Shown: positions 1 to 64,000 of the stretch, piece after piece | Layout of the letters: every line of letters starts with the position of its first letter | How positions within the stretch are numbered: the stretch's first letter is position 1 | DNA from: Candidatus Angelobacter sp. | GTDB taxonomy: Bacteria; Acidobacteriota; Terriglobia; Terriglobales; Acidobacteriaceae | Direction: 5' to 3' | Length of the DNA stretch: 64,000 nucleotides | Assembly: GCA_035279585.1 (NCBI GenBank) | Contig: DATEHN010000108.1 | Location: 11,554 to 75,553 of the forward strand | Made by a program: the position numbers and the translations under genes | Notes under the pieces: model-generated | Seen by the model: only the letters and a program-made list of their open reading frames with translations | Database searches by the model: none | Told to the model about the DNA's origin: nothing

Positions 1-50
1 CTTGCTCATCCATGCCCCAAACTTTTGACTTCCTTGTTATCCTGTAGCCA

Positions 51-1124
51 ATGCCTAATTGCTTGAAATGCGGCGCGGAACTGCCCGTAAATGAAGAGGG
101 AGTTGCGCCAGTCTTATGTGACCGCTGTGCCGGGGTGGCCTCTGGCCGGGCGCGGCGCACCATTGCCACCGGCACCATGCGCGACTACCCGGTAACAACT
201 GCGCTGACCGCCATCAATGTGGCCGTCTTTGTTGGCATGGTTGCCACCGGTGCGGGGTTCCTTGACTTCAGCGGCCAAGCAGCGCTGGCGTGGGGTGCAA
301 ACGTGGGACCGTACACCCTCAATGGTGAATGGTGGCGTCTGATTACCGCCGGGTTCGTTCACGGTGGGCTCATGCACATCGCCTTCAACATGTGGTGTCT
401 ATGGAGCCTGGGCCAGCTCTCAGAACGGCTGTTTGGAAGGTTCCAGACTTTATTCATCTATTTGCTCACCGGAGTTGGCGGCGCTTTGCTCAGCATCGCT
501 CATAATTCCAGGACTTTTGAAGTCGGCGCTTCGGGGGCCATATTTGGAATTGCGGGCGCTTTGCTGGCCGGCGTGAAGTTTGGCAATCTTGCCATCTCTG
601 CGGGGCAGAAGCGCAGCGTTGTGAGCAGCATGGTGTTCTTCGTCGGCATTAATTTCGCACTGGGCGCGGGCCTCATGGGCAACATTTTCGGCGCAAATAT
701 CGATAATTTCTGCCACCTCGGCGGCTTCATCACCGGATTGCTGATGGGCGTTCCCCTGGGCGGCTTTGCACAACGCCACAAGCTTTACCAGTGGTTTACG
801 ATCCTGGTGATGACCGTTGTGCTCGTCTTTGGTTACAACCAGCTCGAGCAAAAGTACGGTATTCCGGCAGACGTGAGGCAAGCTCTGCATGCACTCGATG
901 GCAAAGACTATGCGCGCGCGATTTATCTGTTAGAACACTACACAAAAAGCAATCCAGACGACGATCGCGTTTGGGGCCTCTTGGGGAGTCTATACGCTGA
1001 GAACAATCAGCGCGATAAAGCCGTAGCGGCATTTCAGCAGGCTTTAAAGGTCAATCCTGACTCTGAGGAAGCCAAACAGGCGCTGCAAGACCTTGGCGCT
1101 CCTGCCGCCCCGCAGGACAAATGA
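51..1124 (+). CDS. Rhomboid-family intramembrane serine protease with N-terminal zinc ribbon and C-terminal TPR-like repeats
   Basis: 357-aa ORF. The N-terminus carries CLKCG...CDRC. Rhomboid core WRLITAGFVHGGLMHIAFNMW, catalytic GASGAIFG and HLGGF motifs lie in a multi-TM region. The C-terminus has TPR-like helices (DKAVAAFQQALKVNP). Confidence 0.85.
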   Translation: MPNCLKCGAELPVNEEGVAPVLCDRCAGVASGRARRTIATGTMRDYPVTTALTAINVAVFVGMVATGAGFLDFSGQAALAWGANVGPYTLNGEWWRLITAGFVHGGLMHIAFNMWCLWSLGQLSERLFGRFQTLFIYLLTGVGGALLSIAHNSRTFEVGASGAIFGIAGALLAGVKFGNLAISAGQKRSVVSSMVFFVGINFALGAGLMGNIFGANIDNFCHLGGFITGLLMGVPLGGFAQRHKLYQWFTILVMTVVLVFGYNQLEQKYGIPADVRQALHALDGKDYARAIYLLEHYTKSNPDDDRVWGLLGSLYAENNQRDKAVAAFQQALKVNPDSEEAKQALQDLGAPAAPQDK

Positions 1125-1134
1125 AGAACGGGAT

Positions 1135-1983
1135 TTATCTTAGTTTTCGCGACTGGAAATATTCCACGACCGAAGGTATGCCTTCCACCCGGCCTTCTAT
1201 GATCGCCTGAAATTCCCTGAGCACTTCCGTGTGCAGGAGCGTGTTGCTGGCCAGCACCTCGCGGCTCGAAATTTCAAATGGCCCTCCGCTGAAGTTTGTT
1301 ACCTTGCCGCCGGCCTCTTCCACCAGCAGCACTCCTGCGGCGGTGTCCCAGGGATTGAGGTTGAACTCCCAATAAGCGTCAAAGCGGCCGCAGGCGGTGT
1401 AACAGAGATCAAGGGCCGCTGATCCGGCGCGGCGCACGCCATGCGAACGTAGCGTGATCTGGTGATAAAAGTTGATGTTCGGATTTTTATGGCGTTTATG
1501 GCTGGGAAATCCAGTGGCCACCAGGCTCTCCTTGAGCAGTGGCGTGGAAGAGACATGAGCGGGCTGCCCGTTCAATTGCGCGCCGCTTCCCTTCTCCGCG
1601 GCAAACATCTCATTGCGGTTCGGATCAAAGACCACTCCGGCAATGCGTTCACCTTTATATTCCAGCGCCATGGAAACGCCGAAAACAGGATAGCCATGAG
1701 CAAAATTCGTTGTGCCGTCCAGCGGGTCAACGTACCAGCGGAAGTCGCTGCCGGTTTCTCTGCGGCTGCCTTCTTCGGCCATCAAGTCATGCTCCGGCCA
1801 CTGCTTGCGGATACGCTCCACAATCATTTTTTCTGCAGCGCGGTCAGCCTTGGTTACCAGGTCAACCTCGCCCTTGTATTCAATGGAGACCTTGCCAAAA
1901 AACGACATCAGCAAAACGCCCGCTTCACGGGCCAGTTCCTGCATGGGTGTAAGGAAGTCTTCTTGGTGGCCCATTGCGGCCAT
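1135..1983 (-). CDS. suhB: Inositol monophosphatase family protein (SuhB-like)
   Basis: 282 aa with IMPase signature WYVDPLDGTTNF and metal-binding EE/DP motifs. Its ATG (1983-1981) overlaps the TGA of the upstream hfq-like ORF by 1 nt (TGATG), suggesting translational coupling. Confidence 0.85.
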   Translation of the reverse strand: MAAMGHQEDFLTPMQELAREAGVLLMSFFGKVSIEYKGEVDLVTKADRAAEKMIVERIRKQWPEHDLMAEEGSRRETGSDFRWYVDPLDGTTNFAHGYPVFGVSMALEYKGERIAGVVFDPNRNEMFAAEKGSGAQLNGQPAHVSSTPLLKESLVATGFPSHKRHKNPNINFYHQITLRSHGVRRAGSAALDLCYTACGRFDAYWEFNLNPWDTAAGVLLVEEAGGKVTNFSGGPFEISSREVLASNTLLHTEVLREFQAIIEGRVEGIPSVVEYFQSRKLR

Positions 1984-2258
1984 CAGCGGGCGCGGCGCCC
2001 GTTATCTTCTGCGATATACATGATTTCGTGCTTGAAGATGAAAAGATTAGGCTCGCCTTCGCGGGTCAGGCGAATCATGCCGATATCGTAGTATTCAATC
2101 CAGCCGTGAAAAACCTCGCCGGAAAGCAGCTTCACGGTTACAGGCGTCTGCTTCTCGCCCAGCGCCTTCAGGTAAGAAGATTCCATGCCTGTATCTTCAG
2201 GTGGAGGCGTTTTGGTCGTCTTTTTGGCAAAAGCTGGAGCAGGCGCACGGAAGGACAT
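1983..2258 (-). CDS. hfq: Hfq-like Sm-fold RNA chaperone
   Basis: The ORF track gives 131 aa, but its first 40 codons run through a palindromic repeat. From ATG 2258 the 91-aa product shows an Sm1-like pattern VTVKLLSGEVFHGWIEYYDIGMIRL and an Sm2-like FKHEI (canonical YKHAI). Confidence 0.5.
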   Translation of the reverse strand: MSFRAPAPAFAKKTTKTPPPEDTGMESSYLKALGEKQTPVTVKLLSGEVFHGWIEYYDIGMIRLTREGEPNLFIFKHEIMYIAEDNGRRAR

Positions 2259-2315
2259 GCGTTGTATTGTAGCGCAAAAATAGCAATCAGCACTCAGCAA
2301 TTTCGCTAAAGTTCT

Positions 2316-2460
2316 ATCCCGAGCGAAGCGAGAGAACCCTACCAGCACGAAGATCTGCAGGTCAGAATCAGAGGGCATGTAGTATTCAGCAGATTCGGCG
2401 CTTGCATGACTCCTCTACCCATGATCTTCAGGATAAAGTTTCCTTCGCTTTGCTCGGGAT
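2316..2460. repeat. Imperfect ~145-bp palindromic (REP/MITE-like) element
   Basis: ATCCCGAGCGAAGCGAGAGAA (2316-2336) has an inverted copy at 2440-2460 (18 of 21 identical by eye). An inner complementary pair is GAAGATC (2349-2355) / GATCTTC (2423-2429). Confidence 0.6.
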
Positions 2461-2464
2461 AACC

Positions 2465-3460
2465 TCACTTCGCCGCCGATGTGTAATATCCCGCGCGATG
2501 GCGGACCTGATAGTCGTGGCCCTGCGGGTCCTTCTTAAGCACATCCACCTCGATGCGGCGGAAGGAAGAGTCTGAGACCCGGCGCTTGGGATAAAACGCC
2601 AGCAGATATTGCGTGCGCAGCTCATCACTAATTTGCTGGAAAGCGCTTTCTATCTGCTCCGGACCTTCCGCGTAATAATATTTGCCGCCAGTATCGTCGG
2701 AAATCTGGATCAGAGCATGTTCTCCCCCGATATTGCGCCCTGCATCCGCCGCCACAGGAACAATGATAATGCTGTACACAATCGCTTCTGCCTGCTGTGC
2801 TCGGCGCAAGGCGCTGTTGTAGTCGGTTTTGCTGGTGGTATCGCCTCCATCCGTAATCAGCACCAGCACCTTGCGGCCTTCCCGGCCTATCAACGCTTCA
2901 GAGCATAGAAAAATCCCGTCATACAATGACGTTCCCGCGCCTGCTGTCAGGTGATCAATGCCGTGCTCAATGTCTTTTTCATTTGAGCTGAAGCGGGTCA
3001 CCTGGTCAACGTCTTCAGAAATCTGGAACACTGATAAATGATCCACCGGGCGCAGGATGGAATGCACAAACTTCTTGGCCGCTGATATTTCCAGCGTAAT
3101 GTCCCGCCGCGTGCTTCCGCTGGTATCAATGGCCAGCGCGATGCTCAGCGGCATGGCCGATTCTTTTTCAAAAATCCTGATGTCCTGCGGGACTCCATCT
3201 TCCAGGAGCCGAAAGTCATCTTTGTTCAGGTTGGCCACCGGCGCGCCGCGCGAATCCGTCACCGTGGTAAAAACGTTCACCAGCCGCACATCCACCCGAA
3301 ACGTAGGTTCTTCTCTTTGCGTCGGAGATCCGGGTTGAGAGCGGGTCCCCGGCGGAATCTGGTCGCCTTTTTGGGGATCCTGTGCAAGCGCAATTATGCC
3401 CAGCAGCGGCAGGCACAAAGCCAAATAGAACCACAGCGAAACAGCGCAAGTCCGTTTCAT
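2465..3460 (-). CDS. Secreted von Willebrand factor A domain protein (acidobacterial VWFA-related type)
   Basis: 331 aa with an N-terminal signal peptide (LALCLPLLGIIALAQD). MIDAS-like motif LAIDTSGST, and VLITDGGDT later in the domain. The layout matches the VWFA-related acidobacterial domain family. Confidence 0.8.
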   Translation of the reverse strand: MKRTCAVSLWFYLALCLPLLGIIALAQDPQKGDQIPPGTRSQPGSPTQREEPTFRVDVRLVNVFTTVTDSRGAPVANLNKDDFRLLEDGVPQDIRIFEKESAMPLSIALAIDTSGSTRRDITLEISAAKKFVHSILRPVDHLSVFQISEDVDQVTRFSSNEKDIEHGIDHLTAGAGTSLYDGIFLCSEALIGREGRKVLVLITDGGDTTSKTDYNSALRRAQQAEAIVYSIIIVPVAADAGRNIGGEHALIQISDDTGGKYYYAEGPEQIESAFQQISDELRTQYLLAFYPKRRVSDSSFRRIEVDVLKKDPQGHDYQVRHRAGYYTSAAK

Positions 3461-3537
3461 AGTTATAGAGTCAACGGGTATTCTGCAATGCTTAGATGCA
3501 AACGGCGGTAAAGAGTTATTTGTTAGTGTGAATTTCT

Positions 3538-4257
3538 TTACTGGTTCCCTGGCTTGGAGGTCAGATCTTCTGGAAACGGTTCACCATCGGCCCAGACAGC
3601 GCCGTCTTCAAAATATTCTTTCTTCCAGATTGGCACGGTCTTCTTGAGCATATCAATCAGCCAGCGGCACGCCTCAAAAGCCGCTGCTCGATGCGCCGAG
3701 GCCACGCCGATTAGCACGCTGGTCTCCCCAATCTGGAGCCGTCCCAGCCGATGTACCAGGCGCACATTTCGCACTTTAAAACGTTCAAGTACCGCTTGAG
3801 CAAGCTTCTCCATCTCGCTAAGTGCCATAGATTCATAAGCTTCATAGTCCAGATACAAAGTGCGTCGTCCGCGAGTGTTATTGCGTACCACGCCATCAAA
3901 GAACACCGCAGCACCATCTTCAGGATGTTCAAGCTCTTCTTTTATTCCTTCAAGATCAATTGGCTCGCGCACAATGGCGCAATGTTCAGAGCGCAGCTCC
4001 TCAACTTTCTGCTTGCCACCGCTGACCGGCGGCAAAAGTCCGACTTCATCCCCTTCTTTAAGGGTCGCGGTGCCTGCCGCGTACTCCTGATTGATGGAGC
4101 ACGCAATGGAGTTGCTGAGACCTTTGAACTTGGGATATCGATCCGCGTAGTGGGACATCACGGCGGCAAGCTGCGCACCGGGCTGTAGCTCCAGTGATTC
4201 TTCTGCCCTGCCAACGATATCTTTGAGCTGCCCAAACAGCAGCACTTTGACCCGCAT
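3538..4257 (-). CDS. Fused molybdopterin synthase MoaD-MoaE
   Basis: From ATG 4257 (MRVKVLLFGQL...) a MoaD-like ubiquitin fold ends in LPPVSGG. A short linker follows, then MoaE-like sequence (VFFDGVVRN..., VLIGVASAHRAAAFEACRWLIDMLKKTVPIWKKE). The upstream 64 codons of the ORF-track ORF look non-coding. Confidence 0.8.
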   Translation of the reverse strand: MRVKVLLFGQLKDIVGRAEESLELQPGAQLAAVMSHYADRYPKFKGLSNSIACSINQEYAAGTATLKEGDEVGLLPPVSGGKQKVEELRSEHCAIVREPIDLEGIKEELEHPEDGAAVFFDGVVRNNTRGRRTLYLDYEAYESMALSEMEKLAQAVLERFKVRNVRLVHRLGRLQIGETSVLIGVASAHRAAAFEACRWLIDMLKKTVPIWKKEYFEDGAVWADGEPFPEDLTSKPGNQ

Positions 4258-4518
4258 GAATATAAGGATAGCGGAACCCGTCTGCGGCTGTTCAATTAAG
4301 TTCGCTAACCGGGACAGCCGGCACTCACCTTCGCAATCCAGGATCGTCCAAATCCGTATCAGCTTATTAAGAGCTGAATGCACAGTATACGGAATGCATC
4401 CGGGGCGGGGTATCCACTCGCTCCGGATTTTTTTACTTTTCGAACCCAATCGTGGATTACCCTCCTGGTCGCGGGACGTCTCAAATACAACATCAACCGG
4501 CTATGCCCGGTTCAATTA

Positions 4519-4637
4519 AGATGGACCTCAACCGCCTGGCTCGATGCCATTGAGCATTCGGGCGAACACTATGGGCAATTGGTTGTCTATTACCGGTATC
4601 GGGCATGGTCCCGCCGGCATCGCGGCCAAAGAAGTAG
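4519..4637 (+). pseudogene. Frameshifted C-terminal relic of a DinB-family gene
   Basis: One frame reads AWLDAIEHSGEHYGQLVVYYR and the +1 frame continues SGMVPPASRPKK-stop. Together they resemble the DinB C-terminus (H..H.GQ...Y.R..G..PP). No N-terminal part is present. Confidence 0.35.
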
Positions 4638-4686
4638 TCTAAAGGCAGATTTTGCCGAAGCGAGCAAGTGGATGAGAAACAGATTA

Positions 4687-5229
4687 TCAGGTGCGAGCTT
4701 TCGTAACCGGCCGTTCCAAATATCCTGTGTCGTAGATAACGGCGCTCTGGAAACCGGGCTCGATTGCTGCCTGCAGATCGTCGTTACTCAACCATTCGTG
4801 CTCATCCGATCTGACTTTGTGGAAGCGCACGATTGGATTGTCGTATTGCGTGTAGTAGACGCGAAAACGATCATCTGGAAAGTCAATCTTCAGCTTTGCT
4901 GCCCACATCCTGGCAATTCTTGGCCCTAGCTCACATGCCCGGATGAAGTCTGGGTGCTTCTCGTCGTACGTCTCTTGAATTTCGTCGAGCGTTTCTGAGC
5001 AAAGTACTCTGCGCTGGACGGTTGCTTTGTTCTGGAATTCATCGAACAGATGAGTATGATTAATGAAGCACTCCATTTCGGTCTTGTCACGTGCTTCGCC
5101 TGCGTCCCCTCCATGCCAATTGAAAGCCGCAAAAATGCAGCCATCAACTTTGATAAAGTCAGGCCAAAAGATCCGTGCCACCTCATTTGCGGTGCGAATT
5201 GAAATCCGCTTCTGTATTCGCTTCGTCAT
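4687..5229 (-). CDS. Hypothetical protein
   Basis: 180-aa ORF with an ATG start filling an otherwise empty gap. I recognise no motif. Confidence 0.45.
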   Translation of the reverse strand: MTKRIQKRISIRTANEVARIFWPDFIKVDGCIFAAFNWHGGDAGEARDKTEMECFINHTHLFDEFQNKATVQRRVLCSETLDEIQETYDEKHPDFIRACELGPRIARMWAAKLKIDFPDDRFRVYYTQYDNPIVRFHKVRSDEHEWLSNDDLQAAIEPGFQSAVIYDTGYLERPVTKART

Positions 5230-5252
5230 TACATTGCTGCCTATGCTTCTTC

Positions 5253-6572
5253 TTATTTCTTCATCGCCGCTTCCACTTCTTCCGCCGTTCTTGGCAGATC
5301 GTGGGTAAGCATGATCAATTTTCCGTCCTGGCCCACGGTAAACATATCTTCTATGCGCACGCCCAGCCTTTCTTCAGGAATGTAAATCCCCGGTTCCAGG
5401 GTAAACACCATGCCTTTATCCAGCGGCACTGAAAGATCGCTTGCATCGTGGACGTTCAGCCCCACGTGGTGCCCCAGGCCATGGATAAAATACTTGCCCA
5501 GCGGTTCGCCGTGCAGGTCTTTGCCATGCGTGTTCAGGTAGTCAAACGCAACTTTGTAGAGTGAATCAGGATCGGTGCGGCTGGTGGCCAGCTTTGACTT
5601 CCCTGCCTGGAAAGCCTGCATGGCCGCTTCCTGCGCTCCCAGAACAATGTTGTAGATTTCGCGCTGGCGCGCAGTGAACTTGCCATTCACCGGAGCCGTA
5701 CGCGTGATGTCAGAGGCATACATTGAAAATTCGCCCGCCACGTCCATTACCACCAGGTCGCCGTCCTGCATTACGCGATCATCGTTCGAATAATGAAGCA
5801 CCGTGGAGTAGAAGCCGGAGCCAACAATCGGAGCATAAGCCGGGCGTTCGCAGCCTCGCTTGCCAAACTCATATTGCATCACCGCAGAGATTTCGCGCTC
5901 ACTCACTCCCGGATGAATTGCTTTCAGCGCGGCCCGATGCGCCGCCTCTGAAGCCTCCACGGCGCTGGTAATCAACTTAAGCTCGCCGGCATCTTTCACC
6001 ATGCGCAGCCGGGCAAGAAGCGGCTTGGCATCGCGAAACGCAATGTAATTGGGAAATGAATTACCCCGGCGCAGCCACTCCAGCGGGCCGGTGGAAGCCG
6101 TAGTCTGTCCGTTGGAGCCAAGATCGGAATAGACAACAGCGCGAGGCTGAGGCAGCAGTTTGAGCAGTTCGTCATGCATCTTGTCCAGGCTCTCAACTTT
6201 GTCAAAGCCAGTTTTCTGCGGTGCCTGCGGATCTTCGGGACCAAGCTTGGGGCCAGTCCACTTTTCCTGGGTCGCGTTGTGCTCGGCCAGAAAAAGAATC
6301 TCGACATAAGGATTGGCGTTGATGAGCACGGCTGCGCCCGGTTCGCCCCAGCCGCTGAGATAGTAAAAATTGTCGTCCTGGCGAAAACCATAGAGATCGT
6401 TTGGCCCTTCCGCTTCTGTGGGGGCAAACAACACCAGCGCTCCGCCTTCCATGGCTTTGGCCAGCGCAACGCGGCGGGCATGGTAGTCGGCATTGCTCTG
6501 GCGCTCTGTGGCGTTCGCACAAACTGACCAGACACAGGCACATAAGCCAAGCAGCAGTAACAATTTTCGCAT
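5253..6572 (-). CDS. Secreted Xaa-Pro aminopeptidase (M24B, aminopeptidase P family)
   Basis: Pita-bread metal ligand motifs VVMDVAGEF..., HGLGHHVGLNVHD, EPGIY and RIED. The likely start is ATG 6572 (MRKLLLLLGLCACVW signal peptide), preceded by GGAGA 5 nt upstream. Confidence 0.85.
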   Translation of the reverse strand: MRKLLLLLGLCACVWSVCANATERQSNADYHARRVALAKAMEGGALVLFAPTEAEGPNDLYGFRQDDNFYYLSGWGEPGAAVLINANPYVEILFLAEHNATQEKWTGPKLGPEDPQAPQKTGFDKVESLDKMHDELLKLLPQPRAVVYSDLGSNGQTTASTGPLEWLRRGNSFPNYIAFRDAKPLLARLRMVKDAGELKLITSAVEASEAAHRAALKAIHPGVSEREISAVMQYEFGKRGCERPAYAPIVGSGFYSTVLHYSNDDRVMQDGDLVVMDVAGEFSMYASDITRTAPVNGKFTARQREIYNIVLGAQEAAMQAFQAGKSKLATSRTDPDSLYKVAFDYLNTHGKDLHGEPLGKYFIHGLGHHVGLNVHDASDLSVPLDKGMVFTLEPGIYIPEERLGVRIEDMFTVGQDGKLIMLTHDLPRTAEEVEAAMKK

Positions 6573-6819
6573 CAGGTTTCTCCCCATAATTTTCGCTGCG
6601 GATTTTATCATGCGGTCTTGCGGGAAGGATTGGCTCTTGCACGGCGCGATGTACGTGGATACGCCGCGCACAATTACCAGGCTTGGCAATATTCGTCAGT
6701 CTGAAACTCGGCGATGGAATAGGGACGAAGTGCCAACAAATCTTAATTTTTCAGTTGATTTTCCTGTTGGTTTCTAAGAAGCTATCCGGTCTTCCTTTCT
6801 GACCTTTTCACTCCACTGT

Positions 6820-8202
6820 TTGAGGTGCACTGTGAAGAAATTACGTGTTGGGTTGCGGTTGTGCGTGTGCTTGTTGCTTCTGGCTGTTGTGGCATCCGCG
6901 CAAACCAAGCTTCCCAAAGTAGAGTTTACCGATACAACGCTGCCCAACGGGCTGCGCGTGATCATTGTGCCAGAGCATACTGCGCCGGTGTTCGCTATTT
7001 CGCTCACCTACAACACCGGATCGCGCAATGAAAAGCCGGGCCGCACCGGGTTTGCCCACCTCTTTGAGCACATGATGTTTGAAGGCTCTGCCAACGTGGG
7101 CAAGGGCGAGCACATGCTGCTGGTACAGAACTTTGGCGGCAGGCTGAACGGAAGCACCAACAATGACCAGACCAATTATTTTGAAGAGCTGCCCAGGAAC
7201 CAGTTGGATCTGGCATTGTTTCTGGAATCAGACCGCATGAAGGCGCTCAACATCACGCAGGCGAACCTGAATAACCAGCGCAATGCCGTGCAGGAAGAGC
7301 GCCGGTTGCGGGTGGACAACCAGCCGTATGGAAAATCGACGGAAGAGCTGGACGCCATGGCTTATGACAGCTTCCCCTATCACCACTCCGTGGTCGGCTC
7401 CATGGAAGACCTGAATGCGGCGAGCATTGATGATGTAAAGAACTTCTTCCGCATCTATTACGCGCCCAACAACGTGGTGATGGTGCTGGCGGGGGACCTT
7501 GATCCCAAGGAAACGCTGGTCAAAGTAAAGAAGTATTTTGGCGATATTCCTCGCCAGCCTGCCCCGCCTCCGGTGGATATGACGGAGCCGGCACATGATA
7601 AGGAGCGCCGCAAGACCATGGAAGATTCGCTGGCGCGCCTGCCGCAATATCATGCGGTCTATAACATCCCGCAGGGAAACACTCCAGACACGTATGCGCT
7701 GCAGGTGTTGGGCGCCGTTCTCTCCGGCGGACGTGGCGAACGCAGCTCCCGGTTCTATCAGCACCTGGTGCATGATAAACAACTGGCGCTCAACGCTATT
7801 GCCGGCGCGCAAGTCCGTCGCGGCCCTGGCTTGTTCAACGTGGTGGCCATCCCCCGGCCCGGAGTGAAAATGGAAGAGCTGGAAAAAGCCATTGACGATG
7901 AGATTGAAGCGGTAAAAAAAGACGGCATTACGCAGCAGGAGCTGGAAAAAGTTCGCACCCAATTCCTGCGCCAGGCGATTCAAACGCGGGGATCGGTCCT
8001 GTTTATGGCCAATCAAATTGGAACGTTCACCGTCTTCTATAACGACCCTAACCTGATCAACACGGCATACGATAAGCTGGCGGCGGTCACAGCCGACCAG
8101 GTCAAGCAGGCGGCGCAGAAGTATCTGGTGCCGGAGCATCGTTCTGTAATGATCACAATGCCGGGCGCGCGCGGCTCTGCCACCGCCGCGGGAATGCGGT
8201 AA
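6820..8202 (+). CDS. M16 (pitrilysin/insulinase) family zinc peptidase, catalytic subunit
   Basis: 460 aa with a signal peptide and the inverted zinc motif HLFEHMMFEG (HxxEH). The ORF begins at TTG 6820; GTG 6832 is an alternative start. Confidence 0.85.
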   Translation: MRCTVKKLRVGLRLCVCLLLLAVVASAQTKLPKVEFTDTTLPNGLRVIIVPEHTAPVFAISLTYNTGSRNEKPGRTGFAHLFEHMMFEGSANVGKGEHMLLVQNFGGRLNGSTNNDQTNYFEELPRNQLDLALFLESDRMKALNITQANLNNQRNAVQEERRLRVDNQPYGKSTEELDAMAYDSFPYHHSVVGSMEDLNAASIDDVKNFFRIYYAPNNVVMVLAGDLDPKETLVKVKKYFGDIPRQPAPPPVDMTEPAHDKERRKTMEDSLARLPQYHAVYNIPQGNTPDTYALQVLGAVLSGGRGERSSRFYQHLVHDKQLALNAIAGAQVRRGPGLFNVVAIPRPGVKMEELEKAIDDEIEAVKKDGITQQELEKVRTQFLRQAIQTRGSVLFMANQIGTFTVFYNDPNLINTAYDKLAAVTADQVKQAAQKYLVPEHRSVMITMPGARGSATAAGMR

Positions 8203-8211
8203 GGAGGAAGC

Positions 8212-9720
8212 ATGTTAAAAAAATTATTCGCACTGAACTTTATACTCGGCCTGAGCGGAGCGCTGCTCCTGGCGCAACAACCTCAAGGTCCCGGCGGTGA
8301 CAGCAAAGAGCTTCCTACAAAAGTTGAGCGGCTCAACAAAGCGCCGGTGAACAATGAGGTCCTGAAGGTAAAGCTGCCGCATCCGAAAGAATTAACGCTG
8401 CCAAACGGCCTTACCGTCCTGGTCCTGGAGCAGCATCGGCTGCCCACGGTCTATTACGATTTGTGGATCAAGTCCGGCGCGCTTGCCGATCCCAAGGACG
8501 CGCCCGGCCTGGCTTCATTCACTGCCGATCTTCTGCGCGACGGCACAGCCAGGCTCAACAGCACCCAGATTGCAACTGAACTGGATGAAATTGGCGGCAC
8601 CTTTGTGGCGGACGCCAACTTTGGCTCCAACCTGACCACCATTTCAAGCACCGGCCTGAGCCAGTCTGCGGACAAGCTCATGGAACTGATGAGCGACATG
8701 GTGCTCAACCCCAGCTACCCTGAAGACGAGTTGCAGAAATTCAAGCGGCAGGCAGGCGCGCGCCTGTTTCAGGAGCGCTCCAATCCCGGATTTTTGGCTC
8801 GGGAGCGTTTTGCCCGCGCCGTTTATGGCGATTTCGGAGCGGCCATTCAGTCGCCAACGATTGACTCGCTCAAGAAGACCACGCCGGAGGCGCTCAAGGC
8901 CTTTCATGATAAGTATTACGCTCCCAACAACGCCATCCTGGCCATCGCGGGCGATGTGACCATGGCCCAGGCAACCGCGCTGGCCAAAAAATATTTTGGC
9001 GAATGGAAAAATCATCCGGTGGAAGCAGTGGCCATGGGGAGCGTTGCCGGTCCTGCAGGAGCAAAGATTTATCTGGTTGACCGGCCAGGTTCGGTGCAGA
9101 GCAATATCCTGGCAGGCGGGCTTTCACTGCGCCGCTCCGATCCGGACTTTATTCCTCTCTCTGTCACCAACCGCATTTTGGGCGGGGGCGCGGCGGCTCG
9201 GCTCTTCTCCAACCTGCGTGAAGAGAAAGGCTATACCTACGGCGCTTACAGCCGCGTGAGCAGCGACCTTTTTCCCGGAACGTTTGTGGCCAATACCGAG
9301 GTGCGCAACAACGTCACCGATCCTTCTCTGCACGAGCTGATGTACGAGTTCAAGCGTATTCGTGATGAGAAGGTGCCGCAGGCTGAATTGGACGACGCCA
9401 AGCGCTCCATCGTCTCCAGCTTTGCACTTTCACTGGAGAATCCGGCCGGCATCATCAATAACTGGATGGCAGTGAAATATTACGGCCTTCCCAGCGATTA
9501 TTGGGACCATTATTCTGACGAAATAGCCAAGGTCAATGCCGATACCGTGCAACGCATGGCCAAAAAGTATATCGATCTCGATCATCTGCAGATCGTTGTA
9601 GTGGGCGATGCCAAGCAGGTGCGTGAAGGCGTAGCCAAGTACGGCACGCTTGAGATGTTTGACGCTGACGGCAAGCCGGTTGAGGCCAAGGCTGAAGGCG
9701 CCCCGGCGGGAAATAAATAG
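8212..9720 (+). CDS. M16 family peptidase, non-catalytic partner subunit
   Basis: 502 aa starting 9 nt after the preceding M16 gene. It has the M16 fold pattern, but LASFTADLLRDG replaces the HxxEH motif. It carries a signal peptide. Confidence 0.8.
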   Translation: MLKKLFALNFILGLSGALLLAQQPQGPGGDSKELPTKVERLNKAPVNNEVLKVKLPHPKELTLPNGLTVLVLEQHRLPTVYYDLWIKSGALADPKDAPGLASFTADLLRDGTARLNSTQIATELDEIGGTFVADANFGSNLTTISSTGLSQSADKLMELMSDMVLNPSYPEDELQKFKRQAGARLFQERSNPGFLARERFARAVYGDFGAAIQSPTIDSLKKTTPEALKAFHDKYYAPNNAILAIAGDVTMAQATALAKKYFGEWKNHPVEAVAMGSVAGPAGAKIYLVDRPGSVQSNILAGGLSLRRSDPDFIPLSVTNRILGGGAAARLFSNLREEKGYTYGAYSRVSSDLFPGTFVANTEVRNNVTDPSLHELMYEFKRIRDEKVPQAELDDAKRSIVSSFALSLENPAGIINNWMAVKYYGLPSDYWDHYSDEIAKVNADTVQRMAKKYIDLDHLQIVVVGDAKQVREGVAKYGTLEMFDADGKPVEAKAEGAPAGNK

Positions 9721-9737
9721 AAGACAAAATTCCAACA

Positions 9738-9768
9738 GGCCTGGAGCGATCCGGGCCTTTTATTTTTT
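9738..9768 (+). terminator. Rho-independent terminator after the M16 pair
   Basis: GGCCTGG-agcgat-CCGGGCC stem (one G-U pair) followed by TTTTATTTTTT, 18 nt after the stop codon. Confidence 0.7.
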
Positions 9769-9820
9769 GCGCGGTCAGTTACACTGCTGAACAAGCTTAG
9801 ATAATCTGGGCGCGGATAAC

Positions 9821-10675
9821 ATGATCTCGACTGAAAACTCATCGCTCTTGCAGGGCATCAGGATCGTAAGCCTGGCGCTGAACGCGCCGGGGCCGGTTGC
9901 GGCAGCAAGGCTTGCACGGATGGGCGCTGAGGTCACCAAAGTTGAGCCGCCAAGCGGCGATGCTCTGAGCCATGCCGCCCCTGAGTGGTATGCGCAGCTT
10001 TGCAAAAATCAGCGCGTGCTAAAGGTGGACTTGAAAGCTCCGGCGGGAAAGCAAGAGCTGGAAAATCTTTTGGCTAAGGCAGATTTGCTGCTGGCATCGT
10101 TTCGTCCGTCGGCACTAAAGCGGCTTGGGCTGGATTGGGAGGGCCTGCACGTGCGGCATCCAAAGCTGTGCTTTGTTGGGATCATCGGCCATCGCGGACC
10201 CGATGAAGAGCGCAGCGGTCACGATCTGACTTATCAAGCTGACTTCGCCTTGCTGCGGCCGCCGCAGATGCCGTCATCTTTGTTTATTGATCTGGCCGGC
10301 GCGGAGCGAGCGGTGAGCATGGCGCTGGCACTGCTGAATAAAACAGCCCGAACAGGAGAAGCTGGCTGTGCCTGGGTCTCTTTGCATGAATGTGCGCGAG
10401 ACCTGGCTGAACCCATGAACGCAGGCCTGACAAAACCCGGCGGGTTGCTGGGCGGCGGATATCCTCTGTATGGCTTTTACAAAACGAGCGATGGCTGGGT
10501 GGCGATTGCGGCGCTGGAACCGCATTTCGCAGAACGCCTGCTGGCAGAACTCAAGCTTAAACAAGCTGACCGCTCCGAACTCGAAAAGATCTTTCTCCAG
10601 CGCAGCGCAACTGAGTGGGAACGCTGGGCAGCGGAGAGGGATTTGCCGCTGGTGGCGGTAAAGCAAACTGGATGA
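9821..10675 (+). CDS. CoA-transferase family III (CaiB/BaiF-like), short form
   Basis: N-terminal LQGIRIVSLALNAPGPVAAARLARMGAEVTKVEPPSGD matches the family III signature. At 284 aa it is shorter than typical members. Confidence 0.65.
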   Translation: MISTENSSLLQGIRIVSLALNAPGPVAAARLARMGAEVTKVEPPSGDALSHAAPEWYAQLCKNQRVLKVDLKAPAGKQELENLLAKADLLLASFRPSALKRLGLDWEGLHVRHPKLCFVGIIGHRGPDEERSGHDLTYQADFALLRPPQMPSSLFIDLAGAERAVSMALALLNKTARTGEAGCAWVSLHECARDLAEPMNAGLTKPGGLLGGGYPLYGFYKTSDGWVAIAALEPHFAERLLAELKLKQADRSELEKIFLQRSATEWERWAAERDLPLVAVKQTG

Positions 10676-10733
10676 GGCAAGCCGCCTGCGTGTAGGATGC
10701 TCGGTCACTCCTCTACGAGCGAAAGGAATTACT

Positions 10734-11579
10734 GTGTTTCAAAAGAATTTACTCTCCGGCAAGAGAATCCTGGTCACCGGCGGTGCAACCGGCCTGGGCA
10801 AAAGCATGGGCAAGCGATTTCTGGAACTCGGCGCTTCGCTTTACATCTGCGGACGCCGTGAAGATGTTCTGCGTGAAGCCGCCGGCGAGCTGAGCAAGAC
10901 CACCAGCGGCACAGTGAAAACCTTTTCCTGTGACGTACGCGACAACCAGCGTGTAGAAGCGATGATCGAGAGCTTCTGGCAGGATGGCCCGCTGGATGGA
11001 CTGGTAAACAACGCTGCCGGAAATTTCCTTTGCCGGACGGAAGAGCTTTCCATCGGCGCGTTTGAAGCCGTGATCGGCATTGTGCTGATGGGATCCATCC
11101 ACTGCACCATGGCTTGCGGCAAGCGCTGGATCAAAGAGAATCGCAAAGCCACAGTCCTGAACATCACCACAACCTACGCGCAGTGGGGGTCGCCGTATGT
11201 GGTGCCATCGTCGGTGGCGAAGGCGGGTGTCCTGAATATGACGCGCAGCCTGGCCGTTGAGTGGGGTAAATATGGAATTCGGTTCAATGCCATCGCTCCC
11301 GGCCCGGTACCGACAGAAGGCGCATTTTCACGGCTTATGCCGGTGAAGTCGCTGGAAGAAGCAGCCAAGAAGAAAAATCCGCTGGGCCGCTTTGGCACGC
11401 ATGACGAACTGGCCGACCTGGCAGCCTTCCTGATGAGCGACCAGTCCGGCTACGTAAACGGCGAACAGATCGTTATGGACGGCGGCGAACAGCTCAAAGG
11501 CGCCAGTGAGTTCAGCCATATGGGCGATCTGCTGACTGAAGAGCAATGGCAGATGATGAAGCCGAGAAAGAAGAGCTAA
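10734..11579 (+). CDS. Short-chain dehydrogenase/reductase (2,4-dienoyl-CoA reductase-like)
   Basis: GTG start preceded by AAAGGA. Rossmann motif VTGGATGLGKSM and the SDR pattern NNAAGNF...; 281 aa. Confidence 0.8.
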   Translation: MFQKNLLSGKRILVTGGATGLGKSMGKRFLELGASLYICGRREDVLREAAGELSKTTSGTVKTFSCDVRDNQRVEAMIESFWQDGPLDGLVNNAAGNFLCRTEELSIGAFEAVIGIVLMGSIHCTMACGKRWIKENRKATVLNITTTYAQWGSPYVVPSSVAKAGVLNMTRSLAVEWGKYGIRFNAIAPGPVPTEGAFSRLMPVKSLEEAAKKKNPLGRFGTHDELADLAAFLMSDQSGYVNGEQIVMDGGEQLKGASEFSHMGDLLTEEQWQMMKPRKKS

Positions 11580-11735
11580 CGCCCCTCGGCACAGGATTCT
11601 GGACTACTGGAATCGGCGGTCCTTAAAAGACCGTCGAAGGCGATTGTTTCCTTGTAACCGCTGCGCGGTTCACACGTATCTCTTTTTTGGACGGAAAAAT
11701 TCCAAACGCTTTCGTTCACAAGGCAGAGACAAACA

Positions 11736-12440
11736 TTGGTCACCACCACAACCCCAATTCCCGATCAGCCGGCGCCTCGGCGCAAGCTTACGCCATGGCA
11801 GCGCGTATTGGCATGGGTTGTGCGCCTGGCATTGCTTTACGTGCTTTATAGAGTGGTAAGAAATCCGTGGCCGTTGCTTCACAGCAGAGTGTTCCCTGCC
11901 CTGCTTTTGTGGATTGGGTTCAGCGTGTACTGGGGTATTGCAGCGAAAAACCGTGCGCCGGACAAAAGCTCGGAAAGCAAGAAATCTACCGCGTTCCATC
12001 AAATCGTGCTGAATGCAGCGCTTCTTCTGCTCTTGATTCCAGTACCCGGGCTCAAAGGATGGTTCCTGCCTGAGCGGCTTCACTATCTTGTAGCTGCCGG
12101 CGCAATCATCCAGGCAGCGTTCATTCTCCTGGCTATTTGGGCGCGACGCCATTTGGGACGCAATTGGAGCGGAGCAGTAAGGATCGGAGTTGACCACGAG
12201 CTGGTCCGCACTGGACCGTACCGGCTTCTGCGACATCCCATTTACACAGCGATGCTCGGCATGTCCCTGGGAACCGCTATCTCCTCCAGCCAGTATCATG
12301 CGCTGCTTGGATTGGGGATCTTGCTCTTTGCTTACCTGCGAAAGACCCGCATAGAGGAGCAGATCCTGGGCCAGACGTTTGGCGCTGAGTACGAAGCATA
12401 TCGTCGTGACAGCTGGGCGCTGGTGCCGTTAGTATTTTGA
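11736..12440 (+). CDS. Isoprenylcysteine carboxyl / phospholipid methyltransferase family membrane protein
   Basis: Multi-TM protein with the C-terminal motif LVRTGPYRLLRHPIYTAMLGMSLGTAI. The TTG start is uncertain. Confidence 0.7.
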   Translation: MVTTTTPIPDQPAPRRKLTPWQRVLAWVVRLALLYVLYRVVRNPWPLLHSRVFPALLLWIGFSVYWGIAAKNRAPDKSSESKKSTAFHQIVLNAALLLLLIPVPGLKGWFLPERLHYLVAAGAIIQAAFILLAIWARRHLGRNWSGAVRIGVDHELVRTGPYRLLRHPIYTAMLGMSLGTAISSSQYHALLGLGILLFAYLRKTRIEEQILGQTFGAEYEAYRRDSWALVPLVF

Positions 12441-12474
12441 GCACACAATAAATCGGCCAACATTTGAAGATCAG

Positions 12475-13449
12475 CTATACCCCGAACCGCTGCCGGTATG
12501 CGTTGGGAGAAACCCCTGTGTGTCGCCGGAAGAGGCCGCGGAAAAACGCAACATCCTGATAGCCAACAGCGTCACTGATCTCCTGCACCGTCCGATGTCC
12601 GCCTTCCAGCAAGCGCTTGGCGGCGGCAATGCGCAGCTTCTGCAAATACATCAACGGGCTGTCTCCGGTTGCCTGCTTAAAGCGCCTGACGAAATTGCGC
12701 AGGCTCATGCCAACGCTCTGTGCCGGAGCTTCAAGTGGGAAGGTCTTATGAAAGTTGTGGTGCAACCACTCCTGTGCGTTGGAAATGCTCTCATCGTTAT
12801 GCTCGGTCTTGAGCGGGACAATGCCGAAGCCGGCCTGCCACGCGCGCGGTGTATCTATGAGCATGGCCTTGGCGCTTTGCATGGCAACCTCGTGGCCGCA
12901 GAATTTCTCCACCAGATACATGCTGAGATCGAGCGCTGCATGGACGCCCCCACCGCAATAGAAACCGCGGTCCTCAGTAACCATCAACTCCGGCATCCAC
13001 TTCACCCTGGGATACATTTTGCGAAAGCTCTCAGCCAGCCCCCAGTGCGTGGTGGCACGCTTGCCATCAAGCAAGCCGGTGGCGGCAACCAGGCCTACGC
13101 CGGAACAAACGCTGGCAATGGCTGCTCCGCGCTTGTGCCAGCGCCGCAGCCAGGGCATAACCGGTGCGTTGCGCTCCGCAACATGTTCAAGATCGATTCC
13201 GGTGGTGGGAATAAAGATGAGGTCGGCCTTGCGAATCTCTGAGATCGCTGCGTCAGGCTGGATTTTAATAGCTCCATCACAACTCACAGCGTGTCCATTG
13301 ATGGATGCTGTGGTTACGCGAAAGTAAGCAGCCTGGCACGTCCCGGTCAGCATGCCCCATAGCGTGCCGGTGTGGCGAAAGACCTCCATTGGACCAACTG
13401 CGGTGGAAGAAAAAGTTCCGTCAAGAAACAGCACCGTTACGTCTGTCAT
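12475..13449 (-). CDS. GlxA-family transcriptional regulator (DJ-1/PfpI domain + AraC HTH)
   Basis: N-terminal DJ-1/PfpI-like domain (ASVCSGVGLVAATGLLDGKRATTHW). C-terminal AraC-type HTH (LRIAAAKRLL..., VGYQDVAFFRGLFRRHTG). Divergent from the AhpD-like gene at 13611. Confidence 0.85.
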   Translation of the reverse strand: MTDVTVLFLDGTFSSTAVGPMEVFRHTGTLWGMLTGTCQAAYFRVTTASINGHAVSCDGAIKIQPDAAISEIRKADLIFIPTTGIDLEHVAERNAPVMPWLRRWHKRGAAIASVCSGVGLVAATGLLDGKRATTHWGLAESFRKMYPRVKWMPELMVTEDRGFYCGGGVHAALDLSMYLVEKFCGHEVAMQSAKAMLIDTPRAWQAGFGIVPLKTEHNDESISNAQEWLHHNFHKTFPLEAPAQSVGMSLRNFVRRFKQATGDSPLMYLQKLRIAAAKRLLEGGHRTVQEISDAVGYQDVAFFRGLFRRHTGVSPNAYRQRFGV

Positions 13450-13610
13450 GTCATCCTCCGAAGTATCAGAGTCACTTCATCCCACACGATGGCTTAATCA
13501 CCTATCTACAATGTCATATCTGCCACTATCTCGCAAGCCGGCGTAGCGTCTATTCTCAGTACATCGCAAGTACAATTCAAAAAGTTGCGCCCAAAAACAG
13601 GAGGACGTAA

Positions 13611-13943
13611 ATGAGCGAACACTATCATGACCCCGCTGATCTGCGCTTTATAAAAGAGATGGGAAAACTCGCACCCACTGACTTCCACGCCTGGCTTGGG
13701 CTGGACAACATTGTTCGCCGCGAAGACGGCGCCATCCCCAGAAAATACCGCGAGCTGATCGCACTGGCGGTTGCCTGCACCACGCAATGCCCTTACTGCA
13801 TTGAAGTGCATGTAAAAGGCGCGAAAACCGCAGGCGCATCGCGCGAAGAAATTGCCGAAAGCTCACTGGTTGCGGCAGCCCTTCGCGCAGGTGGAGCGGC
13901 AACGCATGGCGCCATGGCGTTGAAGTTCTATGACCAGCTCTGA
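13611..13943 (+). CDS. Carboxymuconolactone decarboxylase (AhpD-like) family protein
   Basis: 110 aa with the CxxC-containing motif ACTTQCPYCIEVH typical of the AhpD/CMD fold. Confidence 0.8.
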   Translation: MSEHYHDPADLRFIKEMGKLAPTDFHAWLGLDNIVRREDGAIPRKYRELIALAVACTTQCPYCIEVHVKGAKTAGASREEIAESSLVAAALRAGGAATHGAMALKFYDQL

Positions 13944-14199
13944 AATCCCGGTACCTCAACGCTGCTGTGTACGCCCTGCTCACGGTCGCAGGAAGTCGGG
14001 TTGTGCCTGGGAGCGCAGGCAGGCGAGAAACGCATTCGCGAGCTTGTAACCGCAGCGGGATTCACCCGCTTCCGGCGCGCTGCTGAAACACCTTTCAACA
14101 TTGTCTATGAGGCTCGGCCATAGATCTGCTGAGTAAACAAACACAGCGGGGATCGTTAAATCCTCGCTGTGTTTGTAACAAATCCGATCGGTACCTAAT

Positions 14200-15048
14200 C
14201 TACATGCCGTGCGCGCTCTGCGCCTGCTCTTCTTCTTTCCATCCCGGTCTTCCAAAAGCATAACGCATTTTAAGCCGCCATGTTGGCGCGTGGCGAAGAT
14301 CGTTCCAGATATCGATCCACTCATGAAACGCGATTCGCAGAGGGTTATAGCTGTTGATGTTTTTGGTCAGGCCGTAGATCACCTTTTCTCTTTCCGGTTC
14401 AAAGGTGCCAAAGAGACGGTCCCAGATGATGAGCACACCGGCATGGTTGCGATCGAGATATTGCTGGTTGGAGCCGTGATGCACGCGATGGTGCGAAGGA
14501 GTATTCATCACCCATTCCAATGGCCCCATGGTGCGGATAAGTTCTGTGTGCACCCAGAATTGGTAGAGCAGGCTGATGGCCTGCATGGTCATGACCATGA
14601 CTGGTTCAAACCCTATGAGAGGCAGCCACAGCCAGAAGATAAAGGACATGAAGCCGCCCGTCCATGTCTGGCGCAAGGCTGTGCCCAGGTTGAAGCGCTG
14701 CGACGAATGATGGATGACGTGCGAGGCCCAAAAGATCCGGCATTCATGGCTGGTGCGGTGAAACCAGTAATAGGTAAAATCTTCAGCAAAAAACAGGATC
14801 GCCCAGGCCCACCACTGGTATCCGATTTTAAAGATGGCAAAGCGGTGGACCGCGGTGTATACGCCAAACACCAAAGTCTTGCTGATGATGCCGAGGAGCA
14901 CGTTGCCGGTGCCCATGCTGAGGCTGGCTGCGGTGTCCTTAAGTTGATAAAGGTCGCGGCGCATGACGGCGTCAAGCACCACTTCCAGCAGCACCAGGGC
15001 AATAAAACCTGGGATAGCCAAATCAACCAGATTGGGAATTTGCGGCAT
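14200..15048 (-). CDS. Fatty acid hydroxylase / sterol desaturase family membrane protein
   Basis: Histidine boxes HRTSHE, HVIHHSS and HHRVHH in a TM protein. The likely start is ATG 15048 (MPQIPNLVDL...), which removes the overlap with the divergent qor gene. Confidence 0.8.
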   Translation of the reverse strand: MPQIPNLVDLAIPGFIALVLLEVVLDAVMRRDLYQLKDTAASLSMGTGNVLLGIISKTLVFGVYTAVHRFAIFKIGYQWWAWAILFFAEDFTYYWFHRTSHECRIFWASHVIHHSSQRFNLGTALRQTWTGGFMSFIFWLWLPLIGFEPVMVMTMQAISLLYQFWVHTELIRTMGPLEWVMNTPSHHRVHHGSNQQYLDRNHAGVLIIWDRLFGTFEPEREKVIYGLTKNINSYNPLRIAFHEWIDIWNDLRHAPTWRLKMRYAFGRPGWKEEEQAQSAHGM

Positions 15049-15226
15049 CTGATCAACTTCTAAAGATTCTGAGAGCAGTGTAGCCGAATTTGCACCTTGG
15101 AAGAAGAATTTCAGTACGCTGAGAAAGACCGCCGGGCTGCACGTTGCAAGTGATCGCCCGCACAAAATGCGCTTCAACCATTACAATTTCACTGCAGCCA
15201 TAATTTCCGGAATCACGGTGGGGCTA

Positions 15227-16195
15227 ATGAAAGCGATTCAAGTACAAAAAACCGGCGGACCTGAAGCTCTAATGCTTGTTGATCTGCTGGCGCCAAAGCC
15301 GAAGGCAAATGAAGTAATCGTGAAGATTGCCGCCTGCGGTGTGAACTTTATTGACATTTACTTCCGCGAAGGCCGGTATCCTTCGTCGCTGCCGTTTGTG
15401 GATGGGCAAGAAGCCGCAGGCACAGTGACCGAGGTGGGCAGCGATGTGAAAACGGTGAAGCCTGGCGATCGCGTGGCGTACACCGGCGCAATAGGCGCTT
15501 ACGCTGAATACTCTGCTGTGCCGGCAGACCGCGTGGTGCACGTGCCCGGCAAGATCACAGATCAGCAGGCGGCAGCGGCTATGCTTCAGGGAATGACGGC
15601 GCATTACCTGGTAAACAGCACGCATCCGCTCAAGAAAGGCGAGACCGCGCTGGTACATGCAGCGGCAGGGGGCGTTGGCCTGCTCTTGCTGCAAATGGGG
15701 CGGGAGATTGGCGCGCGCATGATCGGCACCGTGGGCACCGATGAGAAAGTAAAGCTGGCGCGCGAAGCCGGCGCTGATGCGGTGATCAATTACACCCAGC
15801 AGGATTTTGAAGCTGAGACCAAGCGACTGACTGACGGCAAGGGCGTGAACGTGGTGTATGACGGCGTTGGCCAGAGCACGTTTGAAAAGGGACTAAACGT
15901 GCTCCGCCCCAGGGGACACATGGTGCTCTTTGGCGGAGCAAGCGGCCCAGTGCCTCCGGTGGATCCAATCAAGCTGATGCAGAAAGGTTCGCTTACACTA
16001 ACGCGGCCCAGCCTGACGCACTATATCGCCACGCGCGAGGAGTTGGAGCAGCGCTCGAGTGATGTCTTTAAGATGATTGGCGCAGGCAAGCTCAATTTGC
16101 GGATTGCGCACGTGTACAAGCTTAGCGAAGTTCAGCAGGCGCATCGCGATCTGGAAGCCAGAAAGACCACGGGAAAGATTCTGCTGGCGCCGTAG
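15227..16195 (+). CDS. qor: NADPH:quinone oxidoreductase (zeta-crystallin/MDR family)
   Basis: From ATG 15227 the product reads MKAIQVQKTGGPEAL.... Cofactor motif AAAGGVGLLL, and the C-terminus ends GKILL as is typical of Qor. Confidence 0.8.
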   Translation: MKAIQVQKTGGPEALMLVDLLAPKPKANEVIVKIAACGVNFIDIYFREGRYPSSLPFVDGQEAAGTVTEVGSDVKTVKPGDRVAYTGAIGAYAEYSAVPADRVVHVPGKITDQQAAAAMLQGMTAHYLVNSTHPLKKGETALVHAAAGGVGLLLLQMGREIGARMIGTVGTDEKVKLAREAGADAVINYTQQDFEAETKRLTDGKGVNVVYDGVGQSTFEKGLNVLRPRGHMVLFGGASGPVPPVDPIKLMQKGSLTLTRPSLTHYIATREELEQRSSDVFKMIGAGKLNLRIAHVYKLSEVQQAHRDLEARKTTGKILLAP

Positions 16196-16299
16196 TCCCT
16201 CGATCAGCGGCAACGGTCTACACGCCGGGCCGCATCCAGGAGCCGCGGCATAACGGCTCCAGAATGTACCGGGCGGTTTGGAGCAAGTGACACTCAATT

Positions 16300-16593
16300 A
16301 TGGTCTATGCAATTGCGCAACTGAAGATCACGGACCGCACGGCCTACAACCGCTATCAGCAGCGGTTTATGAGCGTGATGAAGCAGTTCAAAGGTCGTGT
16401 GCTCGCAGCCGACGAGCGTCCACAGATCGTTGAAGGCCGTTGGGACCGCGAAAAGGTCGTGCTGCTCGAGTTCCCTGATGAGACTGCATTCCGCGAATGG
16501 GCGGAGTCGCCCGAATATGTGGAGATCGCGCGGGACCGCAAGGCCGGTTCGGATGCGGTAGTGCTGCTGGTGCAAGGAATCGGCAGCCGATAG
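16300..16593 (+). CDS. DUF1330 domain protein
   Basis: 97 aa. The pattern VYAIAQLKITD...YQQRF...VLLEFPD...AFREWAESPEY matches the DUF1330 layout. Confidence 0.7.
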   Translation: MVYAIAQLKITDRTAYNRYQQRFMSVMKQFKGRVLAADERPQIVEGRWDREKVVLLEFPDETAFREWAESPEYVEIARDRKAGSDAVVLLVQGIGSR

Positions 16594-16631
16594 CCCGACA
16601 CTAAACTTAGAATGGAAACTGAGGAGACATC

Positions 16632-17033
16632 ATGTCCACCTACGGATTCATTGAATATGAAAATGCAAGCCCGGAAGTGAAAGCTGTTTACGATGACATA
16701 AAGGCCACGCGCAAAATCGATAAGGTCACGAATTTCTGGAAGGCGCTGGCGCATGATCCGGCGCGACTGAAACGGACATGGGAAGACACCAAACAGATCA
16801 TGGCTGCCGGCTCGCTTGACGCGCTGACGAAAGAGCTGATTTATGTGGCGGTGAGCGTGAGCAACCAGTGCGATTACTGTGTCGCCGCACATGCCGCAGC
16901 CGCTCGCAAAAAAGGCATGACGGAACAACAGTTCAACGAGATGCTGGCGGTGGTGGGCCTGGCCAATCAAAATAATCGCCTGGTGGCGGGCCACCAGGTG
17001 GAGATTGACGAACAATTTAAAGCGCTGGGATAA
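16632..17033 (+). CDS. Carboxymuconolactone decarboxylase (AhpD-like) family protein
   Basis: 133 aa with the motif SNQCDYCVAAH (CxxC of the AhpD fold). Confidence 0.75.
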   Translation: MSTYGFIEYENASPEVKAVYDDIKATRKIDKVTNFWKALAHDPARLKRTWEDTKQIMAAGSLDALTKELIYVAVSVSNQCDYCVAAHAAAARKKGMTEQQFNEMLAVVGLANQNNRLVAGHQVEIDEQFKALG

Positions 17034-17302
17034 AATTCATTTCATCCTTTCGCAAAAGCCCTGAGCATTTTTTAAAACGTCACTCCATCTTTTCGCCAAA
17101 AGCTTGCAAAGATGGAGCACCTTCTTCTCCTCGCGAACAGCATCACCGATCAATCGCATAAGTGTTTGTTAATAAATTTTTCAGTGGCTTTGTTTTTTAC
17201 ACAATTTCCTCAGTCAGCAATTCTGCAAATCACTAAAATGAAACGTTGGCCTTCCGAAACTTCCGGACAGTCCATTGGGGCCAACATCAAAGGAGAAGAT
17301 CA

Positions 17303-17797
17303 ATGCCTACTTCTGTAAAACCAATTCCTGAGGGGTTCCACACTATCCAGCCAAGCCTGGTTGTACGCAATGCGGTACAGGCCATTGATTTTTACAAGAA
17401 AGCGCTCGGCGCGCAGGAGATTTCGCGTATGCCTGGCCCAGACGGAAAAATCATGCATGCTGAGCTGAGAATCGGGGACTCAGTCCTCTTTCTCTCTGAA
17501 GAGAGCCCAAACATGGGGTTCGCGAAATCACCGCAAACCCTGGGCGGTTGTACCGGTTCACTGAACGTCTATGTTCCTGACGTTGATCAGGTGTTCAAGC
17601 AGGCCATTTCTGCCGGAGCAAAAGAGACAATGCCGGTGGCTGACCAGTTCTGGGGCGACCGCTACGGCAGCATTACCGATCCTTTTGGTTATGTCTGGGG
17701 CATTGCCACACACAAAGAAAATCTCTCGAATGACGAAATCCAAAAACGCGCGCGGAACTTCTTTGCTGAGATGGCGCAGCAGAGAAAGACAGCCTAG
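17303..17797 (+). CDS. VOC/glyoxalase superfamily protein (PhnB-like)
   Basis: ATG 17303 is preceded by AAAGGAGAAG. The product reads MPTSVKPIPEGFHTIQPSLVVRNAVQAIDFYKKALGA...HAELRIGDS...DQFWGDRYG, typical of PhnB-like VOC proteins. Confidence 0.75.
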   Translation: MPTSVKPIPEGFHTIQPSLVVRNAVQAIDFYKKALGAQEISRMPGPDGKIMHAELRIGDSVLFLSEESPNMGFAKSPQTLGGCTGSLNVYVPDVDQVFKQAISAGAKETMPVADQFWGDRYGSITDPFGYVWGIATHKENLSNDEIQKRARNFFAEMAQQRKTA

Positions 17798-17964
17798 CCG
17801 TTTAAGTTCATGTAGATCTTTTGCGGGTGGTCAAAGCTCCAGCCTGGAGATCACCCGCAAAGCTGTTCCCTGCCTGATTCCAGTAATCAATTCCCTATGA
17901 TCAAAACGACCTGACCCTCTGATTCAAGCAGCGCCGATTAGTTTTCATCGGCACCTGATCCACA

Positions 17965-17996
17965 CAAAAAACGGCGCACCTCTTGCAAGATGCGCC
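17965..17996 (-). terminator. Rho-independent terminator after htrA
   Basis: On the minus strand GGCGCA-tcttgcaagagg-TGCGCC is followed by GTTTTTTGTG, about 25 nt after the htrA stop. Confidence 0.7.
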
Positions 17997-18019
17997 AATC
18001 ACCACATCAGGATGAATAC

Positions 18020-19564
18020 TTAGTCGCCGTTCTGGTTTGTGTGTTCAGGCGCGTGCATCACAACGAACGAGCTTCCGCCGTTTGCCCACACAAGCACCAT
18101 TGCGTCTTTGCCCGTCGGAATATTGCCCAGCTCGCTCTTGACTTCTGCAGCGCTCTGTACGGGTTTGCGGTTGACAGACAGAATCACGTCACCGCGCGAA
18201 AGCCCGGCAATATCCGCCGGACTGCCGGGCACAACGCTATCCACCACAACGCCCTTTACGTCAGAGGGCAGTTGCAGTTGATCGCGAAGATCGGGCGTGA
18301 GGTTCTCAAGGCTTACGCCCCAGCGCGCTTTGCCGTGAGCTTCGCCTGAGCCGGCGTTCGCTTGCTCAGAATTGTTGTTGATTGCCTCCAGGGTGATGGG
18401 AATGCTGGTGGTCTTGCCGTCACGGAAGACGCCGAGCGTGACTTTATCGCCAGGATGGCGGCCGCTGATGACAGCCTGAAGCTGGCCGGAGTTCTCCACT
18501 TTTTTGCCATCGAGTTCAGTGATTACATCACCCACCTTGACGCCGGCTTTGGCCGCAGGCGAATCGGGCTCAACCTGGCTGACCAGCGCGCCAGCCGCGT
18601 TATCCAGGTGGAAGAAGGTCGCGTTTTCCGGCGTCACGTCATTGATGCCGATGCCCATGCGCGCGTGCTCAATCTTGCCGTCTTTAAGCAGCGTGCTAAT
18701 TACAGGCCGCGCAATCTGGGTAGGAATTGCAAATCCCATGCCGGAAAAAGTGCCGGTACCCGAAATAAGGAATGTGTTGATGCCGACGATTTCTCCGTGC
18801 GCGTCGACCAATGGTCCGCCGGAGTTGCCCGGGTTAATGGCTGCGTCGGTTTGAATAAACTCGCCGGGCTTGCGCCGGTCTTGACTATCAGGGTTAGGAC
18901 GGTTCAGAGCGCTCACAATGCCGCGCGTCACGGTGAATCGGAAGTTGAATGGATTGCCGAAAGCCAGAACGGTTTGTCCAGGCTTTAGGGTGGTGGAATC
19001 GCCCCAGGGGAGGCTTGGGAAATTGCTGCCGTTGATCTTGATGACCGCGAGGTCGGTCATTGGATCGGCGCCAATTAACTTTGCCGGAAGCACGCGGCGA
19101 TCATTTAATGTCACCCTTATATCGGTCGCTCCCGCTATTACATGGTTGTTCGTGACAATGTATCCGTCCGGCGAGATGATGATTCCGCTTCCCAGCCCAT
19201 GTTCCACACTCGGGCCCTGGCGCATCTGCGGCCCAAAGTTGAAACCAAACGGCCCAAAGAAGCGCTGCATTTCTTGCTGCTGATCATCCGGCATCTGCTG
19301 TTGTTTTACCCGCGACGTCACAGTCACGTTCACAACCGCAGGGGTTACCCGCGCGGCCAGCGTTTCCATCGCATGGTCAAGCGCGCTGATTGCGCTTACG
19401 CTGCTGTCATCCAGCGGCGCTGCCGCGGGCGACATACTGGCCGCACTTGCGGCTGCAGGCTTAAGGATTTCATAGCTCCCAAAGCATCCTGCCAGCACCA
19501 GTGCCAACACTGTTGCCACAGTTTTGCGCTTCAGGAAAGGTTTCCATTGCTCAAGTTTTTTCAT
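18020..19564 (-). CDS. htrA: Periplasmic serine endoprotease DegP/HtrA (Do family, two PDZ domains)
   Basis: 514 aa with a signal peptide. Trypsin-like triad context (TNNHV..., D..LAVIK, GNSGGPLV) and two PDZ-like segments. Confidence 0.9.
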   Translation of the reverse strand: MKKLEQWKPFLKRKTVATVLALVLAGCFGSYEILKPAAASAASMSPAAAPLDDSSVSAISALDHAMETLAARVTPAVVNVTVTSRVKQQQMPDDQQQEMQRFFGPFGFNFGPQMRQGPSVEHGLGSGIIISPDGYIVTNNHVIAGATDIRVTLNDRRVLPAKLIGADPMTDLAVIKINGSNFPSLPWGDSTTLKPGQTVLAFGNPFNFRFTVTRGIVSALNRPNPDSQDRRKPGEFIQTDAAINPGNSGGPLVDAHGEIVGINTFLISGTGTFSGMGFAIPTQIARPVISTLLKDGKIEHARMGIGINDVTPENATFFHLDNAAGALVSQVEPDSPAAKAGVKVGDVITELDGKKVENSGQLQAVISGRHPGDKVTLGVFRDGKTTSIPITLEAINNNSEQANAGSGEAHGKARWGVSLENLTPDLRDQLQLPSDVKGVVVDSVVPGSPADIAGLSRGDVILSVNRKPVQSAAEVKSELGNIPTGKDAMVLVWANGGSSFVVMHAPEHTNQNGD

Positions 19565-19635
19565 TGCTTGCTCATCTCCTATAAAGTCAGATTTTTGCTG
19601 ATAAATTCGTTCTTGATTCCGCTGGCTTCTCGCTG

Positions 19636-19653
19636 CAACTAGTTATTTAGTTT
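19636..19653. promoter_or_regulatory. Candidate BlaI-type operator upstream of htrA
   Basis: CAACTAGTTATTTAGTTT lies between the blaR1-like stop (19704) and the htrA start (19564). It is 15 of 18 identical to the palindrome upstream of the blaI-like gene. Confidence 0.35.
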
Positions 19654-19703
19654 TTGCGACCACAAATTTTTGCAGACCAAAAATTGCTGGCCTGGCTGCT
19701 CTT

Positions 19704-21167
19704 TTAGATTTTTCTGGGAACTGTTTTTTGCTGAGTCTGGGCCGTCACCACGCTGATTTCTACCACGCGCAGTTGCCAGCTCTGCATAGCGGCCTGGGGC
19801 CCCTGTCCAACTACCATCACAAACTCTTCCCGCACGGTTACAAACTCAGGCGCGGGTAACACTGGCTGCTGCGCTTTTGCCATCAGCCTTGCCTGCTCTT
19901 CTCTCAAGGGATTCAATGCCGGCTTTTCCGGGACGCGTCTCTGCGGCTTTACGGTTGGTCTGCCGATCGCTGCTTTCTGCTGGTCTGCGCCTGACTTCAA
20001 TGTTGTATTCCAGGCGCGGACTTTAAGCTCATCCGAAGCGGAAGCATCGTCGAAATTCGCAGCCACAAATTTTGCTTTGCTTACTGCAACAGGCTGCGTT
20101 GGCTTGGTTGCTGCAGAGATTTGCAGGGCATGAGCGTTGTTTTGCATCGATTGAGCATTGCTAGCTGACTGCGCTGCCAGAACTCTGGCCGTAGAAGCCC
20201 CATCGGTAAAGCTGATCAGCATCGGCGCGTGCGATGCGGAGAACACGCAAAGTCCGGCAACCACAACAATTGTGGGAATCGCCGGCTTCCACAACTTGCT
20301 TGGCTGCGGACGGCTTGGGTCCAGGATCTTTGTCACTCGCGCAGTTAGCTGCCGTAAATGAGCGACTGCCGCCTGTGCCATCGCCAACTGCCGTCTCAAG
20401 AAACTTCTTTCCGCAACATGCGCCAGGCAATCAGCGTACTCGCGCGGCGTGCCGGAATGTGCCAGCACTGCATCGTCGCACGCCATCTCGCGGTCCAGGG
20501 AAAGCTTCTGCTCAATCCACCACACGCTGGGCAAGAAGAAGAGGAATGCTTTCACGAGCTGCTGCGCCAGGTTGGTCCAATCATCGCGACGGCGCAAATG
20601 CGCAAGCTCATGCAGGATGATGAATTGCAATTTTTCCGCCGGGGTCCCCTGCAACAACCACTCCGGCAACACGACCGCCGGCCTGAAGAACCCAATCGCC
20701 GTCGGCACTTCCAGTTGTTTTGACGCCAATAACTCTACCGGGCGTGAGAGCCTGAACTCGGTGATCAAAGCAGCAGATTCCGGACTGAGTGTCTGCAAAT
20801 CAACCGCAGTTGATTTCGATCTCAACCGATGTACCTGCAACAACGCCAGGGCCACTCGCGCAAGCCCAATCACGGTCACACTTGCCCATACAAAAAAGAT
20901 GCCCACTGCCCATGACGATGACACTGTAATCGCTGCATGTGCCGGCGTTGCGGCGCCACGTCCCCCACTCAGATACAAACCTGGCAACGGCAACAGCGCT
21001 GTAACCAGCAATGTCGAAAACCATACGGCAAAACTTGTTCTGGAATCTCGTTTCGGCAGCAGATAAAGCAGTAGCCAAACCATCACGGCCAGCAATGTGC
21101 CTATCCCCAGGCTAAACAGGAGCCGTTCAGCGGCAACCGGAGCAATCGTGTGAAGAGGAAGACTCAT
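19704..21167 (-). CDS. M56 family (BlaR1/MecR1-like) membrane metalloprotease sensor, no penicillin-binding domain
   Basis: 487 aa with N-terminal TM helices and the zinc motif HELAHLRRRDDW. The C-terminal ~200 aa are low-complexity and show no transpeptidase-like motifs. It overlaps the blaI-like gene by 4 nt. Confidence 0.8.
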   Translation of the reverse strand: MSLPLHTIAPVAAERLLFSLGIGTLLAVMVWLLLYLLPKRDSRTSFAVWFSTLLVTALLPLPGLYLSGGRGAATPAHAAITVSSSWAVGIFFVWASVTVIGLARVALALLQVHRLRSKSTAVDLQTLSPESAALITEFRLSRPVELLASKQLEVPTAIGFFRPAVVLPEWLLQGTPAEKLQFIILHELAHLRRRDDWTNLAQQLVKAFLFFLPSVWWIEQKLSLDREMACDDAVLAHSGTPREYADCLAHVAERSFLRRQLAMAQAAVAHLRQLTARVTKILDPSRPQPSKLWKPAIPTIVVVAGLCVFSASHAPMLISFTDGASTARVLAAQSASNAQSMQNNAHALQISAATKPTQPVAVSKAKFVAANFDDASASDELKVRAWNTTLKSGADQQKAAIGRPTVKPQRRVPEKPALNPLREEQARLMAKAQQPVLPAPEFVTVREEFVMVVGQGPQAAMQSWQLRVVEISVVTAQTQQKTVPRKI

Positions 21168-21550
21168 GGTTTTTCTTGCCCTTCCTGCACCAGTTTTTTC
21201 AGGCGGGTGATTTCGTCCGCGCTGATGTTCTTGTCTTCCAGAATATTCAGCAGCAACAGCTCGTGCGAGTTCTTAAAGAACCTGCCCACCAGGTTCTTAA
21301 TCTCAAACCGCGTCGCTTCTTCCCTTCCTACCAGCGGCATGTAAACATGCGCTCGCCCTTCTTTAGCGTGCTGCACATATCCTTTTTTTTCCAGGATCCT
21401 GATGGTGGTAAGCACAGAGTTGTATGCCAGAGCCGGCTTGATAGGAAGCTCTTCCAAAATGGCGTGCACAGTTGCCGGCCCTTTCTGCCACAGAACCTCC
21501 ATCAGGCGAAGTTCAGCTTCTGTGAGCGTAGGCGATTTCTTCGGCGGCAA
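21164..21550 (-). CDS. BlaI/MecI/CopY family transcriptional repressor
   Basis: 128 aa with a winged-helix N-terminus (LTEAELRLMEVLWQKGPATVHAILEEL...YNSVLTTIRILEKKGYV). It is directly upstream of, and coupled to, the M56 gene. Confidence 0.85.
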   Translation of the reverse strand: MPPKKSPTLTEAELRLMEVLWQKGPATVHAILEELPIKPALAYNSVLTTIRILEKKGYVQHAKEGRAHVYMPLVGREEATRFEIKNLVGRFFKNSHELLLLNILEDKNISADEITRLKKLVQEGQEKP

Positions 21551-21620
21551 GTCTGTGCTCCTCGCTTACTCTTGAGAGATTTTCCCTTTGTTTAATTAGA
21601 CGCGGAAACCCCCAAAATAG

Positions 21621-21638
21621 TAACTAATTATTTAGTTA
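21621..21638. promoter_or_regulatory. Candidate BlaI-type operator upstream of the blaI-blaR1-like operon
   Basis: Palindrome TAACTAA-TTAT-TTAGTTA in an AT-rich spacer about 70 nt upstream of the blaI-like start codon. Confidence 0.4.
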
Positions 21639-21766
21639 TTTTTTATTGAAAAGCAAGCCAGAAGGATAAATTATTAATAAGTCTTGTATTTTCAAATACT
21701 TACTTTGATTTTAAAGAGATTCTTGTGGTCATACGATCTGAGAAGTAGCGCAGGCTCAAGCGCTTG

Positions 21767-22213
21767 CTATCTTCCCGCTTCGTGCACCTTTTCAAACCGT
21801 GTCCGATGCTCGTCTATAAGCTTGATTAGTTGCACCTGCAACTGCTTCACTGTATCAAAAAGGCTTTGGATACCGTGAGTTTGCCAGGTAACGCCCTCTT
21901 GTTCAATATCGGCGCACAAATCTTTCAGCATCTGGTTCGCGCGGCGGAGCCTCTCCGCCACCACAAATGATATGACCTTGGCGGGATCCTGTTGTCTTTC
22001 GCGTGCGTTCAGCAGCTCGCTCACCGTCCATGCCGTCAGACGCGCGTTGTCCAGCACATGGCGGAAGTCCTGCAAGAGCAGGGTTTCCGGTGGTTTGCCC
22101 GATTTGAGTTCAACCTCAAGTGTTCTCAGTTCAACTGACAACCGGCGCAAGCGTTCTGAGATAGGGTCTGAAGAACCATCCGTCATAGTTCTGAGTACCT
22201 CGTTATATGACAC
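21767..22213 (-). CDS. Hypothetical helical protein
   Basis: 148-aa ORF with an ATG start. It is predicted all-helical and charged, with no recognisable motif. Confidence 0.45.
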   Translation of the reverse strand: MSYNEVLRTMTDGSSDPISERLRRLSVELRTLEVELKSGKPPETLLLQDFRHVLDNARLTAWTVSELLNARERQQDPAKVISFVVAERLRRANQMLKDLCADIEQEGVTWQTHGIQSLFDTVKQLQVQLIKLIDEHRTRFEKVHEAGR

Positions 22214-22421
22214 GGTAACCCATGACTGCCTTCAAGAAATAAGGAAAACTGAAGGGAGAGCCTTATTAGTGATTACTCTTGTCACATCCCCTTGGGTGCA
22301 TTTCCGGGGCAGAGTTGCCCAAATTTAGGAATGACAATGGTCTTTGTGACAAAACTTTTGCAACATGGCGGTGCTGGGCAGCTTGCCTCTACAAACCGGG
22401 CACCACCTCCAGGGCGATTTG

Positions 22422-23990
22422 CTAAATCTTGTAATCAATTGCCACAATGGTCAAATCGTCATGCGCCTCTCTTCCGCCGCGATTGCACCACATTTCTATT
22501 CGCCTGGCCAGAGCTTCGCAAAAGCTGTTTGCCGGTAAATTGGCGTTTTCCGCCAGAAAGGTCTGCAGACGGTCCATCCCAAATTCTTCTTCGGCTTCGT
22601 TGGGCGCTTCAATCACTCCATCTGTGTACATCAGGCAGCGATCACCGGGCCCGAACCCGGCCTTGGCGTTCGTATACCTGCATTCTGGAAATGCACCCAG
22701 AAAAAGCCCGTTCTCTTCAATCCTTTCAACTCTTCTCTCTTGCGCCCGCCACACCAGCAACGGAGGATGCCCTGCTCCGGCATAGCTCAACTCTCGATCG
22801 GCCGCGTTCAGAAACAAGTAGCCTGCGGTAACAAATTGCCCTTCCATGTTGCCGAACAGCACAGAGTTCAGGCCGCTCAACACCTCTGCTGGACTTTCAG
22901 CCCGACCGGCTTGCGAGCGTATGGCAATCTTCACCATGGAAGCGGAAAGCGCCGCCGGCACGCCATGTCCAGAGACATCAGCCACAAGTGCTCCCAGCCC
23001 CCGGTCATCGCGGATTAGGAAATCATAAAAGTCTCCAGCCACTGAAGATGCGGGCACATACTTTGCCGCAATCTCCAGCCCAGGCACCCGAACATCACGC
23101 TCCGGCAGCAACCCTGACTGAATACGCTGCGCAATCTCCAGTTCTTTGTTGATGGAGAGAAGCCGTTCTTCATTGCGGAACATCTGGCTTGCAGCAACGT
23201 AGCCCAGGCAACACAGAAAGAACACAAATCCAATGTATTCGATGTTGGGATTCCCGCGGACCATCCCCAGGTCCACGGCGTTGGTGTAAAGCGCAAACAA
23301 AGCAAACACCACCGTGCCTGTCCGCACAATCCACAGCGAGCGATCCGCTTTTTGTTGCGGAAAAAAAAGCATGAAAAGCAGCAGTGGCATCAACAGCAGG
23401 ACGACTGCGCTGTTTACCTTGTCAGCCAACTCTCTTTTTATATCCAGCAGGCGCCCGGCCAGCACCAGCATCTCCACGACCAGTCCTGCAATCACAATCC
23501 AGAGTGCCGTCACTCGCCATTGCGGCGTGACCGTCTCCACAAAAAACAAAATGAACGGGAAAACGATCAGGCTGGTAATCACCCAATCCGTGCGCTGCCA
23601 GAGCAGCGCGTGTTCCGGCGCCAGGTATCCGACCGTGGCTGAATTTACAATCAGGCGTATCCCATACATAAAGGACGCAATACCGAAGTAGAAAAGGGCC
23701 AGTTCGCGGCGCTTTGAACGAAGCAGCCACAACAGAAACGCCGCCGCTCCTGACACCGCTACCACCACGCCCAGAAACAGCCGAAACATATCTGCTTCCA
23801 ACAACTTCACCGGTACAGAGTCATTCATTTGATCGAAATGATACCAACTAAATCGCCGCGCCATCAGCGGCCTGGCATTTGGGTGTCTTGTCCTGAAAAA
23901 TTGAATCGCGTTGAACCACCTGACGTGTGCCTTGGCGCAAAATGGCGGGTCTGCCAGTTTTCTCCAATTCAATCTCTGCGTCCCGCGCAC
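22422..23990 (-). CDS. Membrane-anchored PP2C-type (SpoIIE/RsbU-like) protein phosphatase
   Basis: An N-terminal block of ~7 TM helices precedes a C-terminal PP2C domain (AGDFYDF, VADVSGHGVPAA, YAGAGHPP, LMYTDGV, DDLT). The start is uncertain: GTG 23990, ATG 23864 or ATG 23828. Confidence 0.8.
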   Translation of the reverse strand: MRGTQRLNWRKLADPPFCAKAHVRWFNAIQFFRTRHPNARPLMARRFSWYHFDQMNDSVPVKLLEADMFRLFLGVVVAVSGAAAFLLWLLRSKRRELALFYFGIASFMYGIRLIVNSATVGYLAPEHALLWQRTDWVITSLIVFPFILFFVETVTPQWRVTALWIVIAGLVVEMLVLAGRLLDIKRELADKVNSAVVLLLMPLLLFMLFFPQQKADRSLWIVRTGTVVFALFALYTNAVDLGMVRGNPNIEYIGFVFFLCCLGYVAASQMFRNEERLLSINKELEIAQRIQSGLLPERDVRVPGLEIAAKYVPASSVAGDFYDFLIRDDRGLGALVADVSGHGVPAALSASMVKIAIRSQAGRAESPAEVLSGLNSVLFGNMEGQFVTAGYLFLNAADRELSYAGAGHPPLLVWRAQERRVERIEENGLFLGAFPECRYTNAKAGFGPGDRCLMYTDGVIEAPNEAEEEFGMDRLQTFLAENANLPANSFCEALARRIEMWCNRGGREAHDDLTIVAIDYKI

Positions 23991-24037
23991 ATATCTTGGC
24001 TTTGTTGTAACGTATCAATAGATGGAGAAACTTACGG

Positions 24038-24547
24038 ATGACTCAAAACGATTTGCCCGAGCCGTGGCTGCGCGGCACTCTCACTGACGTTCCGGCGTTG
24101 CAACGCGCGGTGCTGCATGCACTGGAGTTGGCCAAGGAAGACCTCGATAAGTGGTGTTACGGCTTGAGCGATGATGAGCTGAACGAACGCCCGGACGGCA
24201 TTGCTCCGGTGGCCTTTCATCTGCGCCATATCGCGCGCAGTATGGATCGGCTTCTGACCTATGCGGAAGGCCGGCAGCTTTCGGCCGAGCAGGTCGGCGA
24301 GATGAAGCAGGAAATGGATCCCGGCGCGACGCGCAATGAACTCACCGCTGAACTTGTGGTTGCTTTTGCCAAGAACGGCAAAAGAATTCGCAGCTTCTCT
24401 CCCCAGCAGATGGAAGAGGAGCGTAAGGTTGGCAAGAAGCAACTGCCCACATCGGTAGGGGGGCTTCTGGTCCACGTTGCCGACCACACATTGCGGCACG
24501 TCGGACAAGCCATCACCACCGCAAAAATCGTGATAGCGCAGCGTTAG
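24038..24547 (+). CDS. DinB family protein
   Basis: 169 aa, four-helix DinB pattern with His triad contexts (AFHLRHIARSMDRLL, LLVHVADHTLRHVGQAI). Confidence 0.75.
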   Translation: MTQNDLPEPWLRGTLTDVPALQRAVLHALELAKEDLDKWCYGLSDDELNERPDGIAPVAFHLRHIARSMDRLLTYAEGRQLSAEQVGEMKQEMDPGATRNELTAELVVAFAKNGKRIRSFSPQQMEEERKVGKKQLPTSVGGLLVHVADHTLRHVGQAITTAKIVIAQR

Positions 24548-24719
24548 ACAAGGCTGAATCGCACCTCAATCCCTGGCGTGTACGGCGTTCTGCCGCTTGG
24601 ATATTGGTTATAGCCATTACCAAAGGACAATGTCCCGGTTAACTTCCGTCAGGATATAGCTACAGCTGATCGAAGTTAAAATTTGAGGTAGCAATCAAAT
24701 TTCATACAAGTTCAGGGCC

Positions 24720-25115
24720 ATGATCGCCAATTCGTCAAGACCGTTTTTCGCCGTTAAGCTGGTTTTCTGCATTTTGATTACAATGCTCTGCTCTGTTTTG
24801 TTCGCGCAGACCGTGAGTACGTCCTCGCAGCAGTCGCAGCCGCAACAGCAGCAAACTCAGTCCAGTTCGCGTAAACACAAATCCAACCCGCCGCCGGAGT
24901 ATCCCGAGCTGGCCCGCAAGATGAACATCAGCGGGACAGCGCGCGTCCTGGTGACAGTGGCCCCCGATGGCAGCGTAACCAGCGTAAAAGAGTTAGGTGG
25001 GAACCCGGTACTGGTGGCCGCGCTGGTCAAGGCAGCAAAGAAATGGAAGTACGAGCCCGCCGACCGCGAAAGTGAGGTTGAGGAAAAGTACGTGTTTACC
25101 CTGAACCAATCGTAG
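24720..25115 (+). CDS. TonB C-terminal domain protein
   Basis: 131 aa: TM/signal segment, Q/S-rich linker, then PPEYPELARKMNISGTARVLVTVAPDGSVTSV, typical of the TonB_C fold. Confidence 0.75.
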   Translation: MIANSSRPFFAVKLVFCILITMLCSVLFAQTVSTSSQQSQPQQQQTQSSSRKHKSNPPPEYPELARKMNISGTARVLVTVAPDGSVTSVKELGGNPVLVAALVKAAKKWKYEPADRESEVEEKYVFTLNQS

Positions 25116-25123
25116 CGTTCAGC

Positions 25124-26161
25124 TTACCAGGCTGGCGATCCTTTGAACCGTATTCTGGCTTCCTCTGAGCTCTCGATAATTTCACCGATTGGGTAACACT
25201 CACAGCCATGCTGTGTGAGATGTTGCTGAATGGCAAGCGCATCTCCGGCGCTCACTACCGCCGCAATCCCAACACCCATATTGAATGTTCTGAGCATGTC
25301 CTTGTCTGTGGCTTCGGCTGCATCGTGAATCACCCGCATCACGGTCGGGATCTTAAGCGATGGCAGATCGATCACGGCCTGCAATCCCGCTGGAATAATG
25401 CGGCACAAGTTCCCTTCAATCCCGCCGCCGGTAATGTGGGCCAGACCGTGAAGGCCTGAATTGGTGTAGAGGCCGCGTAGCGCTTGGTAATAACAAAGAT
25501 GTGGACGCAGGACCACGTCGAGGAATGTGCTGCCGTCCACCGGCCGCTGCGCCATCTCCGGATCATTGCTCAGCAGCTTGCGCACCAGAGAATATCCATT
25601 GGTGTGAAGGCCGTTTGAAGCAATAGCAAACACCTTGTCGCCGGCTTTGATTTTGGCGCCATCAATAATGTGCTCGCGCTCGGCGATTCCTACCACGCTC
25701 GCCGTCAGCACATAAGTCCCGGCTTCCAGAACTCCGGGCTGCTCTGAAGTTTCGCCGCCCGTCAGCGTGCACTCCTGCTCACGGCACGCCTTGGCGATGG
25801 CCTTCACCATCCCGGTCACAATTTCCGGCTCCAGCTTGCCGCAGATGATGGCGTCCTGCACGGAGAGCGGCGTTGCCCCCATCACAGCGATGTCATTGAT
25901 CAGGTGATTGATAAGATCGTAAGCCAGCGACTCAACCCGGCCATGCTGGATGGCAAGCTTTTGCTTGGTTCCGGGCTCTTCTGTTTTGAGCACCAGCACC
26001 GGATCGCGGTATTCCTTGAATGGCACGGCAAACAGCGAGGCAAAAGCTCCCAGTTGATTGAGCACGCGGCTATCTCCGCGGGCTACCCAGGAACTCATCT
26101 GTTCTTTGGCGCGATCGGCAGCGTTAATGTCTACTCCGGCTTTTTCGTAGGAAAGGGCCAT
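25124..26161 (-). CDS. purM: Phosphoribosylformylglycinamidine cyclo-ligase (AIR synthetase)
   Basis: From ATG 26161 the product reads MALSYEKAGVDINAADRAKE.... PurM motifs include DGVGTK-equivalent and GGETSEQPG regions. The upstream 119 codons of the ORF-track ORF are non-coding extension. Confidence 0.9.
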   Translation of the reverse strand: MALSYEKAGVDINAADRAKEQMSSWVARGDSRVLNQLGAFASLFAVPFKEYRDPVLVLKTEEPGTKQKLAIQHGRVESLAYDLINHLINDIAVMGATPLSVQDAIICGKLEPEIVTGMVKAIAKACREQECTLTGGETSEQPGVLEAGTYVLTASVVGIAEREHIIDGAKIKAGDKVFAIASNGLHTNGYSLVRKLLSNDPEMAQRPVDGSTFLDVVLRPHLCYYQALRGLYTNSGLHGLAHITGGGIEGNLCRIIPAGLQAVIDLPSLKIPTVMRVIHDAAEATDKDMLRTFNMGVGIAAVVSAGDALAIQQHLTQHGCECYPIGEIIESSEEARIRFKGSPAW

Positions 26162-26260
26162 CCCTATCTTTATAACAAAAATAAAGACCAGGCAGAGGCA
26201 CGGACGGCGCTTTATACTGGCCGGGCATTGCGAACCGGAGGGTTGAAAGTGAAAACATGC

Positions 26261-27300
26261 ATGGTGAGAAAGACGATGGCGGCTATCCTTGTTCTTTTGG
26301 GAGCCGCTACGCTGGCGATGACAGCAGAGGGTGGCTACCACCAACTCAAGAAGTATCCGTTCGGAGCGGCTGCGGGTAGCACACGCGAATACTTTGACTA
26401 CATCACGGTCGATTCCTCTGCGCGCCGCGTCTACCTCTCGCACGGCACAGAGATCAAAGTTCTTGACGCCGATAGCGGCGCGGTGGTTGGCAATATTGCC
26501 GGATTGAAACAAGACCATGGCGTGGCGCTTGCCCCGGAATTTGGACGCGGCTTCATCACCGATGGCGGTCAGGGCAAAGTCGTCATTTTTGACCTTAAGA
26601 CTTTCAAGACCCTGGGTGAAGCAAAGGCCGACAAGGATGCCGACAGCATTGTTTACGATCCGGTGTCAAAACGTGTCTTTGCCATGAATGGCGATCCGAA
26701 CAGCTGCACGGTGATTGATGCCAAGACGGGGACCATTGTGGAAACCATCAATCTGGGCGGCGGTCCGGAATTCGCGGTTGCCGACGGCAAGGGAACGATC
26801 TACGTCAATATCGAAGACAAGAACGAACTGGTGGCCATTGACAGTAAAACTCTCAAAATCAAGTCGCGCTGGCCGGTGGCGCCTGCCGGCGGGCCGACCG
26901 CTCTCGCCATCGACCACGAGCACAGGTGGCTGTTTAGCGCCGGCCGCAACCCCCAGATGCTGGTGGTGATCAATGCTGACAATGGCAAAGTCATTCAGTC
27001 ATTTCCATCTCCGGTGGAGTTGATGCGGCTGCGTATGACCCCGGGACGGGTTTGATCTTCGCCTCGACCCGCGAAGGGATGATCCATATCTTTCATGAAG
27101 ACTCGCCGGACAAGTTCCGGGAAGTCGAAAGCGTGAAGACCGAGTACGGCGCCAAGACCATGGGCCTGGACACAAAGACGCATCACCTATTTGTGGATAC
27201 AGCAGACTTTGCCGCTCCAACAGCTCCGACGGCCGAGCGCCCGCACCCACAGCGTACGGCGATTCCGGGGACCTTCCATGTCTTGGTTTACGGCCAGTGA
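26261..27300 (+). pseudogene. YVTN/YncE-like beta-propeller repeat protein, interrupted by a -1 frameshift near 27007
   Basis: Signal peptide MVRKTMAAILVLLGAATLA (ATG 26261; GTG 26249 is an alternative). Propeller repeats continue (RVYLSHG..., RVFAMNG..., GTIYVNI...). Frame 2 ends at TGA 27053, while frame 1 continues the same repeat logic (ISGGVDAAAYDPGTGLIFASTREGMIHIF...) to 27300. Confidence 0.6.
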
Positions 27301-27635
27301 AGCCAATTTTAGGTAAAGACAACGGCTCCCATGTTGAGGTAGCTGTTGCGTTTTTTTGGGGATTTTGCGCGTAGGTATTCTCCGCGAAATACCTCCGCCC
27401 AGGTGGCTCCGTTGTCAGTTGATTTTGGATACAGTACTCCAAGCGCGTTTATTTCGATGTTCAGGAAAGCTTTGGGCACCACGCCGGACAGCGTATTTTA
27501 AGACCCCAAGAGGTACGTAAACGCAGCCGTTCCAAAATGGTAATTCCTTAGCCACCGCAATTTCTTTTTTGCTTGCTTATTCGCTTTCCTGTCAACACAA
27601 TGCAAGCACATCCCTGATCTACGTGAGAAACCCTT

Positions 27636-30368
27636 ATGCTCGGTCGTTCCTGCAGGGCCGTTGTTGCGAAGCACTGTTCCCTCGGCATTTTCATTTTGGC
27701 TTGCGCTCTAAGCCAGGCAAAAGCACAGAACATTCCTAATCCTTGCCCGAATGCGCAGCCAATCCCCACGGAGTTGCGCCTGCCGCCCAACCTGCCGACC
27801 GGTGAGCCAGTAGCTTTTGAGAAACAGGTGCTGGCGTATCTAAGCACGCTCAACTATCGCAAGCTCGGCTGGTGTGAAGACAAGTGGGTGCGCGATACAG
27901 GCCCTTATATGAATGGGAAAGACGCAATCGTGCATCCGCCGGTGCGCATCTTCTATTCGCCTGAAGTCTCCAAGTGGCTGCTCGGTGACCGTCAGGGCGA
28001 GATTCCGGACGGTGCGGTCATCATCAAGGAGCAATTTGGTCCTGCTCCGGCTGCGCGCTTTGCAAATATTCCGCCGGACAAGCTGGGATGCTCAAACGAC
28101 TGGACCTTCATGATCAAGAATTCAGCCGCATCCCGCGACGGCTGGTTCTGGGGCGAGGTCTGGAACAGTGATCAATTTCCCATGAATTTTTCTGATCCGT
28201 TCCAGTATCCCAATGCCGGATATGGGCTCTACTGCCTGCGCTGCCATTCGTCGGCGGAGAAAGAACATACTTTCTCGACGCTGAACAACATCAAGAACGC
28301 GCCGGGATGGCCGCTGCAATACCGGGTTGACGATTCCTGGATGACGATCAAGGCCGATCCTCCAGGCGCCTGTGGCCATGGCAAGAGCGGCGCTGATCCG
28401 ACGGCCAATGAAGGTTTTCCCCAGCACGCACAGAATGCGCTGCTGGCAACCGAACATGTTCATCCTCTGGCAAAGCTGCTGGCAGCACCTCCCGTTCTGC
28501 AAAGGATGCCGCCGGAGCCGCTGGACAACTTTGTGCAGAAGTATCCCAAATCACTCGATCCGCTTACGAGCCCACAATTCGTCACCTCAGCGCAGTGTCT
28601 GGGATGCCATGGCGGTCTTGGCAATACCGGATTTGGACCCAGCATGGTCATTCTTCCGGACATGAATGTCTCGCCTTATGGTGAGTGGCGCTGGTCGCCC
28701 ATGGGGCTTGCTGGACGCGACCCGGTTTTCTATTCGCAACTGGATAGCGAGCTTGCTTTCCTGAAAAGCCAGCCGAAAACACAGCAGAACGTAGTGGATA
28801 CGTGCATGAGCTGCCACGGAGTCATGGGCAAAAGGTCTTTTGCGGCGGAGCATCCAACGGAAAATTTCAAGGTGGATTTTGTCTATGACACCGATCAATC
28901 TTCTGACGCCTTCCGCTATGGAGGCCTCTCACGCGATGGCATCAGTTGCATGGCGTGCCACCAGATGGCAGCGCCCAAAGACGGCCGCCTGAGCTATTTT
29001 CTGCAAAACAAGATCAACGGCCAATTTGATCTCACGCCGAACGACCAACTCAACGGGCCCTTCAAAGACGCGGAGATCACGACTTATCCCATGGACACAG
29101 CGATGGGAGTGAAGCCAAAATTTAATTCCTATATTCAGTCGCCGCAGATGTGTGGAAGCTGCCACACGATTGTCCTTCCGATTGTGGACAGCCCGAAGCC
29201 CGGAGAAACAGAGGTAGAACAGGCGACCTATCCGGAGTGGCTGAACAGCCAGTATCGCAATGAATATGGATCGGTGGGCACCACGCCCAAGACGTGCCAG
29301 GAATGCCACATGCCCACCGGCTACGTCGATCAGAAACAGAAAATCGATGTAACCCAGATCAAGACGCGCATAGCTACTGTGCAGGACCTTACGCTCCCGC
29401 AAACCGAACACCTGGCAACGCCGGAGCAAATCGACGTCCGCTACCGCGATGAAGGCTATCGCCGCCACGAATTGCTGGGAGCCAATGGGTTCCTTCAGGA
29501 GATGTTCCTGCTGCCGATCAACGATAGCGGAAACAACACGGTTCTTGGCGTGCGAACGAAAGACTACATGACCGGTTTCACCACCGACCTGAACAAAGCA
29601 GTGGACAACGTGGTGAAACAGGCGCAGAGCATTACGGCAACAGTTGGGATCTATAGCCTCCACGCGCAAGGAAATAAGCTTACAGTTGATGTAATTGTTA
29701 ACAACTTGGCTGGACATCGCTTTCCCAGCGGAGTTGGATTCCGGCGCGCCCTCCTTGAATTTCGGGCGATGGCTAACGGGCAGACCTTCTTTACCTCTGG
29801 AACCACCAACAGCATGGGACAGATCACAGACTCCAACGGCAAGGTGTTGCCCACGGAATCATTCGCGGGGGGAAAATATCAGCCTCATTTCAACCAGAAA
29901 AACCCCATCACCTCTTCTGACCAGGTGCAGATCTATGAGGAGCTCACCGAGGATGCGAACCATCAAATTACAACCAGCTTCACGCGGCGCGATCATGAAA
30001 TCAAAGACAATCGGCTGCTGCCCGCAGGGTGGTCTTTCACCGGTCCGCCCGACCTGAAGATTCCGGAGTTCTTTCTGGAAGCTACGCGTCCGAAGGGAGA
30101 TGCAGCAAATGATCCGGTATACCTTGCCGGCAAAGGACAGTCGATTGTGCGCTATGAAATTGCCATTCCGCCCAACCTGCAGAACCAGCCTGTAACCGTA
30201 AGAGTGTCACTCTATCTGCAAACTCTGCCGCCGTACTTCCTGGCGGACCGTTACCAGACGGCAACACCGGCAACCGGCCGGCTGAAATATTTAACAGGTT
30301 CCCTGGGAACGCTCAAGGACACGGAGTTGGCGAACTGGAAGTTGCTGGTGGCAACAGCAACGAAATAG
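27636..30368 (+). CDS. Secreted hexaheme c-type cytochrome family protein (910 aa)
   Basis: Signal peptide, then six CxxCH motifs read directly from the translation: CLRCH, CLGCH, CMSCH, CMACH, CGSCH, CQECH. Confidence 0.8.
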   Translation: MLGRSCRAVVAKHCSLGIFILACALSQAKAQNIPNPCPNAQPIPTELRLPPNLPTGEPVAFEKQVLAYLSTLNYRKLGWCEDKWVRDTGPYMNGKDAIVHPPVRIFYSPEVSKWLLGDRQGEIPDGAVIIKEQFGPAPAARFANIPPDKLGCSNDWTFMIKNSAASRDGWFWGEVWNSDQFPMNFSDPFQYPNAGYGLYCLRCHSSAEKEHTFSTLNNIKNAPGWPLQYRVDDSWMTIKADPPGACGHGKSGADPTANEGFPQHAQNALLATEHVHPLAKLLAAPPVLQRMPPEPLDNFVQKYPKSLDPLTSPQFVTSAQCLGCHGGLGNTGFGPSMVILPDMNVSPYGEWRWSPMGLAGRDPVFYSQLDSELAFLKSQPKTQQNVVDTCMSCHGVMGKRSFAAEHPTENFKVDFVYDTDQSSDAFRYGGLSRDGISCMACHQMAAPKDGRLSYFLQNKINGQFDLTPNDQLNGPFKDAEITTYPMDTAMGVKPKFNSYIQSPQMCGSCHTIVLPIVDSPKPGETEVEQATYPEWLNSQYRNEYGSVGTTPKTCQECHMPTGYVDQKQKIDVTQIKTRIATVQDLTLPQTEHLATPEQIDVRYRDEGYRRHELLGANGFLQEMFLLPINDSGNNTVLGVRTKDYMTGFTTDLNKAVDNVVKQAQSITATVGIYSLHAQGNKLTVDVIVNNLAGHRFPSGVGFRRALLEFRAMANGQTFFTSGTTNSMGQITDSNGKVLPTESFAGGKYQPHFNQKNPITSSDQVQIYEELTEDANHQITTSFTRRDHEIKDNRLLPAGWSFTGPPDLKIPEFFLEATRPKGDAANDPVYLAGKGQSIVRYEIAIPPNLQNQPVTVRVSLYLQTLPPYFLADRYQTATPATGRLKYLTGSLGTLKDTELANWKLLVATATK

Positions 30369-30641
30369 GATTGCGCGCCCCCTGCATAACAGGACGCGCT
30401 CAGCGGAAAATGCAGACAATTAAGGACTTGGTGGACCTGGTCGGGATCGGTCTTACATGGGGTATTGATAATACGTAAGTTCCGTATGCCCAAAAGGTCC
30501 CAAATGCCTAGTTTGTCGGATCGGTTGTACGATTTTTGTGCGGTGAATTTTCAAAATCGCGTTTTATCATTTGCTCCAACATTCCCCGTTTAACCTTCCG
30601 ATCGAAGTCTCGAAAGTGTACGCTCATAGCTAATGAAAACG

Positions 30642-30677
30642 CGTCCGAAAATGGACACGGAAGTCCATAATTGGACA
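30642..30677 (+). promoter_or_regulatory. Tandem palindromic sites (candidate enhancer/UAS for the NtrC-type regulator)
   Basis: CGTCCGAAAATGGACA (30642-30657) and AGTCCATAATTGGACA (30662-30677) sit 20 bp centre to centre. The same TGTCCA-N4-TGGACA motif recurs at 36284-36320. Confidence 0.45.
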
Positions 30678-30739
30678 CCAATGCGAGCCAGGGTTTGCCT
30701 TTAGCCTTTTGTTTTTAAGAAATTTTGCGAAAAATAGAT

Positions 30740-30755
30740 TGGCTCTAGGAATGCA
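30740..30755 (+). promoter_or_regulatory. Candidate sigma54 (-24/-12) promoter upstream of the ADOP permease operon
   Basis: TGGCTC-TAGGA-ATGCA has GG and GC at the exact consensus spacing of TGGCAC-N5-TTGCW. It lies ~130 nt upstream of ATG 30885. Confidence 0.45.
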
Positions 30756-30884
30756 TCAACACAGGTCAGGCCTTTAGCGGGGTACGTCGATCCAAAGATA
30801 ATGTGATGAATACTTGGAAGATCGCGAGTGAGGCTTAGCTCGCTCAGGATGGGAAAGCGGTTCGTAATGGCGAGCCATCGATTG

Positions 30885-33326
30885 ATGTCAACACTCTTTC
30901 AAGACTTCTCTTACTGCATTCGTTCTCTGAGGAAAACACCGGGATTCACATTCGTGTCCGTGGCCACCTTGGCGTTTGCTATCGCCGCTAACATAGTGGT
31001 TTTCAGCATTCTCGATGCGATAGCCCTACAGCCACCACCTTATCGCAATGCCGGCCGCATTTCGGTGCTTCGCTGGTCTGATCGTAAGCTTCAACCCCAA
31101 GCAGAGGTTTCGGCCGCCGTTTTCTTTATGTTGCAGAAACATGCCCAATCTTTTGCAACAGTCGCTGCATCATATCCGCAAGACGTGGGTATAAACCTTG
31201 CCGGATCGGGTGTTCCACGTTATGTCAAAGCCCTACGCGTGTCGCAGAGCTATTTCGAAACGCTCGGCGTAGAACCGATCCTCGGACGCTCCTTTTTGCC
31301 AGAAGAAGATCGGGCCGGCTCTCCGGGAACGGTTATCCTCAGTTATCGATTGTGGGAAACCGGTTTCAATCGGGAGCCTGCCATTCTCGGAGAGCAACTT
31401 AGGATCAATGGCGCCCAATTCTCGGTTATCGGTGTGATGCCTTCCGGATTTTATTCGTATCCCAATGCCGATGTTTGGGTTCCTCTACAACTCAATGACG
31501 CAAATGCCGATCCAGGTAGTGACTACTTAGTACTTGCTTCTTTGAAAGACACTGTGGTTCCCTCCCAGGCGGAACAGGAACTGTCGACACTTTCTCGTAA
31601 TTATCCTATGTCTTACCTTCCTGGCATGACAGCAGGAACGGCACAACTCAGCCTCGAAGATTTGCAGAAATTCCGTACTGCCAGGGTTCGCAGACAACTC
31701 ACTTTATTGTTCTTTGCAGTTGCCACAGTGCTTCTGGTCACTTGCACCAATGTAACTGTATTGCTTCTGGTGCGCGGACTTGCCCGAACACAAGAAATGG
31801 CGCTGCGAGCTGCTCTAGGCTCGTCAAAATGGAGGTTGGTCCAAATTGTTTTGACCGAAAGCGCGCTCGTTGCCGCATGCGGAGGGATCCTCGGGATTGC
31901 TTTGGGCAAGGAGCTGTTGCAGTTGGCTGTATCAATTCTGCCCCATCCTTTGTTGGAAGGCGCAAGAATTGACATGAACCGACAATCATTGCTTTTCGGT
32001 CTAGCGCTTTCAGCTTTAACCCTTGTCGTCCTCGGGTTCCTGCCTGCCATTAAATTGGACCTGAAGAGCATTACCGCCAGCTTGAGGCCGGCGAACCGGG
32101 GTATAACAGCCGGCGTTGGCCAGACCCGGCTGGCTCAACTCCTGGTAACGACGGAAGCAGCGCTGACGGTTGTTCTTCTTGGGTTCGGACTACTTCTATT
32201 GCAGAGCTTTATAAATCTGTGTTCGGTGAGTCCTGGCTTCAATCCGACGTCTGTATCCGTTATCCAGGTATCGCTTGCCGGTGCACGGTATCAAACCACA
32301 GCAGCCACATGTCGTCTGGTAGATTCGGTTGTCGATCAACTTGCGAGAACGGCAGGGGTCGAAACCGTAGGAACCAGCAATGGCCTGCCACTCGAAACCG
32401 GCCTGAATCTGCCTGTCTATCCAATGGATTCACCCCGCAATATCGACCACGCGGTCCAATATCGAATGGTCAAAGGCAGTTATTTCAAAGCCTTGCGCAT
32501 CCAGCTGTTATCTGGGCGATTGTTTTCCCAGCAAGACGGCGCAAAGGGGCAGCCCGTTGCAATCATCAATGAAGTACTGGCCCGTCGCTGGTGGCCGAAC
32601 GAGAGCGCGATTGGTCATTACCTCCATGCCGGCGAGGAATACGGTCCGGAGTTCAACGATCATCCACGCCAGGTCATCGGCGTTGTTGCCAACGTGCATG
32701 AACTAGGGTTGAGGTACGATTCTCCACCCACAGTCTTTGTGCCTGATGACCAGGTATCGGACAGCCTGACTGCGTTTACGAACAAGCTGTTTTTACTTTC
32801 CATCCTCGTTCGAACCAAGCAGGATCTGGAGATGTCCGAACAAATCAAGTCCGTCCTCGCCTCTGCTGACCCCGATCTTCCAATCGCATCTTCACGTCCC
32901 ATGACAGTCGTGATGAACGGATCTCTTGCTCGTCCACGCTTCTATACCCAGATTGCGGGGCTCTTCGCTGTTTTCGCATTGCTTCTGACAGCGATCGGGC
33001 TGTATGGGTTACTCAGCTATCAAGTACAGCTCAGGATGCCAGAACTCGGTGTCCGAATTGCCCTTGGAGCGACCCGGCCGCAGATAGTTTGGCTTATCAT
33101 CAGACAAGGCATACGTCTTTCCGCAACGGCTCTTTTCTTAGGGCTCATCGGTTCGATTTTTGTAAGCCGGGCTCTGAGTGGGATGCTTTATAATACCGAC
33201 CATGTCTTCTTACGGTTATTGATTGGGGAGGGTGCATTACTTGGGTTCGTTACGATAATGGTTACTTCCCTCGCTGCTGCTCGCATTTCCGCTATCGAAC
33301 CATTGACGGTCCTGCGCAGCCAGTAA
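30885..33326 (+). CDS. ADOP-family (MacB/FtsX-like duplicated) ABC transporter permease
   Basis: The N-terminus MSTLFQDFSYCIRSLRKTPGFTFVSVATLAFAIAANI is typical of acidobacterial duplicated orphan permeases. It has two MacB-periplasmic-core plus FtsX 4-TM halves and no adjacent ATPase gene. The ORF track starts at GTG 30828. Confidence 0.85.
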   Translation: MSTLFQDFSYCIRSLRKTPGFTFVSVATLAFAIAANIVVFSILDAIALQPPPYRNAGRISVLRWSDRKLQPQAEVSAAVFFMLQKHAQSFATVAASYPQDVGINLAGSGVPRYVKALRVSQSYFETLGVEPILGRSFLPEEDRAGSPGTVILSYRLWETGFNREPAILGEQLRINGAQFSVIGVMPSGFYSYPNADVWVPLQLNDANADPGSDYLVLASLKDTVVPSQAEQELSTLSRNYPMSYLPGMTAGTAQLSLEDLQKFRTARVRRQLTLLFFAVATVLLVTCTNVTVLLLVRGLARTQEMALRAALGSSKWRLVQIVLTESALVAACGGILGIALGKELLQLAVSILPHPLLEGARIDMNRQSLLFGLALSALTLVVLGFLPAIKLDLKSITASLRPANRGITAGVGQTRLAQLLVTTEAALTVVLLGFGLLLLQSFINLCSVSPGFNPTSVSVIQVSLAGARYQTTAATCRLVDSVVDQLARTAGVETVGTSNGLPLETGLNLPVYPMDSPRNIDHAVQYRMVKGSYFKALRIQLLSGRLFSQQDGAKGQPVAIINEVLARRWWPNESAIGHYLHAGEEYGPEFNDHPRQVIGVVANVHELGLRYDSPPTVFVPDDQVSDSLTAFTNKLFLLSILVRTKQDLEMSEQIKSVLASADPDLPIASSRPMTVVMNGSLARPRFYTQIAGLFAVFALLLTAIGLYGLLSYQVQLRMPELGVRIALGATRPQIVWLIIRQGIRLSATALFLGLIGSIFVSRALSGMLYNTDHVFLRLLIGEGALLGFVTIMVTSLAAARISAIEPLTVLRSQ

Positions 33327-33344
33327 GTCCTTGCACGACCGGCA

Positions 33345-34802
33345 ATGCTGCGGGGAATTATTGAGAAGCCTGGGCACCCTTGGCTCAGTTCTGCTCATAT
33401 GCGAAATTTCGAGAATCAATACCGCATTCTGGCTGCCGATGATCAACCCGCCGTGCTTGAAGCCCTGAAGATGCTGCTCCGGTCGGAAGGCTTTGAAGTA
33501 GAAACGGCCCGTTCACCCCAGGTCGCTCTGGAAGCAGTAAAAACGCGTGAATTCGATACTCTGATCCTGGACCTCAACTATGCCCGCGATACCACTTCGG
33601 GGAAGGAAGGCATTGAGCTTCTTGAAAGCATTCGTGAAGTGGATAACCAGGTACCGATCATCGTGATGACGGCCTGGGGCACGATTGATCTCGCTGTAGA
33701 GGCGGTACGCAGAGGTGCGCGCGATTTTGTCCAAAAGCCCTGGAACGACGACCACTTGATAGCTACGGTCCGAACCACTGCGGAACTGTACCGTGCCCTG
33801 CGCCAGGGACAACGCCTTGAAGCAGAGAACCGGCTATTTCGCAGCTATGGTGCGCCAAGTTTTGTCGCTACAGCTCCTGCCATGCGCCCCATAGTAGAAG
33901 CCATTTCGCAGATTGGCCCATCGGACGCCAATGTTCTTATTACGGGCGAACACGGCGCCGGGAAAGAGGTGGTGGCTTTGATGTTACATGCGGTTTCACG
34001 TCGCGCAGACAAACCGCTCATTGCCGTCAACACCGGGGGCTTGCCGGAGGGCACTTTTGAAAGCGAATTGTTTGGTCACGTCAGAGGGGCCTTTACCGAT
34101 GCCAAGGCGGACCGGATCGGGCGATTTGAAATGGCTGATCAGGGAACATTGTTCTTGGATGAAATTGCCAATGTTCCGCTGAGGCAGCAGGCCAAACTCC
34201 TGCGCGTTTTGGAGAGTGGGCAGATGGAGCGTGTAGGGTCCTCACGCACACGCCAGGTGAATGTGCGTGCTCTCTCTGCGACAAATGCGGACCTTCAAGC
34301 CAAATGCAATGCGGGTGAATTTCGTGAAGACCTTCTGTTTCGGCTTAATACTGTTGAAATTCACATTCCATCGCTGCGGGAGCGCCCTGAGGATATTCCG
34401 CCTCTGGCTGCACATTTCTTGAATAAACACGCCAGCCGTTATCATAAGGCGCTTCAGGGACTCAGCCCTGAAGCAGTGGAGAAACTCGTAACCTTTCCCT
34501 GGCCGGGAAATGTACGGCAGCTGGACCACGTTATTGAACGCGCCACGATCATGTGCAAAGGAAATTTCATTCAACCCGGCGACCTGGGGCTTCAAGTTTC
34601 CTCCGAACATCATCCAGCAGACCTGAGTGAGATGAGCCTCGAACAGGCGGAAAAGCTCCTGATCAAGAAGGCTTTAGCGCGTTATAAAGGGAGTGTGAAG
34701 CTGGCGGCTGAAGCGCTGGGTCTCAGCCGCGGCACATTTTATCGCCGGATGGAGAAGCACGGGCTACATGAATCCACGTCCGCCAGGAAACAGCAGCAAT
34801 AA
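33345..34802 (+). CDS. Sigma54-dependent response regulator (NtrC family bEBP: REC-AAA+-Fis HTH)
   Basis: REC domain (RILAADDQP...LILDLNY). AAA+ domain with Walker A GEHGAGKE, the loop ELFGHVRGAFTDA (GAFTGA variant), Walker B LFLDEI and R-finger region. C-terminal HTH AAEALGLSRGTFYRRM. ATG 33399 is an alternative start. Confidence 0.9.
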   Translation: MLRGIIEKPGHPWLSSAHMRNFENQYRILAADDQPAVLEALKMLLRSEGFEVETARSPQVALEAVKTREFDTLILDLNYARDTTSGKEGIELLESIREVDNQVPIIVMTAWGTIDLAVEAVRRGARDFVQKPWNDDHLIATVRTTAELYRALRQGQRLEAENRLFRSYGAPSFVATAPAMRPIVEAISQIGPSDANVLITGEHGAGKEVVALMLHAVSRRADKPLIAVNTGGLPEGTFESELFGHVRGAFTDAKADRIGRFEMADQGTLFLDEIANVPLRQQAKLLRVLESGQMERVGSSRTRQVNVRALSATNADLQAKCNAGEFREDLLFRLNTVEIHIPSLRERPEDIPPLAAHFLNKHASRYHKALQGLSPEAVEKLVTFPWPGNVRQLDHVIERATIMCKGNFIQPGDLGLQVSSEHHPADLSEMSLEQAEKLLIKKALARYKGSVKLAAEALGLSRGTFYRRMEKHGLHESTSARKQQQ

Positions 34803-36189
34803 AGGAATGGGACGGCTATCGCTGTCCTTTGAGCGCCGCCTGTTTCTTTCCGTACTGTTCGCCGGACTTCCTGGAGTCGGACTCGCCCTCTTTCTGCTTT
34901 GGTCAGGCCAGTATTCCCTCTACCATAAGACCCTGGGCACCGTTGTTCTGGCTCTTCTGTGGTCCTTATTGGCGGTGTCCGCTTGTGGGAGCGTCACCAG
35001 CGCATTGCGGGTCTTGTCAAATGTAATCGAATCTCTCAAGGAGGAAGACTTTTCCTTTCGGGCTGCGCATGCAATTAAGGGTGATGCACTGGGCGATCTA
35101 GCAATCGAGGTCAATAAACTTGCTCAAGCGCTCAACGAAGAGCGCCTGGCATCATTGGAAACCGTGAATCTATTTCGCCGCATCATGTCGGAAGCTGGAG
35201 CGGTGATGTTTGCCTTTTCCGATGACCGCTGCGTGCGCCTCATGAATCGAGATGCAGCCCGCTTGTTGGGCCATAGCGAAGAACAGCTGCTGCATCGCAG
35301 CGCGCAAGAGCTGGGTATTACTGATCTCATCGAGGGCCCACCCGCGGAAACAATAACCCGCATGTTCGGTGGTCTTGAACGTCGATGGATCGTTCGTCGC
35401 TCTCATTTCCGGTTCCATGGCATTCAACATACGTTAATCGTGATGTCGGAAGCATCCGAGGCGCTTCGCGCGGAAGAGAGATCAGCTTGGCAAAAACTTA
35501 TCCGCGTTCTCGGCCATGAGATTAATAATTCGCTTGCACCAATTAAGTCGATTGCATATACGTTGGCCCGAACGTCGGCAAGCGAAAATTTGCCGGCACC
35601 GTTGAAAGTTAACCTGAAACAAGGGTTGGAAGTCATTGCTGATCGTTCCGATTCCCTGAACCGATTTCTTCAGGCCTATACCCAAATCGCAAAACTTCCT
35701 CCGCCGTCACCCATGGTAAGTTCGTTGCCGGCCATTGTCTCCAATGTTGTTGCCTTGGAGCACAGACTTCCCATTGCCACTCTTTCGGATGGCTGTCTCG
35801 ATGTTCTTGTTGATCGTGACCAACTGGAGCACGCTATCATCAATTTGGTTCGTAACGCTGTCGAGGCGGTACTGATGAACTCAGAAGTGGTGCAGGATGA
35901 CGCCGTGACAATATCATGGCATTCACATGCAGGCGATCTCGAACTATGGATACGGGACCGCGGCATTGGCCTTCCCGAAACTCAGAACCTATTTGTTCCT
36001 TTTTACACCACTAAGCAGAATGGGACCGGCATTGGCCTTGTGCTGAGCCGCCAAATCATTGAAGCGCATAATGGCCGTCTCTCCATCCAAAACCGCCAGG
36101 ATGGGCCCGGTTGTGAAGTTAGGCTTTTCCTGCCTCGCTGTGTAGTCGCTCGCAAGCCGCTGGGACGTATGCCATCCACCGGAAAATGA
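34768..36189 (+). CDS. Sensor histidine kinase (2 TM, HAMP/PAS-like, HisKA, HATPase_c)
   Basis: H-box LGHEINNSLAPIKS, N-box LVRNAVEA, G-boxes DRGIGLP and GTGIGLVLSRQI. It overlaps or abuts the regulator gene (alternative start ATG 34807). Confidence 0.9.
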   Translation: MNPRPPGNSSNKGMGRLSLSFERRLFLSVLFAGLPGVGLALFLLWSGQYSLYHKTLGTVVLALLWSLLAVSACGSVTSALRVLSNVIESLKEEDFSFRAAHAIKGDALGDLAIEVNKLAQALNEERLASLETVNLFRRIMSEAGAVMFAFSDDRCVRLMNRDAARLLGHSEEQLLHRSAQELGITDLIEGPPAETITRMFGGLERRWIVRRSHFRFHGIQHTLIVMSEASEALRAEERSAWQKLIRVLGHEINNSLAPIKSIAYTLARTSASENLPAPLKVNLKQGLEVIADRSDSLNRFLQAYTQIAKLPPPSPMVSSLPAIVSNVVALEHRLPIATLSDGCLDVLVDRDQLEHAIINLVRNAVEAVLMNSEVVQDDAVTISWHSHAGDLELWIRDRGIGLPETQNLFVPFYTTKQNGTGIGLVLSRQIIEAHNGRLSIQNRQDGPGCEVRLFLPRCVVARKPLGRMPSTGK

Positions 36190-36283
36190 ATCTTTGCTTC
36201 CGTGCTTTAATGTAATCCGAGCCTCCAGAGGTTTTTATCCCCGTGAATACATCGGGACATCCTGCACCACACTTGCGCTCTCA

Positions 36284-36320
36284 TGTCCGCTACTGGATTC
36301 GATTTGTCCATAACTGGACA
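36284..36320 (+). promoter_or_regulatory. Tandem palindromic sites (candidate enhancer/UAS) upstream of the lanthipeptide operon
   Basis: TGTCCGCTACTGGATT (36284-36299) and the perfect palindrome TGTCCATAACTGGACA (36305-36320) sit 21 bp centre to centre. A third, weaker site TGTCCAAGTTTGGCGG lies at 36416-36431. Confidence 0.5.
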
Positions 36321-36474
36321 CGCAAACCGTAATTTTTCCTGAGATTGATCTAGGGACCGGAAATCAATTCAACACATCTATTGTTTTTCCATATACGAGA
36401 AGCACATACATCTCATGTCCAAGTTTGGCGGCTGCGAGTATTAAGGCAGTTTAGTACCATAGCGGCAATAACTA

Positions 36475-36490
36475 TGGCACAACACTTGCT
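36475..36490 (+). promoter_or_regulatory. Sigma54 (-24/-12) promoter
   Basis: TGGCAC-AACAC-TTGCT matches TGGCAC-N5-TTGCW at every specified position. It ends 48 nt upstream of the precursor-peptide ATG. Confidence 0.65.
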
Positions 36491-36537
36491 TACCTAGGAT
36501 GTACCCGATTTTAAATCTAAAGCTATGGAGAAAGTCG

Positions 36538-36678
36538 ATGCCCCAAGTTCTTAACTTTCAACGCCTGGGATTTAATGGATCACGGATTGATGATATTGAA
36601 CCATTGTTTCTTATCAGCAGTACCAGCAGCATCTGCTCAACCGTTCCAACAACCGGCAGCGGGATCCCAGCCAACTAG
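36538..36678 (+). CDS. Class III lanthipeptide precursor peptide (46 aa; not in ORF track)
   Basis: ATG 36538 is preceded by GGAGAAAGTCG. The product is MPQVLNFQRLGFNGSRIDDIEPLFLISSTSSICSTVPTTGSGIPAN. It has a leader motif VLNFQ (compare the ILELQ-type class III leader motif). The Ser/Thr-rich core contains S-x-x-S-x-x-C. It lies 130 nt upstream of the LanKC gene. Confidence 0.7.
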   Translation: MPQVLNFQRLGFNGSRIDDIEPLFLISSTSSICSTVPTTGSGIPAN

Positions 36679-36686
36679 GCCGATAT

Positions 36687-36730
36687 GCGGGGCTGCTCAC
36701 GGTTCGAAAACCAGCCGCCCCGCCATTTTT
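36687..36730 (+). terminator. Hairpin plus T-run between precursor and synthetase genes (candidate attenuator / partial terminator)
   Basis: GCGGGGCTG (36687-36695) pairs with CAGCCGCCCCGC (36712-36723) with one bulge, followed by CATTTTT (T5 at 36726-36730). Confidence 0.4.
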
Positions 36731-36808
36731 CCCAGGAAACCCAGTTTTCAATCTACTTTGACTATATAGAAAGCTAGTCGAGTTTTATGTTGTAACTGGA
36801 AGGAAATC

Positions 36809-39547
36809 ATGCGCAGCAGACCGACCCTCTTGTACGAACTGCTCGATCGAGATTACTACGAGACATTCGATGCCTACGTGCCGGAGAAGGCGGATTTTTA
36901 TCATGCTGTCGATTCCAGGCTTCCCGCGGGATGGGAAATTCAGCGCCAAAATGTCTGGTTCCAATGCGGATCACCCGACAATGTGGTGCCGCAACAGGGC
37001 TGGAAAATCCATGTCTCCGCAACCTGCAAGGATGCCCGTGGCACTCTCGAGCGTGTCGTCACCGTGCTGTTTCGGAGAAAGGACACGGCCTTCAAATTTG
37101 CGCTCGACCGGGTTTCGCTTGCTCTCCTCAACAGCAAAGGCTGGACGCGTGGCGGAGCGGGCAAATTCATTACCATTTATCCGAAAGATATTCAATGTTT
37201 CTTGGAGCTGCTGGAAGAACTCCATAGCGTAACGCGCGGTCAAGCCGGCCCCTATATCTTGTCTGACTATCGATATGGCGCCGACGGCGTCGTCTTCTAT
37301 CGTTATGGTGGAATGCGCGCACGTTACAGTCTCAACGTAAGAGGAGAGCTCGTCCCCGTGCTGCTCGCCCCTGACGGTACAGAAACTCCGGACCGCCGCC
37401 TTCCCTTTCCCGTGACGCCCCCTTGGGCTGACGTTCCATTTCCTGCAGTCTCCGGTGAGGATACTCAATCAGGGGAGCTGATGCTCCTGCAAAACGGCAG
37501 ATACGAGATCCAAAATGTGATGGCGTTTTCCAATGCCGGCGGAGTGTATCGTGCTATCGACCGGCACACTGGGCTCCATGTAGTCCTAAAGGAGGCCCGT
37601 CCGCATGTTGGTCCTGCTAACTGTGGTATTGATGCAATAGAGCTATTGAAAAAAGAACACCGCTTGCTGACGATCCTGAGCGATAGCGGCATTGCACCCA
37701 GGCCCAATGACCTTTTTCAGGAATGGGAACACTGGTTCTTGGTCGAGGAATTCATCGAGGGAGTGACTCTGGCGAATCATTCCTTACAGCATAATATTCT
37801 GCTGCGCACCAGACCATGCTCTGACGATCTACAGCAGTGGTTAACTACGTTTTCGAGTGTCGCCTTGAATCTCATCAAGACCATTGAAATCTTGCATGAC
37901 CATGGAATTGTATTCGGCGACCTTTCCCCCAATAACCTGATCGTCAAACCAGGCACCAATGACTTGTGCGTGATTGATTTCGAAGCAGCGCAGCAGATAG
38001 GCATAGACGCGCCCCTCGTGCTCTACACTCCCGGCTTCGCCTCTAAGCAGCGAATGTCCAGCGGAGCTGCCACTTTTGCCGAAGATTATTATGCCTTGGG
38101 GGCCGTCCTGAGTTCATATCTTCTGCCATTGAATGGTCTGTTCCAGTTCCGTCCTGAAGCCAAAACGGATGTTCTCCGTTCCATTGCAATTGACCTTCAT
38201 CTGCCGGCCAATATTGTTGATGCCATTCTGCGGCTCCTCAGCTCGGAGCCTGCCGAGCGCCCAACACCGAAAATGCTCACGCAACTCTTCACCACTCCAT
38301 GTGAACCCATGAATGTTCCTTCCAACGCGGCGCGCATCGACTACGGCGCATTGATAGGAGATATTGAGGGCCATATCCTCAATTCAGCAACTTACAAGCG
38401 CCATGACAGGCTGTTTCCCGCCGATGCGTCACTGTTCGCGACAAATCCTCTAAGCTTGTCCCATGGGGCGGCCGGGGTCGCCTACGCGTTGCATCGGATT
38501 TCTGATCAGTTTCCCGAGCGGGCCGTTGACTGGATCCTTCAGCATAAGATTACGAACAACGCGTATCCGCCTGGCTTATACATTGGGTCCTCGGGAATAG
38601 CTTGGTGTCTGCTTGAACTTGGCCTTCAAAAGGAAGCCGAGAAGATATTTCAGCTCACATTGTCCAGCCCTCTTCGATATAAGGCCGCAGACTTGTTTTA
38701 TGGCATGGCCGGCAACGGATTAACCGCATTGCGTTTCTTCATGGATACTCAAAATGAGTCATACCTGGATTGTGCAATCGGCGCTGGTGAAGAGCTGCTA
38801 CGAACAGGCTGCAGAAGCGGCAACGGGCTTTACTGGCCGGATGGTTCGGAAATACGGCTAGGCATGGCACATGGCGCGAGCGGAATAGCACTCTTTTTGC
38901 TTTATCTCTTCATGATAACTGAGGATGCTCGTTTCCTCGCCGCAGGGCAGGGCGCTCTGAATTTCGATTTAAGTTTCGCGCGTGAGACCAGGGATGAAGG
39001 ACTTTCCTGGGCACATTCCGATCATGTTGCATCTCCCCTCTATCCATACTGGCGCTTTGGGAGCGCCGGCGTGGGCGCCGTTGTATTGCGCTACTACAGG
39101 TTGCTTAGAGACCCCCAGTATCGATCCCTCCTCGAACAGATTTTCATCGAGGTGGATCGGAAGTATGCCGTTTTAACAGGGCAGTTCATGGGATTGTCCG
39201 GGCTTGGCGAGTTCTCGCTTGATCTTTACGAGTATTTTGGCGAGGAGAGATTTTTGAACAGCGCCAGAAAGGCTGCGGAGGGAATCATGCTCTTTCGCGT
39301 CGACCGCGCTGGCATCGCATTTCCGGGCGATCAACTTCTACGCCTTTCCTGCGACTATGGGACGGGAAGTGCCGGTGTTGCTTTGTTCTTGAACCGTCTC
39401 GCAGGCCGCCAGGGCAACAATTTCATGTTGGATTCTCTTTTCCATCTTCCCGCCGGCCTGCCCGAAAATACCCTGTCACCTTCGCAGCAACATTCCATTG
39501 CTCTTTATGATGTCATGCATCATCAATACATCCATTCCGGATGGTAG
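36809..39547 (+). CDS. Class III lanthipeptide synthetase LanKC (lyase - Ser/Thr kinase - zinc-ligand-less LanC-like cyclase)
   Basis: The RBS GGAAGGA precedes the ATG. N-terminal lyase motif QGWKIHVSA. Kinase motifs VVLKEARPHVG, GIVFGDLSPNNLIV and VIDFEAA. The C-terminal LanC-like repeats carry GMAHGASGIALFL, but YWRFGSAG replaces WCxG and SCDYGTGSAG replaces CHG, so the Zn ligand set is incomplete. That points to class III rather than class IV. Confidence 0.85.
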   Translation: MRSRPTLLYELLDRDYYETFDAYVPEKADFYHAVDSRLPAGWEIQRQNVWFQCGSPDNVVPQQGWKIHVSATCKDARGTLERVVTVLFRRKDTAFKFALDRVSLALLNSKGWTRGGAGKFITIYPKDIQCFLELLEELHSVTRGQAGPYILSDYRYGADGVVFYRYGGMRARYSLNVRGELVPVLLAPDGTETPDRRLPFPVTPPWADVPFPAVSGEDTQSGELMLLQNGRYEIQNVMAFSNAGGVYRAIDRHTGLHVVLKEARPHVGPANCGIDAIELLKKEHRLLTILSDSGIAPRPNDLFQEWEHWFLVEEFIEGVTLANHSLQHNILLRTRPCSDDLQQWLTTFSSVALNLIKTIEILHDHGIVFGDLSPNNLIVKPGTNDLCVIDFEAAQQIGIDAPLVLYTPGFASKQRMSSGAATFAEDYYALGAVLSSYLLPLNGLFQFRPEAKTDVLRSIAIDLHLPANIVDAILRLLSSEPAERPTPKMLTQLFTTPCEPMNVPSNAARIDYGALIGDIEGHILNSATYKRHDRLFPADASLFATNPLSLSHGAAGVAYALHRISDQFPERAVDWILQHKITNNAYPPGLYIGSSGIAWCLLELGLQKEAEKIFQLTLSSPLRYKAADLFYGMAGNGLTALRFFMDTQNESYLDCAIGAGEELLRTGCRSGNGLYWPDGSEIRLGMAHGASGIALFLLYLFMITEDARFLAAGQGALNFDLSFARETRDEGLSWAHSDHVASPLYPYWRFGSAGVGAVVLRYYRLLRDPQYRSLLEQIFIEVDRKYAVLTGQFMGLSGLGEFSLDLYEYFGEERFLNSARKAAEGIMLFRVDRAGIAFPGDQLLRLSCDYGTGSAGVALFLNRLAGRQGNNFMLDSLFHLPAGLPENTLSPSQQHSIALYDVMHHQYIHSGW

Positions 39548-39654
39548 TAGAAAGCAGCTTCTATCCACAAACGCAGCTCCGGCTATTAGAGTGACAACTG
39601 ATTGGGTGCGATCAGGATTTTGTCGAGGCCGAAGCCGGATGGAGTTTCTCGCCA

Positions 39655-40059
39655 TCAATCATTAAGGCCTTCCCCAACCAACGCGAGCATGTCTAAAAAG
39701 TCCCACAGTTCCGCAATTCGGCCATCAGCAAATCGGTAGATGCTGGCGCCGTCAATGCGTTTCTTCTTGCCCGAGGGCGGGATCCCCATAAAATCATTGG
39801 TATGTGTGCCAACAAGCTGATATCGGACCGCAACCTTGTCTCCCTCCCACAGCCAGTCTTTTGAAAGGAACTGGGCGTCCGGAAAAGCCGCCAGGAAATG
39901 CCTTACGTACGCCTTGAAAGAGGCTACTCCTTTGAATGAGCCCGAGCTGCCGTGACGCGTAAAATCCTGGTGCAACACGTCCCCGGCTTGCTCCACCCGG
40001 TCAACGTGCCAAAGCTTGTTGTATTGCATTAGCAAAGATGCATTAATACTTTCGCTCAT
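39655..40059 (-). CDS. SnoaL-like polyketide cyclase / predicted ester cyclase family protein
   Basis: 134 aa with the pattern DFTRHGS...AFPDAQF...VRYQLVGTHTNDFMGIPPSGKKKRIDGASIYRFADGRIAELWDFLD, typical of the SnoaL/ester-cyclase fold. Confidence 0.7.
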   Translation of the reverse strand: MSESINASLLMQYNKLWHVDRVEQAGDVLHQDFTRHGSSGSFKGVASFKAYVRHFLAAFPDAQFLSKDWLWEGDKVAVRYQLVGTHTNDFMGIPPSGKKKRIDGASIYRFADGRIAELWDFLDMLALVGEGLND

Positions 40060-40080
40060 TTGTAGGCCTTGCTCCTGCTA

Positions 40081-40419
<339 letters not shown>

Positions 40420-40466
40420 AGTTCCTAGGGAACAGATTCCTAATCATTAATCTCTCTTTGAGTTGG

Positions 40467-41069
40467 TTATCCTTGCCGGACCGCTATACCAGACTTGCGA
40501 TATTTGCGAGCGCACCAGTGAACAAAGCGGCTCGTCAATAAAACAAGCCCACAGCCCAGGGCCAGGCCGATCGGTACGACCCACCAACCGAGAAGGTCTC
40601 GGCCGCCGGCAGGTGGGCTGCCAAAGCCGAGACGAAAAGATATGTCGCCGTTCGAAAGCACCCATACTCCCGCGCTGCGATGGAGTGGTTTCAGTAGCGC
40701 GCAAAGAACAAGGACCAATCCCAAAAAGTACATGGAGATTAATCCTATCAGTGCAAGAAGACCGTTGATGCTCAAAGGGGCCCAACAAAGAAGAACTGGA
40801 AAGAGCCAGGCCGGTGACCGGCTGACAGCCTGCCGGCTCAAGATGCCTGCGAGATACTGGCTAGCCACTTCTTCCGGTGGTCCTATCGATGCCAGCACCT
40901 GGTCTACGGCGTCGGCAGAGACCTCTCCTTTCTCAGCCAGCTTGGCCATGATCTCGCTGCGCACTTCGCTGATCATCTTCTCCACGTCCTGGCTCTTCAA
41001 TTTTCGCAAGTGAGAGCGCAATCTTGAAAGAAACGCTTCTATCTTTTGTTGCGCATCGTCTTTCATCAT
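40467..41069 (-). CDS. DUF1700/HAAS-like membrane protein
   Basis: From ATG 41069 the product reads MMKDDAQQKIEAFLSRLRSHLRKLKSQDVEKMISEVRSEI...VLASIGPPEEVASQY, a DUF1700-type N-terminal helical domain. About 4 TM helices follow. The longer ORF-track start would overlap the halogenase gene. Confidence 0.5.
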   Translation of the reverse strand: MMKDDAQQKIEAFLSRLRSHLRKLKSQDVEKMISEVRSEIMAKLAEKGEVSADAVDQVLASIGPPEEVASQYLAGILSRQAVSRSPAWLFPVLLCWAPLSINGLLALIGLISMYFLGLVLVLCALLKPLHRSAGVWVLSNGDISFRLGFGSPPAGGRDLLGWWVVPIGLALGCGLVLLTSRFVHWCARKYRKSGIAVRQG

Positions 41070-41152
41070 CAATTCGAACCTGTTCCCTTTCTCAAAAATC
41101 CGACCCGCAGGCTGCTCGGGGTTCAGTTGGATTGTATTGCATGGCAATCCAT

Positions 41153-42865
41153 TCATTTTGGCTGCAGAACGCAAAGGCCATTTGAATTACCATTGCTGTA
41201 CAGTGGCGGCAGAGTGGCCGGCGGGAGTCCGGCCTTTTCGATAGGATCAGACCCGCGATACGGCGCCTTGGTTCCACCATAACGTGTACTGAGGTAATCG
41301 TAGACATGCGGCAGTGTTTTGACCAGGTTCTCAGACCGCCTGCGAAGCTCGTCGAAGGCTGCAAAAACCTGAGCTGTGGGCAAATGATCCAGGATCGCCA
41401 GTCCGCGCTTTGGCGCTGCGCCCAGTCCAATCAACATCGAACTGTAGGAATATGCGGTGAAACCGTGGAAATTAGGATTGATGGTTCGGTCGGTTGGCAG
41501 ACGTTCTTTCCACAACTGCAACCGTTCTTTCAGGCCATCGGGTACGACCAGATCGTGCTTTGTGGCTTTCCAGAAGTCGGTATCATCCCTGGTCCCAATT
41601 ACATAATGCATGGTCAGAAATTCGCGAACGCCATCAATGCAATCCGCAACCGCCTTGTTGTAGCTCTTGACGCTGGCCTCGTCGTAGCCGTGTCTGGGAA
41701 AATAATTCACAAGTTGCTCGATCCCGTGGTGAATAAAGAAAATGCCCGTTGACTCCAGGGGTTCTACGAAACCGCTGGCAAGCCCGATTGCCACACAGTT
41801 CTTCACCCATGATCTTGCCGACCTGCCGACTCTCATCTTGATATGCGATGCGCGGCACCCATCGGCCTTCTTGCCTAGATGGTTACGGAACTCCTGCTCC
41901 GCAGCTTCAGGGCTGGTAAAAGCGCTCGAATATACGTACCCTGTGCCGGTTCGATGATAAAGGGGGATCTTCCAGACCCAGCCTGAACTCAAGGCTGTGG
42001 CGGTGGTGTAAGGCTCCATAATATGGTCCGCATGATCGCCGGACACCTGCATGGCAATGGCGCTGTCACAAGGCAGCGACTCGTTGAACGAAATGAAGGG
42101 CTCCTTGAGCGCCCGATTAATCAGCAATCCGCGGAACCCGGTACAGTCAATGAACAGATCACCTTCAATTTCGCCATGGTCTTTGGTCACAATCGACAGA
42201 ATTCGGCCGTCCTCCCCGAGTCTTACGTCTACAACATCATCGAGTACTTGCCGCACACCCTGCTTTTGCGCATAGCCGGTCAAGTATCTCGCGAGTAAAG
42301 AGGCGTCGAAATGATAGGCATAGGGATACTGGATCCTGAGGTCATCCACAAACAATGATTCGTTGTTTGTCTCTGACCCGTTGATGTATCCATCCACCTT
42401 CCGATCAAAAGAATAGCCGTTGAAGTAACGGGGCGACCTTTGCGCATCACAGATTGCCGGGATAGAAAAACATGCATAATCGAACGGCGCGCCCAGTTGA
42501 TCTCTCAGTTTGAGCCACCATTCAATGGTGCTCCATCCCTGCACCAGATCGAATTTCTGAAATGGGTGGTAAAAGTGGCGCCGTTCGCGGTTCCAATTTT
42601 CAAACCGGATCGCGAGTTTGTAGCCGGCGTGGCACTCCGGCATCCAGTCTTCCTCGCGTAAGCCGAGGAACTCGAAAAACAAGTGGATGTAGCTGAAAGT
42701 TGCTTCGCCCACGCCGATGCTGTGGATGTCAGGCGACTCTACGAGTGAAATATCCACCTTGCGGCCGAAGGCTTTGCCGAGGAAAGATGCGGTCATCCAA
42801 CCAGACGAGCCTCCTCCCACGATGACGACTTTGAATTTTCTTTCACTTCCATTGCTGATATCCAT
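41153..42865 (-). CDS. Flavin-dependent (tryptophan-halogenase family) halogenase
   Basis: ATG 42865 is preceded by AAGGATGGAAG. FAD motif VVIVGGGSSGWMTA, then SIGVGEAT. The catalytic-Lys context is AGYKLAIRF and the WxWxIP motif reads GWVWKIPL. Confidence 0.85.
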   Translation of the reverse strand: MDISNGSERKFKVVIVGGGSSGWMTASFLGKAFGRKVDISLVESPDIHSIGVGEATFSYIHLFFEFLGLREEDWMPECHAGYKLAIRFENWNRERRHFYHPFQKFDLVQGWSTIEWWLKLRDQLGAPFDYACFSIPAICDAQRSPRYFNGYSFDRKVDGYINGSETNNESLFVDDLRIQYPYAYHFDASLLARYLTGYAQKQGVRQVLDDVVDVRLGEDGRILSIVTKDHGEIEGDLFIDCTGFRGLLINRALKEPFISFNESLPCDSAIAMQVSGDHADHIMEPYTTATALSSGWVWKIPLYHRTGTGYVYSSAFTSPEAAEQEFRNHLGKKADGCRASHIKMRVGRSARSWVKNCVAIGLASGFVEPLESTGIFFIHHGIEQLVNYFPRHGYDEASVKSYNKAVADCIDGVREFLTMHYVIGTRDDTDFWKATKHDLVVPDGLKERLQLWKERLPTDRTINPNFHGFTAYSYSSMLIGLGAAPKRGLAILDHLPTAQVFAAFDELRRRSENLVKTLPHVYDYLSTRYGGTKAPYRGSDPIEKAGLPPATLPPLYSNGNSNGLCVLQPK

Positions 42866-42994
42866 AGAATTCTTCCATCCTTTTATAAACACAAGTTGAA
42901 ATATCTGGCCGGCGTTGAAAACGCCGTGCACTATCCGGTTTGCCAGGATCAAGCGGACTTCTGGCAGGGAAATTTTGTGGAGGTGGCTTCGGGT

Positions 42995-44542
42995 CTAACT
43001 GCGGAGATGCCCGCTTCCATGGTTGTGGGAAGAAGGTCCCGCCTCGACCAGTCCCGATTCCAGTTCCGGCTCAAGGCAAAACCTCCTGACCGCTTGTTCC
43101 AGCCGTTCCTGCGCTGTTGCCCAGCAACCGGCCTGGCGCCGGACCGCCCGATATTGGTCGAGCCATGTTTCACGAAGTTTTGCAATCTCCGATGCCAAGT
43201 TTTCTGCGGCGGGGCCACCACCATATCTGGCCCTCGCCACACACGACTTCGGATCAAGGTCATCTGGGACATTTTTGAGAATTCCGGTTTCTGACGAGGC
43301 AAGCTGTTTAAGAGAAGTCATGCCGCGTGCAGCCGCTTCAGACACGGCTCTTCCTACGAAATGATGCGCGGAGCGGAAATCCATTCCGCTTTCCAACACC
43401 ATCTGCACTGCCAGGGCCGTCGCATTGGTGAATCCCTCTTCGGCGCGGCGGAGCATCCGTTCAGGGCAGGGACGCGCCCGAGAAACTATCAGCCGCAGCA
43501 ACGTGGTTGCATCAATAATGTCTCGTATGGCGCCCCAAAGAAACCGCACCGACTCGGTGCCTGTGGCGATGGAGTTCGTAAAAGGTGAATTGCGCATGGC
43601 TGTCGCCGCGGTCACAAATGCCCCCAGCGCCGACGCGGTGCGCCCCTGAACGTGTTCCAGGAGAAATGGATTTCTCTTTTGCGGCATGGCTGAACTTGAG
43701 CCCACTAGTTCGTCAGGAAGCTGCAGGAACTGAAATTCGCCGGTGAGCCACAAAAACAAGTCAGTCGAGACTCGACTCAAGGTGACACCCAGGACCGTTG
43801 CTGCAGAGAGAAAGTGCAGGACCAGGTCGCGGGATGCTACCGCATCTACTGAATTGGGGCGTGACGAAGTGAAACCCAGCAACTCGGCCGTTCGCGCAGT
43901 ACTGATTGGAACAGAGGTGCCGGCTACGGCAGCAGCTCCCAGCGGAGATACGTTCACATCACGCGCTGCGTAAATGATTGCATCCAGGTCCCGGCAAACT
44001 GCTTCGGCCACGCCCGCCAGATAGTGCCCATAGGAAATGGGTTCAGCAGGTTGTCCATGAGTGTAAGCCGGCATCACCGTCGCCGAGTGGGCGGTGGCTT
44101 TGCGAATGAGCACCGCCTGCAGCCGCAACACGGCGTTCACTAGCTGAATATAGGGCTGACGCAGTTTCATGCGGATCAGTGTTGCGTTCAGGTCATTGCG
44201 GGATCGCCCCATCTGCAGCATGCCCCCGGCATTATGCCCTTCTCTTTCGATCAAGTAACCTTCATACATCAGAAACAATCCGCGCCATGAAACCGCTTGC
44301 CTGAGCGGACTGAAATTCAGTTGCCGCAGACGCAGGATCGCCTGCAACAAACACCTGGCCGGATCTGCTTGTACGATTCCTCTTTCAGCCAGCATCAGCA
44401 CATGAGCCATGTCAATGGAACTCATGTCAGGGAGATCAGCGTCAATTTGCTGGCTAAGTTCACCCTGGAATAGAATTCGCCGGGCCGTTGCCGATAACGG
44501 TTTCTGAATTCGCCCCGTGCTGGCGTTTGCGAGCGGCATCAC
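42995..44542 (-). CDS. Argininosuccinate lyase-like (fumarase/aspartase superfamily) lyase
   Basis: 515 aa with three superfamily signatures: GRSRNDL, YTHGQPAEP and GSSSAMPQKRNP. Confidence 0.8.
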   Translation of the reverse strand: MMPLANASTGRIQKPLSATARRILFQGELSQQIDADLPDMSSIDMAHVLMLAERGIVQADPARCLLQAILRLRQLNFSPLRQAVSWRGLFLMYEGYLIEREGHNAGGMLQMGRSRNDLNATLIRMKLRQPYIQLVNAVLRLQAVLIRKATAHSATVMPAYTHGQPAEPISYGHYLAGVAEAVCRDLDAIIYAARDVNVSPLGAAAVAGTSVPISTARTAELLGFTSSRPNSVDAVASRDLVLHFLSAATVLGVTLSRVSTDLFLWLTGEFQFLQLPDELVGSSSAMPQKRNPFLLEHVQGRTASALGAFVTAATAMRNSPFTNSIATGTESVRFLWGAIRDIIDATTLLRLIVSRARPCPERMLRRAEEGFTNATALAVQMVLESGMDFRSAHHFVGRAVSEAAARGMTSLKQLASSETGILKNVPDDLDPKSCVARARYGGGPAAENLASEIAKLRETWLDQYRAVRRQAGCWATAQERLEQAVRRFCLEPELESGLVEAGPSSHNHGSGHLRS

Positions 44543-44650
44543 ATTTCTCTCTTGGGCCCGGAAGACGAAGGCGCAGCGCGATTCGTGCGGTTACGTCAAT
44601 GGGCATCGTGTTCGGACTGGAGTTGCTTCAAAGCTCCGTCAACAACACAG

Positions 44651-46243
44651 TTATTGCAGGAGGATTTCTTTCTCACCAAAAAGCCGTTCCGCAATGACGC
44701 CGCGATCCCGGCAGTACTCGATTAAACGATTCGACTCGACAATCGGTCTGGACTCATCGGTGTACTTGATGCTCATGATGTAGTTCAGCCACGGTTCCTG
44801 GCCCATGGCATAGACGTAAGCTTCCCGGCAGTTGTATTGGTCCACAATGCTTTTCGCCTGCTCAAAATTCGATCCAGAGAGGCGGCGCGATTCATCCAGC
44901 GAGCGCTCGAGCCGTTGAGTCAACAGGGGACCATATAACCAGCTTAGCGGCGCTCCGTCACATTCCATTCCAAGAAAAACGGCATCTATGTCTCCGGTTT
45001 CACGGTGCAAATGCGAGTAGAGCCGCGGCTCGACGTTGCACGAATCAGCTGCGAACAAAAGCGAGCGCCTTCCCGCCTTGACCAGATATGCAAGCTTACT
45101 CGCTATATCAAGGTCGGAGTGTTCTCCCAGAAAGGGAAGTCCCACGATGTCCCCATTGGGGGTGGCGATTTGCTGCATCTGGTCAAGCGATATGACCTGT
45201 TTAAAGCCCGCGTTTCTCAACATGAGTTCCAGCGATGGGTCCTGCAAAGAACCGATTGAATTTCTTGGCACCACAACACATTTCACCTTGTGCCGGATCT
45301 GCAGAAGCGTTTCAAAAAGGACATGGTCCTGGTGATTGTGCGTGATCAGGACGTAGTCAATTGAGTCTGGCAGGTCGCAGTAGGTATAGCGAGAAATATC
45401 GCTCTCATACGTGTAACTCAGCACCGGATCGAACATCATACTGACGCCGCCTGTTTCAATCAGAATGCAGGCGTGCCCGAAATAGCGCCAGCGCACCCCC
45501 TGGCCGGTATAAGGCTCATACCTCGGCGGTGGTTCCTCGGTCAGGAATGACCGCAACAGCTTTTCGTCTTCACCCCCCTTGATGCCAAGCATCTCTTTGA
45601 TCTGGCCAAACGGCTTAGGCGATATTTTTGCCTGAAAGAGCGCGTCGACAGACTCATGGTCAAAGGGAAGACGGACATGCAGCAGGCCATCACCTTCCAG
45701 ACGTGGTGTGCTGAGAACGAACGGACGATCGTCGCCACCAGTGAGCGACAGCATCAGACTCTGGGCTGAGCGGTCGTAATACCTGGAACGGTATAACAAT
45801 GGCTCAAGCAATTTGAAGGATGGCTGGTTGTTCAGGTCATAAACGAGTTCTACATAACCTTTCAGTATGTCAGGAACGTCCTTATATAGTGGTTGAAGAG
45901 ATTGACCTTTCGCTTTGCTCCGCAGACATGTGTCGAGGTTCTGTATGGCTTGCGAGAGCTCAACCAGATGCGAGCGCTCACACCGGATGCGGTCCCGCAG
46001 GGCCCGAATCTCGGCCACTCTCTCCCCTCCATAATCAATGAAAGGCCCACCCGACATTTTTGGATTCTTGACAGCTTTTGCATGCACTTGTGGGGCGCTG
46101 ATGTAGGACTCCATTATTTTCATATGCCGCTCAGTTAGATTGCGCGAGGCAGTGGCCGGCGGAATCAGATGCGCCCACGCATACCATTGATCAATGAGCG
46201 GCTCTACTTGAATGTTCTTTTTTAAATAAAGGAGTTGCTCCAT
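44651..46243 (-). CDS. MBL-fold protein with ~250-aa N-terminal domain; candidate CmlA-like diiron amino-acid beta-hydroxylase
   Basis: 530 aa, RBS GGAGA. The MBL core FGHACILIE...VLITHNHQDH lies in the C-terminal half. Size and two-domain layout resemble the NRPS-associated CmlA family. Confidence 0.5.
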   Translation of the reverse strand: MEQLLYLKKNIQVEPLIDQWYAWAHLIPPATASRNLTERHMKIMESYISAPQVHAKAVKNPKMSGGPFIDYGGERVAEIRALRDRIRCERSHLVELSQAIQNLDTCLRSKAKGQSLQPLYKDVPDILKGYVELVYDLNNQPSFKLLEPLLYRSRYYDRSAQSLMLSLTGGDDRPFVLSTPRLEGDGLLHVRLPFDHESVDALFQAKISPKPFGQIKEMLGIKGGEDEKLLRSFLTEEPPPRYEPYTGQGVRWRYFGHACILIETGGVSMMFDPVLSYTYESDISRYTYCDLPDSIDYVLITHNHQDHVLFETLLQIRHKVKCVVVPRNSIGSLQDPSLELMLRNAGFKQVISLDQMQQIATPNGDIVGLPFLGEHSDLDIASKLAYLVKAGRRSLLFAADSCNVEPRLYSHLHRETGDIDAVFLGMECDGAPLSWLYGPLLTQRLERSLDESRRLSGSNFEQAKSIVDQYNCREAYVYAMGQEPWLNYIMSIKYTDESRPIVESNRLIEYCRDRGVIAERLFGEKEILLQ

Positions 46244-46335
46244 GCCATATCTCCTTCCCAGGAGGATTCAAGAGGCCCAGGCGGACGTTAGCTAGTGCGC
46301 GCAGCATTCCTGAAATTCGCCCGCACTGCCTCCTG

Positions 46336-47595
46336 TCATGCCAGTGCCAGCGTACCAATATTCATTTTTACTTCGATCTTGCCAATTGCATTCCCGGCCG
46401 CCTGAACGGCTTCGCGTTCACTCCTGGCGCAGGAAATGATATGGCCAATTCTGTCGCGAAAGTCGTGATGAGCAGTAAGGGAATCTCCGGGGCTTTTGTA
46501 TGCCTGCACATCAACGATTGCCGGCAAACGTGTGGCTTGGCTCAAGCCCCTAAAACCTTCAAGAATCCCGCCCGATGGCGGACAGATGAAGCGAATACTG
46601 GCATGCAGATAATGGGCCGCTGAAGCTGCGGTCTGTTGGCCGGTAACCAGCCGAATGGTCTGCTCCACGAGGTCAGTGCCGGTCGAGAGACGTACTAGTT
46701 CAGGTATGAACCCGCCTGCGAGGCGTGGATTGATTTCCATAATGCAGAACCTGTGATTGTCGGTGCGAAACTCAACGTGCACGGGTCCCCAGACCATTCC
46801 AGTCACCCGCAAGGCACGCTGAATGGATGCAATCAGGAACTCTGTGCAATGTGAGGAAAAGACCGCAGGAAAATCGTGCCCTGTTTCCACGAAGTAAGGC
46901 TCACTGGAAACGTACTTGCGGGTAATACCGATGACTTGGCCCTGAAAAACTTCCGCTGAGAATTCCGGCCAGCGAACGTATTCCTGCACGATCGCTTCCT
47001 GACGAACAGTCATGCCTCTTTCATTGGTCTTGACCGCCAACAATTTCTGCGCATGGCTTTCCACCTCAAACGGAGTACGGCATAATTTGACACCCACACT
47101 GCCGGTACCGAATACCGGCTTCAGCACCACCGGCAGAGGCAAATCCTGCAAGCTGCCCAGCGCTTCTTCCACTGAGCCAATGCGCCGTGAAGCAGGCGTC
47201 TCTACGCCTCCGTCCCGCAGGCATTTGTACTGGCGCCACTTGTTCCGACAGGTGCCAACCCTCTCGGGTTCCGCCCCCGGAAGTCCGTGGCGACGAGCCA
47301 ATTCAGACGCAGTCTCAATGAAATACTCCGAACTGCTATAGATACCTGCTATCACCTGCCCTTCCCTCGTCCGGCTGATCGCATCATCCAGGGACTCCAC
47401 ATCACTGGTGCAGGGATGCAGCAGAGTTTCAACTTTGTCCTTGTGCACATAGGAATAGCGCTCAGGATTTTGTGTAATCAAGAGCGGATCAAATCCCAGC
47501 CGCCGCGCGGTAGAGATAAAAATCCTTCCCGTCCCACTCGTATTGCTTTCAATCAGGACGATTCTTGGATGTGCGCTTTTCATGGATTTCATCAC
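46336..47595 (-). CDS. ATP-grasp domain ligase
   Basis: 419 aa with ATP-grasp motifs PVVLKPVFGTGSVGVKLC, IVQEYV and MEINPRLAGG. Confidence 0.8.
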   Translation of the reverse strand: MMKSMKSAHPRIVLIESNTSGTGRIFISTARRLGFDPLLITQNPERYSYVHKDKVETLLHPCTSDVESLDDAISRTREGQVIAGIYSSSEYFIETASELARRHGLPGAEPERVGTCRNKWRQYKCLRDGGVETPASRRIGSVEEALGSLQDLPLPVVLKPVFGTGSVGVKLCRTPFEVESHAQKLLAVKTNERGMTVRQEAIVQEYVRWPEFSAEVFQGQVIGITRKYVSSEPYFVETGHDFPAVFSSHCTEFLIASIQRALRVTGMVWGPVHVEFRTDNHRFCIMEINPRLAGGFIPELVRLSTGTDLVEQTIRLVTGQQTAASAAHYLHASIRFICPPSGGILEGFRGLSQATRLPAIVDVQAYKSPGDSLTAHHDFRDRIGHIISCARSEREAVQAAGNAIGKIEVKMNIGTLALA

Positions 47596-47644
47596 TCCAG
47601 AAAATTTTCTCAGGCGATCATAGATGCGGGGCCACCCGCACAGA

Positions 47645-48931
47645 TCACGTCACTGCCGACCGGGCTAAAGCAGTTTCCAATTGCTCTTGTTCTCTTTTCT
47701 GCATGAGATACCGAAGTGCAGGGGCGGTCATGAAATTCGTCACCAAGGCCATCACTGTAAGAACAAAGAAAGAAGATTGCGGAACAATGCCGAGATCATA
47801 GCCTGCGTTCAGGACAATCAATTCCATCAGGCCTCGTGTATTCATCATCGCGCCGATCGCCCCCGCTTCCTGCCATGAAAACCCGCTCAGTTTTGCGACT
47901 GTTGCACAGGCCCCGATCTTGCCAGCTGAAGCTGTGGCCACCACTACGCAACAAACAAGCCATACCGAGGCGCCCCCGGCGGCGATATCAGTGCGCAGTC
48001 CTGTACATGTAAAAAAAATCGGCAGAAAAAATATTGAGACGAAGTCACGCATGCGGCTGTTGATTGCCGCGCGAAGATCCGCCTGATCATAGAGGATCGC
48101 TCCCATGACAAATGCGCCAAAGAGGGAAAATATGCCGATCAGGTTGGTAATTGCGGCAGAAGCAAGAAGAAATATGATCAACTGCGTTAAAGCATTCCAC
48201 GACAATTCTCTCCCCTGATTGCGCATGACTCGCTGAGTCCACCGGATTACGAGTGGCCTGACTACCAACAGCATCACAAGCAGATAGGCCAGGGTCCCGA
48301 GGGCAGCCATGCCAATCCGCAGCAGGTTAAGCTGCGCAGTTACTACTGCGGAAACCAGAGCTAACAGAAGCCATCCAACGACATCACTTATGGCCGCAGC
48401 CGACATCGTAAGGGCTCCCAGCCGCGTCCTGGTGATGTTGAATTCAATCATGATGCGGCCGAGCACAGGCATGGCAGTTATGGTCAAGGCGGTGGCCAGG
48501 AAAAGAACAAATCCTTTCAAACTGACCCGCAATTCCATTTCCTTCCAAACCCAAGGCCCGACAAAAAGCCCCAGCGCAAAAGGAACGACGATGCCGGCAG
48601 CGGCAATGAAAAATGTAAGACGTTGGGAACTGCGAAGGTGCGTGAAATCGAACTCTAATCCGATCAAGAACATGACGAAGATTAGGCCCACATGACTCAG
48701 AACATTGAGGTACGCCACAGTCGCTGAATTGAAAACCAGGCTTTCAAGATGCGGGGCGAGTGCTCCGAGACATGATGGTCCAAGCAGCATGCCAGCTGCG
48801 ATTTCGCCGCACACCTGCGGCTGTCCCATGCGCCGAAACAAACTGCCAACCAACCGTGCAGCGAGCAAGATCAAAATAAGCTGGATAATGATCCTCAACG
48901 ATAGTAATTCCATGGGATTGATAATCGTCAT
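47645..48931 (-). CDS. Cation:proton antiporter (CPA2 / Kef-NapA type)
   Basis: From ATG 48931 the product reads MTIINPMELLSLRIIIQLILILLAARLVGSLFRRMGQPQVCGEIAAGMLLGPS, a typical CPA2 N-terminus, with ~12 TM helices. Confidence 0.8.
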   Translation of the reverse strand: MTIINPMELLSLRIIIQLILILLAARLVGSLFRRMGQPQVCGEIAAGMLLGPSCLGALAPHLESLVFNSATVAYLNVLSHVGLIFVMFLIGLEFDFTHLRSSQRLTFFIAAAGIVVPFALGLFVGPWVWKEMELRVSLKGFVLFLATALTITAMPVLGRIMIEFNITRTRLGALTMSAAAISDVVGWLLLALVSAVVTAQLNLLRIGMAALGTLAYLLVMLLVVRPLVIRWTQRVMRNQGRELSWNALTQLIIFLLASAAITNLIGIFSLFGAFVMGAILYDQADLRAAINSRMRDFVSIFFLPIFFTCTGLRTDIAAGGASVWLVCCVVVATASAGKIGACATVAKLSGFSWQEAGAIGAMMNTRGLMELIVLNAGYDLGIVPQSSFFVLTVMALVTNFMTAPALRYLMQKREQEQLETALARSAVT

Positions 48932-48980
48932 AGTAGGTTCTTTAAGAGAAAGTAAGACTTTTCCGGGGGCAGTTCCTTCG

Positions 48981-50102
48981 TCAGGCAAACTGTTCCACGA
49001 AGTCAGGCTTGATGCCATCCCCAGGGCCCAACTGCATAATATTCACGACGATGCGGATGGCAGCTTCAACCTCATTACTTGTGATCCCATGATGGGTAAC
49101 GGCCCTAATGCGGCCATATTCAAATTCACTCACATGTAGCCCGTAGCGCCACGCAGCGGCAATAAAGCTATCACAATCAAATCTCTTGTCTGTCACTTGA
49201 AACACAACCGTATTTGTCTGGACCGTGTTCAAATCGACCTGAATTCCCGGTATCCGAGCCAGGCCTTCTGCAAGGGCCTTCGCATGGACGTGGTCTTCTT
49301 CCAGGCGGCCTGCCATTTGTTCCAAGGCCACAATGCCGGCCGCCGCGACGATACCAGCCTGGCGCATATCACCGCCTAGAATTTTTCTTTGCCGGCGCAC
49401 CTCTTGAATAAATGCGGAACGGCCGGCCACCATCGAACCTACTGGTGCAGCGAGGCCTTTTGACAGACAGAACTGCAGAGAGTCCGAACATTGGGCGATC
49501 TCGGCCGGCGAGAGCTGCAGTCTGGCGGCAGCATTGAAGATTCGCGCACCATCCATATGCACAGCCACGTCTTGCACACGAAGTGCTTCAGCAACCTCTT
49601 TCAGGTATTCCATGCCGAGAACAATGCCGCCCTTGAGATTATGTGGGTTTTCCAGACACAATACTGCTTTCAAAGCGCCTTGCGCATCGAACTCCCGCAG
49701 TTTCCTGCGAATGTCTTCCAACAAAAGAGTCCCACCCGGCTGTGTAAGCAATGCGTGATATCGAATGCCGGCCCACTCAGGAATGGTGTGGTCTTCGTAA
49801 ACGAAGATGTCGGATTGGTCACCCACCAGGACGTCTTTTCTTCCCAGATTGCGCCATGCCAACAGGCAGCATTGATTCGCCATCGTCCCGCTCACAACCA
49901 GGCAAGCCGCCTCTTTCCGCAGCATGCCTGCGGCGAGTTCTTCGAGATGGTTGACGGTCGGGTCCTCACCATATTGGTCATTGCCCAACTCGGCGTTGGC
50001 AATTGCTTGGCGCATTGCCGAAGTGGGCAGCGTGAAGGTATCGCTGCGTAGCTCGATCTCTCCTCTCGCCCCTCCGGGATTCCCTTTCGTTAAAAAATTC
50101 AT
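48981..50102 (-). CDS. Low-specificity L-threonine aldolase family PLP enzyme
   Basis: IELRSDTFTLPT..., GEDPTVNHLEE, SGTMANQ and the PLP-lysine motif FCLSKGLAAPVGS. Confidence 0.85.
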   Translation of the reverse strand: MNFLTKGNPGGARGEIELRSDTFTLPTSAMRQAIANAELGNDQYGEDPTVNHLEELAAGMLRKEAACLVVSGTMANQCCLLAWRNLGRKDVLVGDQSDIFVYEDHTIPEWAGIRYHALLTQPGGTLLLEDIRRKLREFDAQGALKAVLCLENPHNLKGGIVLGMEYLKEVAEALRVQDVAVHMDGARIFNAAARLQLSPAEIAQCSDSLQFCLSKGLAAPVGSMVAGRSAFIQEVRRQRKILGGDMRQAGIVAAAGIVALEQMAGRLEEDHVHAKALAEGLARIPGIQVDLNTVQTNTVVFQVTDKRFDCDSFIAAAWRYGLHVSEFEYGRIRAVTHHGITSNEVEAAIRIVVNIMQLGPGDGIKPDFVEQFA

Positions 50103-50160
50103 GCTTGCCTCGTTGCCGGATCTTATCTCGCACTGCCTTTTTTCATAACATGCTTACTTT

Positions 50161-50727
50161 TCAAAGAGCTGTTTCTGAAGGAATCCTTCCAGTTCCCCCC
50201 TGTGCCTGAACAATCGCGATCTGCTCCTGCGCTTTGGCGCTCGTATAAGCCTCGGTCCCATATGACCTCCGCAGATAGAGGAGCGGCAATCTTTCAGAAG
50301 TTGACGTGTACAACACACGGCCAACGATGACAACATGATCTCCTGCCGGAACTTTCGTCACGATCTGACATTCAAATACTGCGGTGGCATCATTCAGGAC
50401 CGGAACGCCTGCCCGCCCGGAATACCATTCCACGCCGGCAAAGCGGTCAGCCCAGTTTCGGGCAAAACGCCGCGAAAGTTCCTGCTGCTCCTGGTTCAGA
50501 ATATTGACGCCAAAACATTGATCCACGCACAGATCGTCCTGAATCTGCGATCTGTGATCAATGCAGACAAGCACCAGGGGCGGGTCCAAAGAAACACTGG
50601 TAAAGGAACTCACGGTGACCCCATGGGGCATACCGTCCTTTGAAATTACCGTGGTGACAGTTACTCCCGTAGGAAAGTTGCCGCAGGCATAGCAAAAATC
50701 TTCTTTATTCATGGAATAATCGCTCAT
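50161..50727 (-). CDS. Flavin reductase (HpaC-like flavin reductase domain)
   Basis: FPTGVTVTTV...PHGVTVSSFTSVSLDPPLVLVCIDHRS. The likely start is ATG 50727 (AGAGGA upstream); the ORF-track start is TTG 50772. Confidence 0.8.
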   Translation of the reverse strand: MSDYSMNKEDFCYACGNFPTGVTVTTVISKDGMPHGVTVSSFTSVSLDPPLVLVCIDHRSQIQDDLCVDQCFGVNILNQEQQELSRRFARNWADRFAGVEWYSGRAGVPVLNDATAVFECQIVTKVPAGDHVVIVGRVLYTSTSERLPLLYLRRSYGTEAYTSAKAQEQIAIVQAQGGTGRIPSETAL

Positions 50728-50768
50728 CTGATTCTTGTCCTCTTTTTGCATGGTTCCGGGAGAAGATT

Positions 50769-51851
50769 TCAAACATCTTTCTTGCCTGTGGCAACCAGCG
50801 CGACTCGCGGAAACTCCACGACATACTTACCGCGGATGTACGCTACTGTAGGCTGCGAGACGGCATCGACTCCCCGAGGAAGATCCGTCGGGAGGAAGGT
50901 CCCATAGGGACGCAGGACCTCGTGGACTTTCTGCCAGAACTTTTCGTCACGCTGCTCCGGCGGTACCAGGAGTTTTTCCAGGCCAAACAAGGAACAGACG
51001 TGCTCGGCAAGACCGCGGCATGCCTCCGTTGGGTCATCGCCGGTTACAACAAATGGATCGTAGACATATTGGACCTTCACTTCCTCGAATCCAGCTTCCT
51101 GCACCAGTGCTTTCATTCCTTCCGGCGTGAAGTGCTCGCACTTGTGTCCGGTAAGCGTATACCGATCCAGGAGATCGCTATACCAGCGGGCTGTCGGAGT
51201 GCCTTCTTCAAAATCCTGGACGACGATACGGCCGCCTGGTTTGAGAATGCGCCAGGCCTCCATGAATGCACCCACCCTGTCACCCGGCGCAATATGGTGC
51301 GTACCGTAGGCAAAAATTGTTTTGTCGACAGACCGATTTTTCAGTAACAAAAAGTGTGCGGGCTCCCGGATCGCTGGCAGGCATTGCAAGAGGGCATCGT
51401 GCACCATGCTGGATGCGGCATCACTGGTAATGATAGTCGGCGTCGTGTGCGGGCTGTTCAGCTTCGTCATGGCTCTAGTCAGTGTTCCATTGCCGCCCAG
51501 CACGTCAACAACGACATCGGATGGGGAAAACGATTCTTCCGGCTCTTTTAGTAAGTCGAATAACTTTTGGATGCCGCGAGCGCGGAGCAAAGGGTTACGG
51601 TTCTGGCCCTGGCGATAGGCCTCACCTCGTCCCCCAACTTCTTTGGACTCGAAATGAGCTGACATCGCGCCCAGTTCGACAAGCAACCTGCTGAACTCGC
51701 TGCTGGATATGCGGAGAAAATCCAGACGATCATAGAGCACAGGATGTTGCGTGCGGCAGATTTCCGCAAAATCGCCAAAGGTCATACCCGGCAAATAGGG
51801 CATCGTTTCGAGTTCAGTGAGGACTTCATGTTCTGCAAATAAAGTTGGCAT
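50769..51851 (-). CDS. Class I SAM-dependent methyltransferase with N-terminal extension
   Basis: Motif I VVDVLGGNGTLT and post-I/II GGRIVVQDF. The likely start is ATG 51851 (GGAAAGGA upstream); the ORF-track start is TTG 51920. Confidence 0.75.
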   Translation of the reverse strand: MPTLFAEHEVLTELETMPYLPGMTFGDFAEICRTQHPVLYDRLDFLRISSSEFSRLLVELGAMSAHFESKEVGGRGEAYRQGQNRNPLLRARGIQKLFDLLKEPEESFSPSDVVVDVLGGNGTLTRAMTKLNSPHTTPTIITSDAASSMVHDALLQCLPAIREPAHFLLLKNRSVDKTIFAYGTHHIAPGDRVGAFMEAWRILKPGGRIVVQDFEEGTPTARWYSDLLDRYTLTGHKCEHFTPEGMKALVQEAGFEEVKVQYVYDPFVVTGDDPTEACRGLAEHVCSLFGLEKLLVPPEQRDEKFWQKVHEVLRPYGTFLPTDLPRGVDAVSQPTVAYIRGKYVVEFPRVALVATGKKDV

Positions 51852-51951
51852 GGTAGGCAGGTCCTTTCCAGTTAGAAAATGGCCCGGTCCGCTGTTCAAG
51901 CGTTCGCTATCACCGATCAAGTTCTTCGATCAAATTCCGGAGTAGTACCCC

Positions 51952-52845
51952 TTAAAGGCCGGCAGACTGCTGTGTCGAGGCATCTTGGCCCGGGCGGACA
52001 ATTTCCGCCGCGGTTGTTTGGTTACGTGTGGAATTGCCCAACTGACGCATGGCGCCCACAAGTTGCTGTGCAATGCAGGCTAAAAGTTGCGCGCGCGACT
52101 GGGTCATGAAGAAATGATCTCCAGGCAGAATCTTCATGGAAAAAGAGTCAATTGTGTGGTTCTTCCACGGGCTTATTGCTTTAGGCGTCGTTTCGGAATC
52201 GTTGAGGCCGCCGAATGCTGTGATGGGACAACTCAGCGGCTTGTCCGCGTGGTAGACATAGGTCTGACACACCTGAAAATCGGCCCTCACAATCGGTAAC
52301 AGGAATTCCATCGCTTCAGGATTGTCGAGGATTTCTTGCGGCGTCCCATTTAACCGGCGCAGCATGGCCACGAATTGATCTTGCGGTAAATCGTATTCCC
52401 TCTTCAGTTCGATAACATCAGGAGACCGCCACGCGGAAATAAACAAATGCACAGGTCCAAGGCCATATTTCGCTCGCAAAAGCCGCGACAACTCGAATGC
52501 GATCAAGGCGCCCATGCTGTGTCCAAAGAACGCAAAGGGACGGTCCAAGTACGGCAATAACGCAGTCCCCAAGGACTCAACCATGGGTGTGACGTGCGTC
52601 ATCAAGGGCTCGCGTAATCGGTTGCCGCGGCCAGGCAGTTGCACCGGACAGATCTCTACACCTTCAGGCATTTCATGGGACCAGTCACGATAAATGGAAC
52701 TGTTGCCGCCGGCGTAAGGGAAACAGAACAACCGGAGAACCGAGTTGCAGGCCAATCTATGACTCGAAAATGCAGGTATCGAATTTGCTGTCACGTGGTC
52801 GTCCTTATTGAGGAAAGCTGTCAGGAGATGAATGGATTTGGGCAT
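51952..52845 (-). CDS. Type II (editing) thioesterase
   Basis: LFCFPYAGGNSSIYRDW, nucleophile elbow GHSMGALIAFE and C-terminal GDHFF, the classic NRPS/PKS TEII pattern. Confidence 0.85.
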   Translation of the reverse strand: MPKSIHLLTAFLNKDDHVTANSIPAFSSHRLACNSVLRLFCFPYAGGNSSIYRDWSHEMPEGVEICPVQLPGRGNRLREPLMTHVTPMVESLGTALLPYLDRPFAFFGHSMGALIAFELSRLLRAKYGLGPVHLFISAWRSPDVIELKREYDLPQDQFVAMLRRLNGTPQEILDNPEAMEFLLPIVRADFQVCQTYVYHADKPLSCPITAFGGLNDSETTPKAISPWKNHTIDSFSMKILPGDHFFMTQSRAQLLACIAQQLVGAMRQLGNSTRNQTTAAEIVRPGQDASTQQSAGL

Positions 52846-52900
52846 TGCAGGCCGCGTTCCAGTCGCTTTTGAGCAGGTGCCTGTGGGCTGGATCTCATCT

Positions 52901-53899
52901 TCAGTTTGCTAGCAGCGCTAATTCTGGCGTATTGTCCTTTTCTGCAAATGGATTGTGTTCGACCCAGTGCCTGTAGGCTTGGTTTCGGCCCGTGGTGATT
53001 TTTTGAAATGCCTGCTGAATCCGCTTGGTCACGAAGCGTTCAGCGTTTGGCGTTCCAATAAGCACACCATCAACTTCGCGAATGGGCACGATCTCCACCG
53101 CGGTACCGGTGAAGAATGCTTCCTGCGCACTGAAGAGGTCATTCGGGACGAGCGGTCGAATTTCAACGTCGATGTTGAGGTCCGTTGCAATCGTAATAAT
53201 GGATTGCCTCGTAATGCCCATGAGAATGGAAGAGCGCTGGTCATTGGTGAGCAACCGGTTGTCCTTGACCAAAAAGATATTTTCTCCAGGCCCTTCAGCG
53301 ATATTGCCGTGAATGTCCAGCAACAGCGCTTCGTCGTAGCCGCGTTCGACCGCATACTGCGCGGCCAGCAATGAGTTGAGATACTGCCCACAACCCTTCG
53401 CGGTTGTGGGTAGCATGGAAGAATGGATCTTTTTCCATGGAGCGATCGCAACGCGGATTCCTTCCTTTGTTTTCTCTTCACCAAAAATACTTCCCCATTC
53501 CCAGGCGACTACGGCAACCTGCATGGGCCACTTCCGGGAAGTGAGTCCTAGGTCGTGAGCTCCATACCAGCACAGAGGACGTATATAACTGTTACCGAAG
53601 AGAGAATTCGCCTCCATGACCTGAAACACAGCCTCCGCCAGACGTTGCTTGGAATAGGGGAGTTGCATACCATAAGAGGCGGCTGATTCAAAAAGCCGGT
53701 CCAAGTGGGCCTGAAGACGGAAGACGCCTGGTCCTTTAGCAGTTTTGTAAGCGCGAATACCCTCAAAGACGCCGCTGCCATAGTGAAGACCATGCGAAAA
53801 AACATTGGTTGTGCCCGCATTCCAGGGAACAATTCCGCCATTTAGCCATAGCCGGTGTGCCTGGCTGAATAACGGTGGTTTGCTCGGAATATTTTCCAT
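52901..53899 (-). CDS. Class IV (branched-chain amino acid) aminotransferase
   Basis: ATG 53899 is preceded by AAGGAGAA. Motifs include HYGSGVFEGIRAY and other fold-type IV patterns (ERGYDEALLLD, FTGTAVEIVPI). Confidence 0.85.
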   Translation of the reverse strand: MENIPSKPPLFSQAHRLWLNGGIVPWNAGTTNVFSHGLHYGSGVFEGIRAYKTAKGPGVFRLQAHLDRLFESAASYGMQLPYSKQRLAEAVFQVMEANSLFGNSYIRPLCWYGAHDLGLTSRKWPMQVAVVAWEWGSIFGEEKTKEGIRVAIAPWKKIHSSMLPTTAKGCGQYLNSLLAAQYAVERGYDEALLLDIHGNIAEGPGENIFLVKDNRLLTNDQRSSILMGITRQSIITIATDLNIDVEIRPLVPNDLFSAQEAFFTGTAVEIVPIREVDGVLIGTPNAERFVTKRIQQAFQKITTGRNQAYRHWVEHNPFAEKDNTPELALLAN

Positions 53900-54034
53900 C
53901 TCCGTATTCTCCTTTGCGTTGAACGCATGATCGGCAGAGAGAAGCTCATGGAACAGCGTCATTTGCCGGGTCCTGACACGAGCAGACCACGCGAACGCGC
54001 CAGCGCTGAAATCAAAGAGCCGATGTCTAAAGGA

Positions 54035-56488
54035 TTATTCGATTCTGAGTGTGATATTCGGATCTATCTGGACTGCGCGAAACGTGGGTACAGCGCTGGC
54101 AGCCAGCGCCACAAGGCTCAGGAGGACCGAAACTCCGGTAAATGCCAGGGGATCGGTGGCGCCGACTCCAATCAGCAAACTCCTGATCGCATGGCTCACG
54201 AAGAATGCAAGCAGTAAGCCAGTCGACACTCCGGCAGCTACCAGCCTCGAGGTTTGCTTCAAAATCATCAACAAAACGGCGGACCTTTGCGCCCCCAAGG
54301 CCATCCGGATGCCGATTTCCTGTGTGCGCTGGGTCACGCCGTGGGAAACGACGCCGTAGACACCCACTATGGCCAGAATTAGCCCCAGCAGGCCAAATGT
54401 TGCGGCCAAACCTGCTCCCAAACGGAAGATGAAGAATCCGTTCGGTCCATTCATTGCATCCTTCATTTCCCGCACATCAAATACTGGCATGGCGGGCGCC
54501 AGCGACGATATTGCTTTTTGCACCTCCGTCATCACAGGACCCGCCAGGCTGGTGGTACGAACCTGCAAAGTCCGCACTGAGACATAATGTTGGTCGAGCG
54601 GCAGGAAGAAATAAGCTTCTACATCGTCTGTAATGTCTACGTATTGAGCGTCTTTTGTAATCCCGACAACTTCAATCAGCGGCGCTGAGGCGCTGTTCAG
54701 GGAAAACCGCTTGCCGATTGCATCGCCGTTGGGCCAGAGCTGACGTGCCATGGTTTCATTCACGAGGGCGACCGCTGGTTCCGTCAAAGTGTCCGTATGT
54801 GTGAATGTTCTTCCTCGCAGAAGTGAAATCTGCAGGTTCTTGAAGTATTCAGGGTCTACGGTGTTGTAATAGATAGGTGATGGGCGCCCACCCTTCACTG
54901 GCACCTGTCCTTCCGCATAAACGCTGGCTGTCTGATGAATATAGCCGAACGGGACTGACGAACATAAACTTGCCGACTGCACGCCTGGAAGCGCGCGGAC
55001 TCGTGACAGAAGATCTTGATAGAAAGCGTTTCCGCGCGTGTCGTCATAACCGACCTCGCGTGGGTCCATGGTGAAGTTAACCAGGTTCTCAGATTGAAAT
55101 CCCATCTGCATATGCTGAGCTTTGTTGAGGCTCCTTACAAAAAGCCCAGCCACGATCAGCAGAACCAGTGAAATAGCAATTTGTGAAACCACCAGCCCAT
55201 TTCGAAGCACACGCACCCATCCACCGGAAGAAGTTCCCCGCCCGCCTTCGTGCAGTATCTTGGCGAGATTCGCTTTAGGGACGCCTAGCGCGGGTGTGAT
55301 GCCCACTAAAATCCCTGTGAGAAGCGTAACGATAAAGGTGTAGGCAAGGACCCTCCAGTCCATGGTGAAATCCAGGTGGACCGGCAAATCAAGCTGTGCG
55401 CGCAGTGACTGGAGAGTGTCACAAGCAAGGCGGCCAAGGGCAATACCAACAATCCCGCCCAGCACCGCCAGTGGCACACTCTCAGATAGCGATAACCATA
55501 TAGTGGCCGACCGCTGGGCGCCCAGGGCCGTTCGGATGGCAACTTCTCTCTGACGGCCAACCGCGCGAACCAAGAGCATATTCAACACGTTCACGCTTGC
55601 CACAAGCAGAACCAGCCCGGCGAGCGCGAGAAAAAATGTACCCAGAACCGGCAGGACACTAGAGGAACCCGGCCCGATACGCGCCCGCAACTCCGGGAAC
55701 AAACGCACGCTGATGTTGGCGTTCGATTCCGGATACTGCTGCTCCAGACGTCGTGAAACTACATTCAGAGCAGCCTGTGCCTCGGCAACATTCACGTTCG
55801 CTTTCAATCGTCCGAGAACCTTCAGGTTACGAATATCACGCTTGGTCCAGAACGAATTGCTGTCGGTCCCGATTCCCGCAGTGCTGAGCGGCAGATATGC
55901 ATCGGGCTCCAGTGTGAAAGAGGGGCCGTGAAAGCTTTCCGCCGCTACGCCGATGATTGTAAAAATACGGCCATTGACGGTTACGCCCTTTCCAACAATG
56001 CCGGGGTCCCGATTAAAGCGCCGGTTCCAGTAAGAATAGGCAAGCACAATCAGATTGTCTGCCCCGAGCTGCTCCCCTTCTCCTGGCAACAGGAGACGTC
56101 CCGTCGCCGGCTTGATCCCCAGCATTGAGAAAAAATTACCTGTCACGTAATCGATCACCACTCGGTCTGCCCTGCCACCACTGCTGAGCCCCACTAGGCT
56201 TGGTTGATAGGCGGCCATGTCTTTCAAGGCCTCCGATTGCTTTCGCAGATCAAGGAAGTCGGAATAGGAGGTGCTCAAAAAGTCTGAGGTGTCCTTCTTC
56301 TGTTCGACGAGGACGACGATATGGCCGGGATCTTCCACCGGCAATGGACGGAGGAGAACAGAGTTCACCACACTGAACATGGCCGTATTGACCCCGACTC
56401 CCAGGGCAATCGTTATGATGATCAGACCTGAGAACCAGGGGTTCGTCATCAGCATTCGTATCACAGGCCGCAAATTTCGACGTATCAT
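54035..56488 (-). CDS. ADOP-family (MacB/FtsX-like duplicated) permease, second copy
   Basis: ATG 56488 is preceded by AAGAGGA, 23 nt after the upstream stop. The N-terminus reads MIRRNLRPVIRMLMTNPWFSGLIIITIALGVGVNTAMFSV. Two FtsX-type halves and no ATPase gene adjacent. Confidence 0.85.
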   Translation of the reverse strand: MIRRNLRPVIRMLMTNPWFSGLIIITIALGVGVNTAMFSVVNSVLLRPLPVEDPGHIVVLVEQKKDTSDFLSTSYSDFLDLRKQSEALKDMAAYQPSLVGLSSGGRADRVVIDYVTGNFFSMLGIKPATGRLLLPGEGEQLGADNLIVLAYSYWNRRFNRDPGIVGKGVTVNGRIFTIIGVAAESFHGPSFTLEPDAYLPLSTAGIGTDSNSFWTKRDIRNLKVLGRLKANVNVAEAQAALNVVSRRLEQQYPESNANISVRLFPELRARIGPGSSSVLPVLGTFFLALAGLVLLVASVNVLNMLLVRAVGRQREVAIRTALGAQRSATIWLSLSESVPLAVLGGIVGIALGRLACDTLQSLRAQLDLPVHLDFTMDWRVLAYTFIVTLLTGILVGITPALGVPKANLAKILHEGGRGTSSGGWVRVLRNGLVVSQIAISLVLLIVAGLFVRSLNKAQHMQMGFQSENLVNFTMDPREVGYDDTRGNAFYQDLLSRVRALPGVQSASLCSSVPFGYIHQTASVYAEGQVPVKGGRPSPIYYNTVDPEYFKNLQISLLRGRTFTHTDTLTEPAVALVNETMARQLWPNGDAIGKRFSLNSASAPLIEVVGITKDAQYVDITDDVEAYFFLPLDQHYVSVRTLQVRTTSLAGPVMTEVQKAISSLAPAMPVFDVREMKDAMNGPNGFFIFRLGAGLAATFGLLGLILAIVGVYGVVSHGVTQRTQEIGIRMALGAQRSAVLLMILKQTSRLVAAGVSTGLLLAFFVSHAIRSLLIGVGATDPLAFTGVSVLLSLVALAASAVPTFRAVQIDPNITLRIE

Positions 56489-56511
56489 AAATCTGTCCTC
56501 TTGATTCTTTC

Positions 56512-57555
56512 TCAACCGGTAACACTCAAGCTGGCAAAACCTGCCACTTCGGCATAGGTGCGCTGACCCCATTCCATCCATGACCATCCCGGCCCGGCTT
56601 CGAGAGGGCTCTCCACCTGGCGCGGGGCGGTCGGCAGCACCGATAAATTCAAATTGTTCTGAGCGAGATACTCGTCGTTATAGATCGTATCGACATAGCG
56701 GTGGCCGTCGTCCGGGAAAATGCACACCACTTTGGCCTTCTTGTTCTTTCTCGCCCACTCTGAGGCAATTAACCAGGCGGCGCCGCTAGTGCCGCCGCAG
56801 AACAGAGATGTCTGCCGGTGCAGCTCGCGCGTGGCCTTGTAGGCCTCGGCTGCTGTGACCCAGTGGACCTCGTCGAAAATGGTGTGGTCCAGGTTTTCAG
56901 GCAGCAGGCTGTTGCCGAGCCCCCGCAACTGCCTCGGGCCTTCGGGCTGGCCAAACAACACGCTGCCGAACGTATCAACGCCCACTGCTTTCAAATCGGG
57001 GTAAAGCATGCGTAAATAGCTCGTTGTGCCACACATCGACCCTCCTGATCCCACTGTGCCTACCAGGCAATCGATCTGCCCGAGGGATTCCACCAGTTGT
57101 CCTGCAAATTGACCATAGGCTCCTGGATTACAGGGATTGTGGTACTGGCTAACCCACCAGGTATTCTTCTCTTCCGCTCGGATCTTTTCCAGGCAATCGA
57201 GACGAGCCCTCTGATAGCCGCCTGCAGCCGCCGGACCGCTCACAATCTCTACGCGGGCTCCAAGGTCTTCCAACCGCTTTCGTAACGCGCCTTCGCAGGC
57301 GTAATCCGATACGATCACGAGCCGGTATTTCCTGAGATTGCAGATGATCGCCAGCCCCAAAGCCATATTTCCAGATGAGCTTTCAACAATCAGAGACTGG
57401 GATTGGATCCAGCCTTCTTCCTGTGCGCGCCGTATGCAGAACTCTGCGGGAAAGAGTTTCATGAACGGAAAAACTGCAGCATACAGATTGTGCTCAAGTG
57501 GAACAAGCCGTGGCTGATAGCAGCTGAGAATTGCGGATTCTTTTTGATCACTCAT
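56512..57555 (-). CDS. Fold-type II PLP enzyme of the cysteine synthase family, SbnA-like
   Basis: Lys context FMKLFPA, ESSSGNMALGLA, phosphate loop GTVGSGGSMCG, GGTSGAA and C-terminal IFPDDGHRYVDTIY. From memory, the overall layout parallels SbnA-type beta-replacement enzymes. Confidence 0.7.
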   Translation of the reverse strand: MSDQKESAILSCYQPRLVPLEHNLYAAVFPFMKLFPAEFCIRRAQEEGWIQSQSLIVESSSGNMALGLAIICNLRKYRLVIVSDYACEGALRKRLEDLGARVEIVSGPAAAGGYQRARLDCLEKIRAEEKNTWWVSQYHNPCNPGAYGQFAGQLVESLGQIDCLVGTVGSGGSMCGTTSYLRMLYPDLKAVGVDTFGSVLFGQPEGPRQLRGLGNSLLPENLDHTIFDEVHWVTAAEAYKATRELHRQTSLFCGGTSGAAWLIASEWARKNKKAKVVCIFPDDGHRYVDTIYNDEYLAQNNLNLSVLPTAPRQVESPLEAGPGWSWMEWGQRTYAEVAGFASLSVTG

Positions 57556-57590
57556 GGTATCGACCGTTGGGAATAAAAGTGGAAGTTAAG

Positions 57591-58580
57591 TCAGGTCTGG
57601 AATCTGATGATTTCCTTAATATCCAATGTGCCCAGATCATGCCGTATCCGGTTCACCTTGGTTTCAAGCTGGTGATCGTGAGGATTCAACAGAATACTGG
57701 CCACGGTACCGGAGTGGGCTACTGCCACGCCGAGCGCGTTTGCTGCCCGCGCAATGGCGCGGATTTCAGGAAACATAGGCTTGGGCAGGAATTCCTGATT
57801 GATGGCGGCGCTCGCCATCGCCACCTGTCCAATTACGGCAATGTCCTGGTCGCGGAAGCCTCTGCGCAAACCGGCAACCAGTGCATGAAAACACTGGATC
57901 TGACGCCACGTGTATACCGCGGGCGGAAAGTCCAGCGTATTGACAGCGCCATCGACCTCGGTATCGAACCCCAACACCTCGATCTTCGGTAGTTCCGCGC
58001 CGAATTTCTCGAGAACGACGCCTTCCCGGTGGGCGAACAGAACACTCTGTTTAAACATGACGTTGTCACTTGCAATCTCCGCTTCGACAACAATCCTGGC
58101 CAGATCTTCCTCACTGAGCACCTGACCAATTGAGTCCAAGATGGCAAGAGACGCAGCAGCGCAGTCAGCCGTGGAGCTGCCACACCCCTTCGCTTCATCA
58201 ATATTACTTTCAATTGTCAGTCGCCCTCCCAATGTCTCCAGGCCAAAACGGCTAAGCGTAATTTCAGCAACCCTCCTGGCTTTATTCTTGTGGGCGGGCT
58301 CAATCTCCAGGCCGCCTTCATCCGATGGGATAAAGGTTGCTGTTGAATAGAGGACATTGCACCGCAGGCTAAGCAGAAACCGGCGCTTTTGAAAATTCCT
58401 GTCCTCAAGCTGGCCCTGCAGTATCTCGCCATACTGGCCAATACAAACGCCGGCGCCGATGGCCGGAGGAGAATAGGCAGCCCGTTCGATCAGATGCGTC
58501 CTCTCCAGGATCTCAGAGGAAACCATGGTTCCTGCGCCATTCGTCGAGCCAACACTGAAGTATTTCGCGGCCTGGTTCAT
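57591..58580 (-). CDS. GHMP-superfamily kinase (PduX/ThrB-like small-molecule hydroxyl kinase)
   Basis: N-terminal GQYGEILQGQ (compare GELLQG of PduX-type kinases). GHMP motif II-like EAKGCGSSTADCAAASLA. 329 aa. Confidence 0.6.
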   Translation of the reverse strand: MNQAAKYFSVGSTNGAGTMVSSEILERTHLIERAAYSPPAIGAGVCIGQYGEILQGQLEDRNFQKRRFLLSLRCNVLYSTATFIPSDEGGLEIEPAHKNKARRVAEITLSRFGLETLGGRLTIESNIDEAKGCGSSTADCAAASLAILDSIGQVLSEEDLARIVVEAEIASDNVMFKQSVLFAHREGVVLEKFGAELPKIEVLGFDTEVDGAVNTLDFPPAVYTWRQIQCFHALVAGLRRGFRDQDIAVIGQVAMASAAINQEFLPKPMFPEIRAIARAANALGVAVAHSGTVASILLNPHDHQLETKVNRIRHDLGTLDIKEIIRFQT

Positions 58581-58694
58581 AGAGTTTTTCCTAGTTGAAA
58601 ACGGGATTTGGTAATTCTTTGTTCGTGTCTCCGCTGGGATTTTTTGGGGCCGGAAGGACCCTTCGCGTTATGGCGCTGAAATAAGATAGGGGCT

Positions 58695-60347
58695 TTAAAC
58701 AACCATCTCGCTGGCATTGTCTTTCTGAAGCTGCCGATCGTCGACCACCTGTCCAGTGTCGAGCTTGATGATTCGATCGGCAATGTGGTAATAGCGTTCA
58801 TCGTGACTTATTACAAAGACTGTCTTGCCCATGAGCTTCATTTCAGGCACAAGCTGGCAATAAAACACCTCTCGGAATGCCGCATCCTGGTCCGCAGCCC
58901 ATTCATCCAGAATTACGATGGGCCGGTTCTCCAGATAGGAGACCAGCAAAGCAAGCCGCTTGCGCTGCCCTTGGGACAGGTTCAGGGTCGAAAGAACGCC
59001 GTCCTTGATCTGGACTTTTTCGTCGAGTTGCAACTCACGCAAGTGCGCTGAGACCCGGTAATCGAGAGCGGTTTTTTGAATTCCCAGCAGGCTCTCAAAC
59101 AGATAGAAATCCGCAAAGATCGCGGAAAAATATTGCCGAAAGTTGTCCCTGTTCTGATCGTCGATGGCTTGGCCATCCAATAGGATCGTTCCCTGTTCGG
59201 GTTGATACAATCCGCAGAGCACCTTCGCCAGGGTTGTCTTTCCGCTTCCATTGCCGCCGCTAAGAAAGACCACTTCGCCGGCTGTGAAGCTGAGATCAAT
59301 GGGCCCCAGCACAAACCTTCCGGCTCCATCATCTCTCTGGTATGAAAATCCCACATTGACCAGTTCCAGGCTGTTCCACTTTATCGTTGGCTCCAGTTGC
59401 ACAAACGGTTCTTCCTCTGAATTTCTGGCGGCGAGTGTCAGCCCCATTTGCTCAACCACTTTCACAGCCACATTGGCTTTCCCTATGGCTGGAGCCTGGT
59501 TCATGAGATATCCCACCGGCTCCAGCACATACATCACTACGAAGACGAATGTCGTCAGTTCTTTGTCACTGACGTGCGCCAGGTGCGGAGCAGTAAAAAC
59601 CAGCAGACCAATGGTGAAGAATGCCATCAACTCCCCCCAGGCGTTCCCCAGCACATAAGTTTTCATCGCGGACATGGCATGGCGCTGAAAGCGTGCGGCG
59701 CTTTCCTGCACACCCGTGAAGAACGCCTGGCGTCGTCCACGGTTCAATTTCAGCTCTTTGATGCCGCTGACCAACGACCGCACATGGCCCAGGACATTGT
59801 TATGCTCCATTCTGCCTTTGGCCAAGTGGCGCGCAGCGATCATCATCGGGAGTTGATAGGTGATCAGCCCTACCGTGATTGCCCCAGCCACAACCAGAAA
59901 AAGAATGGGTGAAAGCCAAGCCAGAAAGACCAGACAGGTAATCATGGCAGACAGGTTCACACACCATTGGGGAAAATTCGAGACAGCATTCAGAATACTC
60001 ACGGCATCATCGGTAAGAACGCCGATGAGCCGGGGCAATCCGATTTCTTCCAATTGCCGCAAGGGAACTCCCAGAATCTGGCGGCATAATTCCATCCGGC
60101 ACTTGAACAAAGCCTGTTGTCCGATATGTTGCAGGAGAACCGCAGAGGCCGCCCGCGCAGCCAGCGCCACGCCAGTCAAGGCAACGAACATGAGGATGAG
60201 CCTGCCGGCGCTGCTTGTGTCGTGTTTCAACCCTGCGCTAATGACAACCAGCAGTGCCGCGGAAGCGGCGCCGCCTACAACTCCAGCAATAACGGCCAGA
60301 ATCAGCGAGTGCCGTGAGTGTTGTAGCATAAATCTGACAAGTTTCAT
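58695..60347 (-). CDS. Cyclic-peptide-type ABC exporter (fused TMD-NBD, SyrD/PvdE-like)
   Basis: 550 aa with six TM helices. Walker A GGNGSGKTT, signature LSQGQRKRL and Walker B VILDEWAADQD. This architecture is typical of NRPS-linked cyclic peptide transporters. Confidence 0.85.
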   Translation of the reverse strand: MKLVRFMLQHSRHSLILAVIAGVVGGAASAALLVVISAGLKHDTSSAGRLILMFVALTGVALAARAASAVLLQHIGQQALFKCRMELCRQILGVPLRQLEEIGLPRLIGVLTDDAVSILNAVSNFPQWCVNLSAMITCLVFLAWLSPILFLVVAGAITVGLITYQLPMMIAARHLAKGRMEHNNVLGHVRSLVSGIKELKLNRGRRQAFFTGVQESAARFQRHAMSAMKTYVLGNAWGELMAFFTIGLLVFTAPHLAHVSDKELTTFVFVVMYVLEPVGYLMNQAPAIGKANVAVKVVEQMGLTLAARNSEEEPFVQLEPTIKWNSLELVNVGFSYQRDDGAGRFVLGPIDLSFTAGEVVFLSGGNGSGKTTLAKVLCGLYQPEQGTILLDGQAIDDQNRDNFRQYFSAIFADFYLFESLLGIQKTALDYRVSAHLRELQLDEKVQIKDGVLSTLNLSQGQRKRLALLVSYLENRPIVILDEWAADQDAAFREVFYCQLVPEMKLMGKTVFVISHDERYYHIADRIIKLDTGQVVDDRQLQKDNASEMVV

Positions 60348-60492
60348 CTGCCCCCTCCATGGCCAGTCGATTGCTTCTCAACGACCTTGGTGGATACCTT
60401 TATCGGATGGTTTGGTATGTGATTACAGAAGCGCCGCCGGGGACTGTTTCTCGCCGGTTTGTTTCAGGCTGCAGTCTGACAACGCGCGATGA

Positions 60493-63400
60493 TCAAGCTG
60501 TGAAAGATGCAAGTTTTTTCAATGTGCCCGCATACTGCACCAAAGCATCCTGGGCGCGGTCCTTTGATACTAGGGCGGGATCATACCCTACATGCAGGAA
60601 CCCGCCCTGCCGGAGTGCGCCCACAAGCGCGGAGCAAACGATTGGAAACGAGAAACGGTCAAACGCGCGCATGTTTTTCAGTTTTAAGTTTGCCGTTGCC
60701 GGAAGGTCCTTCATGTTCCAGAAATTCAGGTAGCGAAAGACCGAGGTAAAAGCTTCGCGCCCGGCCCGATCCGCCAAAAGTTGCGGCAGCGGGTAGGCTG
60801 CATAGGGCTCAATGTCCAGAATATCCTTCTGCACCACTTCTGCCTGCTCTAGAAGCGGCCGCCGCTGCCGGGAAACAATCGGCACGATGTTCCAGAAAAG
60901 CCCTACGGCAGAAAGCGGGTCCGAAAGATATTCTGAGCGCCCGTTCATAAGAACGCCCGTACACACCTGTTCCTGTCCGAGCCAGGCGCGCAGGCTCTCA
61001 AGCCATGCGGTCAGCATGAGGGCCTGCATGGAAACTGCCCGTTTACGTGCCAATTGCACCAATGCCTGGGTCAGATCTGGTTCGATCGGATGCAAAATGC
61101 CAGGGTCGTCGGGCCCAGAATCGCTTGCATCTGGCTGTAAACGTTCCGGCGCGTCAATTCCAGAAAGGTAGTTCTGCCAGAACTGTGCGGCTTTTGCCGA
61201 GCGTCGCACTAATTCCTGCACTGCCACAAATTCGCGGTAAGTCGTGTCCGGTGCCCCGAAGTCGGGTTTTTGACCTAATTTGATTTTTGTATAAGCCTCC
61301 AGAAGCTGGTTGGTGAAAACCCGGTGACCCCAGCCGTCCATGATTGCGTGATGGAAGGAAAACAAGAGATCAAATTCGACAGCGGACCGCAAGAACGCGG
61401 TAACCCTGAACAACGGCACGCTGCGGTTGCCGATATCAAAAAGCCGTGCCCGGTCGGCCAGTAAGGCAGCAGAAATGTGCTCCTCCTGCTCCTCTGCCTT
61501 GAGCTGCGCGATGTCTTCTGTTGCTATCTTGTAGTTCAGGTTGCGGCGTACCCATTGCATCGGCTCGGCACCGTCAAGATGGAAGACGGTCCGCAATGCT
61601 GCGTGCCGGTCCACAACCACACGAAGAGCGGCCTCCAGAGCTTCCGGAGAAAACTGCGGATCTGACAGATGCATGCACTCCTGGATGTGATATACACCTT
61701 GGCTTCCCTGGTTCTCGGCATATTTCTCCAGCATGAACTTCTGCATGCCTGCCACCGGGTAGGCATCAATGACGTCCTCCGGCAGCCCCGGAATCGTCTC
61801 AGGCGCTGGAAATGCCGGTAAAGAAATTCCCTCTGGAAACAAACTTTGGCGGCGTTTCGCTTGAATTGCCTTGCGCAGCCGCCGGATTGTTTGATTGCGC
61901 AGAATATCGGTGGCCGCGATCCCCAGTCCGTAACGGCGCGTTTCCTGGACTAGTTGGACCACCCGCAAGGAATCGCCTCCGAGCGAGAAGTAATTATCGT
62001 CTACGCTGATTCGCTCAATTCCCAGGACTTCTTGCCACACGGCCAGGAGCTTTTCTTCAATCTCATCCAGCGGCTCCCGCAGTTCTGCCGGTTCGGTGGC
62101 CGGAACAGTTGTGGGCAAGGCTTGACGGTCGATCTTTCCATTGGGCGTCAGTTTGAGTTTGTCAACGCAGAAAAGGTTCCTGGGAATCATGTAGTAAGGC
62201 AGGCTTTTTTCCAGAAACTGTCTCAGCTCTTCTGCGGAGGTCCGGGAATGCCCTGTGACCACCCATGCTGTGAGATAGTTGCTCTGCATCTGGTCTTGCG
62301 TGGTGATCACGGCAGCATTACTCACATTGGGATGCCCGCATAATACCGCCTCAATCTCGCCCGGCTCCACACGATAGCCATTGATTTTTACCTGCACATC
62401 CCGTCGGCCCAGGAACTGCATGGTTCCATCGCTCCGGTACCGCGCTATGTCGCCCGTGCGATACATGCGTGCACCCGGCTTTGCGGAAAACGGATCGGGA
62501 ATGAAAGCGTTCGCCGTCAAGGCGGCGTTCGCAGTGTATCCTCGGCCTACGAATTCGCCGCCGACATACAACGCTCCAGAAGTCCAGACCGGGACTGGCT
62601 GCAGCTCTTCGTCGAGCAAATAGGCCCTTGCGCCGATGAAAGGTTGCCCGATTGGGACCGCGTCTCCCGCAAAGCGTTCTGTCTCAGGCCGTGCGGCGCC
62701 GCAAACCACACCGATTGTCGTTTCAGTGGGCCCATAGTGGTTGAACACTGTGCATTCGGGGGCCAGTCGATGCACCTGTTCCACCACTTTCCATTTCAGT
62801 TGCTCTCCCCCGGCGAGAACGTAGCGCCACCGCAATTTTGCGGATTGCGGAAAGGAGTTGCACAGCGCTTCCAAGTGGGCAGGAACAATCTTGATAAAGT
62901 CGATCGGGTGTTGTTGAAAATATTCCGCCAAAGCATCAACGTCTTTCGCTTTCCAAGCGGGTATGACGTGCAGGCATCCACCTGATGTCAGCGCGCCAAA
63001 TACGGCGGTGTAAGCGAGATCGGCCGCCAGGGTAGACACCACAGCGAAATTACTGGTGCTTCGCAAATCAATGTTGGCGTGCTCAGCGCGTATGTAGGCC
63101 GCAATTTGCCCGTGCTCGATGGCTACCCCCTTGGGGTGGCCGGTTGATCCTGAAGTAAAAATCACATATGCGAGTTGGCGCGAATGCGTGCGGGCATGCC
63201 GCGGGCGTTTAGAGGAAATGGCGCCAGGCCGATGATCTTCCAGATAGAGGACCGGGAGCGCGCCGTGGTTGAACGACGAAGAGAGCCCTTGCTGCGTCAG
63301 CACAGCGACGGCCCCGGCCGCTCTCGTCATGTACTCGATGCGCTCGATCGGCATATCAGGCTCGATCGGCAGCCAGGCCCCGCCCGCTTTCATCACGGCA

Positions 63401-64000
63401 AGCATGCCCACGATGAAGTCCGGCGACCTCTCAGCCAGAAGTGCAATAACGGAATCCGCGGTGACGCCGGCTTCCTGCAGACGCTCGCCCAAGATGATCG
63501 CTCGCCGGTTCAGTTCATCATAGGTTAGCTGTTCCGTTTCACCTACGACGGCCAATTTGCCGGGATTGCGGCGCGCCTCGTCTTCAATGATCTCGTGAAT
63601 TGCGCGCCATTCGCTTTTCTGCTCCAAGGGAGCTTCAGCGATTCGTTCTGCAGCAGGAGTCGCGGCGCCCATGACAAATTCACACGCGCGGGTTCCTGGA
63701 TTGGCCGCGATTTCTTCAAGAATAGCCACCAGAGAATCTCCGAGCAGCCTGATGTCCGTCACGGAGAATACCCCGGCGTCCCACGCGAATTCGAGGCGTA
63801 TGGTTTCTTTTCCTGTCACCGATGTCAACCCGAGTTCAAATGGTTCAACTTGTTCAACGACAGAAGTCACTGTCCAGGCATTGCGGTCGTCTACGCCAAT
63901 GAATGGCTGCTCGCGGTTCGCAAATTGTATTGGAAAAAGACAACGGCGTTGAGAAGGGGGCGGGACGCCAAAGGGCTCCCAGGCAAACAGGAACTGGTCG
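60493..64000 (-). CDS. Non-ribosomal peptide synthetase, 3' part (…C-A-T-C), 5' end outside the window
   Basis: I translated the frame upstream of the ORF-track start (GTG 63870) and it stays open to position 64000. The end of a C domain is visible. The A domain carries LTYDELN, MKAGGAWLPIE, YVIFTSGSTGHPKG, NHYGPTETT, YRTGD, GRRDVQVKINGYRVEPGEIE and NGKIDR. The T domain has LGGDSL. A full terminal C domain has HHAIMDGWG. No TE domain is present. Confidence 0.9.
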   Translation of the reverse strand, partial: DQFLFAWEPFGVPPPSQRRCLFPIQFANREQPFIGVDDRNAWTVTSVVEQVEPFELGLTSVTGKETIRLEFAWDAGVFSVTDIRLLGDSLVAILEEIAANPGTRACEFVMGAATPAAERIAEAPLEQKSEWRAIHEIIEDEARRNPGKLAVVGETEQLTYDELNRRAIILGERLQEAGVTADSVIALLAERSPDFIVGMLAVMKAGGAWLPIEPDMPIERIEYMTRAAGAVAVLTQQGLSSSFNHGALPVLYLEDHRPGAISSKRPRHARTHSRQLAYVIFTSGSTGHPKGVAIEHGQIAAYIRAEHANIDLRSTSNFAVVSTLAADLAYTAVFGALTSGGCLHVIPAWKAKDVDALAEYFQQHPIDFIKIVPAHLEALCNSFPQSAKLRWRYVLAGGEQLKWKVVEQVHRLAPECTVFNHYGPTETTIGVVCGAARPETERFAGDAVPIGQPFIGARAYLLDEELQPVPVWTSGALYVGGEFVGRGYTANAALTANAFIPDPFSAKPGARMYRTGDIARYRSDGTMQFLGRRDVQVKINGYRVEPGEIEAVLCGHPNVSNAAVITTQDQMQSNYLTAWVVTGHSRTSAEELRQFLEKSLPYYMIPRNLFCVDKLKLTPNGKIDRQALPTTVPATEPAELREPLDEIEEKLLAVWQEVLGIERISVDDNYFSLGGDSLRVVQLVQETRRYGLGIAATDILRNQTIRRLRKAIQAKRRQSLFPEGISLPAFPAPETIPGLPEDVIDAYPVAGMQKFMLEKYAENQGSQGVYHIQECMHLSDPQFSPEALEAALRVVVDRHAALRTVFHLDGAEPMQWVRRNLNYKIATEDIAQLKAEEQEEHISAALLADRARLFDIGNRSVPLFRVTAFLRSAVEFDLLFSFHHAIMDGWGHRVFTNQLLEAYTKIKLGQKPDFGAPDTTYREFVAVQELVRRSAKAAQFWQNYLSGIDAPERLQPDASDSGPDDPGILHPIEPDLTQALVQLARKRAVSMQALMLTAWLESLRAWLGQEQVCTGVLMNGRSEYLSDPLSAVGLFWNIVPIVSRQRRPLLEQAEVVQKDILDIEPYAAYPLPQLLADRAGREAFTSVFRYLNFWNMKDLPATANLKLKNMRAFDRFSFPIVCSALVGALRQGGFLHVGYDPALVSKDRAQDALVQYAGTLKKLASFTA

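Follow-up and report, generated by a model that had tools for sequence, protein, structure and literature searches.

Does an ADOP-family permease that lies beside a sigma54 two-component system and lanthipeptide genes form one unit with them, and what would such a permease do there? We addressed this question in a 64-kb window (the whole stretch of DNA that was analysed), which we compared with related loci, all from uncultured genomes (W denotes the window; L-numbers such as L001, L019 and L041 denote the related loci). The first-pass annotation had proposed a gene order of ADOP permease, sigma54 enhancer-binding activator (bEBP), histidine kinase, precursor and LanKC on a single strand; Pfam and NCBIfam domain assignments confirmed that this order is real, with all five genes on the plus strand. 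Our main reading, to which we give a probability of roughly 0.6, is that the locus is a self-contained five-gene class III lanthipeptide module in which the two-component system drives two sigma54 promoters and the ADOP permease works on the periplasmic side. The module contains the following features.

30643..30676: candidate activator sites of the ADOP operon, GTCCGAAAATGGAC and GTCCATAATTGGAC, whose starts are 20 bp apart; they precede the -24/-12 element by about 65-100 bp
30740..30755, plus strand: -24/-12 promoter of the ADOP-bEBP-HK operon, TGGCTCTAGGAATGCA (TGGCTC-N5-ATGCA), the weaker of the two
30885-33326 (public gene call; ORF 30828-33326, opening with GTG at 30828), plus strand: ADOP-family duplicated MacB/FtsX permease, from domain and family-model matches
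33345-34802, plus strand: sigma54 enhancer-binding response regulator (REC, AAA+ with a GAFTDA loop, Fis-type HTH)
34768-36189, plus strand: histidine kinase (PAS, HATPase_c, H-box GHEINNSL)
36285..36319: candidate activator sites for the promoter of the precursor gene, GTCCATAACTGGAC and, with one mismatch, GTCCGCTACTGGAT before it; their starts are 21 bp apart, and they precede the -24/-12 element by about 155-190 bp
36475..36490, plus strand: -24/-12 promoter of precursor and LanKC, TGGCACAACACTTGCT, a perfect TGGCAC-N5-TTGCT starting 63 nt before the precursor ATG
36538-36678, plus strand: class III lanthipeptide precursor of 46 aa, MPQVLNFQRLGFNGSRIDDIEPLFLISSTSSICSTVPTTGSGIPAN, with leader motif VLxFQ and core S-x-x-S-x-x-C
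36687..36730, plus strand: stem-loop followed by T5 between precursor and LanKC, a possible, weak attenuator
36809-39547, plus strand: class III lanthionine synthetase LanKC (lyase, kinase, cyclase; RamC_N, Pkinase, LANC_like)

The synthetase matched the class III model NF038151 at 764 bits (cut-off 575), and its 589.7 bits for the class IV model NF038150 fell under the cut-off of 650. The precursor reads MPQVLNFQ...SSTSSIC from leader to core, in keeping with the class III pattern of a hydrophobic-L-x-LQ leader motif and an S-x-x-S-x(2-5)-C core. It probably starts at 36538 and not, as had been annotated, at the first ATG of its ORF (36499). Homologous precursors were located directly before LanKC in all 22 loci and in five more. 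The stem-loop that follows the precursor (-24.2 kcal/mol, z = -1.5) had a comparable counterpart only in L012 among the 22 loci; we therefore rejected it as the usual attenuator between precursor and synthetase and retained it as a weak feature specific to the window.

The permease scored 702.6 bits against TIGR03434 (cut-off 622.3), with two MacB_PCD and two FtsX domains arranged as about eight transmembrane helices and two periplasmic MacB core domains. Its best matches among solved structures were 5XU1, 5NIK and 5LIL, the nearest being 5XU1, a MacB-like permease from Streptococcus pneumoniae. We detected no stand-alone MacB-type ATPase, HlyD or OEP gene within the 64-kb window, and no stand-alone ATPase in the Terriglobia lanthipeptide loci. 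The earlier description of the permease as an 'orphan' thus holds here, where no ATPase is adjacent, but does not extend to the whole family, because L041-type members (853.8 bits) have two flanking ATPases. An HlyD gene lies near the ADOP gene in L019 and L029.

The domains of an NtrC-class regulator (REC, a sigma54-interaction AAA+ domain and a Fis-type HTH) were present, together with a cognate kinase. The activator contained Response_reg, Sigma54_activat, AAA_lid_14 and HTH_8 domains, an architecture that agrees with its earlier assignment as a sigma54 bEBP, although its sigma54-contact loop reads GAFTDA and not the canonical GAFTGA. Nearly all members of the lanthipeptide-linked and pump-linked clades kept GAFTDA, three had GAYTDA, and distant relatives had GAFTGA. 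Because the target promoters are conserved, we assume that the activator contacts sigma54 despite this loop. In the kinase, residues 24-47 and 54-80 form two transmembrane helices with a loop of about 6-9 residues between them; a HAMP-like segment, PAS, H-box and HATPase_c come after the second helix. It has no sensor domain outside the membrane, a topology that is the same as that of loop-less intramembrane-sensing kinases. The pairing of such a kinase with an FtsX-domain permease was also present, with the ADOP gene upstream of the regulator gene in the same operon.

Sigma54 promoters had been proposed before both the ADOP gene and the precursor gene, and we found -24/-12 elements at both places that were conserved across loci. 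For the ADOP promoter, an alignment of W, L019, L029 and L001 (alignment A1) had no variation at GG, at GC or at several of the bases around them. The regions upstream of the precursor differ in length, so their alignment was uninformative, and we used position-based counting in its place. Of 22 loci, 21 had a sigma54 element between -95 and -55 relative to the precursor start, where 0.029 per locus would be expected by chance; the loci share descent, so binomial probabilities overstate their independence. The element recurred before the precursor in five further independent loci.

Tandem TGTCCA-N4-TGGACA palindromes were found upstream of the -24/-12 element in both promoter regions. On the ADOP side, the tandem sites of orthologous loci likewise lie at -185/-165 relative to the start of the ORF, and they align in A1. 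The core pattern GTCC-N6-GGAC was exact at 30643, 30663 and 36306, with a one-mismatch copy at 36285; one further exact match only was found in the 64-kb window, with 0.63 expected. A 17-base pattern matched 30662-30678 with one mismatch and 36305-36321 with none. Across loci, palindrome density was 3.36/kb in regulatory regions versus 0.07/kb elsewhere (48-fold), and 17 out of 22 neighbouring pairs less than 60 bp apart were spaced by exactly 20 bp. The earlier proposal of a shared operator was thus borne out, with the same palindrome at the ADOP and precursor promoters and kept across loci; the control sites common to the ADOP and lanthipeptide genes were kept in about 27 related genomes. 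These sequence patterns indicate that one switch would control the peptide, permease and two-component genes, and we infer that the activator would bind the palindromes. Across 30300-40500, sigma70 promoters and intrinsic terminators occurred at chance level.

Co-conservation of the ADOP and two-component genes with the lanthipeptide genes had been named beforehand as the test that could refute the proposal, and the proposal withstood it: the genes were found together whether the search began from LanKC or from ADOP. Among 21 LanKC orthologues (at least 51% identity, species-representative genomes), ADOP was adjacent in all 21, the activator was present in 20 and the kinase in 17, every gap being a contig end. 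From the ADOP side, 5 look-ups among 28 homologue clusters at 41-60% identity all had LanKC adjacent (5/5, at 41-56% identity), with activator and kinase nearby where the contig reached. By contrast, a 36% ADOP paralogue had neither LanKC nor the two-component pair beside it. The lanthipeptide-linked ADOPs, including that of the window, formed a single clade, with an ADOP from a distant class III cluster of Pyrinomonadaceae as its sister. In W, L001, L019 and L109 the cassette is co-directional, and the other loci have it in a divergent arrangement, which shows that the linkage has outlived rearrangement. LanKC, ADOP, activator and kinase, together with the precursor, were the only genes shared by the 23-24 compared loci; no other transporter or peptidase was conserved across them, and the core Terriglobia loci contained no classical exporter, an ABC_membrane exporter not being conserved there.

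Further comparison revealed a sister two-component clade, whose activator and kinase are 60% and 42% identical, respectively, to those of the module. Its operon reads HlyD, ATPase, ADOP, ATPase, OEP, activator and kinase, with GTCCGATATCGGAC upstream. These pumps share the palindrome with the lanthipeptide module and have no lanthipeptide genes, and the HTH recognition helix of their activator is nearly identical to that of the module. In Gemmatimonadales, the activator homologue has a different recognition helix and the palindrome is absent; on reading the L022 intergenic region from this group, we saw neither the operator nor a -24/-12 element. This parallel between recognition helix and motif supports the predicted link between activator and palindrome. 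The tripartite partners (ATPase, membrane-fusion protein and outer-membrane factor) were present in L041 and in Gemmatimonadales L022.

In the mechanism that we propose, a stimulated kinase would phosphorylate the activator, which would assemble on the tandem palindromes upstream of each promoter and spend ATP to open sigma54-RNA polymerase closed complexes. Promoter 1 would yield ADOP, activator and kinase, giving positive feedback and a supply of permease, and promoter 2 would yield the precursor and LanKC. LanKC would read the VLxFQ leader and form a ring in the S-x-x-S-x-x-C core, either labionin or lanthionine. The ADOP protein would be a MacB-type (type VII ABC) mechanotransmission permease, most likely working on the periplasmic side, where it may clear the mature peptide from the periplasm or outer leaflet, as self-protection or as a second secretion step. 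Like BceB with BceS, it may also keep the loop-less kinase informed of the peptide load, and it would depend on an ATPase whose gene lies outside the locus. The inferred steps are the signal that induces the circuit, the substrate that the permease handles and the direction in which it moves it, and the ATPase that serves it. A class III lanthipeptide often has no antibacterial activity, and this weakens the case for immunity.

Several other roles for the permease have to be weighed against this one. The ADOP protein could be dedicated to carrying the modified peptide across the inner membrane in one step, in place of a LanT/RamAB-type ABC exporter. Among the proteins conserved in the Terriglobia loci no other is transport-like, and Gram-negative RiPP clusters can use duplicated FtsX permeases; NCBIfam lists DarB as the darobactin export permease, and the second ADOP of the window matched the DarB model at 34.6 bits (cut-off 700). 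We nevertheless consider one-step export quite unlikely, and it is the transport role that we favour least, because a classical ABC exporter is also found in related clusters: L022, L025 and L112 keep an ABC_membrane exporter besides the MacB-type permease, and in L112 the two neighbouring genes lie on one strand with 48 bp between them. The locus also has no ATPase. MacB-type transporters are described as drawing their substrates from the periplasm, and the family secretes peptides and toxins from there (PMC8277102); MacAB-TolC takes enterotoxin II from the periplasm (PMC8277102). On the basis of MacB mechanics and the co-occurring classical exporters, we favour periplasmic expulsion, self-protection or co-sensing over inner-membrane export.

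The permease and two-component unit might instead serve primarily in Bce-like detoxification and sensing of foreign peptide antibiotics or membrane damage, with the lanthipeptide as a co-induced counter-weapon or surface-active peptide that is neither inducer nor ADOP substrate. The sister clade, which runs general tripartite efflux pumps without lanthipeptide genes, argues for this, as do the intramembrane-sensing topology of the kinase, the pneumococcal origin of 5XU1, and a second ADOP paralogue with the same control sites in L003, L004, L018 and L020. We regard it as unlikely, since the lanthipeptide-type ADOP clade was found only beside LanKC (5/5 look-ups and 21 genome loci) and L025 has a related (sister) ADOP in a class III cluster without such a two-component system, which points to a peptide-specific role for the permease. 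That same locus, together with the ATPase-contacting coupling-helix motif of MacB-type permeases (RTREIGLRKALGA in 5XU1, retained as RTQEMALRAALGS in ADOP), also speaks against a permease that transports nothing and is purely a co-sensor of the kinase, a role suggested by the lack of an ATPase partner in the locus and by a kinase devoid of an external sensor domain next to an ADOP with two large periplasmic domains. Adjacency without functional meaning is excluded as mere chance by conservation through inversion and by the shared cis-elements; taken together, pure co-sensing and meaningless adjacency are very improbable. Within the favoured periplasmic-side reading, we suggest only tentatively that ADOP is both effector and sensory input, its periplasmic domains handling the peptide while the loop-less kinase reads its conformational cycle. 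If this were true, Bce-type flux sensing would have been recreated in a bacterium with two membranes, using a sigma54 output and doing without a dedicated ATPase. The large ADOP family would then gain its first mechanistic role, and many 'orphan' ADOPs would either be partners of peptide natural products or depend on a shared ATPase from another locus.

How does the module compare with known systems? The first-pass annotation had likened it to LanRK/LanFEG, and a two-component system with matching operators at both promoters was indeed found, but BceRS-BceAB, MacAB-TolC and DarBCD are closer working analogues. The nisin and subtilin systems combine an OmpR-type regulator, an ABC-2 transporter and class I biosynthesis, with autoinduction as a feature of LanRK, whereas the module combines a sigma54 activator, a MacB/FtsX permease and class III biosynthesis; Pfam and NCBIfam assignments gave neither an OmpR-type LanR nor an ABC-2 LanFEG in it. 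The ram and labyrinthopeptin clusters (ramCSAB-ramR; labKC-labA-labT) resemble the module in their tri-domain LanKC, their precursor with an (I/V)L-x-LQ leader motif and an S-x-x-S-x-x-C core, and their response regulator plus transporter. They have an orphan NarL/FixJ-type regulator and an ABC_membrane exporter pair, whereas the module has a sigma54 activator with its own kinase, an ATPase-less duplicated MacB/FtsX permease and a two-membrane acidobacterium as host.

BceRS-BceAB of Firmicutes likewise places an FtsX-domain permease with large extracytoplasmic domains beside a two-component system, has a two-transmembrane, nearly loop-less kinase and induces its own permease, as predicted for the module. 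Bce systems have an OmpR-type regulator, and their permease BceB, with ten transmembrane helices and a single external domain, works with the ATPase BceA. The module differs in its ADOP of about eight helices with two MacB core domains and no adjacent ATPase, its sigma54 regulator, the HAMP-like and PAS segments of its kinase, and a regulon that includes a peptide biosynthesis operon. By analogy, it may work like a Bce module without being a member, given a regulator that is not OmpR-type and the lack of a BceA ATPase. With MacAB-TolC and DarBCD it shares the permease fold family, and the sister two-component clade controls complete tripartite operons; by contrast, the module has an internally duplicated single-chain permease, and the window contains no ATPase, membrane-fusion protein or outer-membrane factor that would make up a MacAB-TolC-type tripartite set.

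Acidobacteria carry large paralogous families of ADOP permeases. Our literature search found no functional study of them, the full name of the family appearing only in passing. The module gives a bounded ADOP subfamily its first, testable genetic context, and the sister operons show which ATPase, adaptor and outer-membrane partners are possible for an ADOP. It also adds a sigma54-dependent architecture to lanthipeptide control. In one survey, sigma54 regulators made up about 2% of response regulators in BGC-associated two-component systems (PMC10663231). We found nothing relevant in the literature linking sigma54, an enhancer-binding protein, MacB or ADOP to lanthipeptides, or on class III lanthipeptides in Acidobacteria. 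Now that the operator and promoters are defined, they offer a handle by which the silent clusters of Candidatus Angelobacter-like bacteria, uncultured inhabitants of soil, could be activated in a heterologous host.

Other candidates for the regulon were rejected. NusG paralogues adjoin LanKC in many loci, with inconsistent upstream palindromes that were clear in L110 only. A SnoaL gene (39655-40059, minus strand) lies near LanKC in the window and adjoins LanKC in L019 too, where a palindrome is located upstream; in the window, no palindrome was nearby even at one mismatch, and we did not retain the gene as a regulon member. The sigma54-like TGGCAATAGAATTGCC at 40355-40370 is itself a hairpin and was also picked up by the terminator scan. 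The cyclase domain of a class III enzyme would lack the zinc ligands of LanC; judged by eye, the window LanKC has WRFG at the place of WC-x-G, yet it has a Cys in LSCDYG; by the same reading, a stand-alone LanC-like protein of L003 carries SWCEG and LCCG motifs.

Domain searches and site scans confirmed the gene set, the shared operator motif and the sigma54 promoters described in the first-pass annotation, as both regulatory regions carry the sites and -24/-12 elements. The module consists of five genes, all on the plus strand, between 30.6 and 39.6 kb of the window:

30740 (+): -24/-12 element of the ADOP gene, TGGCTCTAGGAATGCA, weaker than that of the precursor
30828-33326 (+): ADOP permease (public gene call, 813 aa from 30885); two MacB periplasmic core domains and two FtsX domains
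33345-34802 (+): sigma54 enhancer-binding activator; REC with its receiver aspartate in LILDLNY, sigma54 AAA+, lid and Fis-type HTH
34768-36189 (+): histidine kinase; HAMP-like stretch, PAS fold, H-box GHEINNSL and ATPase domain after membrane helices
36475 (+): -24/-12 element of the precursor gene, TGGCACAACACTTGCT, beginning 63 nt before its ATG
36538-36678 (+): precursor, product MPQVLNFQRLGFNGSRIDDIEPLFLISSTSSICSTVPTTGSGIPAN
36809-39547 (+): lanthionine synthetase LanKC; RamC_N, protein kinase and LanC-like domains

The ADOP permease scored 702.6 bits against the TIGR03434 cut-off of 622.3. Hydropathy indicated about 8 membrane helices, and the closest solved structures were the MacB-type permeases 5XU1, 5NIK and 5LIL. 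Between the two membrane helices of the kinase (residues 24-47 and 54-80) lies a spacer of just ~6-9 residues. LanKC scored 764 bits on the class III model (cut-off 575) and fell below the class IV cut-off. The gene immediately upstream of the module (27636-30368, +) encodes a multihaem cytochrome of 910 aa that contains a cytochrome P460-like domain; it was not conserved among the related loci. The window (39655-40059, -) and its closest relative, L019 (12699-13181, -), both carry a SnoaL-like gene (67% identical) that directly follows LanKC and runs antiparallel to it; its product may have an accessory enzymatic role or no connection with the module.

With LanKC as the starting point, we then examined co-conservation. 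Scanning one representative genome per species yielded 28 LanKC loci, mostly from Candidatus Angelobacter and other Terriglobia, and the 21 at 51% identity or more were examined by tblastn. An ADOP orthologue (41-59% identical) adjoined LanKC in 21 out of 21 loci, the other ADOP paralogues within them being merely 23-34% identical. The activator was seen in 20 and the kinase in 17 of these loci, with all absences falling at contig ends. In most loci, the ADOP-activator-kinase cassette and precursor-LanKC are divergently oriented; they are co-directional in the window, L019 and the related locus L001. The association has therefore outlived an inversion. When all ORFs from 23-24 loci were clustered, only LanKC, ADOP, activator and kinase were common to the compared loci, and no other conserved transporter or peptidase was found. 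Every locus had a precursor with an M-x-x-(V/I)L-x-LQ leader and an S-x-x-S-x-x-C core. Assemblies JAIQGL01, QHVI01, CAWHQH01 and JBGPPK01 are among those that contain the module.

Searching ~5.8 billion non-redundant protein sequences with the ADOP returned 29 clusters with identities of 41-100% and scores of 634 bits or more, followed by a sharp fall to 36% (477 bits). LanKC was adjacent in 5 out of 5 relatives (41-56%) that we followed to their contigs and, as far as each contig extends, activator and kinase lay close by; the locus of the 36% paralogue had neither LanKC nor activator and kinase. In metagenomes, both kinase matches at 54% identity or above were of the lanthipeptide type: L030 carries LanKC, and the L029 contig stops at the kinase. 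The first-pass annotation had proposed co-conservation as the test for its coupling of the two-component and ADOP genes to the lanthipeptide genes, and the results from both LanKC and ADOP support that coupling.

Several further features were observed at the divergent-type loci. A conserved P-F-(E/Q)-M-E tail, perhaps serving as a follower or in recognition, ends most of their precursors (L002-L020, e.g. L003 9771-9911) and is absent from those of the window, L001 and L019. In L003 (12717-15967), L004, L018 and L020, a stand-alone LanC-like protein with zinc-ligand-like motifs is encoded after LanKC, and next to it a second sigma54 activator, which lacks a receiver domain and has a single palindrome upstream; L006 and L009 have only the LanC-like protein and L013 only the second activator. 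NusG paralogues adjoin LanKC or ADOP in at least ten loci (L002 13580-14158, L019 2287-2901, L110 5028-5735 and others). Often they are the first gene in a run of NRPS-associated ones (MbtH, thioesterase), which suggests specialised antitermination of the neighbouring cluster; palindromes upstream of them are inconsistent.

The putative activator sites are concentrated at the two regulatory regions. In the window, exact copies of GTCC-N6-GGAC occur at 30643, 30663 and 36306 and a one-mismatch copy at 36285, giving pairs spaced 20-21 bp in both regions, each with a GG-N10-GC element downstream; the 64-kb window holds only one further exact copy (0.63 expected). Across 22 loci, we counted 54 palindromes in 16 kb of ADOP and precursor regulatory regions (3.36 per kb) versus 30 in 428 kb elsewhere (0.07 per kb), with the consensus T-GTCC-A-N4-T-GGAC-A and a spacing of exactly 20 bp in 17 out of 22 neighbouring pairs (less than 60 bp apart). 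A sigma54-type element lay at -95 to -55 from the precursor ATG in 21 out of 22 loci, against a background chance of 0.029 per locus; the common descent of the loci makes the formal probability of ~1e-31 an overstatement. Five further, independently reached loci had an identical site layout. In an alignment of the ADOP promoters of the window, L019, L029 and L001, the GG, the GC and several flanking bases were invariant and the surroundings had diverged.

The kinase scan also revealed a sister clade of ~40 loci (activator ~60% and kinase ~42% identical), none of which contained LanKC. Where contigs extend, the order is HlyD adaptor, ABC ATPase, ADOP-family permease (853.8 bits on TIGR03434), ABC ATPase, TolC-like outer-membrane partner (OEP) and two-component system. 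Six of these loci have one GTCC(G/A)AT(A/T)T(C/T)GGAC palindrome ~140 bp upstream of the HlyD gene, and the HTH recognition helix is nearly identical between the clades (LSRGTFYRRMEKHGL versus LSRGALYRRMERYGL). A Gemmatimonadales homologue of the activator has a different recognition helix, and its locus lacks the palindrome. On these grounds, the palindrome is probably the binding site of the module's activator. Throughout both clades, lanthipeptide-linked and pump-linked, the activators have GAFTDA (rarely GAYTDA) as their sigma54-contact loop (34059-34103 in the window); more distant relatives retain GAFTGA.

The permease had been called an orphan, which held for the window and not for the family. 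No stand-alone ATPase, HlyD or OEP was found within the window, where a fused ABC exporter (58695-60347), encoded in the adjoining NRPS cluster, carries the sole nucleotide-binding domain. Elsewhere, complete HlyD-ATPase-ADOP-ATPase-OEP operons with a sigma54 two-component system occur in L041 (771-11344), L039, L043, L047, L049, L058, L059 and L062. With above-cut-off ADOPs inside complete pump operons, 'orphan' in the family name is thus not universal, and the ATPases of L041-type operons are partner candidates for ADOPs. The module's ADOP retains the MacB-type coupling-helix motif RTQEMALRAALGS, which suggests that its ATPase is encoded elsewhere.

The lanthipeptide-linked ADOPs form a single clade, sister to the ADOP of L025, a distant class III cluster from Pyrinomonadaceae. 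Gene order there is precursors, LanKC, ABC_membrane exporter, unknown gene, ADOP and prolyl oligopeptidase, and no such two-component system is present. The Gemmatimonadales locus L022 combines activator, kinase, HlyD, ATPase and MacB-type permease with a divergent arm of four precursors, LanKC and an ABC_membrane exporter, and at L112 such an exporter lies 48 bp downstream of the ADOP on the same strand. Where a classical inner-membrane exporter occurs, a MacB-type permease is thus retained beside it, which argues for separate functions. Given this co-occurrence and a published account in which MacAB-TolC expels periplasmic enterotoxin II (PMC8277102), the ADOP most likely acts on the periplasmic side, in second-step secretion or self-protection. 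The kinase lacks an external domain, which makes Bce-like co-sensing via the ADOP a reasonable further possibility. We infer the inducing signal, activator-DNA binding, the substrate and direction of the ADOP, and its ATPase. Lanthipeptide clusters with two-component control and a transporter are known; this one is new in being assembled from a sigma54 activator, a loop-less kinase and an ADOP permease, and we found no published description of such a module in the literature searched.

The NRPS-type cluster (41153-63870) encodes, on the minus strand, a Trp halogenase, CmlA-like hydroxylase, ATP-grasp ligase, thioesterase, A-T-C module and the fused exporter, and contains a second ADOP (54035-56587, -; 818.8 bits on TIGR03434). 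Orthologues of this ADOP in L003 (929-1052), L004, L018 and L020 adjoin the lanthipeptide-module kinase and have the same tandem palindromes and a TGGCC/TGGCT...ATGC -24/-12 element upstream; the second ADOP shares the module regulon in these four loci, not in the window. Between the SnoaL-like gene and a HAAS-domain gene, the window has a perfect (ACA)14 repeat (40313-40354), directly abutted by the palindromic TGGCAATAGAATTGCC. Finally, in L027 (4132-5397), an Acetofilamentum metagenome-assembled genome, a class III precursor and LanKC are directly preceded by an AAA+/HTH sigma54-activator-like stretch. The match begins at query residue 188, with no receiver domain seen, and hints that class III lanthipeptides are under sigma54 control beyond Acidobacteriota as well.

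Follow-up and report, generated by a model that had tools for sequence, protein, structure and literature searches.

Candidate sigma-54 promoters and paired activator sites at a class III lanthipeptide operon and its neighbouring two-component system in Candidatus Angelobacter

Genes and features of the locus

The DNA analysed here, referred to throughout as the window, is a stretch of 64 kb from an uncultured soil Acidobacterium (Candidatus Angelobacter). At 30.8–39.5 kb it carries five genes on the plus strand, which encode an ADOP permease, a response regulator, a histidine kinase (HK), a lanthipeptide precursor (lanA) and its synthetase (lanKC). These genes and the signals around them are as follows.

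30642..30677, plus strand: tandem palindrome pair 5' of the ADOP operon, CGTCCGAAAATGGACA and AGTCCATAATTGGACA; proposed bEBP enhancer
30740..30755, plus strand: sigma-54-type −24/−12 element of the ADOP–bEBP–HK operon, TGGCTCTAGGAATGCA; two mismatches, GG/GC spacing correct
30885..33326, plus strand: ADOP-family permease, duplicated MacB/FtsX-type (Pfam MacB_PCD and FtsX, two matches each)
33399..34802, plus strand: NtrC-type response regulator/bEBP (REC, Sigma54_activat AAA+ and Fis-type HTH_8 domains)
34807..36189, plus strand: histidine kinase (two TM helices; PAS, DHp and HATPase domains)
36264..36276, plus strand: 12/13 copy of the promoter core (36477–36489), GCACCACACTTGC; just 5' of the enhancer
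36284..36320, plus strand: tandem palindrome pair 5' of lanA, TGTCCGCTACTGGATT and TGTCCATAACTGGACA; proposed bEBP enhancer
36416..36431, plus strand: unpaired weak site, TGTCCAAGTTTGGCGG; three mismatches, at chance level alone
36475..36490, plus strand: candidate sigma-54 promoter of lanA-lanKC, TGGCACAACACTTGCT; exact consensus match, conserved in relatives
36538..36678, plus strand: lanA precursor gene, 46 aa, MPQVLNFQRLGFNGSRIDDIEPLFLISSTSSICSTVPTTGSGIPAN; recognized by leader motif, core and homologs
36687..36723, plus strand: stem-loop in the lanA–lanKC spacer, with CAUUUUU on its 3' side (−26.5 kcal/mol, z = −2.4)
36809..39547, plus strand: lanKC, class III lanthipeptide synthetase, 912 aa (Pfam RamC_N lyase, kinase and LanC-like cyclase)

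The permease scored 702.6 bits against NCBIfam model TIGR03434 (cut-off 622.3), and neither a domain search nor the gene calls placed an ABC ATPase gene beside it in the window. Its start as given above follows the gene call from an identical contig, the reading frame being open from a GTG at 30828. The frame of the regulator is open from 33345, and the NCBI copy of that protein starts at Met19.

The earlier, sequence-only reading of this DNA had proposed a lanthipeptide operon; both precursor and synthetase were confirmed, and the class can now be specified as III. The synthetase comprises RamC_N, Pkinase and LANC_like domains and scored 764 bits with the LanKC model NF038151 (cut-off 575), vs 589.7 bits with LanL (cut-off 650). 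A class II (LanM) enzyme is ruled out by the domains and NCBIfam scores, and a class IV (LanL) enzyme by the domains and the score below the LanL cut-off; judged by its sequence, the enzyme is a class III LanKC. WAHS and CDYG occupy the positions of the zinc ligands of LanC proteins, and the Cys and Cys-His motifs are absent. The lanA product contains VLNFQ in its leader and SSTSSIC as its core, corresponding to a class III leader of the (V/I)LxLQ type and an S-x-x-S-x-x-C core. A family alignment revealed both motifs in 28 loci; all related loci have a homologous precursor 5' of LanKC, and the precursors of most relatives end in FEME or FQME.

The regulator and its partner kinase

The response regulator has the domain architecture of an NtrC-class bEBP, with Pfam E-values of 2.9 × 10−25 for REC, 4.2 × 10−61 for Sigma54_activat and 2 × 10−11 for HTH_8. 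Its pocket and motifs are intact (DD32-33, D76, the T of VMTAWG, the K of QKPW and the Walker A/B motifs GEHGAGKE and LFLDEI). A 100 % identical NCBI copy (P0001) from a MAG of the Terriglobia (Acidobacteriota) is annotated as ‘sigma-54 dependent transcriptional regulator [Candidatus Angelobacter sp.]’. As the best NCBIfam scores of the protein all fall below the respective cut-offs (PrsR of PEP-CTERM systems, 371/503; AtoC, 370/714; NtrC, 365/559; also ZraR), we regard it as a distinct subfamily that has no named equivalog among NtrC, AtoC, ZraR and PrsR. The sigma-54 contact loop reads GAFTDA and not GAFTGA, a change of G to D at position 5, and GA[FY]TDA is invariant in the orthologs. GAFTDA has been listed among the activation-compatible loop variants in the EBPs of Desulfovibrio vulgaris (PMC4641369), and an interaction with sigma-54 was not detected for VfmH, a GAFTDA regulator of Dickeya (PMC10714721).

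The two TM helices of the kinase are joined by a conserved outer loop of 8–10 aa (YSLDHK-type), and throughout the loci compared the kinase is encoded together with a MacB/FtsX-type permease. No ORF with an RpoN box was found in the window or in the fetched loci (L001–L030); in view of what is known about Acidobacteriota, we assume that rpoN is present in this genome.

A sigma-54-type promoter upstream of lanA

A full match to TGGCAC-N5-TTGCW had been noted upstream of the precursor gene, and this was borne out: TGGCACAACACTTGCT lies at 36475–36490 and is the sole exact match in the 64 kb window (0.13 expected), with its GG and GC exactly 10 nt apart as in the sigma-54 consensus. The distance from the element to the precursor had been put at 48 nt and is in fact 47 nt, the ATG being at 36538, preceded by the Shine–Dalgarno sequence GGAGAA at 36527–36532. 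Counting from the C of the −12 GC (36489), transcription would start near 36501 and produce a 37-nt leader. An in-frame ATG at 36499 was rejected as the start codon, since it would lie upstream of this transcription start and has no Shine–Dalgarno sequence; that the homologs of lanA begin at the M-x-x-(V/I)L position also counts against it.

A scan with the sigma-70 consensus found no sigma-70-like site in the ∼350-bp intergenic region (36190–36540), and the IHF-type site WATCAA-N4-TTR has no match in the whole window, and thus none between the enhancer and the promoter. A simple terminator scan detected no terminator between the kinase gene and lanA, so that transcripts reading through from the upstream operon may contribute to lanA expression as well. 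The partial copy of the promoter core just 5' of the enhancer, GCACCACACTTGC, does not include the −24 GG and is probably non-functional. When the region at 29–41 kb was compared with known RNA families, the only match was a sub-threshold one to CrcZ (24 bits vs 95) that stems from an (ACA)14 repeat; no leader RNA or riboswitch accounts for the intergenic region. Downstream of lanA, the stem-loop at 36687–36723 was not called by the simple terminator scan, and strong hairpins occupy the same position between lanA and lanKC in five relatives (L005, L008, L010, L021 and L022). It is possibly an attenuator or a transcript-stabilizing hairpin, and may determine how much precursor transcript is made relative to that of the enzyme.

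Paired palindromes and a second promoter-like element

The proposed activator sites upstream of lanA are TGTCCGCTACTGGATT at 36284–36299, with three mismatches to TGTCCA-N4-TGGACA, and TGTCCATAACTGGACA at 36305–36320, with none; their starts are 21 bp apart, and the pair lies 154 nt 5' of the −24 element. These two sites and TGTCCAAGTTTGGCGG at 36416 had all been listed in the sequence-only reading and were found where it placed them. Its description of 36305–36320 as a perfect palindrome holds for the 6-nt arms, which form a perfect inverted repeat, but not for the central TAAC, which is not self-complementary. The weaker site at 36416 is present as quoted, but is unpaired, at chance level and doubtful as a site for the regulator. 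It has the exact 10-mer TCTCATGTCC in common with the site at 36284, and in two relatives (L004 and L028) a proximal palindrome pair stands about as far from the promoter; the 36416 site is possibly, if doubtfully, a degenerate half-site.

The same motif had also been claimed upstream of the ADOP operon, and there too a pair is present 5.64 kb upstream, with CGTCCGAAAATGGACA starting at 30642 and AGTCCATAATTGGACA at 30662, 20 bp apart; it aligns likewise in two relatives (L031 and L021). Situated 62 nt downstream of this pair is a weak −24/−12 element that was absent from the first list, TGGCTCTAGGAATGCA. Its TTGG-T-T---AATGC pattern is invariant in the window, L031, L021 and L003, with diverged flanks.

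Palindromes with at most one mismatch number two in the window (36305 and 30662; 0.12 expected). If a tandem pair is defined by palindrome starts 19–22 bp apart, the window again contains two (30642/30662 and 36284/36305), whereas 200 Markov-1 simulations averaged 0.01. Matches with three mismatches occur at chance level (23 vs 25 expected), and the 36284 site therefore counts only because it is paired with that at 36305. Both pairs precede −24/−12 elements and flank the ADOP–bEBP–HK operon, with the bEBP gene 1.7 kb upstream of the lanA promoter.

Conservation in related loci

A LanKC scan of species-representative genomes yielded 28 related loci, and the resulting 552 kb were scanned on both strands. 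Orthologs of the permease and the regulator, and of the kinase where the contig reaches that far, are carried by 21 of the 28, mostly from Ca. Angelobacter and otherwise from other Terriglobia MAGs; regulator identity is 69–74 % where the gene is complete. The regulator operon runs in the same direction as lanKC, as it does in the window, in just two of these 21 loci and is divergent in the rest.

A GG-N10-GC element lies 42–94 nt 5' of the lanA ATG in the window and in all 21 ortholog loci, with two or fewer mismatches to the consensus in 20 of the 22. An alignment of 66 nt, anchored on this element, shows conservation confined to cttTGGCA and tTGC(a/t), the flanks being unconserved. Exact consensus matches occur four times in the 552 kb (both strands), every time upstream of lanA. 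The background for such −24/−12 sites is 1.5 × 10−4 per position, or ∼0.9 % per 60-nt window, although related loci are homologous and not independent trials, so that a binomial figure overstates the significance. What carries the argument is the conservation of the motifs against diverged flanks, and their presence or absence with the regulator.

With one mismatch allowed, 70 palindrome sites were found in the 552 kb (∼1.2 expected), 49 of them within 1.3 kb upstream of lanKC; all are in loci with an ortholog of the bEBP, where they cluster 5' of lanA, ADOP genes and a small number of regulator genes. These sites form 55 tandem pairs, whose starts are 20 bp (43 pairs), 21 bp (nine) or 19 bp (three) apart, both members having the consensus TGTCCA-N4-TGGACA. 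At least one pair is present in every genome locus that encodes the regulator ortholog, and none in the seven LanKC loci that do not; where the operons diverge, both sides carry a pair and a −24/−12 element of their own, the latter in the proper orientation. One of the seven, from the Bacteroidota, has its own bEBP and a sigma-54-like site. A locus from the Gemmatimonadales (L024) was not accepted as a member: its bEBP and kinase are 48 % identical, yet neither a correctly spaced −24/−12 element nor TGTCCA dyads were found 5' of its four precursors.

Additionally, a metagenome scan with the regulator provided further orthologs (L031–L035). Three of these (L033–L035), a subclade, have TGGCAA-N5-TTGCT 50–60 nt before lanA and dyads diverged to TGTTCG-N4-CGGACA plus a degenerate partner. 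Three more regulator orthologs (L111–L113) were chosen blind, with long contigs as the sole criterion. All adjoin a small precursor gene and lanKC, and carry a sigma-54 element 47, 48 and 58 nt 5' of lanA; pairs at the search thresholds are present in two of the three and absent from L111. The promoter is thus kept, with no pair at search thresholds, in L033–L035 and L111. These six metagenome loci, added to the 21 genome loci, give 27 with the −24/−12 element at lanA, and this conservation supports the sigma-54 promoter and the bEBP sites 5' of it that the sequence-only reading had put forward. Sequence and comparison establish the motifs, where they lie, that they are conserved and that they co-occur strictly with this regulator.

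A wider set of putative targets is apparent in the relatives. The unit of pair and −24/−12 element precedes extra ADOP paralogs (L005, L012, L015, L020 and L022), a second, REC-less bEBP (L005, L015 and L022, with partial motifs in L006 and L020) and AraC-type regulators (L008 and L011). In L021, pair and element are found at a SnoaL-like gene downstream of lanKC; sigma-54 control of the SnoaL gene 3' of lanKC in the window was rejected, neither signal being present there. There is also a paralogous clade of regulator and kinase, 57–63 % identical, that has no LanKC; one member, L049, adjoins HlyD-type and ABC ATPase genes and has a palindrome pair upstream. Because of this clade and of the neighbours of L049, we suggest that the module was first associated with efflux-type transporters and took in the lanthipeptide operon afterwards. 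Regulator orthologs of at least 66 % identity, where the contig reaches past the kinase gene, were all linked to lanA-lanKC.

Proposed mechanism and alternative explanations

We consider it likely that the adjacent two-component system, a membrane kinase and an NtrC-type bEBP, controls two sigma-54 promoters and is positively autoregulated. From the mechanism of NtrC-class activators we infer binding, looping and sigma-54 dependence. The regulator, phosphorylated at Asp76 (ORF numbering), would bind as dimers to the two adjacent TGTCCA-N4-TGGACA dyads, which, with starts 20–21 bp apart, would present the same face of the helix. It would then form an AAA+ ring and loop to RNA polymerase–sigma-54 bound as a closed complex at the −24/−12 element, where use of ATP by the ring would open the promoter; the loop would span a gap of 154 bp between pair and −24 at lanA, and of 62 bp at the ADOP operon. 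The first set of signals (36284–36320 and 36475–36490) is predicted to drive lanA and lanKC. The second (30642–30677 and 30740–30755) is predicted to drive the permease–regulator–kinase operon, such that the permease would be co-induced with the peptide; as the regulator's own operon bears the same signals, positive autoregulation would follow.

The motifs themselves might have other explanations. It is highly improbable that the palindrome is a dispersed repeat of the REP or MITE kind, or a chance match unrelated to regulation. Matches with three mismatches are indeed no more frequent in the window than chance predicts, but the 64 kb contain only two sites with one mismatch or fewer and only two pairs, both beside sigma-54-like elements on either side of the regulator operon; neither terminal repeats nor a repeat structure in the flanks was observed, and across the 552 kb the sites are confined to the promoter regions of a few gene types, contrary to what the sequence-only reading had named as grounds for abandoning its proposal. 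Unlikely, too, is that the −24/−12 match is no working promoter, with lanA transcribed by read-through or from an unrecognized housekeeping promoter and the palindromes bound by another regulator. The lack of a detected terminator after the kinase gene and the non-canonical GAFTDA loop speak for this; moreover, promoter types in Acidobacteriota are poorly known and our scan covered the sigma-70 consensus only. Against it, lanA is divergent from the regulator operon in most loci, where read-through is therefore impossible, and the element is nevertheless kept at the same distance; furthermore, the −24/−12 element is an island of conservation, and in the genome loci a pair is never found without the regulator ortholog, nor the ortholog without a pair.

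As to what the sigma-54 system described above responds to, our preferred guess, a speculative one, is that the kinase and the ADOP permease sense the mature peptide or a perturbation of the envelope. The same architecture might conceivably serve as a defence module, a tentative reading in which the signal picked up by permease and kinase, in a Bce-like manner, would be foreign antimicrobial peptides or damage to the envelope, the permease being a detoxifying pump and the lanthipeptide a counter-measure and no autoinducer. The short outer loop between the two TM helices is like that of intramembrane-sensing kinases, the kinase always comes with a MacB/FtsX-type permease, the extra ADOP paralogs bear both pair and promoter, and the paralogous clade dispenses with LanKC, its member L049 standing beside transporter genes. 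On the other hand, no ATPase gene adjoins the ADOP permease, and the unbroken linkage of the closest orthologs (at least 66 % identity, on sufficient contigs) to lanA-lanKC favours a peptide-specific role; the computed evidence does not distinguish self from foreign peptide as the signal. Similarly tentative is the reading in which the class III lanthipeptide is a self-made signal: the ADOP permease, as partner of the kinase, would either export the peptide or take part in sensing it, and the kinase would phosphorylate the sigma-54 activator, which would turn on peptide synthesis together with the sensing operon. If true, Acidobacteriota would have a circuit for quorum sensing or competition sensing by means of a peptide, extending in relatives to the second bEBP and the AraC regulators as a cascade, and the large uncharacterized ADOP family would gain a first function.

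Under the proposed sigma-54 control, dyads and −24/−12 elements would together represent a conserved control code by which a sigma-54 activator is linked to a class III lanthipeptide family of uncultured soil Acidobacteriota. A sigma-54 promoter stays silent unless its activator is present, which may explain why such clusters would not be expressed in heterologous hosts. A route to expression is suggested, namely co-expression, in a host that has rpoN, of the regulator itself or of a variant that is phosphomimetic or lacks REC. Likewise, the link between orphan ADOP permeases, a two-component system and a peptide would be a first functional lead for that family.

Comparison with known systems

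To our knowledge, the regulation of lanthipeptides is known almost wholly from Firmicutes and Actinobacteria, where OmpR-, LuxR- and SARP-type regulators act at sigma-70 promoters; we also know of no sigma-54 in Actinobacteria. The sequence-only reading had considered sigma-54/bEBP control undescribed for lanthipeptide clusters, and our full-text literature search, of incomplete coverage, likewise returned no description of it. Sigma-54 domains occur in 2 % of the response regulators of BGCs (PMC10663231). A 2026 peatland study reported sigma-54-dependent regulators to be enriched in the BGCs of Acidobacteriota, giving no specific case (PMC13642348), and the lanA-lanKC locus would be a specific example of that enrichment.

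Among lanthipeptide systems, NisRK and SpaRK of the class I lantibiotics (Lactococcus, Bacillus) are encoded in their clusters, and activate the promoters of precursor and transport/immunity genes with positive feedback. The locus described here is alike in its cluster-encoded two-component system, two promoters and predicted positive feedback. It is unlike them in having a bEBP at sigma-54-type promoters, with no sigma-70-like site detected, rather than an OmpR-family regulator at a sigma-70 promoter, and in being a class III LanKC system of Acidobacteriota rather than a class I/II system of Firmicutes with LanB/LanC or LanM. Nisin and bovicin systems are autoinducible, and response regulators of lanthipeptide clusters fall in the OmpR clade (PMC10663231).

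BceRS-BceAB of Firmicutes is similar in that a permease of the FtsX/MacB superfamily with large outer domains accompanies a two-TM kinase with a short loop, and the system in turn controls the permease operon, as predicted here. Kinase and permease thus resemble Bce-type permease-assisted sensing, but the defining ATPase and OmpR-type regulator are absent: no ATPase is adjacent, the regulator is a bEBP, the permease is of the duplicated ADOP type and its link to the kinase is putative. Because of the type of regulator, the type of promoter and the missing ATPase, we do not regard the locus as a member of either the NisRK or the Bce group.

In the class III system ramCSAB (SapB) of Actinobacteria, the activator RamR controls a LanKC-type synthetase and a precursor whose leader is of the LxLQ type and whose core is Ser/Ser/Cys. 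Our locus has in common with it the tri-domain LanKC-type synthetase, short precursors of this leader and core type and an activator of the response-regulator type; it differs in that RamR is NarL/LuxR-type, and in its S-x-x-S-x-x-C core and the FEME/FQME ending in most relatives. VfmH/VfmI, a quorum-sensing system of Dickeya, also employs a Fis-family, bEBP-type response regulator with a GAFTDA loop in a two-component system, although no RpoN was recovered in a pull-down (PMC10714721), and its targets are unrelated and include no lanthipeptide.

In its proposed mechanism the locus fits the NtrC class, as exemplified by NtrB/NtrC at glnAp2 of enteric bacteria, ZraSR and AtoSC. These are alike in combining REC, a sigma-54 AAA+ domain and a Fis-type HTH, in placing two adjacent dyads 5' of a GG-N10-GC promoter, and in autoregulation of the regulator operon, which is predicted in the present case. 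They are unlike it in their targets, which here are a RiPP precursor and synthetase operon, in the dyad, which here is TGTCCA-N4-TGGACA, in their GAFTGA loop (here GAFTDA) and in the kinase, which here is membrane-bound with a minimal outer loop. The general form of NifA sites is TGT-N10-ACA, and the dyad fits this form. Added to the sequence-only reading are the putative second promoter 5' of the ADOP operon, the predicted autoregulation of the regulator operon and a putative regulon conserved in 27 related loci. The proposed mechanism fits that of NtrC-class sigma-54 systems, and its logic resembles the control of lantibiotics by NisRK and SpaRK.

Regulators associated with the dyad pair in related loci

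In three of the related loci (L005, L015 and L022, at about 12860-15960) the TGTCCA-N4-TGGACA dyad pair and a sigma-54 element were found upstream of a second, REC-less bEBP of about 550 aa. L006 and L020 encode this bEBP as well, there with a single dyad upstream. Additionally, an AraC-type regulator is preceded by the dyad pair and sigma-54 element in L008 (14170-14993) and L011 (2739-3600). The placement of these elements before further regulators suggests that, in some relatives, a regulatory cascade runs downstream of the two-component system.

A paralogous regulator-kinase clade (57-63% identity), which shares the GAFTDA loop and lacks lanKC, was identified in loci L036-L053. In L049 (3467-10752) these genes are grouped with HlyD-type and ABC ATPase genes, and a TGTCCG-N4-CGGACA pair lies upstream; in other loci the clade is accompanied by distant ADOP-like permeases.

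LanKC loci in other phyla

In the Bacteroidota locus L029 (Acetofilamentum sp., 3754-5480), a REC-less bEBP with a TFTGA loop and a possible PAS domain (a weak match) is directly followed by TGGCACGAAAATTGCG, a class III precursor gene (MNAVLALQKL...) and lanKC. As this bEBP and TGGCACGAAAATTGCG stand ahead of the precursor and synthetase genes, class III lanthipeptides in Bacteroidota may also be sigma-54-controlled, via different upstream sites. The Gemmatimonadales MAG locus L024 (8700-9800) carries four class III precursor genes in tandem and then lanKC, adjoining a kinase and a 48%-identical bEBP with a GAYTDA loop. Within this region neither a correctly spaced -24/-12 element nor a TGTCCA dyad was found; an ATGACG-ACA-CGTCAT inverted repeat is located immediately 5' of the first precursor gene.

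The lanA promoter region and its flanks

The following additional features were annotated in the window.

27636-30368: protein of 910 aa that carries cytochrome P460-like signatures and multiple CXXCH (multihaem) motifs
36264-36276: GCACCACACTTGC, which matches the sigma-54 promoter core at 12 of 13 positions
36687-36723: stem-loop with CAUUUUU, between lanA and lanKC
40313-40354: perfect trinucleotide microsatellite, (ACA)14, which reads (TGT)n on the minus strand
54035-56587, minus: another ADOP-like permease, in a second biosynthetic cluster
60493-63870, minus: NRPS module (A-T-C), in the same cluster

The promoter-core copy, which is situated 213 bp upstream of the sigma-54 promoter core and immediately 5' of the enhancer pair, is missing the -24 GG and may be a duplication remnant. 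Hairpins similar to the lanA-lanKC stem-loop were found after lanA in L005, L008, L010, L021 and L022; a possible role is that of an attenuator fixing the precursor-to-enzyme transcript ratio.

The gene for the multihaem protein, directly 5' of the ADOP promoter region, is kept in identical contigs and not in related lanthipeptide loci. On the other flank, the (ACA)14 tract is intergenic, between a SnoaL-like gene (39655-40059, minus) and a HAAS-domain gene (40467-41174, minus). This repeat caused a sub-threshold Rfam CrcZ match, and may represent an A-rich tract that is hypermutable or of the Hfq/Crc type.

Directly past the lanthipeptide locus an unrelated second biosynthetic cluster begins (40467-63870, minus), whose genes include a Trp halogenase, a lyase, a CmlA-type beta-hydroxylase, an ATP-grasp ligase, a beta-eliminating lyase, a methyltransferase, a thioesterase and a class IV aminotransferase. 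Neither a TGTCCA dyad pair nor a consensus sigma-54 site is associated with this cluster.

A stand-alone cyclase in relatives

A separate LanC-like cyclase gene, absent from the window, lies directly 3' of the class III lanKC in L005, L006, L008, L011, L020 and L022 (about 12715-14000), and likewise in one regulator-chosen locus:

L112, 762-2009: separate LanC-like cyclase gene

These proteins, of about 415-427 aa, are nearest to the LanM C-terminal domain and carry Cys residues at the ligand positions. It is unusual for a LanKC whose cyclase domain is ligand-less to be paired with a stand-alone cyclase.

Follow-up and report, generated by a model that had tools for sequence, protein, structure and literature searches.

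The window, by which is meant the whole 64-kb stretch of DNA that was analyzed, carries on its forward strand a series of genes, the last of them a biosynthetic one. The series opens with an operon whose first gene (30885–33326) encodes a duplicated MacB/FtsX permease of the ADOP family (TIGR03434, 702.7 bits against a cut-off of 622); behind it lie the genes for an NtrC-type response regulator of predicted sigma-54 dependence with REC, AAA+ and HTH_8 domains (33345–34802; Sigma54_activat, E = 4e-61) and for a sensor histidine kinase with PAS and HATPase domains detected by Pfam (34807–36189, the start being taken as in the existing gene call). The regulator possesses a Walker A motif (GEHGAGK) and a Walker B motif, and its contact loop, ELFGH..GAFTDA, is one residue removed from the canonical GAFTGA. 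The kinase has two N-terminal transmembrane helices with a very short loop, and its hydropathy peaks fall in windows that start from about residues 11–16 and 41–49. Between the kinase gene and lanKC (36809–39547) there is a gap of 619 nt, which the gene caller has left empty on the source contig.

The lanKC product, 912 amino acids long, is a class III synthetase in which a lyase, a kinase and a cyclase domain are joined (Pfam RamC_N, Pkinase and LANC_like). On the NCBIfam class III model NF038151, whose cut-off is 575, it reaches 764 bits; on the class IV (LanL) model NF038150 it remains, with 589.7 bits, below the cut-off of 650, and an assignment to class IV was rejected. Its best relatives among solved structures are class III LanKCs, with ThurKC first (8sao/8sam, E ~1e-74), and its catalytic motifs are intact, both in the lyase (QGWKIH) and in the kinase (KEARP, GDLSPNN and IDFE). 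In a gapped pairwise alignment, the stretches YWRFGSAG and FMGLSGLGEF, which contain neither Cys nor His, align to the stretches around S726 and F770/D771 of ThurKC, the residues that stand in that enzyme where zinc ligands would be (PMC10604976); C848 (SCDYGTGSAG), which is invariant in the clade of orthologous enzymes described below, lies outside those positions. The position of the canonical LanC acid/base histidine is occupied by H688 (AHGASG), whereas ThurKC has Asp667 there. Because NCBI already lists a protein of 100% identity under the name [quoted passage not shown], the enzyme must be counted as already annotated, and the peptide gene alone is missing.

The candidate for the missing gene, put forward by the first-pass annotation as a class III lanthipeptide precursor gene and here called lanA, is an open reading frame (ORF) on the forward strand at 36538–36678. 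Its main elements can be read directly in the sequence as they had been described: it begins with ATG at 36538, ends with TAG at 36676–36678, is translated as MPQVLNFQRLGFNGSRIDDIEPLFLISSTSSICSTVPTTGSGIPAN (46 amino acids), and is preceded by a Shine-Dalgarno sequence, GGAG, at 36527–36530, with a spacer of 7 nt. From the lanA stop to the lanKC start, on the same strand, there are 130 nt. The leader is predicted to comprise approximately residues 1–24 and the core to begin at about residue 25. Within the leader, codons 4–10 (36547–36567) specify VLNFQRL, a putative recognition helix of the form (I/V)L-x-LQ-x-L, and within the core, codons 27–33 (36616–36636) specify SSTSSIC, a putative ring-forming motif in which S27, S30 and C33 have the spacing Sx2Sx2C; C33 is the sole cysteine, and 10 of the last 22 residues are Ser or Thr. 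LxLQ is a class III leader motif (PMC7268733), and Sx2Sx2-5C is the class III motif for (methyl)lanthionine or labionin (PMC8341899). The gene is present in single copy, since a tblastn search of the 64-kb window for a second lanA returned only noise. The longest ORF in the lanA frame, which starts at ATG 36499, has 59 amino acids and so falls below the 60-amino-acid display threshold, which explains, as had been supposed, why lanA is missing from the ORF track.

Standard annotation resources return almost nothing for the peptide. A query with all 46 residues found no match in a collection of 5.8 billion proteins, and this result, together with the empty gap on the source contig, bears out the earlier description of the gene as unannotated. 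No NCBIfam family was matched at E values up to 10, class III peptide models included, and the only Pfam match, to BAALC_N, was rejected as a low-complexity artefact (16.9 bits, below the cut-off). Relatives of the peptide come nearer to the curated models, with 20.1 bits on NF038160 (cut-off 27) for the peptide of locus L009 and 19.4 bits on NF038154 (cut-off 22) for that of L001, both still below the cut-off. A profile of the lanA family retrieved 31 database proteins, every named one of which is called “hypothetical protein” and none of which is named as a lanthipeptide.

The check proposed by the first-pass annotation was that LanKC orthologues should be accompanied by a small ORF with the same leader motif, its absence counting against the gene. 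For this purpose an ortholog set was compiled of loci from Candidatus Angelobacter/Terriglobia in which LanKC is at least 50% identical and at least approximately 300 nt of upstream sequence is available (n = 47), the sources being one genome per species, metagenomes and exact-protein look-ups. A small ORF lies directly 5' of the LanKC gene, on the same strand, in all 47 testable loci, many of which were recovered from related soil metagenomes and cannot count as independent; together these ORFs encode 41 distinct peptides. An AGGAG-type site precedes the start at the same distance in orthologous loci, and some of the lanA relatives have been called as genes on other contigs.

The pattern of conservation within these peptides corresponds closely to the motifs on which the class III reading depends. 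In an alignment of 36 peptides (A2), no variation is seen at M1, L5, Q8, S27, S30 or C33, and L7 and L10 reach 90% conservation or more, so that the leader helix and the Ser/Ser/Cys triad, both named in the first-pass annotation, coincide with the most constrained columns; at a variable leader position, seven loci of the clade have Met or Arg. Codon differences summed over eight close pairs of loci, a total which excludes the pair L085/L087, amount to 56 synonymous and 37 non-synonymous, and this synonymous excess points to selection on the lanA reading frame. The window peptide is the most divergent member of the clade: it has F7 in place of the near-invariant L7, which is a conservative hydrophobic change, and it possesses neither a Pro after the Cys nor the C-terminal F-E/Q-M/L-E/Q/D motif. 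Its long Ser/Thr-rich tail is not special to it, because the tail after the Cys, of 13 residues in the window peptide, ranges from 8 to 17 residues over the clade and is a trait of the clade as a whole. Upstream of more distant LanKC genes (Bryobacteraceae, Ktedonobacteraceae, Luteibacter, Stenotrophomonas and others) there are peptides which begin M-x-x-(I/V)L-x-LQ and have other core patterns.

If conservation were left out of account, the same data could be read as a chance open frame in a spacer which holds only regulatory DNA or RNA for the LanKC gene, since the ORF is uncalled on the source contig and its product is matched neither in the protein collection nor in NCBIfam. This reading is effectively refuted by the presence of the ORF, with its invariant functional residues, at every testable locus, and we give it next to no weight; the synonymous bias and the relatives called as genes elsewhere also stand against it, as does an Rfam search of 36100–36900 at E values up to 1, which produced no match. 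A conserved ORF with invariant functional residues is instead what is expected of a genuine precursor gene, and we consider it highly probable, on the evidence of sequence comparison, that 36538–36678 is lanA, the structural gene of a class III lanthipeptide from a soil acidobacterium (Candidatus Angelobacter). Peptide and enzyme agree with the canonical class III type in all of the defining features which are open to a test by sequence, the enzyme passing NF038151 and the leader and ring motifs of the peptide being invariant columns; the sole class III feature that is absent is a match to the curated class III peptide HMMs.

The region upstream of lanA contains elements which suggest how the gene is expressed. 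A sigma-54-type promoter, TGGCACAACACTTGC, occupies 36475–36489 on the forward strand and matches the consensus TGGCAC-N5-TTGC perfectly, with the -24 GG and the -12 GC both present; it ends 48 nt before ATG 36538, and an exact match to this consensus occurs nowhere else in the 64 kb when both strands are scanned. By a simple consensus scoring of our own, which was used for all of the promoter and palindrome statistics given here, 43 of the 47 clade loci have an element with a score of 8/10 or more, its GG and GC preserved, whose end lies 41–72 nt before the lanA ATG, compared to a background of 1.5% per 60 nt, and no sigma-54-type element is present at the scored LanKC loci of other phyla. 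A generic promoter scan found no sigma-70 promoter on the forward strand.

The position of this promoter also bears on which of the two in-frame ATG codons is used. Since the -12 element ends at 36489, the usual distance from such an element to the start of transcription would place that start at about 36500, and ATG 36499 would then lack a 5' untranslated region. The longer product that would begin at this codon, a 59-amino-acid protein consisting of MYPILNLKLWRKS followed by the 46 residues and thus endowed with a longer leader, corresponds to the longest ORF in the frame, with no stop between the two ATG codons. Apart from the predicted transcription start, which lies at or after ATG 36499, the comparison of relatives tells against it: in the 36 aligned peptides the start is a Met two residues before (I/V)L (five residues in one case), as at ATG 36538, and the residues encoded before that Met are not conserved. 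The GGAG before 36538, moreover, has no Shine-Dalgarno counterpart before 36499. The starts of the relatives and the position of the predicted promoter thus favour ATG 36538, and the 59-amino-acid form appears very improbable.

Farther upstream lies a putative enhancer (36284–36320, forward strand), which consists of a perfect 16-bp palindrome, TGTCCATAACTGGACA, at 36305–36320 and a degenerate copy, TGTCCGCTACTGGATT, at 36284–36299, 21 bp upstream of it. The consensus of the perfect palindrome is TGTCCA-N4-TGGACA. At least one such palindrome, with up to two mismatches, is found within 500 nt 5' of lanA in 41 of 44 loci (background 2.5%), and a tandem pair with a separation of 19–22 bp in 30 of the 44 (background 0.8%). 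Tandem palindromes, CGTCCGAAAATGGACA and AGTCCATAATTGGACA, 20 bp apart, also precede the permease operon of the window (30642–30677, forward strand), as they do the permease gene in loci L083 and L084, and between them and the permease gene there is a weak sigma-54-like element, TGGCTC-N5-ATGC, at 30740–30754, which scores 8/10. The conserved tandem palindromes would fit the part of activator sites in a sigma-54 regulon, and a conserved sigma-54 circuit appears to turn lanA on.

Downstream of lanA, in the gap before lanKC, a GC-rich hairpin (36687–36723) followed by CAUUUUUCC forms a putative partial terminator or attenuator (36687–36732, forward strand). The 71-nt segment 36670–36740, which contains it, has a minimum free energy of -26.5 kcal/mol and is moderately more stable than its shuffles (z = -2.44). 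The stem is long and bulged, the loop is long, and the T-run begins two bases past the stem; a strict terminator scan did not call this hairpin and found no terminator. A hairpin directly after the lanA stop is present in 7 of 11 clade loci, that of L003 having a classical T-run. Its placement between lanA and lanKC would fit partial termination.

The genes which surround lanA and lanKC in the window differ in how consistently they recur in the clade. The permease gene adjoins lanA-lanKC in most of the loci whose flanks are long enough, in either co-directional or divergent orientation, and the response regulator is present wherever the flank extends past the permease. Permease, regulator and kinase recur with lanA-lanKC in two layouts: in layout A, to which the window locus belongs, the genes are co-directional and the precursors are without the conserved C-terminal motif, and in layout B they are divergent and the precursors mostly end in F-E/Q-M/L-E/Q/D. 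A stand-alone LanC-like gene follows lanKC in 10 of the layout B loci examined. Two other candidates for membership were set aside: a downstream SnoaL-like gene accompanies only the closest LanKCs (L009, L083, L084 and L086) and is absent elsewhere, and the halogenase/NRPS genes on the minus strand of the window have no counterpart beside orthologous LanKCs. Within the cluster there is no protease, dedicated ATPase or classical LanT transporter, and a domain scan revealed no obvious immunity gene.

This constant company raises the question of what the modified peptide is for. One reading accepts the peptide as a genuine LanKC substrate but sees in it a signal or autoinducer and not an antibiotic: the mature peptide would be detected by the ADOP permease and the short-loop kinase, which would pass the signal back to the sigma-54 promoters that serve lanA and their own operon. 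In agreement with this, the two-component system and the permease accompany lanA-lanKC throughout the clade in both layouts, the same palindrome is found 5' of lanA and of the permease operon, the cluster shows neither an obvious immunity gene nor a dedicated exporter ATPase, and the kinase has almost no external loop and hence probably needs a partner in order to sense its signal. This reading is nevertheless inferential throughout: a permease which serves for export or immunity, combined with an unrelated regulating signal, would fit equally well, and the sigma-54-like element 5' of the permease is the weak one described above. We therefore regard a signalling role as possible but rather doubtful.

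A mechanism which would account for these features can be outlined as follows. The phosphorylated response regulator would bind the palindromes and drive sigma-54 RNA polymerase from about 36500, giving a transcript that begins 3' of ATG 36499 and is translated from ATG 36538. The hairpin would end most transcripts after lanA and allow some to continue into lanKC, so that more precursor than enzyme is made. LanKC would then grip the N-terminal VLNFQRL helix, phosphorylate Ser and Thr residues of the core, and eliminate phosphate to leave Dha and Dhb. Addition of C33 to Dha30 or Dha27 would produce a lanthionine or, with the participation of a second Dha, a carbacyclic labionin, and the product would have one small ring system followed by the 13-residue Ser/Thr/Pro/Gly tail. 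Removal of the leader would fall to a protease whose gene lies outside the cluster, the usual case in class III; a secreted M16 pair at 6820–9720 is a candidate for this role. More speculatively, sensing or export of the peptide may be the task of the permease and the short-loop kinase, which would thereby close an autoinduction or immunity loop.

The sequence motif by itself does not determine the type of ring, because among class III peptides Sx2Sx(2-5)C leads to lanthionine in certain cases and to labionin in others (PMC7268733, PMC8341899). A simple lanthionine, formed from C33 to Dha27 or Dha30, would be consistent with the retention of H688 in LanKC, unlike in ThurKC, since this histidine might promote protonation of the enolate. 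Three facts speak against a lanthionine: among enzymes of solved structure the closest is ThurKC, which converts its substrate into labionin (PMC10604976); the class III-a substrates, with STxSNxC, share the spacing seen here (PMC13504147); and neither serine of the triad varies, as one would expect if both take part. By analogy with the labionin product of ThurKC and the matching STxSNxC spacing, labionin is slightly favoured for the C33 ring, and the simple lanthionine retains a substantial though somewhat less than even chance. The avionin ring of the lipolanthines was rejected, since a scan of the 29 larger ORFs in the neighbourhood brought up no LanD-type flavoprotein decarboxylase and a further 13 residues follow C33.

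The most immediate consequence of these results is a gain in annotation, namely a genuine gene which annotation pipelines overlook. The family so defined has at least 41 distinct precursors, which are either uncalled or labelled “hypothetical protein” and which the curated class III models do not detect. In a large survey, 55% of class III precursors were unannotated and 57% were the sole predicted precursor of their cluster (PMC7268733); since unannotated and single-precursor class III clusters are common, a find of this kind is to be expected with RODEO. The same 2020 survey drew most of its LanKCs from Actinobacteria and Firmicutes (PMC7268733), and the literature library that we searched contained no account of an acidobacterial class III lanthipeptide, of a conserved long tail behind a single ring, or of sigma-54 control or an ADOP setting for a lanthipeptide. 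The regulatory setting is the more interesting part of the find, because the conserved -24/-12 promoter, the tandem palindromes and the adjacent enhancer-binding protein together predict that a lanthipeptide is under sigma-54 control. The constant pairing with an ADOP permease, in turn, gives a clue that can be followed to what this large family of permeases does in soil Acidobacteria. The most comprehensive proposal that can be built on these observations is that the loci form an acidobacterial branch of class III with a single Sx2Sx2C ring, a long tail, NtrC-type/sigma-54 control, and an ADOP permease and loop-less kinase which sense or export the peptide, the whole being self-inducing; in this complete form we judge the proposal unlikely, but if it were true, the self-inducing circuit would give the ADOP permeases their first assigned role.

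Among known systems, the closest comparison is with andalusicin (ThurA/ThurKC) of Bacillus thuringiensis, a member of class III-a. Precursors of this class combine an N-terminal hydrophobic leader helix with STxSNxC, which is equivalent to Sx2Sx2C, and STxSNxC substrates go with class III-a/c enzymes (PMC13504147). The andalusicin and window systems share the lyase-kinase-cyclase architecture of the synthetase, and in both the leader protease would be encoded outside the cluster. They differ in that andalusicin comes from a Firmicute and has seven precursor copies, a Thr-rich stretch with 11 dehydrations and an N-methyltransferase, whereas the window locus has one precursor with a 13-residue tail, no methyltransferase in the cluster, and a predicted sigma-54 promoter with an ADOP/two-component operon.

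The founding case of class III, labyrinthopeptin (LabA2/LabKC) from Actinomadura, supports the assignment of the leader helix, since the ILELQ helix of LabA2, including its hydrophobic residues, is essential for processing by LabKC (PMC8341899) and VLNFQ in the window peptide is its counterpart. LabA2 and the window peptide are also alike in having a Ser/Ser/Cys motif acted on by a LanKC, as predicted from sequence in the case of the window peptide, but the actinomycete peptide has two Sx2Sx3C motifs, whereas the window peptide has one Sx2Sx2C and a single Cys. LabA2 carries a disulfide as well. The lipolanthine microvionin (MicA/MicKC/MicD) has the same Sx2Sx2C spacing as the window peptide and a class III LanKC (PMC8341899). 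Avionin formation requires, in contrast to what is found here, a LanD-type flavoprotein decarboxylase acting on the C-terminal Cys as well as genes for lipid attachment, neither of which is present among the scanned neighbours.

For the regulatory arrangement, the nearest parallels lie outside class III. In the nisin and subtilin systems, the lanthipeptide genes have a two-component system (NisRK or SpaRK) beside them and a regulated lanA promoter, and an inverted repeat downstream of lanA restricts transcription past it into the biosynthetic genes. These systems employ OmpR-type regulators, sigma-70 promoters and class I machinery; the window locus, in contrast, pairs a -24/-12 promoter with an AAA+ enhancer-binding protein of the NtrC type. 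BceAB-BceRS modules, like the window locus, place the gene of an FtsX-family permease whose external domains are large beside that of a nearly loop-less kinase with two transmembrane helices. The window locus departs from these modules in having no adjacent ABC ATPase, a duplicated ADOP permease, and a regulator of the predicted sigma-54-dependent rather than the OmpR type, so that the resemblance is a functional analogy only and not a sign of membership. It is by analogy to nisin/subtilin and to Bce-type modules that the window locus may be read as autoinducing, and its distinctive points are its phylum, the conserved long tail after a single predicted ring, and the sigma-54/enhancer-binding-protein/ADOP context in which the precursor gene is found.

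Among the orthologous LanKC loci compared with the window, ten of those in which the operon encoding the ADOP permease, response regulator and histidine kinase is divergent from lanA-lanKC (layout B) carry a stand-alone LanC-like gene, of about 415-430 aa, after lanKC, for a putative second cyclase in addition to the class III enzyme; the loci with this additional gene are L003, L090, L091, L093, L097, L098, L104, L105, L166 and L167. Most of the precursors encoded at these loci end in a conserved C-terminal F-E/Q-M/L-E/Q/D motif, which is absent from the C-terminus of the window peptide, the 46-aa product of lanA. Among the loci in which the operon is co-directional with the lanthipeptide genes, as it is in the window (layout A), in three (L083-L085) the permease operon is immediately preceded by an oppositely oriented gene for a NusG paralogue; in the window this position is occupied by the gene for a 910-aa multihaem cytochrome (27636-30368).

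The lanthipeptide genes adjoin a separate biosynthetic cluster of the NRPS type, encoded on the minus strand at 40467-63870. Among its genes are those for a HAAS-domain protein, a Trp halogenase (41153-42952), a lyase, a CmlA-like diiron beta-hydroxylase (44651-46243), an ATP-grasp L-amino-acid ligase, a Na/H exchanger, a beta-eliminating lyase, a flavin reductase, a methyltransferase, a type II thioesterase, a class IV aminotransferase, a second ADOP/MacB permease (54035-56587), a PALP enzyme, a GHMP kinase, an ABC transporter and an A-T-C NRPS module (60493-63870) which ends about 130 bases or less from the end of the window. None of these genes was found next to the orthologous LanKCs in the neighbourhoods that were compared. 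Between the HAAS-domain gene and a SnoaL-like gene lies a perfect trinucleotide repeat, (ACA)14, at 40313-40354; on the minus strand it reads (TGT)14 and directly follows a sigma-54-like element, TGGCAATAGAATTGC (40370-40356), which matches 9 of 10 positions by consensus scoring.

For some class III lanthipeptides of Firmicutes, the leader peptidases are unclustered M16B pairs (PMC8960859). The window encodes two neighbouring M16 peptidases on the plus strand (6820-8202 and 8212-9720), both with hydrophobic, signal-peptide-like N-termini, and because HLFEH (HxxEH) is present in the first and missing from the second, they show the pattern of an active/inactive M16B pair. By analogy, this pair, 27 kb distant, is only a candidate for the leader peptidase of the window lanthipeptide.

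Two residues conserved across the clade of the window LanKC (36809-39547) may bear on the cyclisation mechanism: a near-invariant His (residue 688) in the motif AHGASG, and an invariant Cys (residue 848), which belongs to the sequence SCDYGTGSAG and is not at any of the canonical zinc-ligand positions. At the position of the AHGASG His, ThurKC, the class III LanKC of the Bacillus thuringiensis andalusicin system and the best solved-structure match to the window LanKC, has Asp667, and NisC has its catalytic His212 (PMC10604976).

Follow-up and report, generated by a model that had tools for sequence, protein, structure and literature searches.

Within the 64-kb stretch of DNA analysed here (the window), an open reading frame encodes a 912-residue protein that is, judged from its sequence, an intact class III lanthionine synthetase, LanKC, with RamC_N lyase, Ser/Thr kinase and LanC-like domains (Table 1). 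The preliminary description of this DNA had reported lanKC with all three domains readable, and its coordinates and quoted motifs were found again (GWKIHVSA at residue 64, VLKEARP at 259, GDLSPNN at 370, DFE at 390 and GMAHGASG at 685), together with a significant Pfam match for each domain. The assigned start is supported by an AGGA-type ribosome-binding site and by the alignment of homologues, which begins at residue 1. A short precursor gene, lanA, lies 130 nt upstream of lanKC and is itself preceded by genes for an ADOP-family permease, an NtrC-type activator and a histidine kinase. Related lanKC loci used for comparison are given L numbers where they have to be told apart.

Table 1. Genes, protein domains and predicted control elements of the lanKC locus (positions are those of the window)
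Feature	Position	Strand	Evidence or remark
Control region of the ADOP-activator-kinase operon	30643..30754	+	GTCC-N5-TGGAC sites at 30643 and 30663; TGGCTC-N5-ATGC at 30740-30754
ADOP-family duplicated MacB-type permease, probable exporter, immunity or sensing partner	30828..33326	+	TIGR03434, 702.6 bits (cut-off 622)
NtrC-type sigma-54-dependent response regulator (bEBP)	33345..34802	+	Response_reg, Sigma54_activat, HTH_8 (Pfam)
Histidine kinase with two TM helices, PAS, HisKA and HATPase	34768..36189	+	Pfam and hydropathy
Two GTCC-N5-TGGAY sites, 21 bp apart, probable activator binding sites	36285..36319	.	pattern count
Sigma-54 promoter TGGCAC-N5-TTGC before lanA	36475..36489	+	sole exact match in the 64-kb window
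lanA, 46-aa precursor MPQVLNFQRLGFNGSRIDDIEPLFLISSTSSICSTVPTTGSGIPAN	36538..36678	+	GGAG 7 nt before the ATG; equivalents upstream of relatives' lanKC
GC-rich hairpin with trailing U-run in the lanA-lanKC intergenic region (probable attenuator or partial terminator)	36687..36723	+	folding
lanKC, class III lanthionine synthetase	36809..39547	+	912-aa ORF, NF038151, PDB match, AlphaFold
Lyase domain (aa 33-214), OspF/SpvC-like phospho-Ser/Thr lyase	36905..37450	+	PF25816, E = 2.9e-58
Ser/Thr kinase domain (aa 243-491)	37535..38281	+	PF00069, E = 1.9e-13
Metal-free LanC-like cyclase domain (aa 546-866)	38444..39406	+	PF05147, E = 1.4e-26

The NCBIfam model for LanKC (NF038151) scored 764 bits against this frame (cut-off 575, E = 2.3e-229), and the class IV model for LanL (NF038150) reached 589.7 bits, under its cut-off of 650. 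These scores and the alignments of the ligand columns described below agree with the initial view of an acidobacterial class III, rather than class IV, enzyme. ThurKC (8sao) was the best full-length sequence match in the PDB (E = 8.5e-75). An AlphaFold model of LanKC (pLDDT 80.2, pTM 0.78) matched ThurKC with TM scores of 0.70/0.74 and also matched other solved trifunctional synthetases; the last 30 residues of the protein are modelled with low pLDDT and are not conserved. In the lyase domain, K66, H68, K96, K110, K119, D153, R165 and R197 are invariant among 120 homologues (120/120) and correspond in position and spacing to K65/H67/K94/K108/K117/D152/R163/R191 of ThurKC (PMC10604976). The kinase residues K261, E283, D371, N376, D390 and E392 are equally invariant (120/120), and the kinase domain of CurKC (7wj6) matches LanKC with E = 1.9e-27 and a target-normalised TM score of 0.85-0.87. 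The catalytic residues of ThurKC have been shown to be essential (PMC10604976), and their counterparts in LanKC match.

We subsequently examined the cyclase domain. Its helical repeats occupy residues 547-864 of the AlphaFold model in the alpha/alpha-toroid arrangement of LanC-like domains, and hhalign relates it to the LanM of the same genome with a probability of 99.1%. Searched alone, the domain gave significant structure matches to LanKC-type enzymes and CuvL only. The LanC Asp and His residues are kept, as D628 and H688. The three zinc-ligand columns hold R749, F793 and M794, so that none of the three ligands is left in alignments with LanM, CuvL and ThurKC (S726/F770/D771 in the latter). 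The counterpart of R749 is the WCHG Cys in the same-genome LanM, the FCQG Cys in CuvL and Ser726 in ThurKC, which bears out the Arg originally reported in place of the WCxG Cys. The additional proposal that Asp-Tyr replaces the His of CHG was due to a misalignment: the CHG equivalent is F793-M794-G795 both in the hhalign comparison with LanM and in the CuvL alignment, and these rule out an equivalence of CDY and CHG. The stretch S847-C848-D849-Y850 lies about 55 residues further on, in a loop ahead of the last GxxG repeat that is a gap relative to LanM and reads SGGW in CuvL. The loss of ligands described earlier is real, but calling the site incomplete understated its extent; as aligned, the zinc site is absent, and C848 is no leftover ligand.

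Several of these positions are conserved in the family. Among the 120 homologues, 119 have C848, 108 have D849 and 95 have R749. The counterpart of ThurKC Asp771, which is essential there, is residue 794; it is non-acidic and variable (Met in 50/120, otherwise Ile, Thr, Ser or Ala), and the cyclisation mechanism of ThurKC is therefore not simply transferable to LanKC. How zinc-free LanKC cyclases activate cysteine is an open question (PMC8341899, PMC10604976). R749, located at the site of the first zinc Cys, could substitute for a metal by lowering the pKa of the substrate thiol.

LanKC was also compared with individual known systems. The andalusicin system of Bacillus thuringiensis (ThurKC/AncKC, class III-a; PMC8169954, PMC10604976; PDB 8SAM/8SAO/8SAP) shares the domain order and fold, identical lyase and kinase catalytic sets and a cyclase without zinc whose second ligand position is Phe (F770, corresponding to F793). 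Its precursors AncA/ThurA have the VLxLQ-type leader and the single S-x2-S-x2-C unit in common with LanA, and both clusters are devoid of a protease. However, LanKC and ThurKC are just 23-24% identical when aligned by structure; Arg749, Met794 and His688 of LanKC stand where ThurKC has Ser726, Asp771 and Asp667, and LanKC carries a three-residue insertion after F793. The locus further differs in having neither a Thr-rich N-terminal core nor a methyltransferase, in its single precursor (seven in the andalusicin cluster), and in its Gram-negative host, sigma-54 control and ADOP permease. Identity within class III-a is above 74% (PMC13504147); membership of LanKC in this subclass was rejected on the basis of its low identity to ThurKC and of F793-M794 in place of Phe-Asp. 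When the cyclase domain is searched by itself, TherKC from Thermoactinomyces (class III-c; PMC13504147) comes out first in the PDB (E = 7e-20); we assigned entries 9WOP/9WJ0 to it by motif identity. The substrates of TherKC carry an STxSNxC-like S-x2-S-x2-C motif, as does LanA, whereas its Phe769-Asp770 corresponds to Phe-Met in LanKC. Of the III-c cyclase motifs LIxGDIRQ, LRSGLAGIGL, GLIDGWSGVS and GILxxNPLYWLP, none was found in LanKC even with loosened patterns (0/4), and class III-c membership was rejected as well.

The curvocidin synthetase CuvL (PDB 8CAR/8CAV), which we take to be the class IV enzyme of Sigurdsson et al. 2023, gives a comparable fold match (TM 0.72/0.76). It has the LanC Asp/His dyad and an equally long ligand loop in common with LanKC, but Cys fills each of its three ligand positions (FCQG, QCCG), where LanKC has R, F and M. 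The LanKCs of Terriglobia and Angelobacter may represent a distinct, uncharacterised subclass between zinc-type class IV and canonical class III, marked by the D628/H688 dyad, the class IV loop length, the missing counterpart of ThurKC Asp771, R749 and C848, and combined with production wired through sigma-54, kinase and ADOP. We put this forward tentatively and consider it unlikely as it stands.

Class III precursors combine an (I/V/L)LxLQ leader with an S-x2-S-x2-5-C core (PMC11251773, PMC8169954). LanA bears VLNFQ and S27-x2-S30-x2-C33 directly upstream of lanKC, and M1, L5, Q8, S27, S30 and C33 are invariant across nine aligned peptides. A (V/I)LxLQ leader followed by S-x-x-S-x-x-C was found upstream of lanKC at about 28 of 30 non-actinobacterial loci and at four more metagenomic loci. 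For andalusicin, a labionin formed from S17, S20 and C23 was proven by NMR (PMC8169954), but the S-x2-S-x2-C motif by itself is compatible with either labionin or lanthionine (PMC8169954, PMC8341899). Since LanA carries the labionin motif of andalusicin, the expected chemistry is a known one. The preliminary description had anticipated new chemistry from this precursor; both its core motif and its VLxLQ-type leader had already been reported (PMC8169954).

We propose that the VLNFQRL leader helix would, by analogy with work on LabKC and ThurKC, dock on LanKC, whose kinase (K261, E283, D371, N376, D390) would phosphorylate Ser/Thr residues of the LanA core ...SSTSSICSTVPTTGSG... and whose lyase (K66, H68, K96 and partners) would then eliminate the phosphate to give Dha/Dhb. 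The zinc-free LanC-like domain would add Cys33 to a dehydroalanine within S27-x-x-S30-x-x-C33. The product may be a lanthionine or, by a second Michael addition as in andalusicin, a labionin. Peptidases encoded elsewhere would probably remove the leader, the usual situation in class III systems. Pfam scans covering the larger ORFs of the 64-kb window revealed no peptidase gene beside lanKC, in agreement with the earlier remark that a dedicated leader protease is missing. A tandem pair of M16 peptidases encoded at 6820-9720 of the window is a candidate for this step, by analogy with ThurP3/P4. A halogenase, a CmlA-like protein, an ATP-grasp protein and NRPS genes encoded downstream were considered as sources of tailoring enzymes for the lanthipeptide and rejected. 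They lie on the opposite strand, and when the downstream genes of the window were searched for in related loci by tblastn, only a SnoaL gene recurred, with copies in L016 and L089, which are the closest relatives; no other downstream gene gave a match.

As read from the DNA, lanA and lanKC are part of a conserved module of five genes in two operons under predicted sigma-54 control. At all 12 loci of the clade they lie beside an ADOP permease gene (adjacent to lanKC in 12/12), an NtrC-type activator gene and a histidine kinase gene, in co-directional and divergent layouts and with otherwise differing flanks. The ADOP operon is divergent in one sub-branch (L010-L013, L092). L010 and L092 have an extra stand-alone LanC-like gene after lanKC, which the window lacks. 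The activator, found at all clade loci, is 73-74% identical to the copies of L016 and L009 and contains the AAA+ sigma-54 interaction domain (PF00158, E = 4.2e-61); the histidine kinase is 61-67% identical to the copies of L009 and L016. In the kinase, TM-like windows of 19 residues begin at residues 24-29 and 54-62, which corresponds to two helices about 7 residues apart with no extracytoplasmic domain. The module permease shows 42-44% identity to the full-length copies at related lanKC loci, and 53-60% to two partial copies, versus 27% to a second ADOP-like permease of the window, which is located about 15 kb away in a neighbouring NRPS string. No ABC ATPase gene was found next to the module ADOP.

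The control regions of both operons carry the typical elements of a sigma-54 two-component regulon, namely a -24/-12 element of the GG-N10-GC type and upstream paired sites, in combination with a bEBP containing an AAA+ domain. A GG-N10-GC element occurs at the equivalent place, about 60-80 nt before lanA, in the 11 related loci. The GTCC-N5-TGGAY pattern has eight matches in the window where chance predicts 0.92, and the lanA and ADOP promoter regions contain six of them. Upstream of lanA, paired sites were identified in L009-L013, L028 and L092 and a single site in L016 and L089; the pattern search detected none upstream of lanA in L090 and L091. An inverted-repeat finder (minimum length 12) had returned nothing in the promoter regions, and it was the pattern search that revealed the activator sites. 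Each operon would be expressed from its own sigma-54 promoter, with GTCC-N5-TGGAC activator sites shared between them. The predicted fold of the lanA-lanKC intergenic region has an energy of -38.6 kcal/mol (z = -2.27; z-scores for the hairpin are modest, -1.8 to -2.3), and L016, L010, L011 and L013 likewise have a predicted hairpin directly past the end of lanA. A generic terminator scan missed the lanA hairpin, as its loop exceeds 8 nt. This hairpin probably governs how much precursor is made relative to enzyme.

We consider it probable, at about 0.85, that LanKC is a functional class III lanthipeptide synthetase acting on the 46-residue LanA and belongs to this two-operon module. One alternative is a class IV LanL with a zinc-dependent cyclase, or an enzyme in which part of the zinc site survives with C848 as a ligand. 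The score of 589.7 bits that the LanL model still gives, the kept D628 and H688, a loop at about 793-801 equal in length to that of CuvL and the near-invariance of C848 could be taken in this sense. But this score stays below the cut-off where the LanKC score is well above its own, R, F and M fill all three ligand positions, and a loop that is SGGW in CuvL and a gap in LanM is not a ligand position. With no zinc ligand left and a LanL score under threshold, we reject class IV identity and regard this alternative as extremely improbable. It is also highly improbable that LanKC is a decaying or nonfunctional relic, or a RamC-like protein serving something other than peptide modification. Nothing specific speaks for this idea apart from the unconserved, poorly modelled C-terminal 30 residues, and it has to be set against an intact frame, conservation of all catalytic residues and co-conservation of precursor and synteny.

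The preliminary description saw a minimal two-gene cluster here; on that view, ADOP, activator and kinase would be unrelated neighbours of an autonomous lanA-lanKC pair. The great number of ADOP genes in Acidobacteriota, including the copy in the neighbouring NRPS cluster, and the missing ABC ATPase are compatible with this. It is nevertheless very unlikely, as the same three gene types accompany lanKC at 12/12 loci in two orientations with varying other flanks, the linked ADOPs resemble each other far more closely than the paralogue in the window, and both operons are preceded by the shared activator-site motif and a sigma-54 promoter. Moreover, Luteibacter loci carry activator and kinase genes upstream of lanA-lanKC, with an FtsX-type permease fragment in L027. 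The statement that no transporter other than the upstream ADOP is present holds insofar as it is the sole transporter gene of the module, but the permease is a conserved partner and not a bystander. It probably acts in export, immunity or sensing; its role in transport of the lanthipeptide is putative, since ADOP permeases form a highly paralogous family in Acidobacteriota and lack an adjacent ATPase. MacB/FtsX-fold permeases partner kinases with two TM helices and no sensor loop in Bacillota, where BceRS-BceAB modules for sensing of peptide antibiotics pair an FtsX-fold permease with such a kinase; this kinase architecture is that of the BceS type. It is conceivable, if rather doubtful, that permease, kinase and activator chiefly serve Bce-like detoxification and sensing, in which case the kinase would monitor how the permease acts on the mature peptide, for self-immunity or auto-induction, and the permease would not be an exporter. 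In favour of this, the kinase has two TM helices joined by a loop of roughly 7 residues and lacks a periplasmic sensor, and activator sites common to both operons would fit positive feedback. On the other hand, the likeness to BceRS-BceAB is one of logic only: the regulator is NtrC-type and works with sigma-54, not OmpR-type, the permease is of the duplicated MacB type without an adjacent ATPase, not BceB, and the signal proposed for the kinase is hypothetical.

The lanKC gene itself is ordinary: standard annotation models recognise it correctly, and it has hundreds of close relatives. Several LanKC homologues in Candidatus Angelobacter and Acidobacteriia MAGs already bear this name by machine annotation, so the new enzymology announced in the preliminary description is not indicated for a family this abundant. 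The LanKCs of Candidatus Angelobacter, Terriglobia and other Acidobacteriota MAGs are 52-67% identical to that of the window and come with the same precursor type, five-gene module and sigma-54 promoter. The family is common in soil Acidobacteriota, and the window gene is an uncharacterised member of it. As had been stated, nearly all characterised class III systems belong to Actinomycetota and Bacillota (PMC7268733, PMC8341899); an exception is one of Myxococcus origin that was produced in E. coli (PMC9576775). In the literature searched we found neither a characterised acidobacterial LanKC or class III lanthipeptide nor a paper on one, and our literature search found control by sigma-54, an intramembrane-sensing kinase and a MacB-type ADOP described for no lanthipeptide. 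The clade provides a natural variant that lacks the proposed catalytic Asp of ThurKC but has the LanC Asp/His dyad and an Arg at a former ligand site, and it could inform the question of cysteine activation. The sigma-54/kinase/ADOP module offers a handle for switching on such silent clusters, and through it one of the numerous 'orphan' ADOP permeases may receive its first functional assignment.

The translated lanKC frame contains all of the motifs quoted for this class III lanthionine synthetase in the preliminary description (GWKIHVSA at residue 64, VLKEARP at 259, GDLSPNN at 370, DFE at 390, and GMAHGASG at 685). The protein reached 764 bits with the NCBIfam equivalog model for class III LanKC (cut-off 575) and 589.7 bits with the class IV LanL model, which is below the cut-off of 650. 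By sequence, the closest solved structure is ThurKC (8sao; E 8.5e-75). Further solved relatives are CuvL (8car), SalKC, PneKC, and the 9wop/9wj0 pair, the sequence of which contains the TherKC motifs LRSGLAGIGL and GLIDGWSGVS (motifs: PMC13504147). An AlphaFold model calculated with 30 homologues as input (mean pLDDT 80.2, pTM 0.78) gave full-length structural matches only to ThurKC (TM 0.70/0.74), CuvL (0.72/0.76), SalKC, and PneKC. Because of these domain, family-model, solved-relative, and AlphaFold-model matches, lanKC is a real gene for a trifunctional lanthipeptide synthetase. With an intact gene and a cognate precursor present, the core assignment to class III stands. One metagenomic homologue (P0010, 981 aa, 59% identical) has an additional precomputed match to PF13575, the LanM dehydratase domain, which may reflect either a gene fusion or an error in gene calling.

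Features of the lanKC region and of a second class III locus of the same genome (window coordinates unless stated otherwise)
Feature	Position	Strand	Remarks
M24 Xaa-Pro aminopeptidase	5253-6689		
Tandem M16 peptidases	6820-8202, 8212-9720		
910-aa protein	27636-30368		cytochrome P460 and multi-haem (MtrC-like, CXXCH) matches; directly upstream of permease operon
ADOP-family duplicated MacB-type permease	30828-33326	+	TIGR03434, 702.6 bits
NtrC-type sigma-54 activator	33345-34802	+	
Histidine kinase	34768-36189	+	
lanA	36538-36678	+	short ORF, GGAG in front; encodes MPQVLNFQRLGFNGSRIDDIEPLFLISSTSSICSTVPTTGSGIPAN
lanKC	36809-39547	+	uninterrupted ORF, 912 residues
RamC_N	aa 33-214 of LanKC		Pfam E 2.9e-58
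Pkinase	aa 243-491 of LanKC		Pfam E 1.9e-13
LANC_like	aa 546-866 of LanKC		Pfam E 1.4e-26
(ACA)14 repeat	40313-40354		perfect; between SnoaL-like gene and next gene (Tandem Repeats Finder score 84)
Large NRPS-type gene string	40467-63999	-	convergent to lanKC; Trp-halogenase-like FAD enzyme, argininosuccinate-lyase-like protein, CmlA-like diiron beta-hydroxylase, ATP-grasp ligase, Na/H exchanger, beta-eliminating lyase, flavin reductase, methyltransferase, thioesterase, class IV aminotransferase, second ADOP-like permease, PALP enzyme, A-T-C NRPS module continuing beyond window end
Second LanKC (L001, contig C122)	1480-4197 of L001		773 bits; 44% identical to LanKC of the window
Precursor at L001	~1216-1362 of L001		MNRILHLQKTSVSTDAAEAASFSTNDSTFSWFCSSCSDFGCITITANS; three Cys; S-x2-S-x2-C and S-x2-S-x3-C units

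An inactive kinase or lyase had been regarded as evidence against this assignment. In an alignment of the 120 closest homologues (all at least 52% identical), the lyase residues K66, H68, K96, K110, K119, D153, R165, and R197 and the kinase residues K261, E283, D371, N376, D390, and E392 are invariant in 120/120 sequences, which speaks against such a loss. The lyase set corresponds one-to-one to K65, H67, K94, K108, K117, D152, R163, and R191 of ThurKC (PMC10604976), several of which were shown to be necessary for dehydration (PMC10604976).

For the zinc site of the cyclase, 82 LanKC cyclase domains were combined into a profile and aligned by hhalign (probability 99.1%) with the corresponding domain of a class II LanM encoded in the same genome; this LanM has canonical SHG, WCHG, and CLCHG motifs. 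The Asp and His of the LanM Asp/His dyad align with D628 and H688 of LanKC, the first ligand Cys with R749, and C-H-G with F793-M794-G795. A direct alignment with CuvL retains D and H in the same columns and places WRFG of LanKC opposite FCQG and QFMGLSGLGE opposite QCCGLAGIGE. The ThurKC alignment agrees on the zinc-ligand columns; in ThurKC, Ser726, Phe770, and Asp771 stand in for Cys284, Cys330, and His331 of NisC (PMC10604976). The replacement of the WCxG Cys by Arg was therefore confirmed by all three alignments, whereas the proposed exchange of the CHG His for Asp-Tyr has to be corrected: the CHG column is F793-M794-G795, and SCDYG (residues 847-851) follows only ~55 residues later, in a loop that precedes the final GxxG repeat and corresponds to a gap in LanM and to SGGW in CuvL. 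Intact Cys-Cys-His ligands would indicate class IV; since these cyclase alignments revealed 0/3 zinc ligands, LanKC belongs to class III. Among the 120 homologues, R749 is conserved in 95, H688 in 115, D628 in 110, F793 in 115, C848 in 119, and D849 in 108. Asp771 is essential in ThurKC, whereas the equivalent position in this clade is variable and never acidic (most commonly M 50, I 14, T 14, S 12, and A 11; n=120 homologues).

A small ORF encoding an (I/V)LxLQ leader and a Ser/Thr/Cys-rich core precedes lanKC at ~28 of 30 non-actinobacterial loci, and the same features were found at four more metagenomic loci. M1, L5, Q8, S27, S30, and C33 are invariant in the nine peptides closest to LanA. 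The preliminary description had anticipated new chemistry, but the LanA core carries S-x2-S-x2-C, one of two recognised labionin motifs (PMC8169954; also PMC11251773, PMC13504147), and in andalusicin a labionin formed from Ser17/Ser20/Cys23 was shown by NMR (PMC8169954). Judged from this motif, chemistry of a known kind is therefore expected, although by itself the motif is compatible with either labionin or lanthionine. Class III clusters normally lack their own protease, and the leader is cut by enzymes from other parts of the genome, among them M1 aminopeptidases (PMC8341899, PMC10604976). Since the andalusicin leader is removed by an M16B pair whose genes lie outside the cluster (PMC10604976), the M16 pair of the window is by analogy a candidate leader peptidase acting in trans; a housekeeping role is equally possible.

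Tblastn searches with the three upstream proteins against related loci, together with four metagenomic-contig look-ups, placed permease, activator, and kinase genes next to lanA-lanKC in 12/12 clade loci, while the outer flanks differ (NusG, amidohydrolase, PKS/NRPS, AraC, and others). The locus is therefore not the minimal two-gene cluster described initially. The layout is co-directional in the window and at L009, L016, and L089-L091, and divergent at L010-L013 and L092. At the other loci, the linked permease shares 42-44% identity with that of the window where the copy is full-length, and 53-60% in the two partial copies; the second ADOP-like gene of the window shares only 27% identity with it. 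At Luteibacter loci (Pseudomonadota), activator and kinase genes are also found upstream of lanA-lanKC, and one of them (L027) adds an FtsX-type permease fragment. In the sub-branch with the divergent permease operon, two loci have a stand-alone LanC-like gene directly 3' of lanKC (L010 6544-7959, L092 9726-10973; 415-471 aa, PF05147 E 4e-53), which is absent from the window and its nearest relatives. The NRPS-type string was rejected as part of the lanthipeptide module, because tblastn gave no match for any of its genes in related lanKC loci.

TGGCAC-N5-TTGC, which lies 49 nt before the start of lanA, is the sole exact match in the 64-kb window, and a GG-N10-GC element occupies the same aligned place in all relatives. 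Pairs of GTCC-N5-TGGAY, ~20 bp apart, lie ahead of both the lanA promoter and the permease operon (8 sites in the window vs 0.92 expected, 6/8 in these two regions), and pairs upstream of lanA also occur in most relatives and at one Luteibacter locus. Such sites, mostly in pairs, were additionally found 3' of lanKC in relatives (L009 8360-8392, L010 8047-8210, L013 6862-6895, L016 7405-7418), suggesting more regulon members there; at L013 they are followed by a second sigma-54 activator gene. The two predicted membrane helices of the histidine kinase are joined by ~7 residues, so it lacks a periplasmic sensor, an architecture reminiscent of permease-dependent intramembrane-sensing kinases. Directly after lanA lies a GC-rich hairpin that ends in a U-run, and hairpins were predicted at the equivalent position in 4/6 relatives folded.

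The second LanKC of the genome (L001) has Glu at the H688 position, in contrast to His in the window. Two LanM-like class II genes (~1100 aa each; L005 on contig C83, and C56:72725-73387) are also present, and the one inspected has an intact SHG/WCHG/CLCHG zinc site. The organism therefore has at least four lanthipeptide synthetase genes.

Of the candidates scored in a word-indexed search, 1677 proteins reached E <= 1e-20. The best 120 share 52-67% identity with LanKC, several being annotated as LanKC in Candidatus Angelobacter MAGs or labelled "[Acidobacteriia bacterium]". Confirmed relatives in species-representative genomes number 587 and come from Acidobacteriota, Chloroflexota, Eremiobacterota/Vulcanimicrobiota, Elusimicrobiota, Gemmatimonadota, Pseudomonadota, Saccharimonadota, Bacillota, and Actinomycetota. 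The genus Candidatus Angelobacter belongs to Terriglobia (Acidobacteriota), and the maximum-likelihood tree places LanKC with full support in a seven-member Terriglobia/Angelobacter clade, with a Blastocatellia sequence as sister and the genome's own second LanKC nearby. Tree and taxonomy thus support the acidobacterial setting, in which such genes are common. L012, on a contig labelled Candidatus Limnocylindrales (Chloroflexota), is nested among the Angelobacter sequences and shares their ADOP/activator module and type of precursor, indicating either a mis-binned acidobacterial contig or recent transfer. In agreement with the preliminary description, the class III systems that have been characterised originate from Actinomycetota and Bacillota (PMC7268733, PMC8341899, PMC13504147), plus one Myxococcus cluster whose modified peptide was obtained in E. 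coli (PMC9576775); literature searches for class III or LanKC with Acidobacteria/Acidobacteriota found nothing relevant. LanKC is an uncharacterised member of a known, locally abundant kind. Its more interesting aspects would include the conserved sigma-54/kinase/ADOP-permease module and a cyclase active-site make-up that appears unlike those of the structurally studied ThurKC and TherKC.
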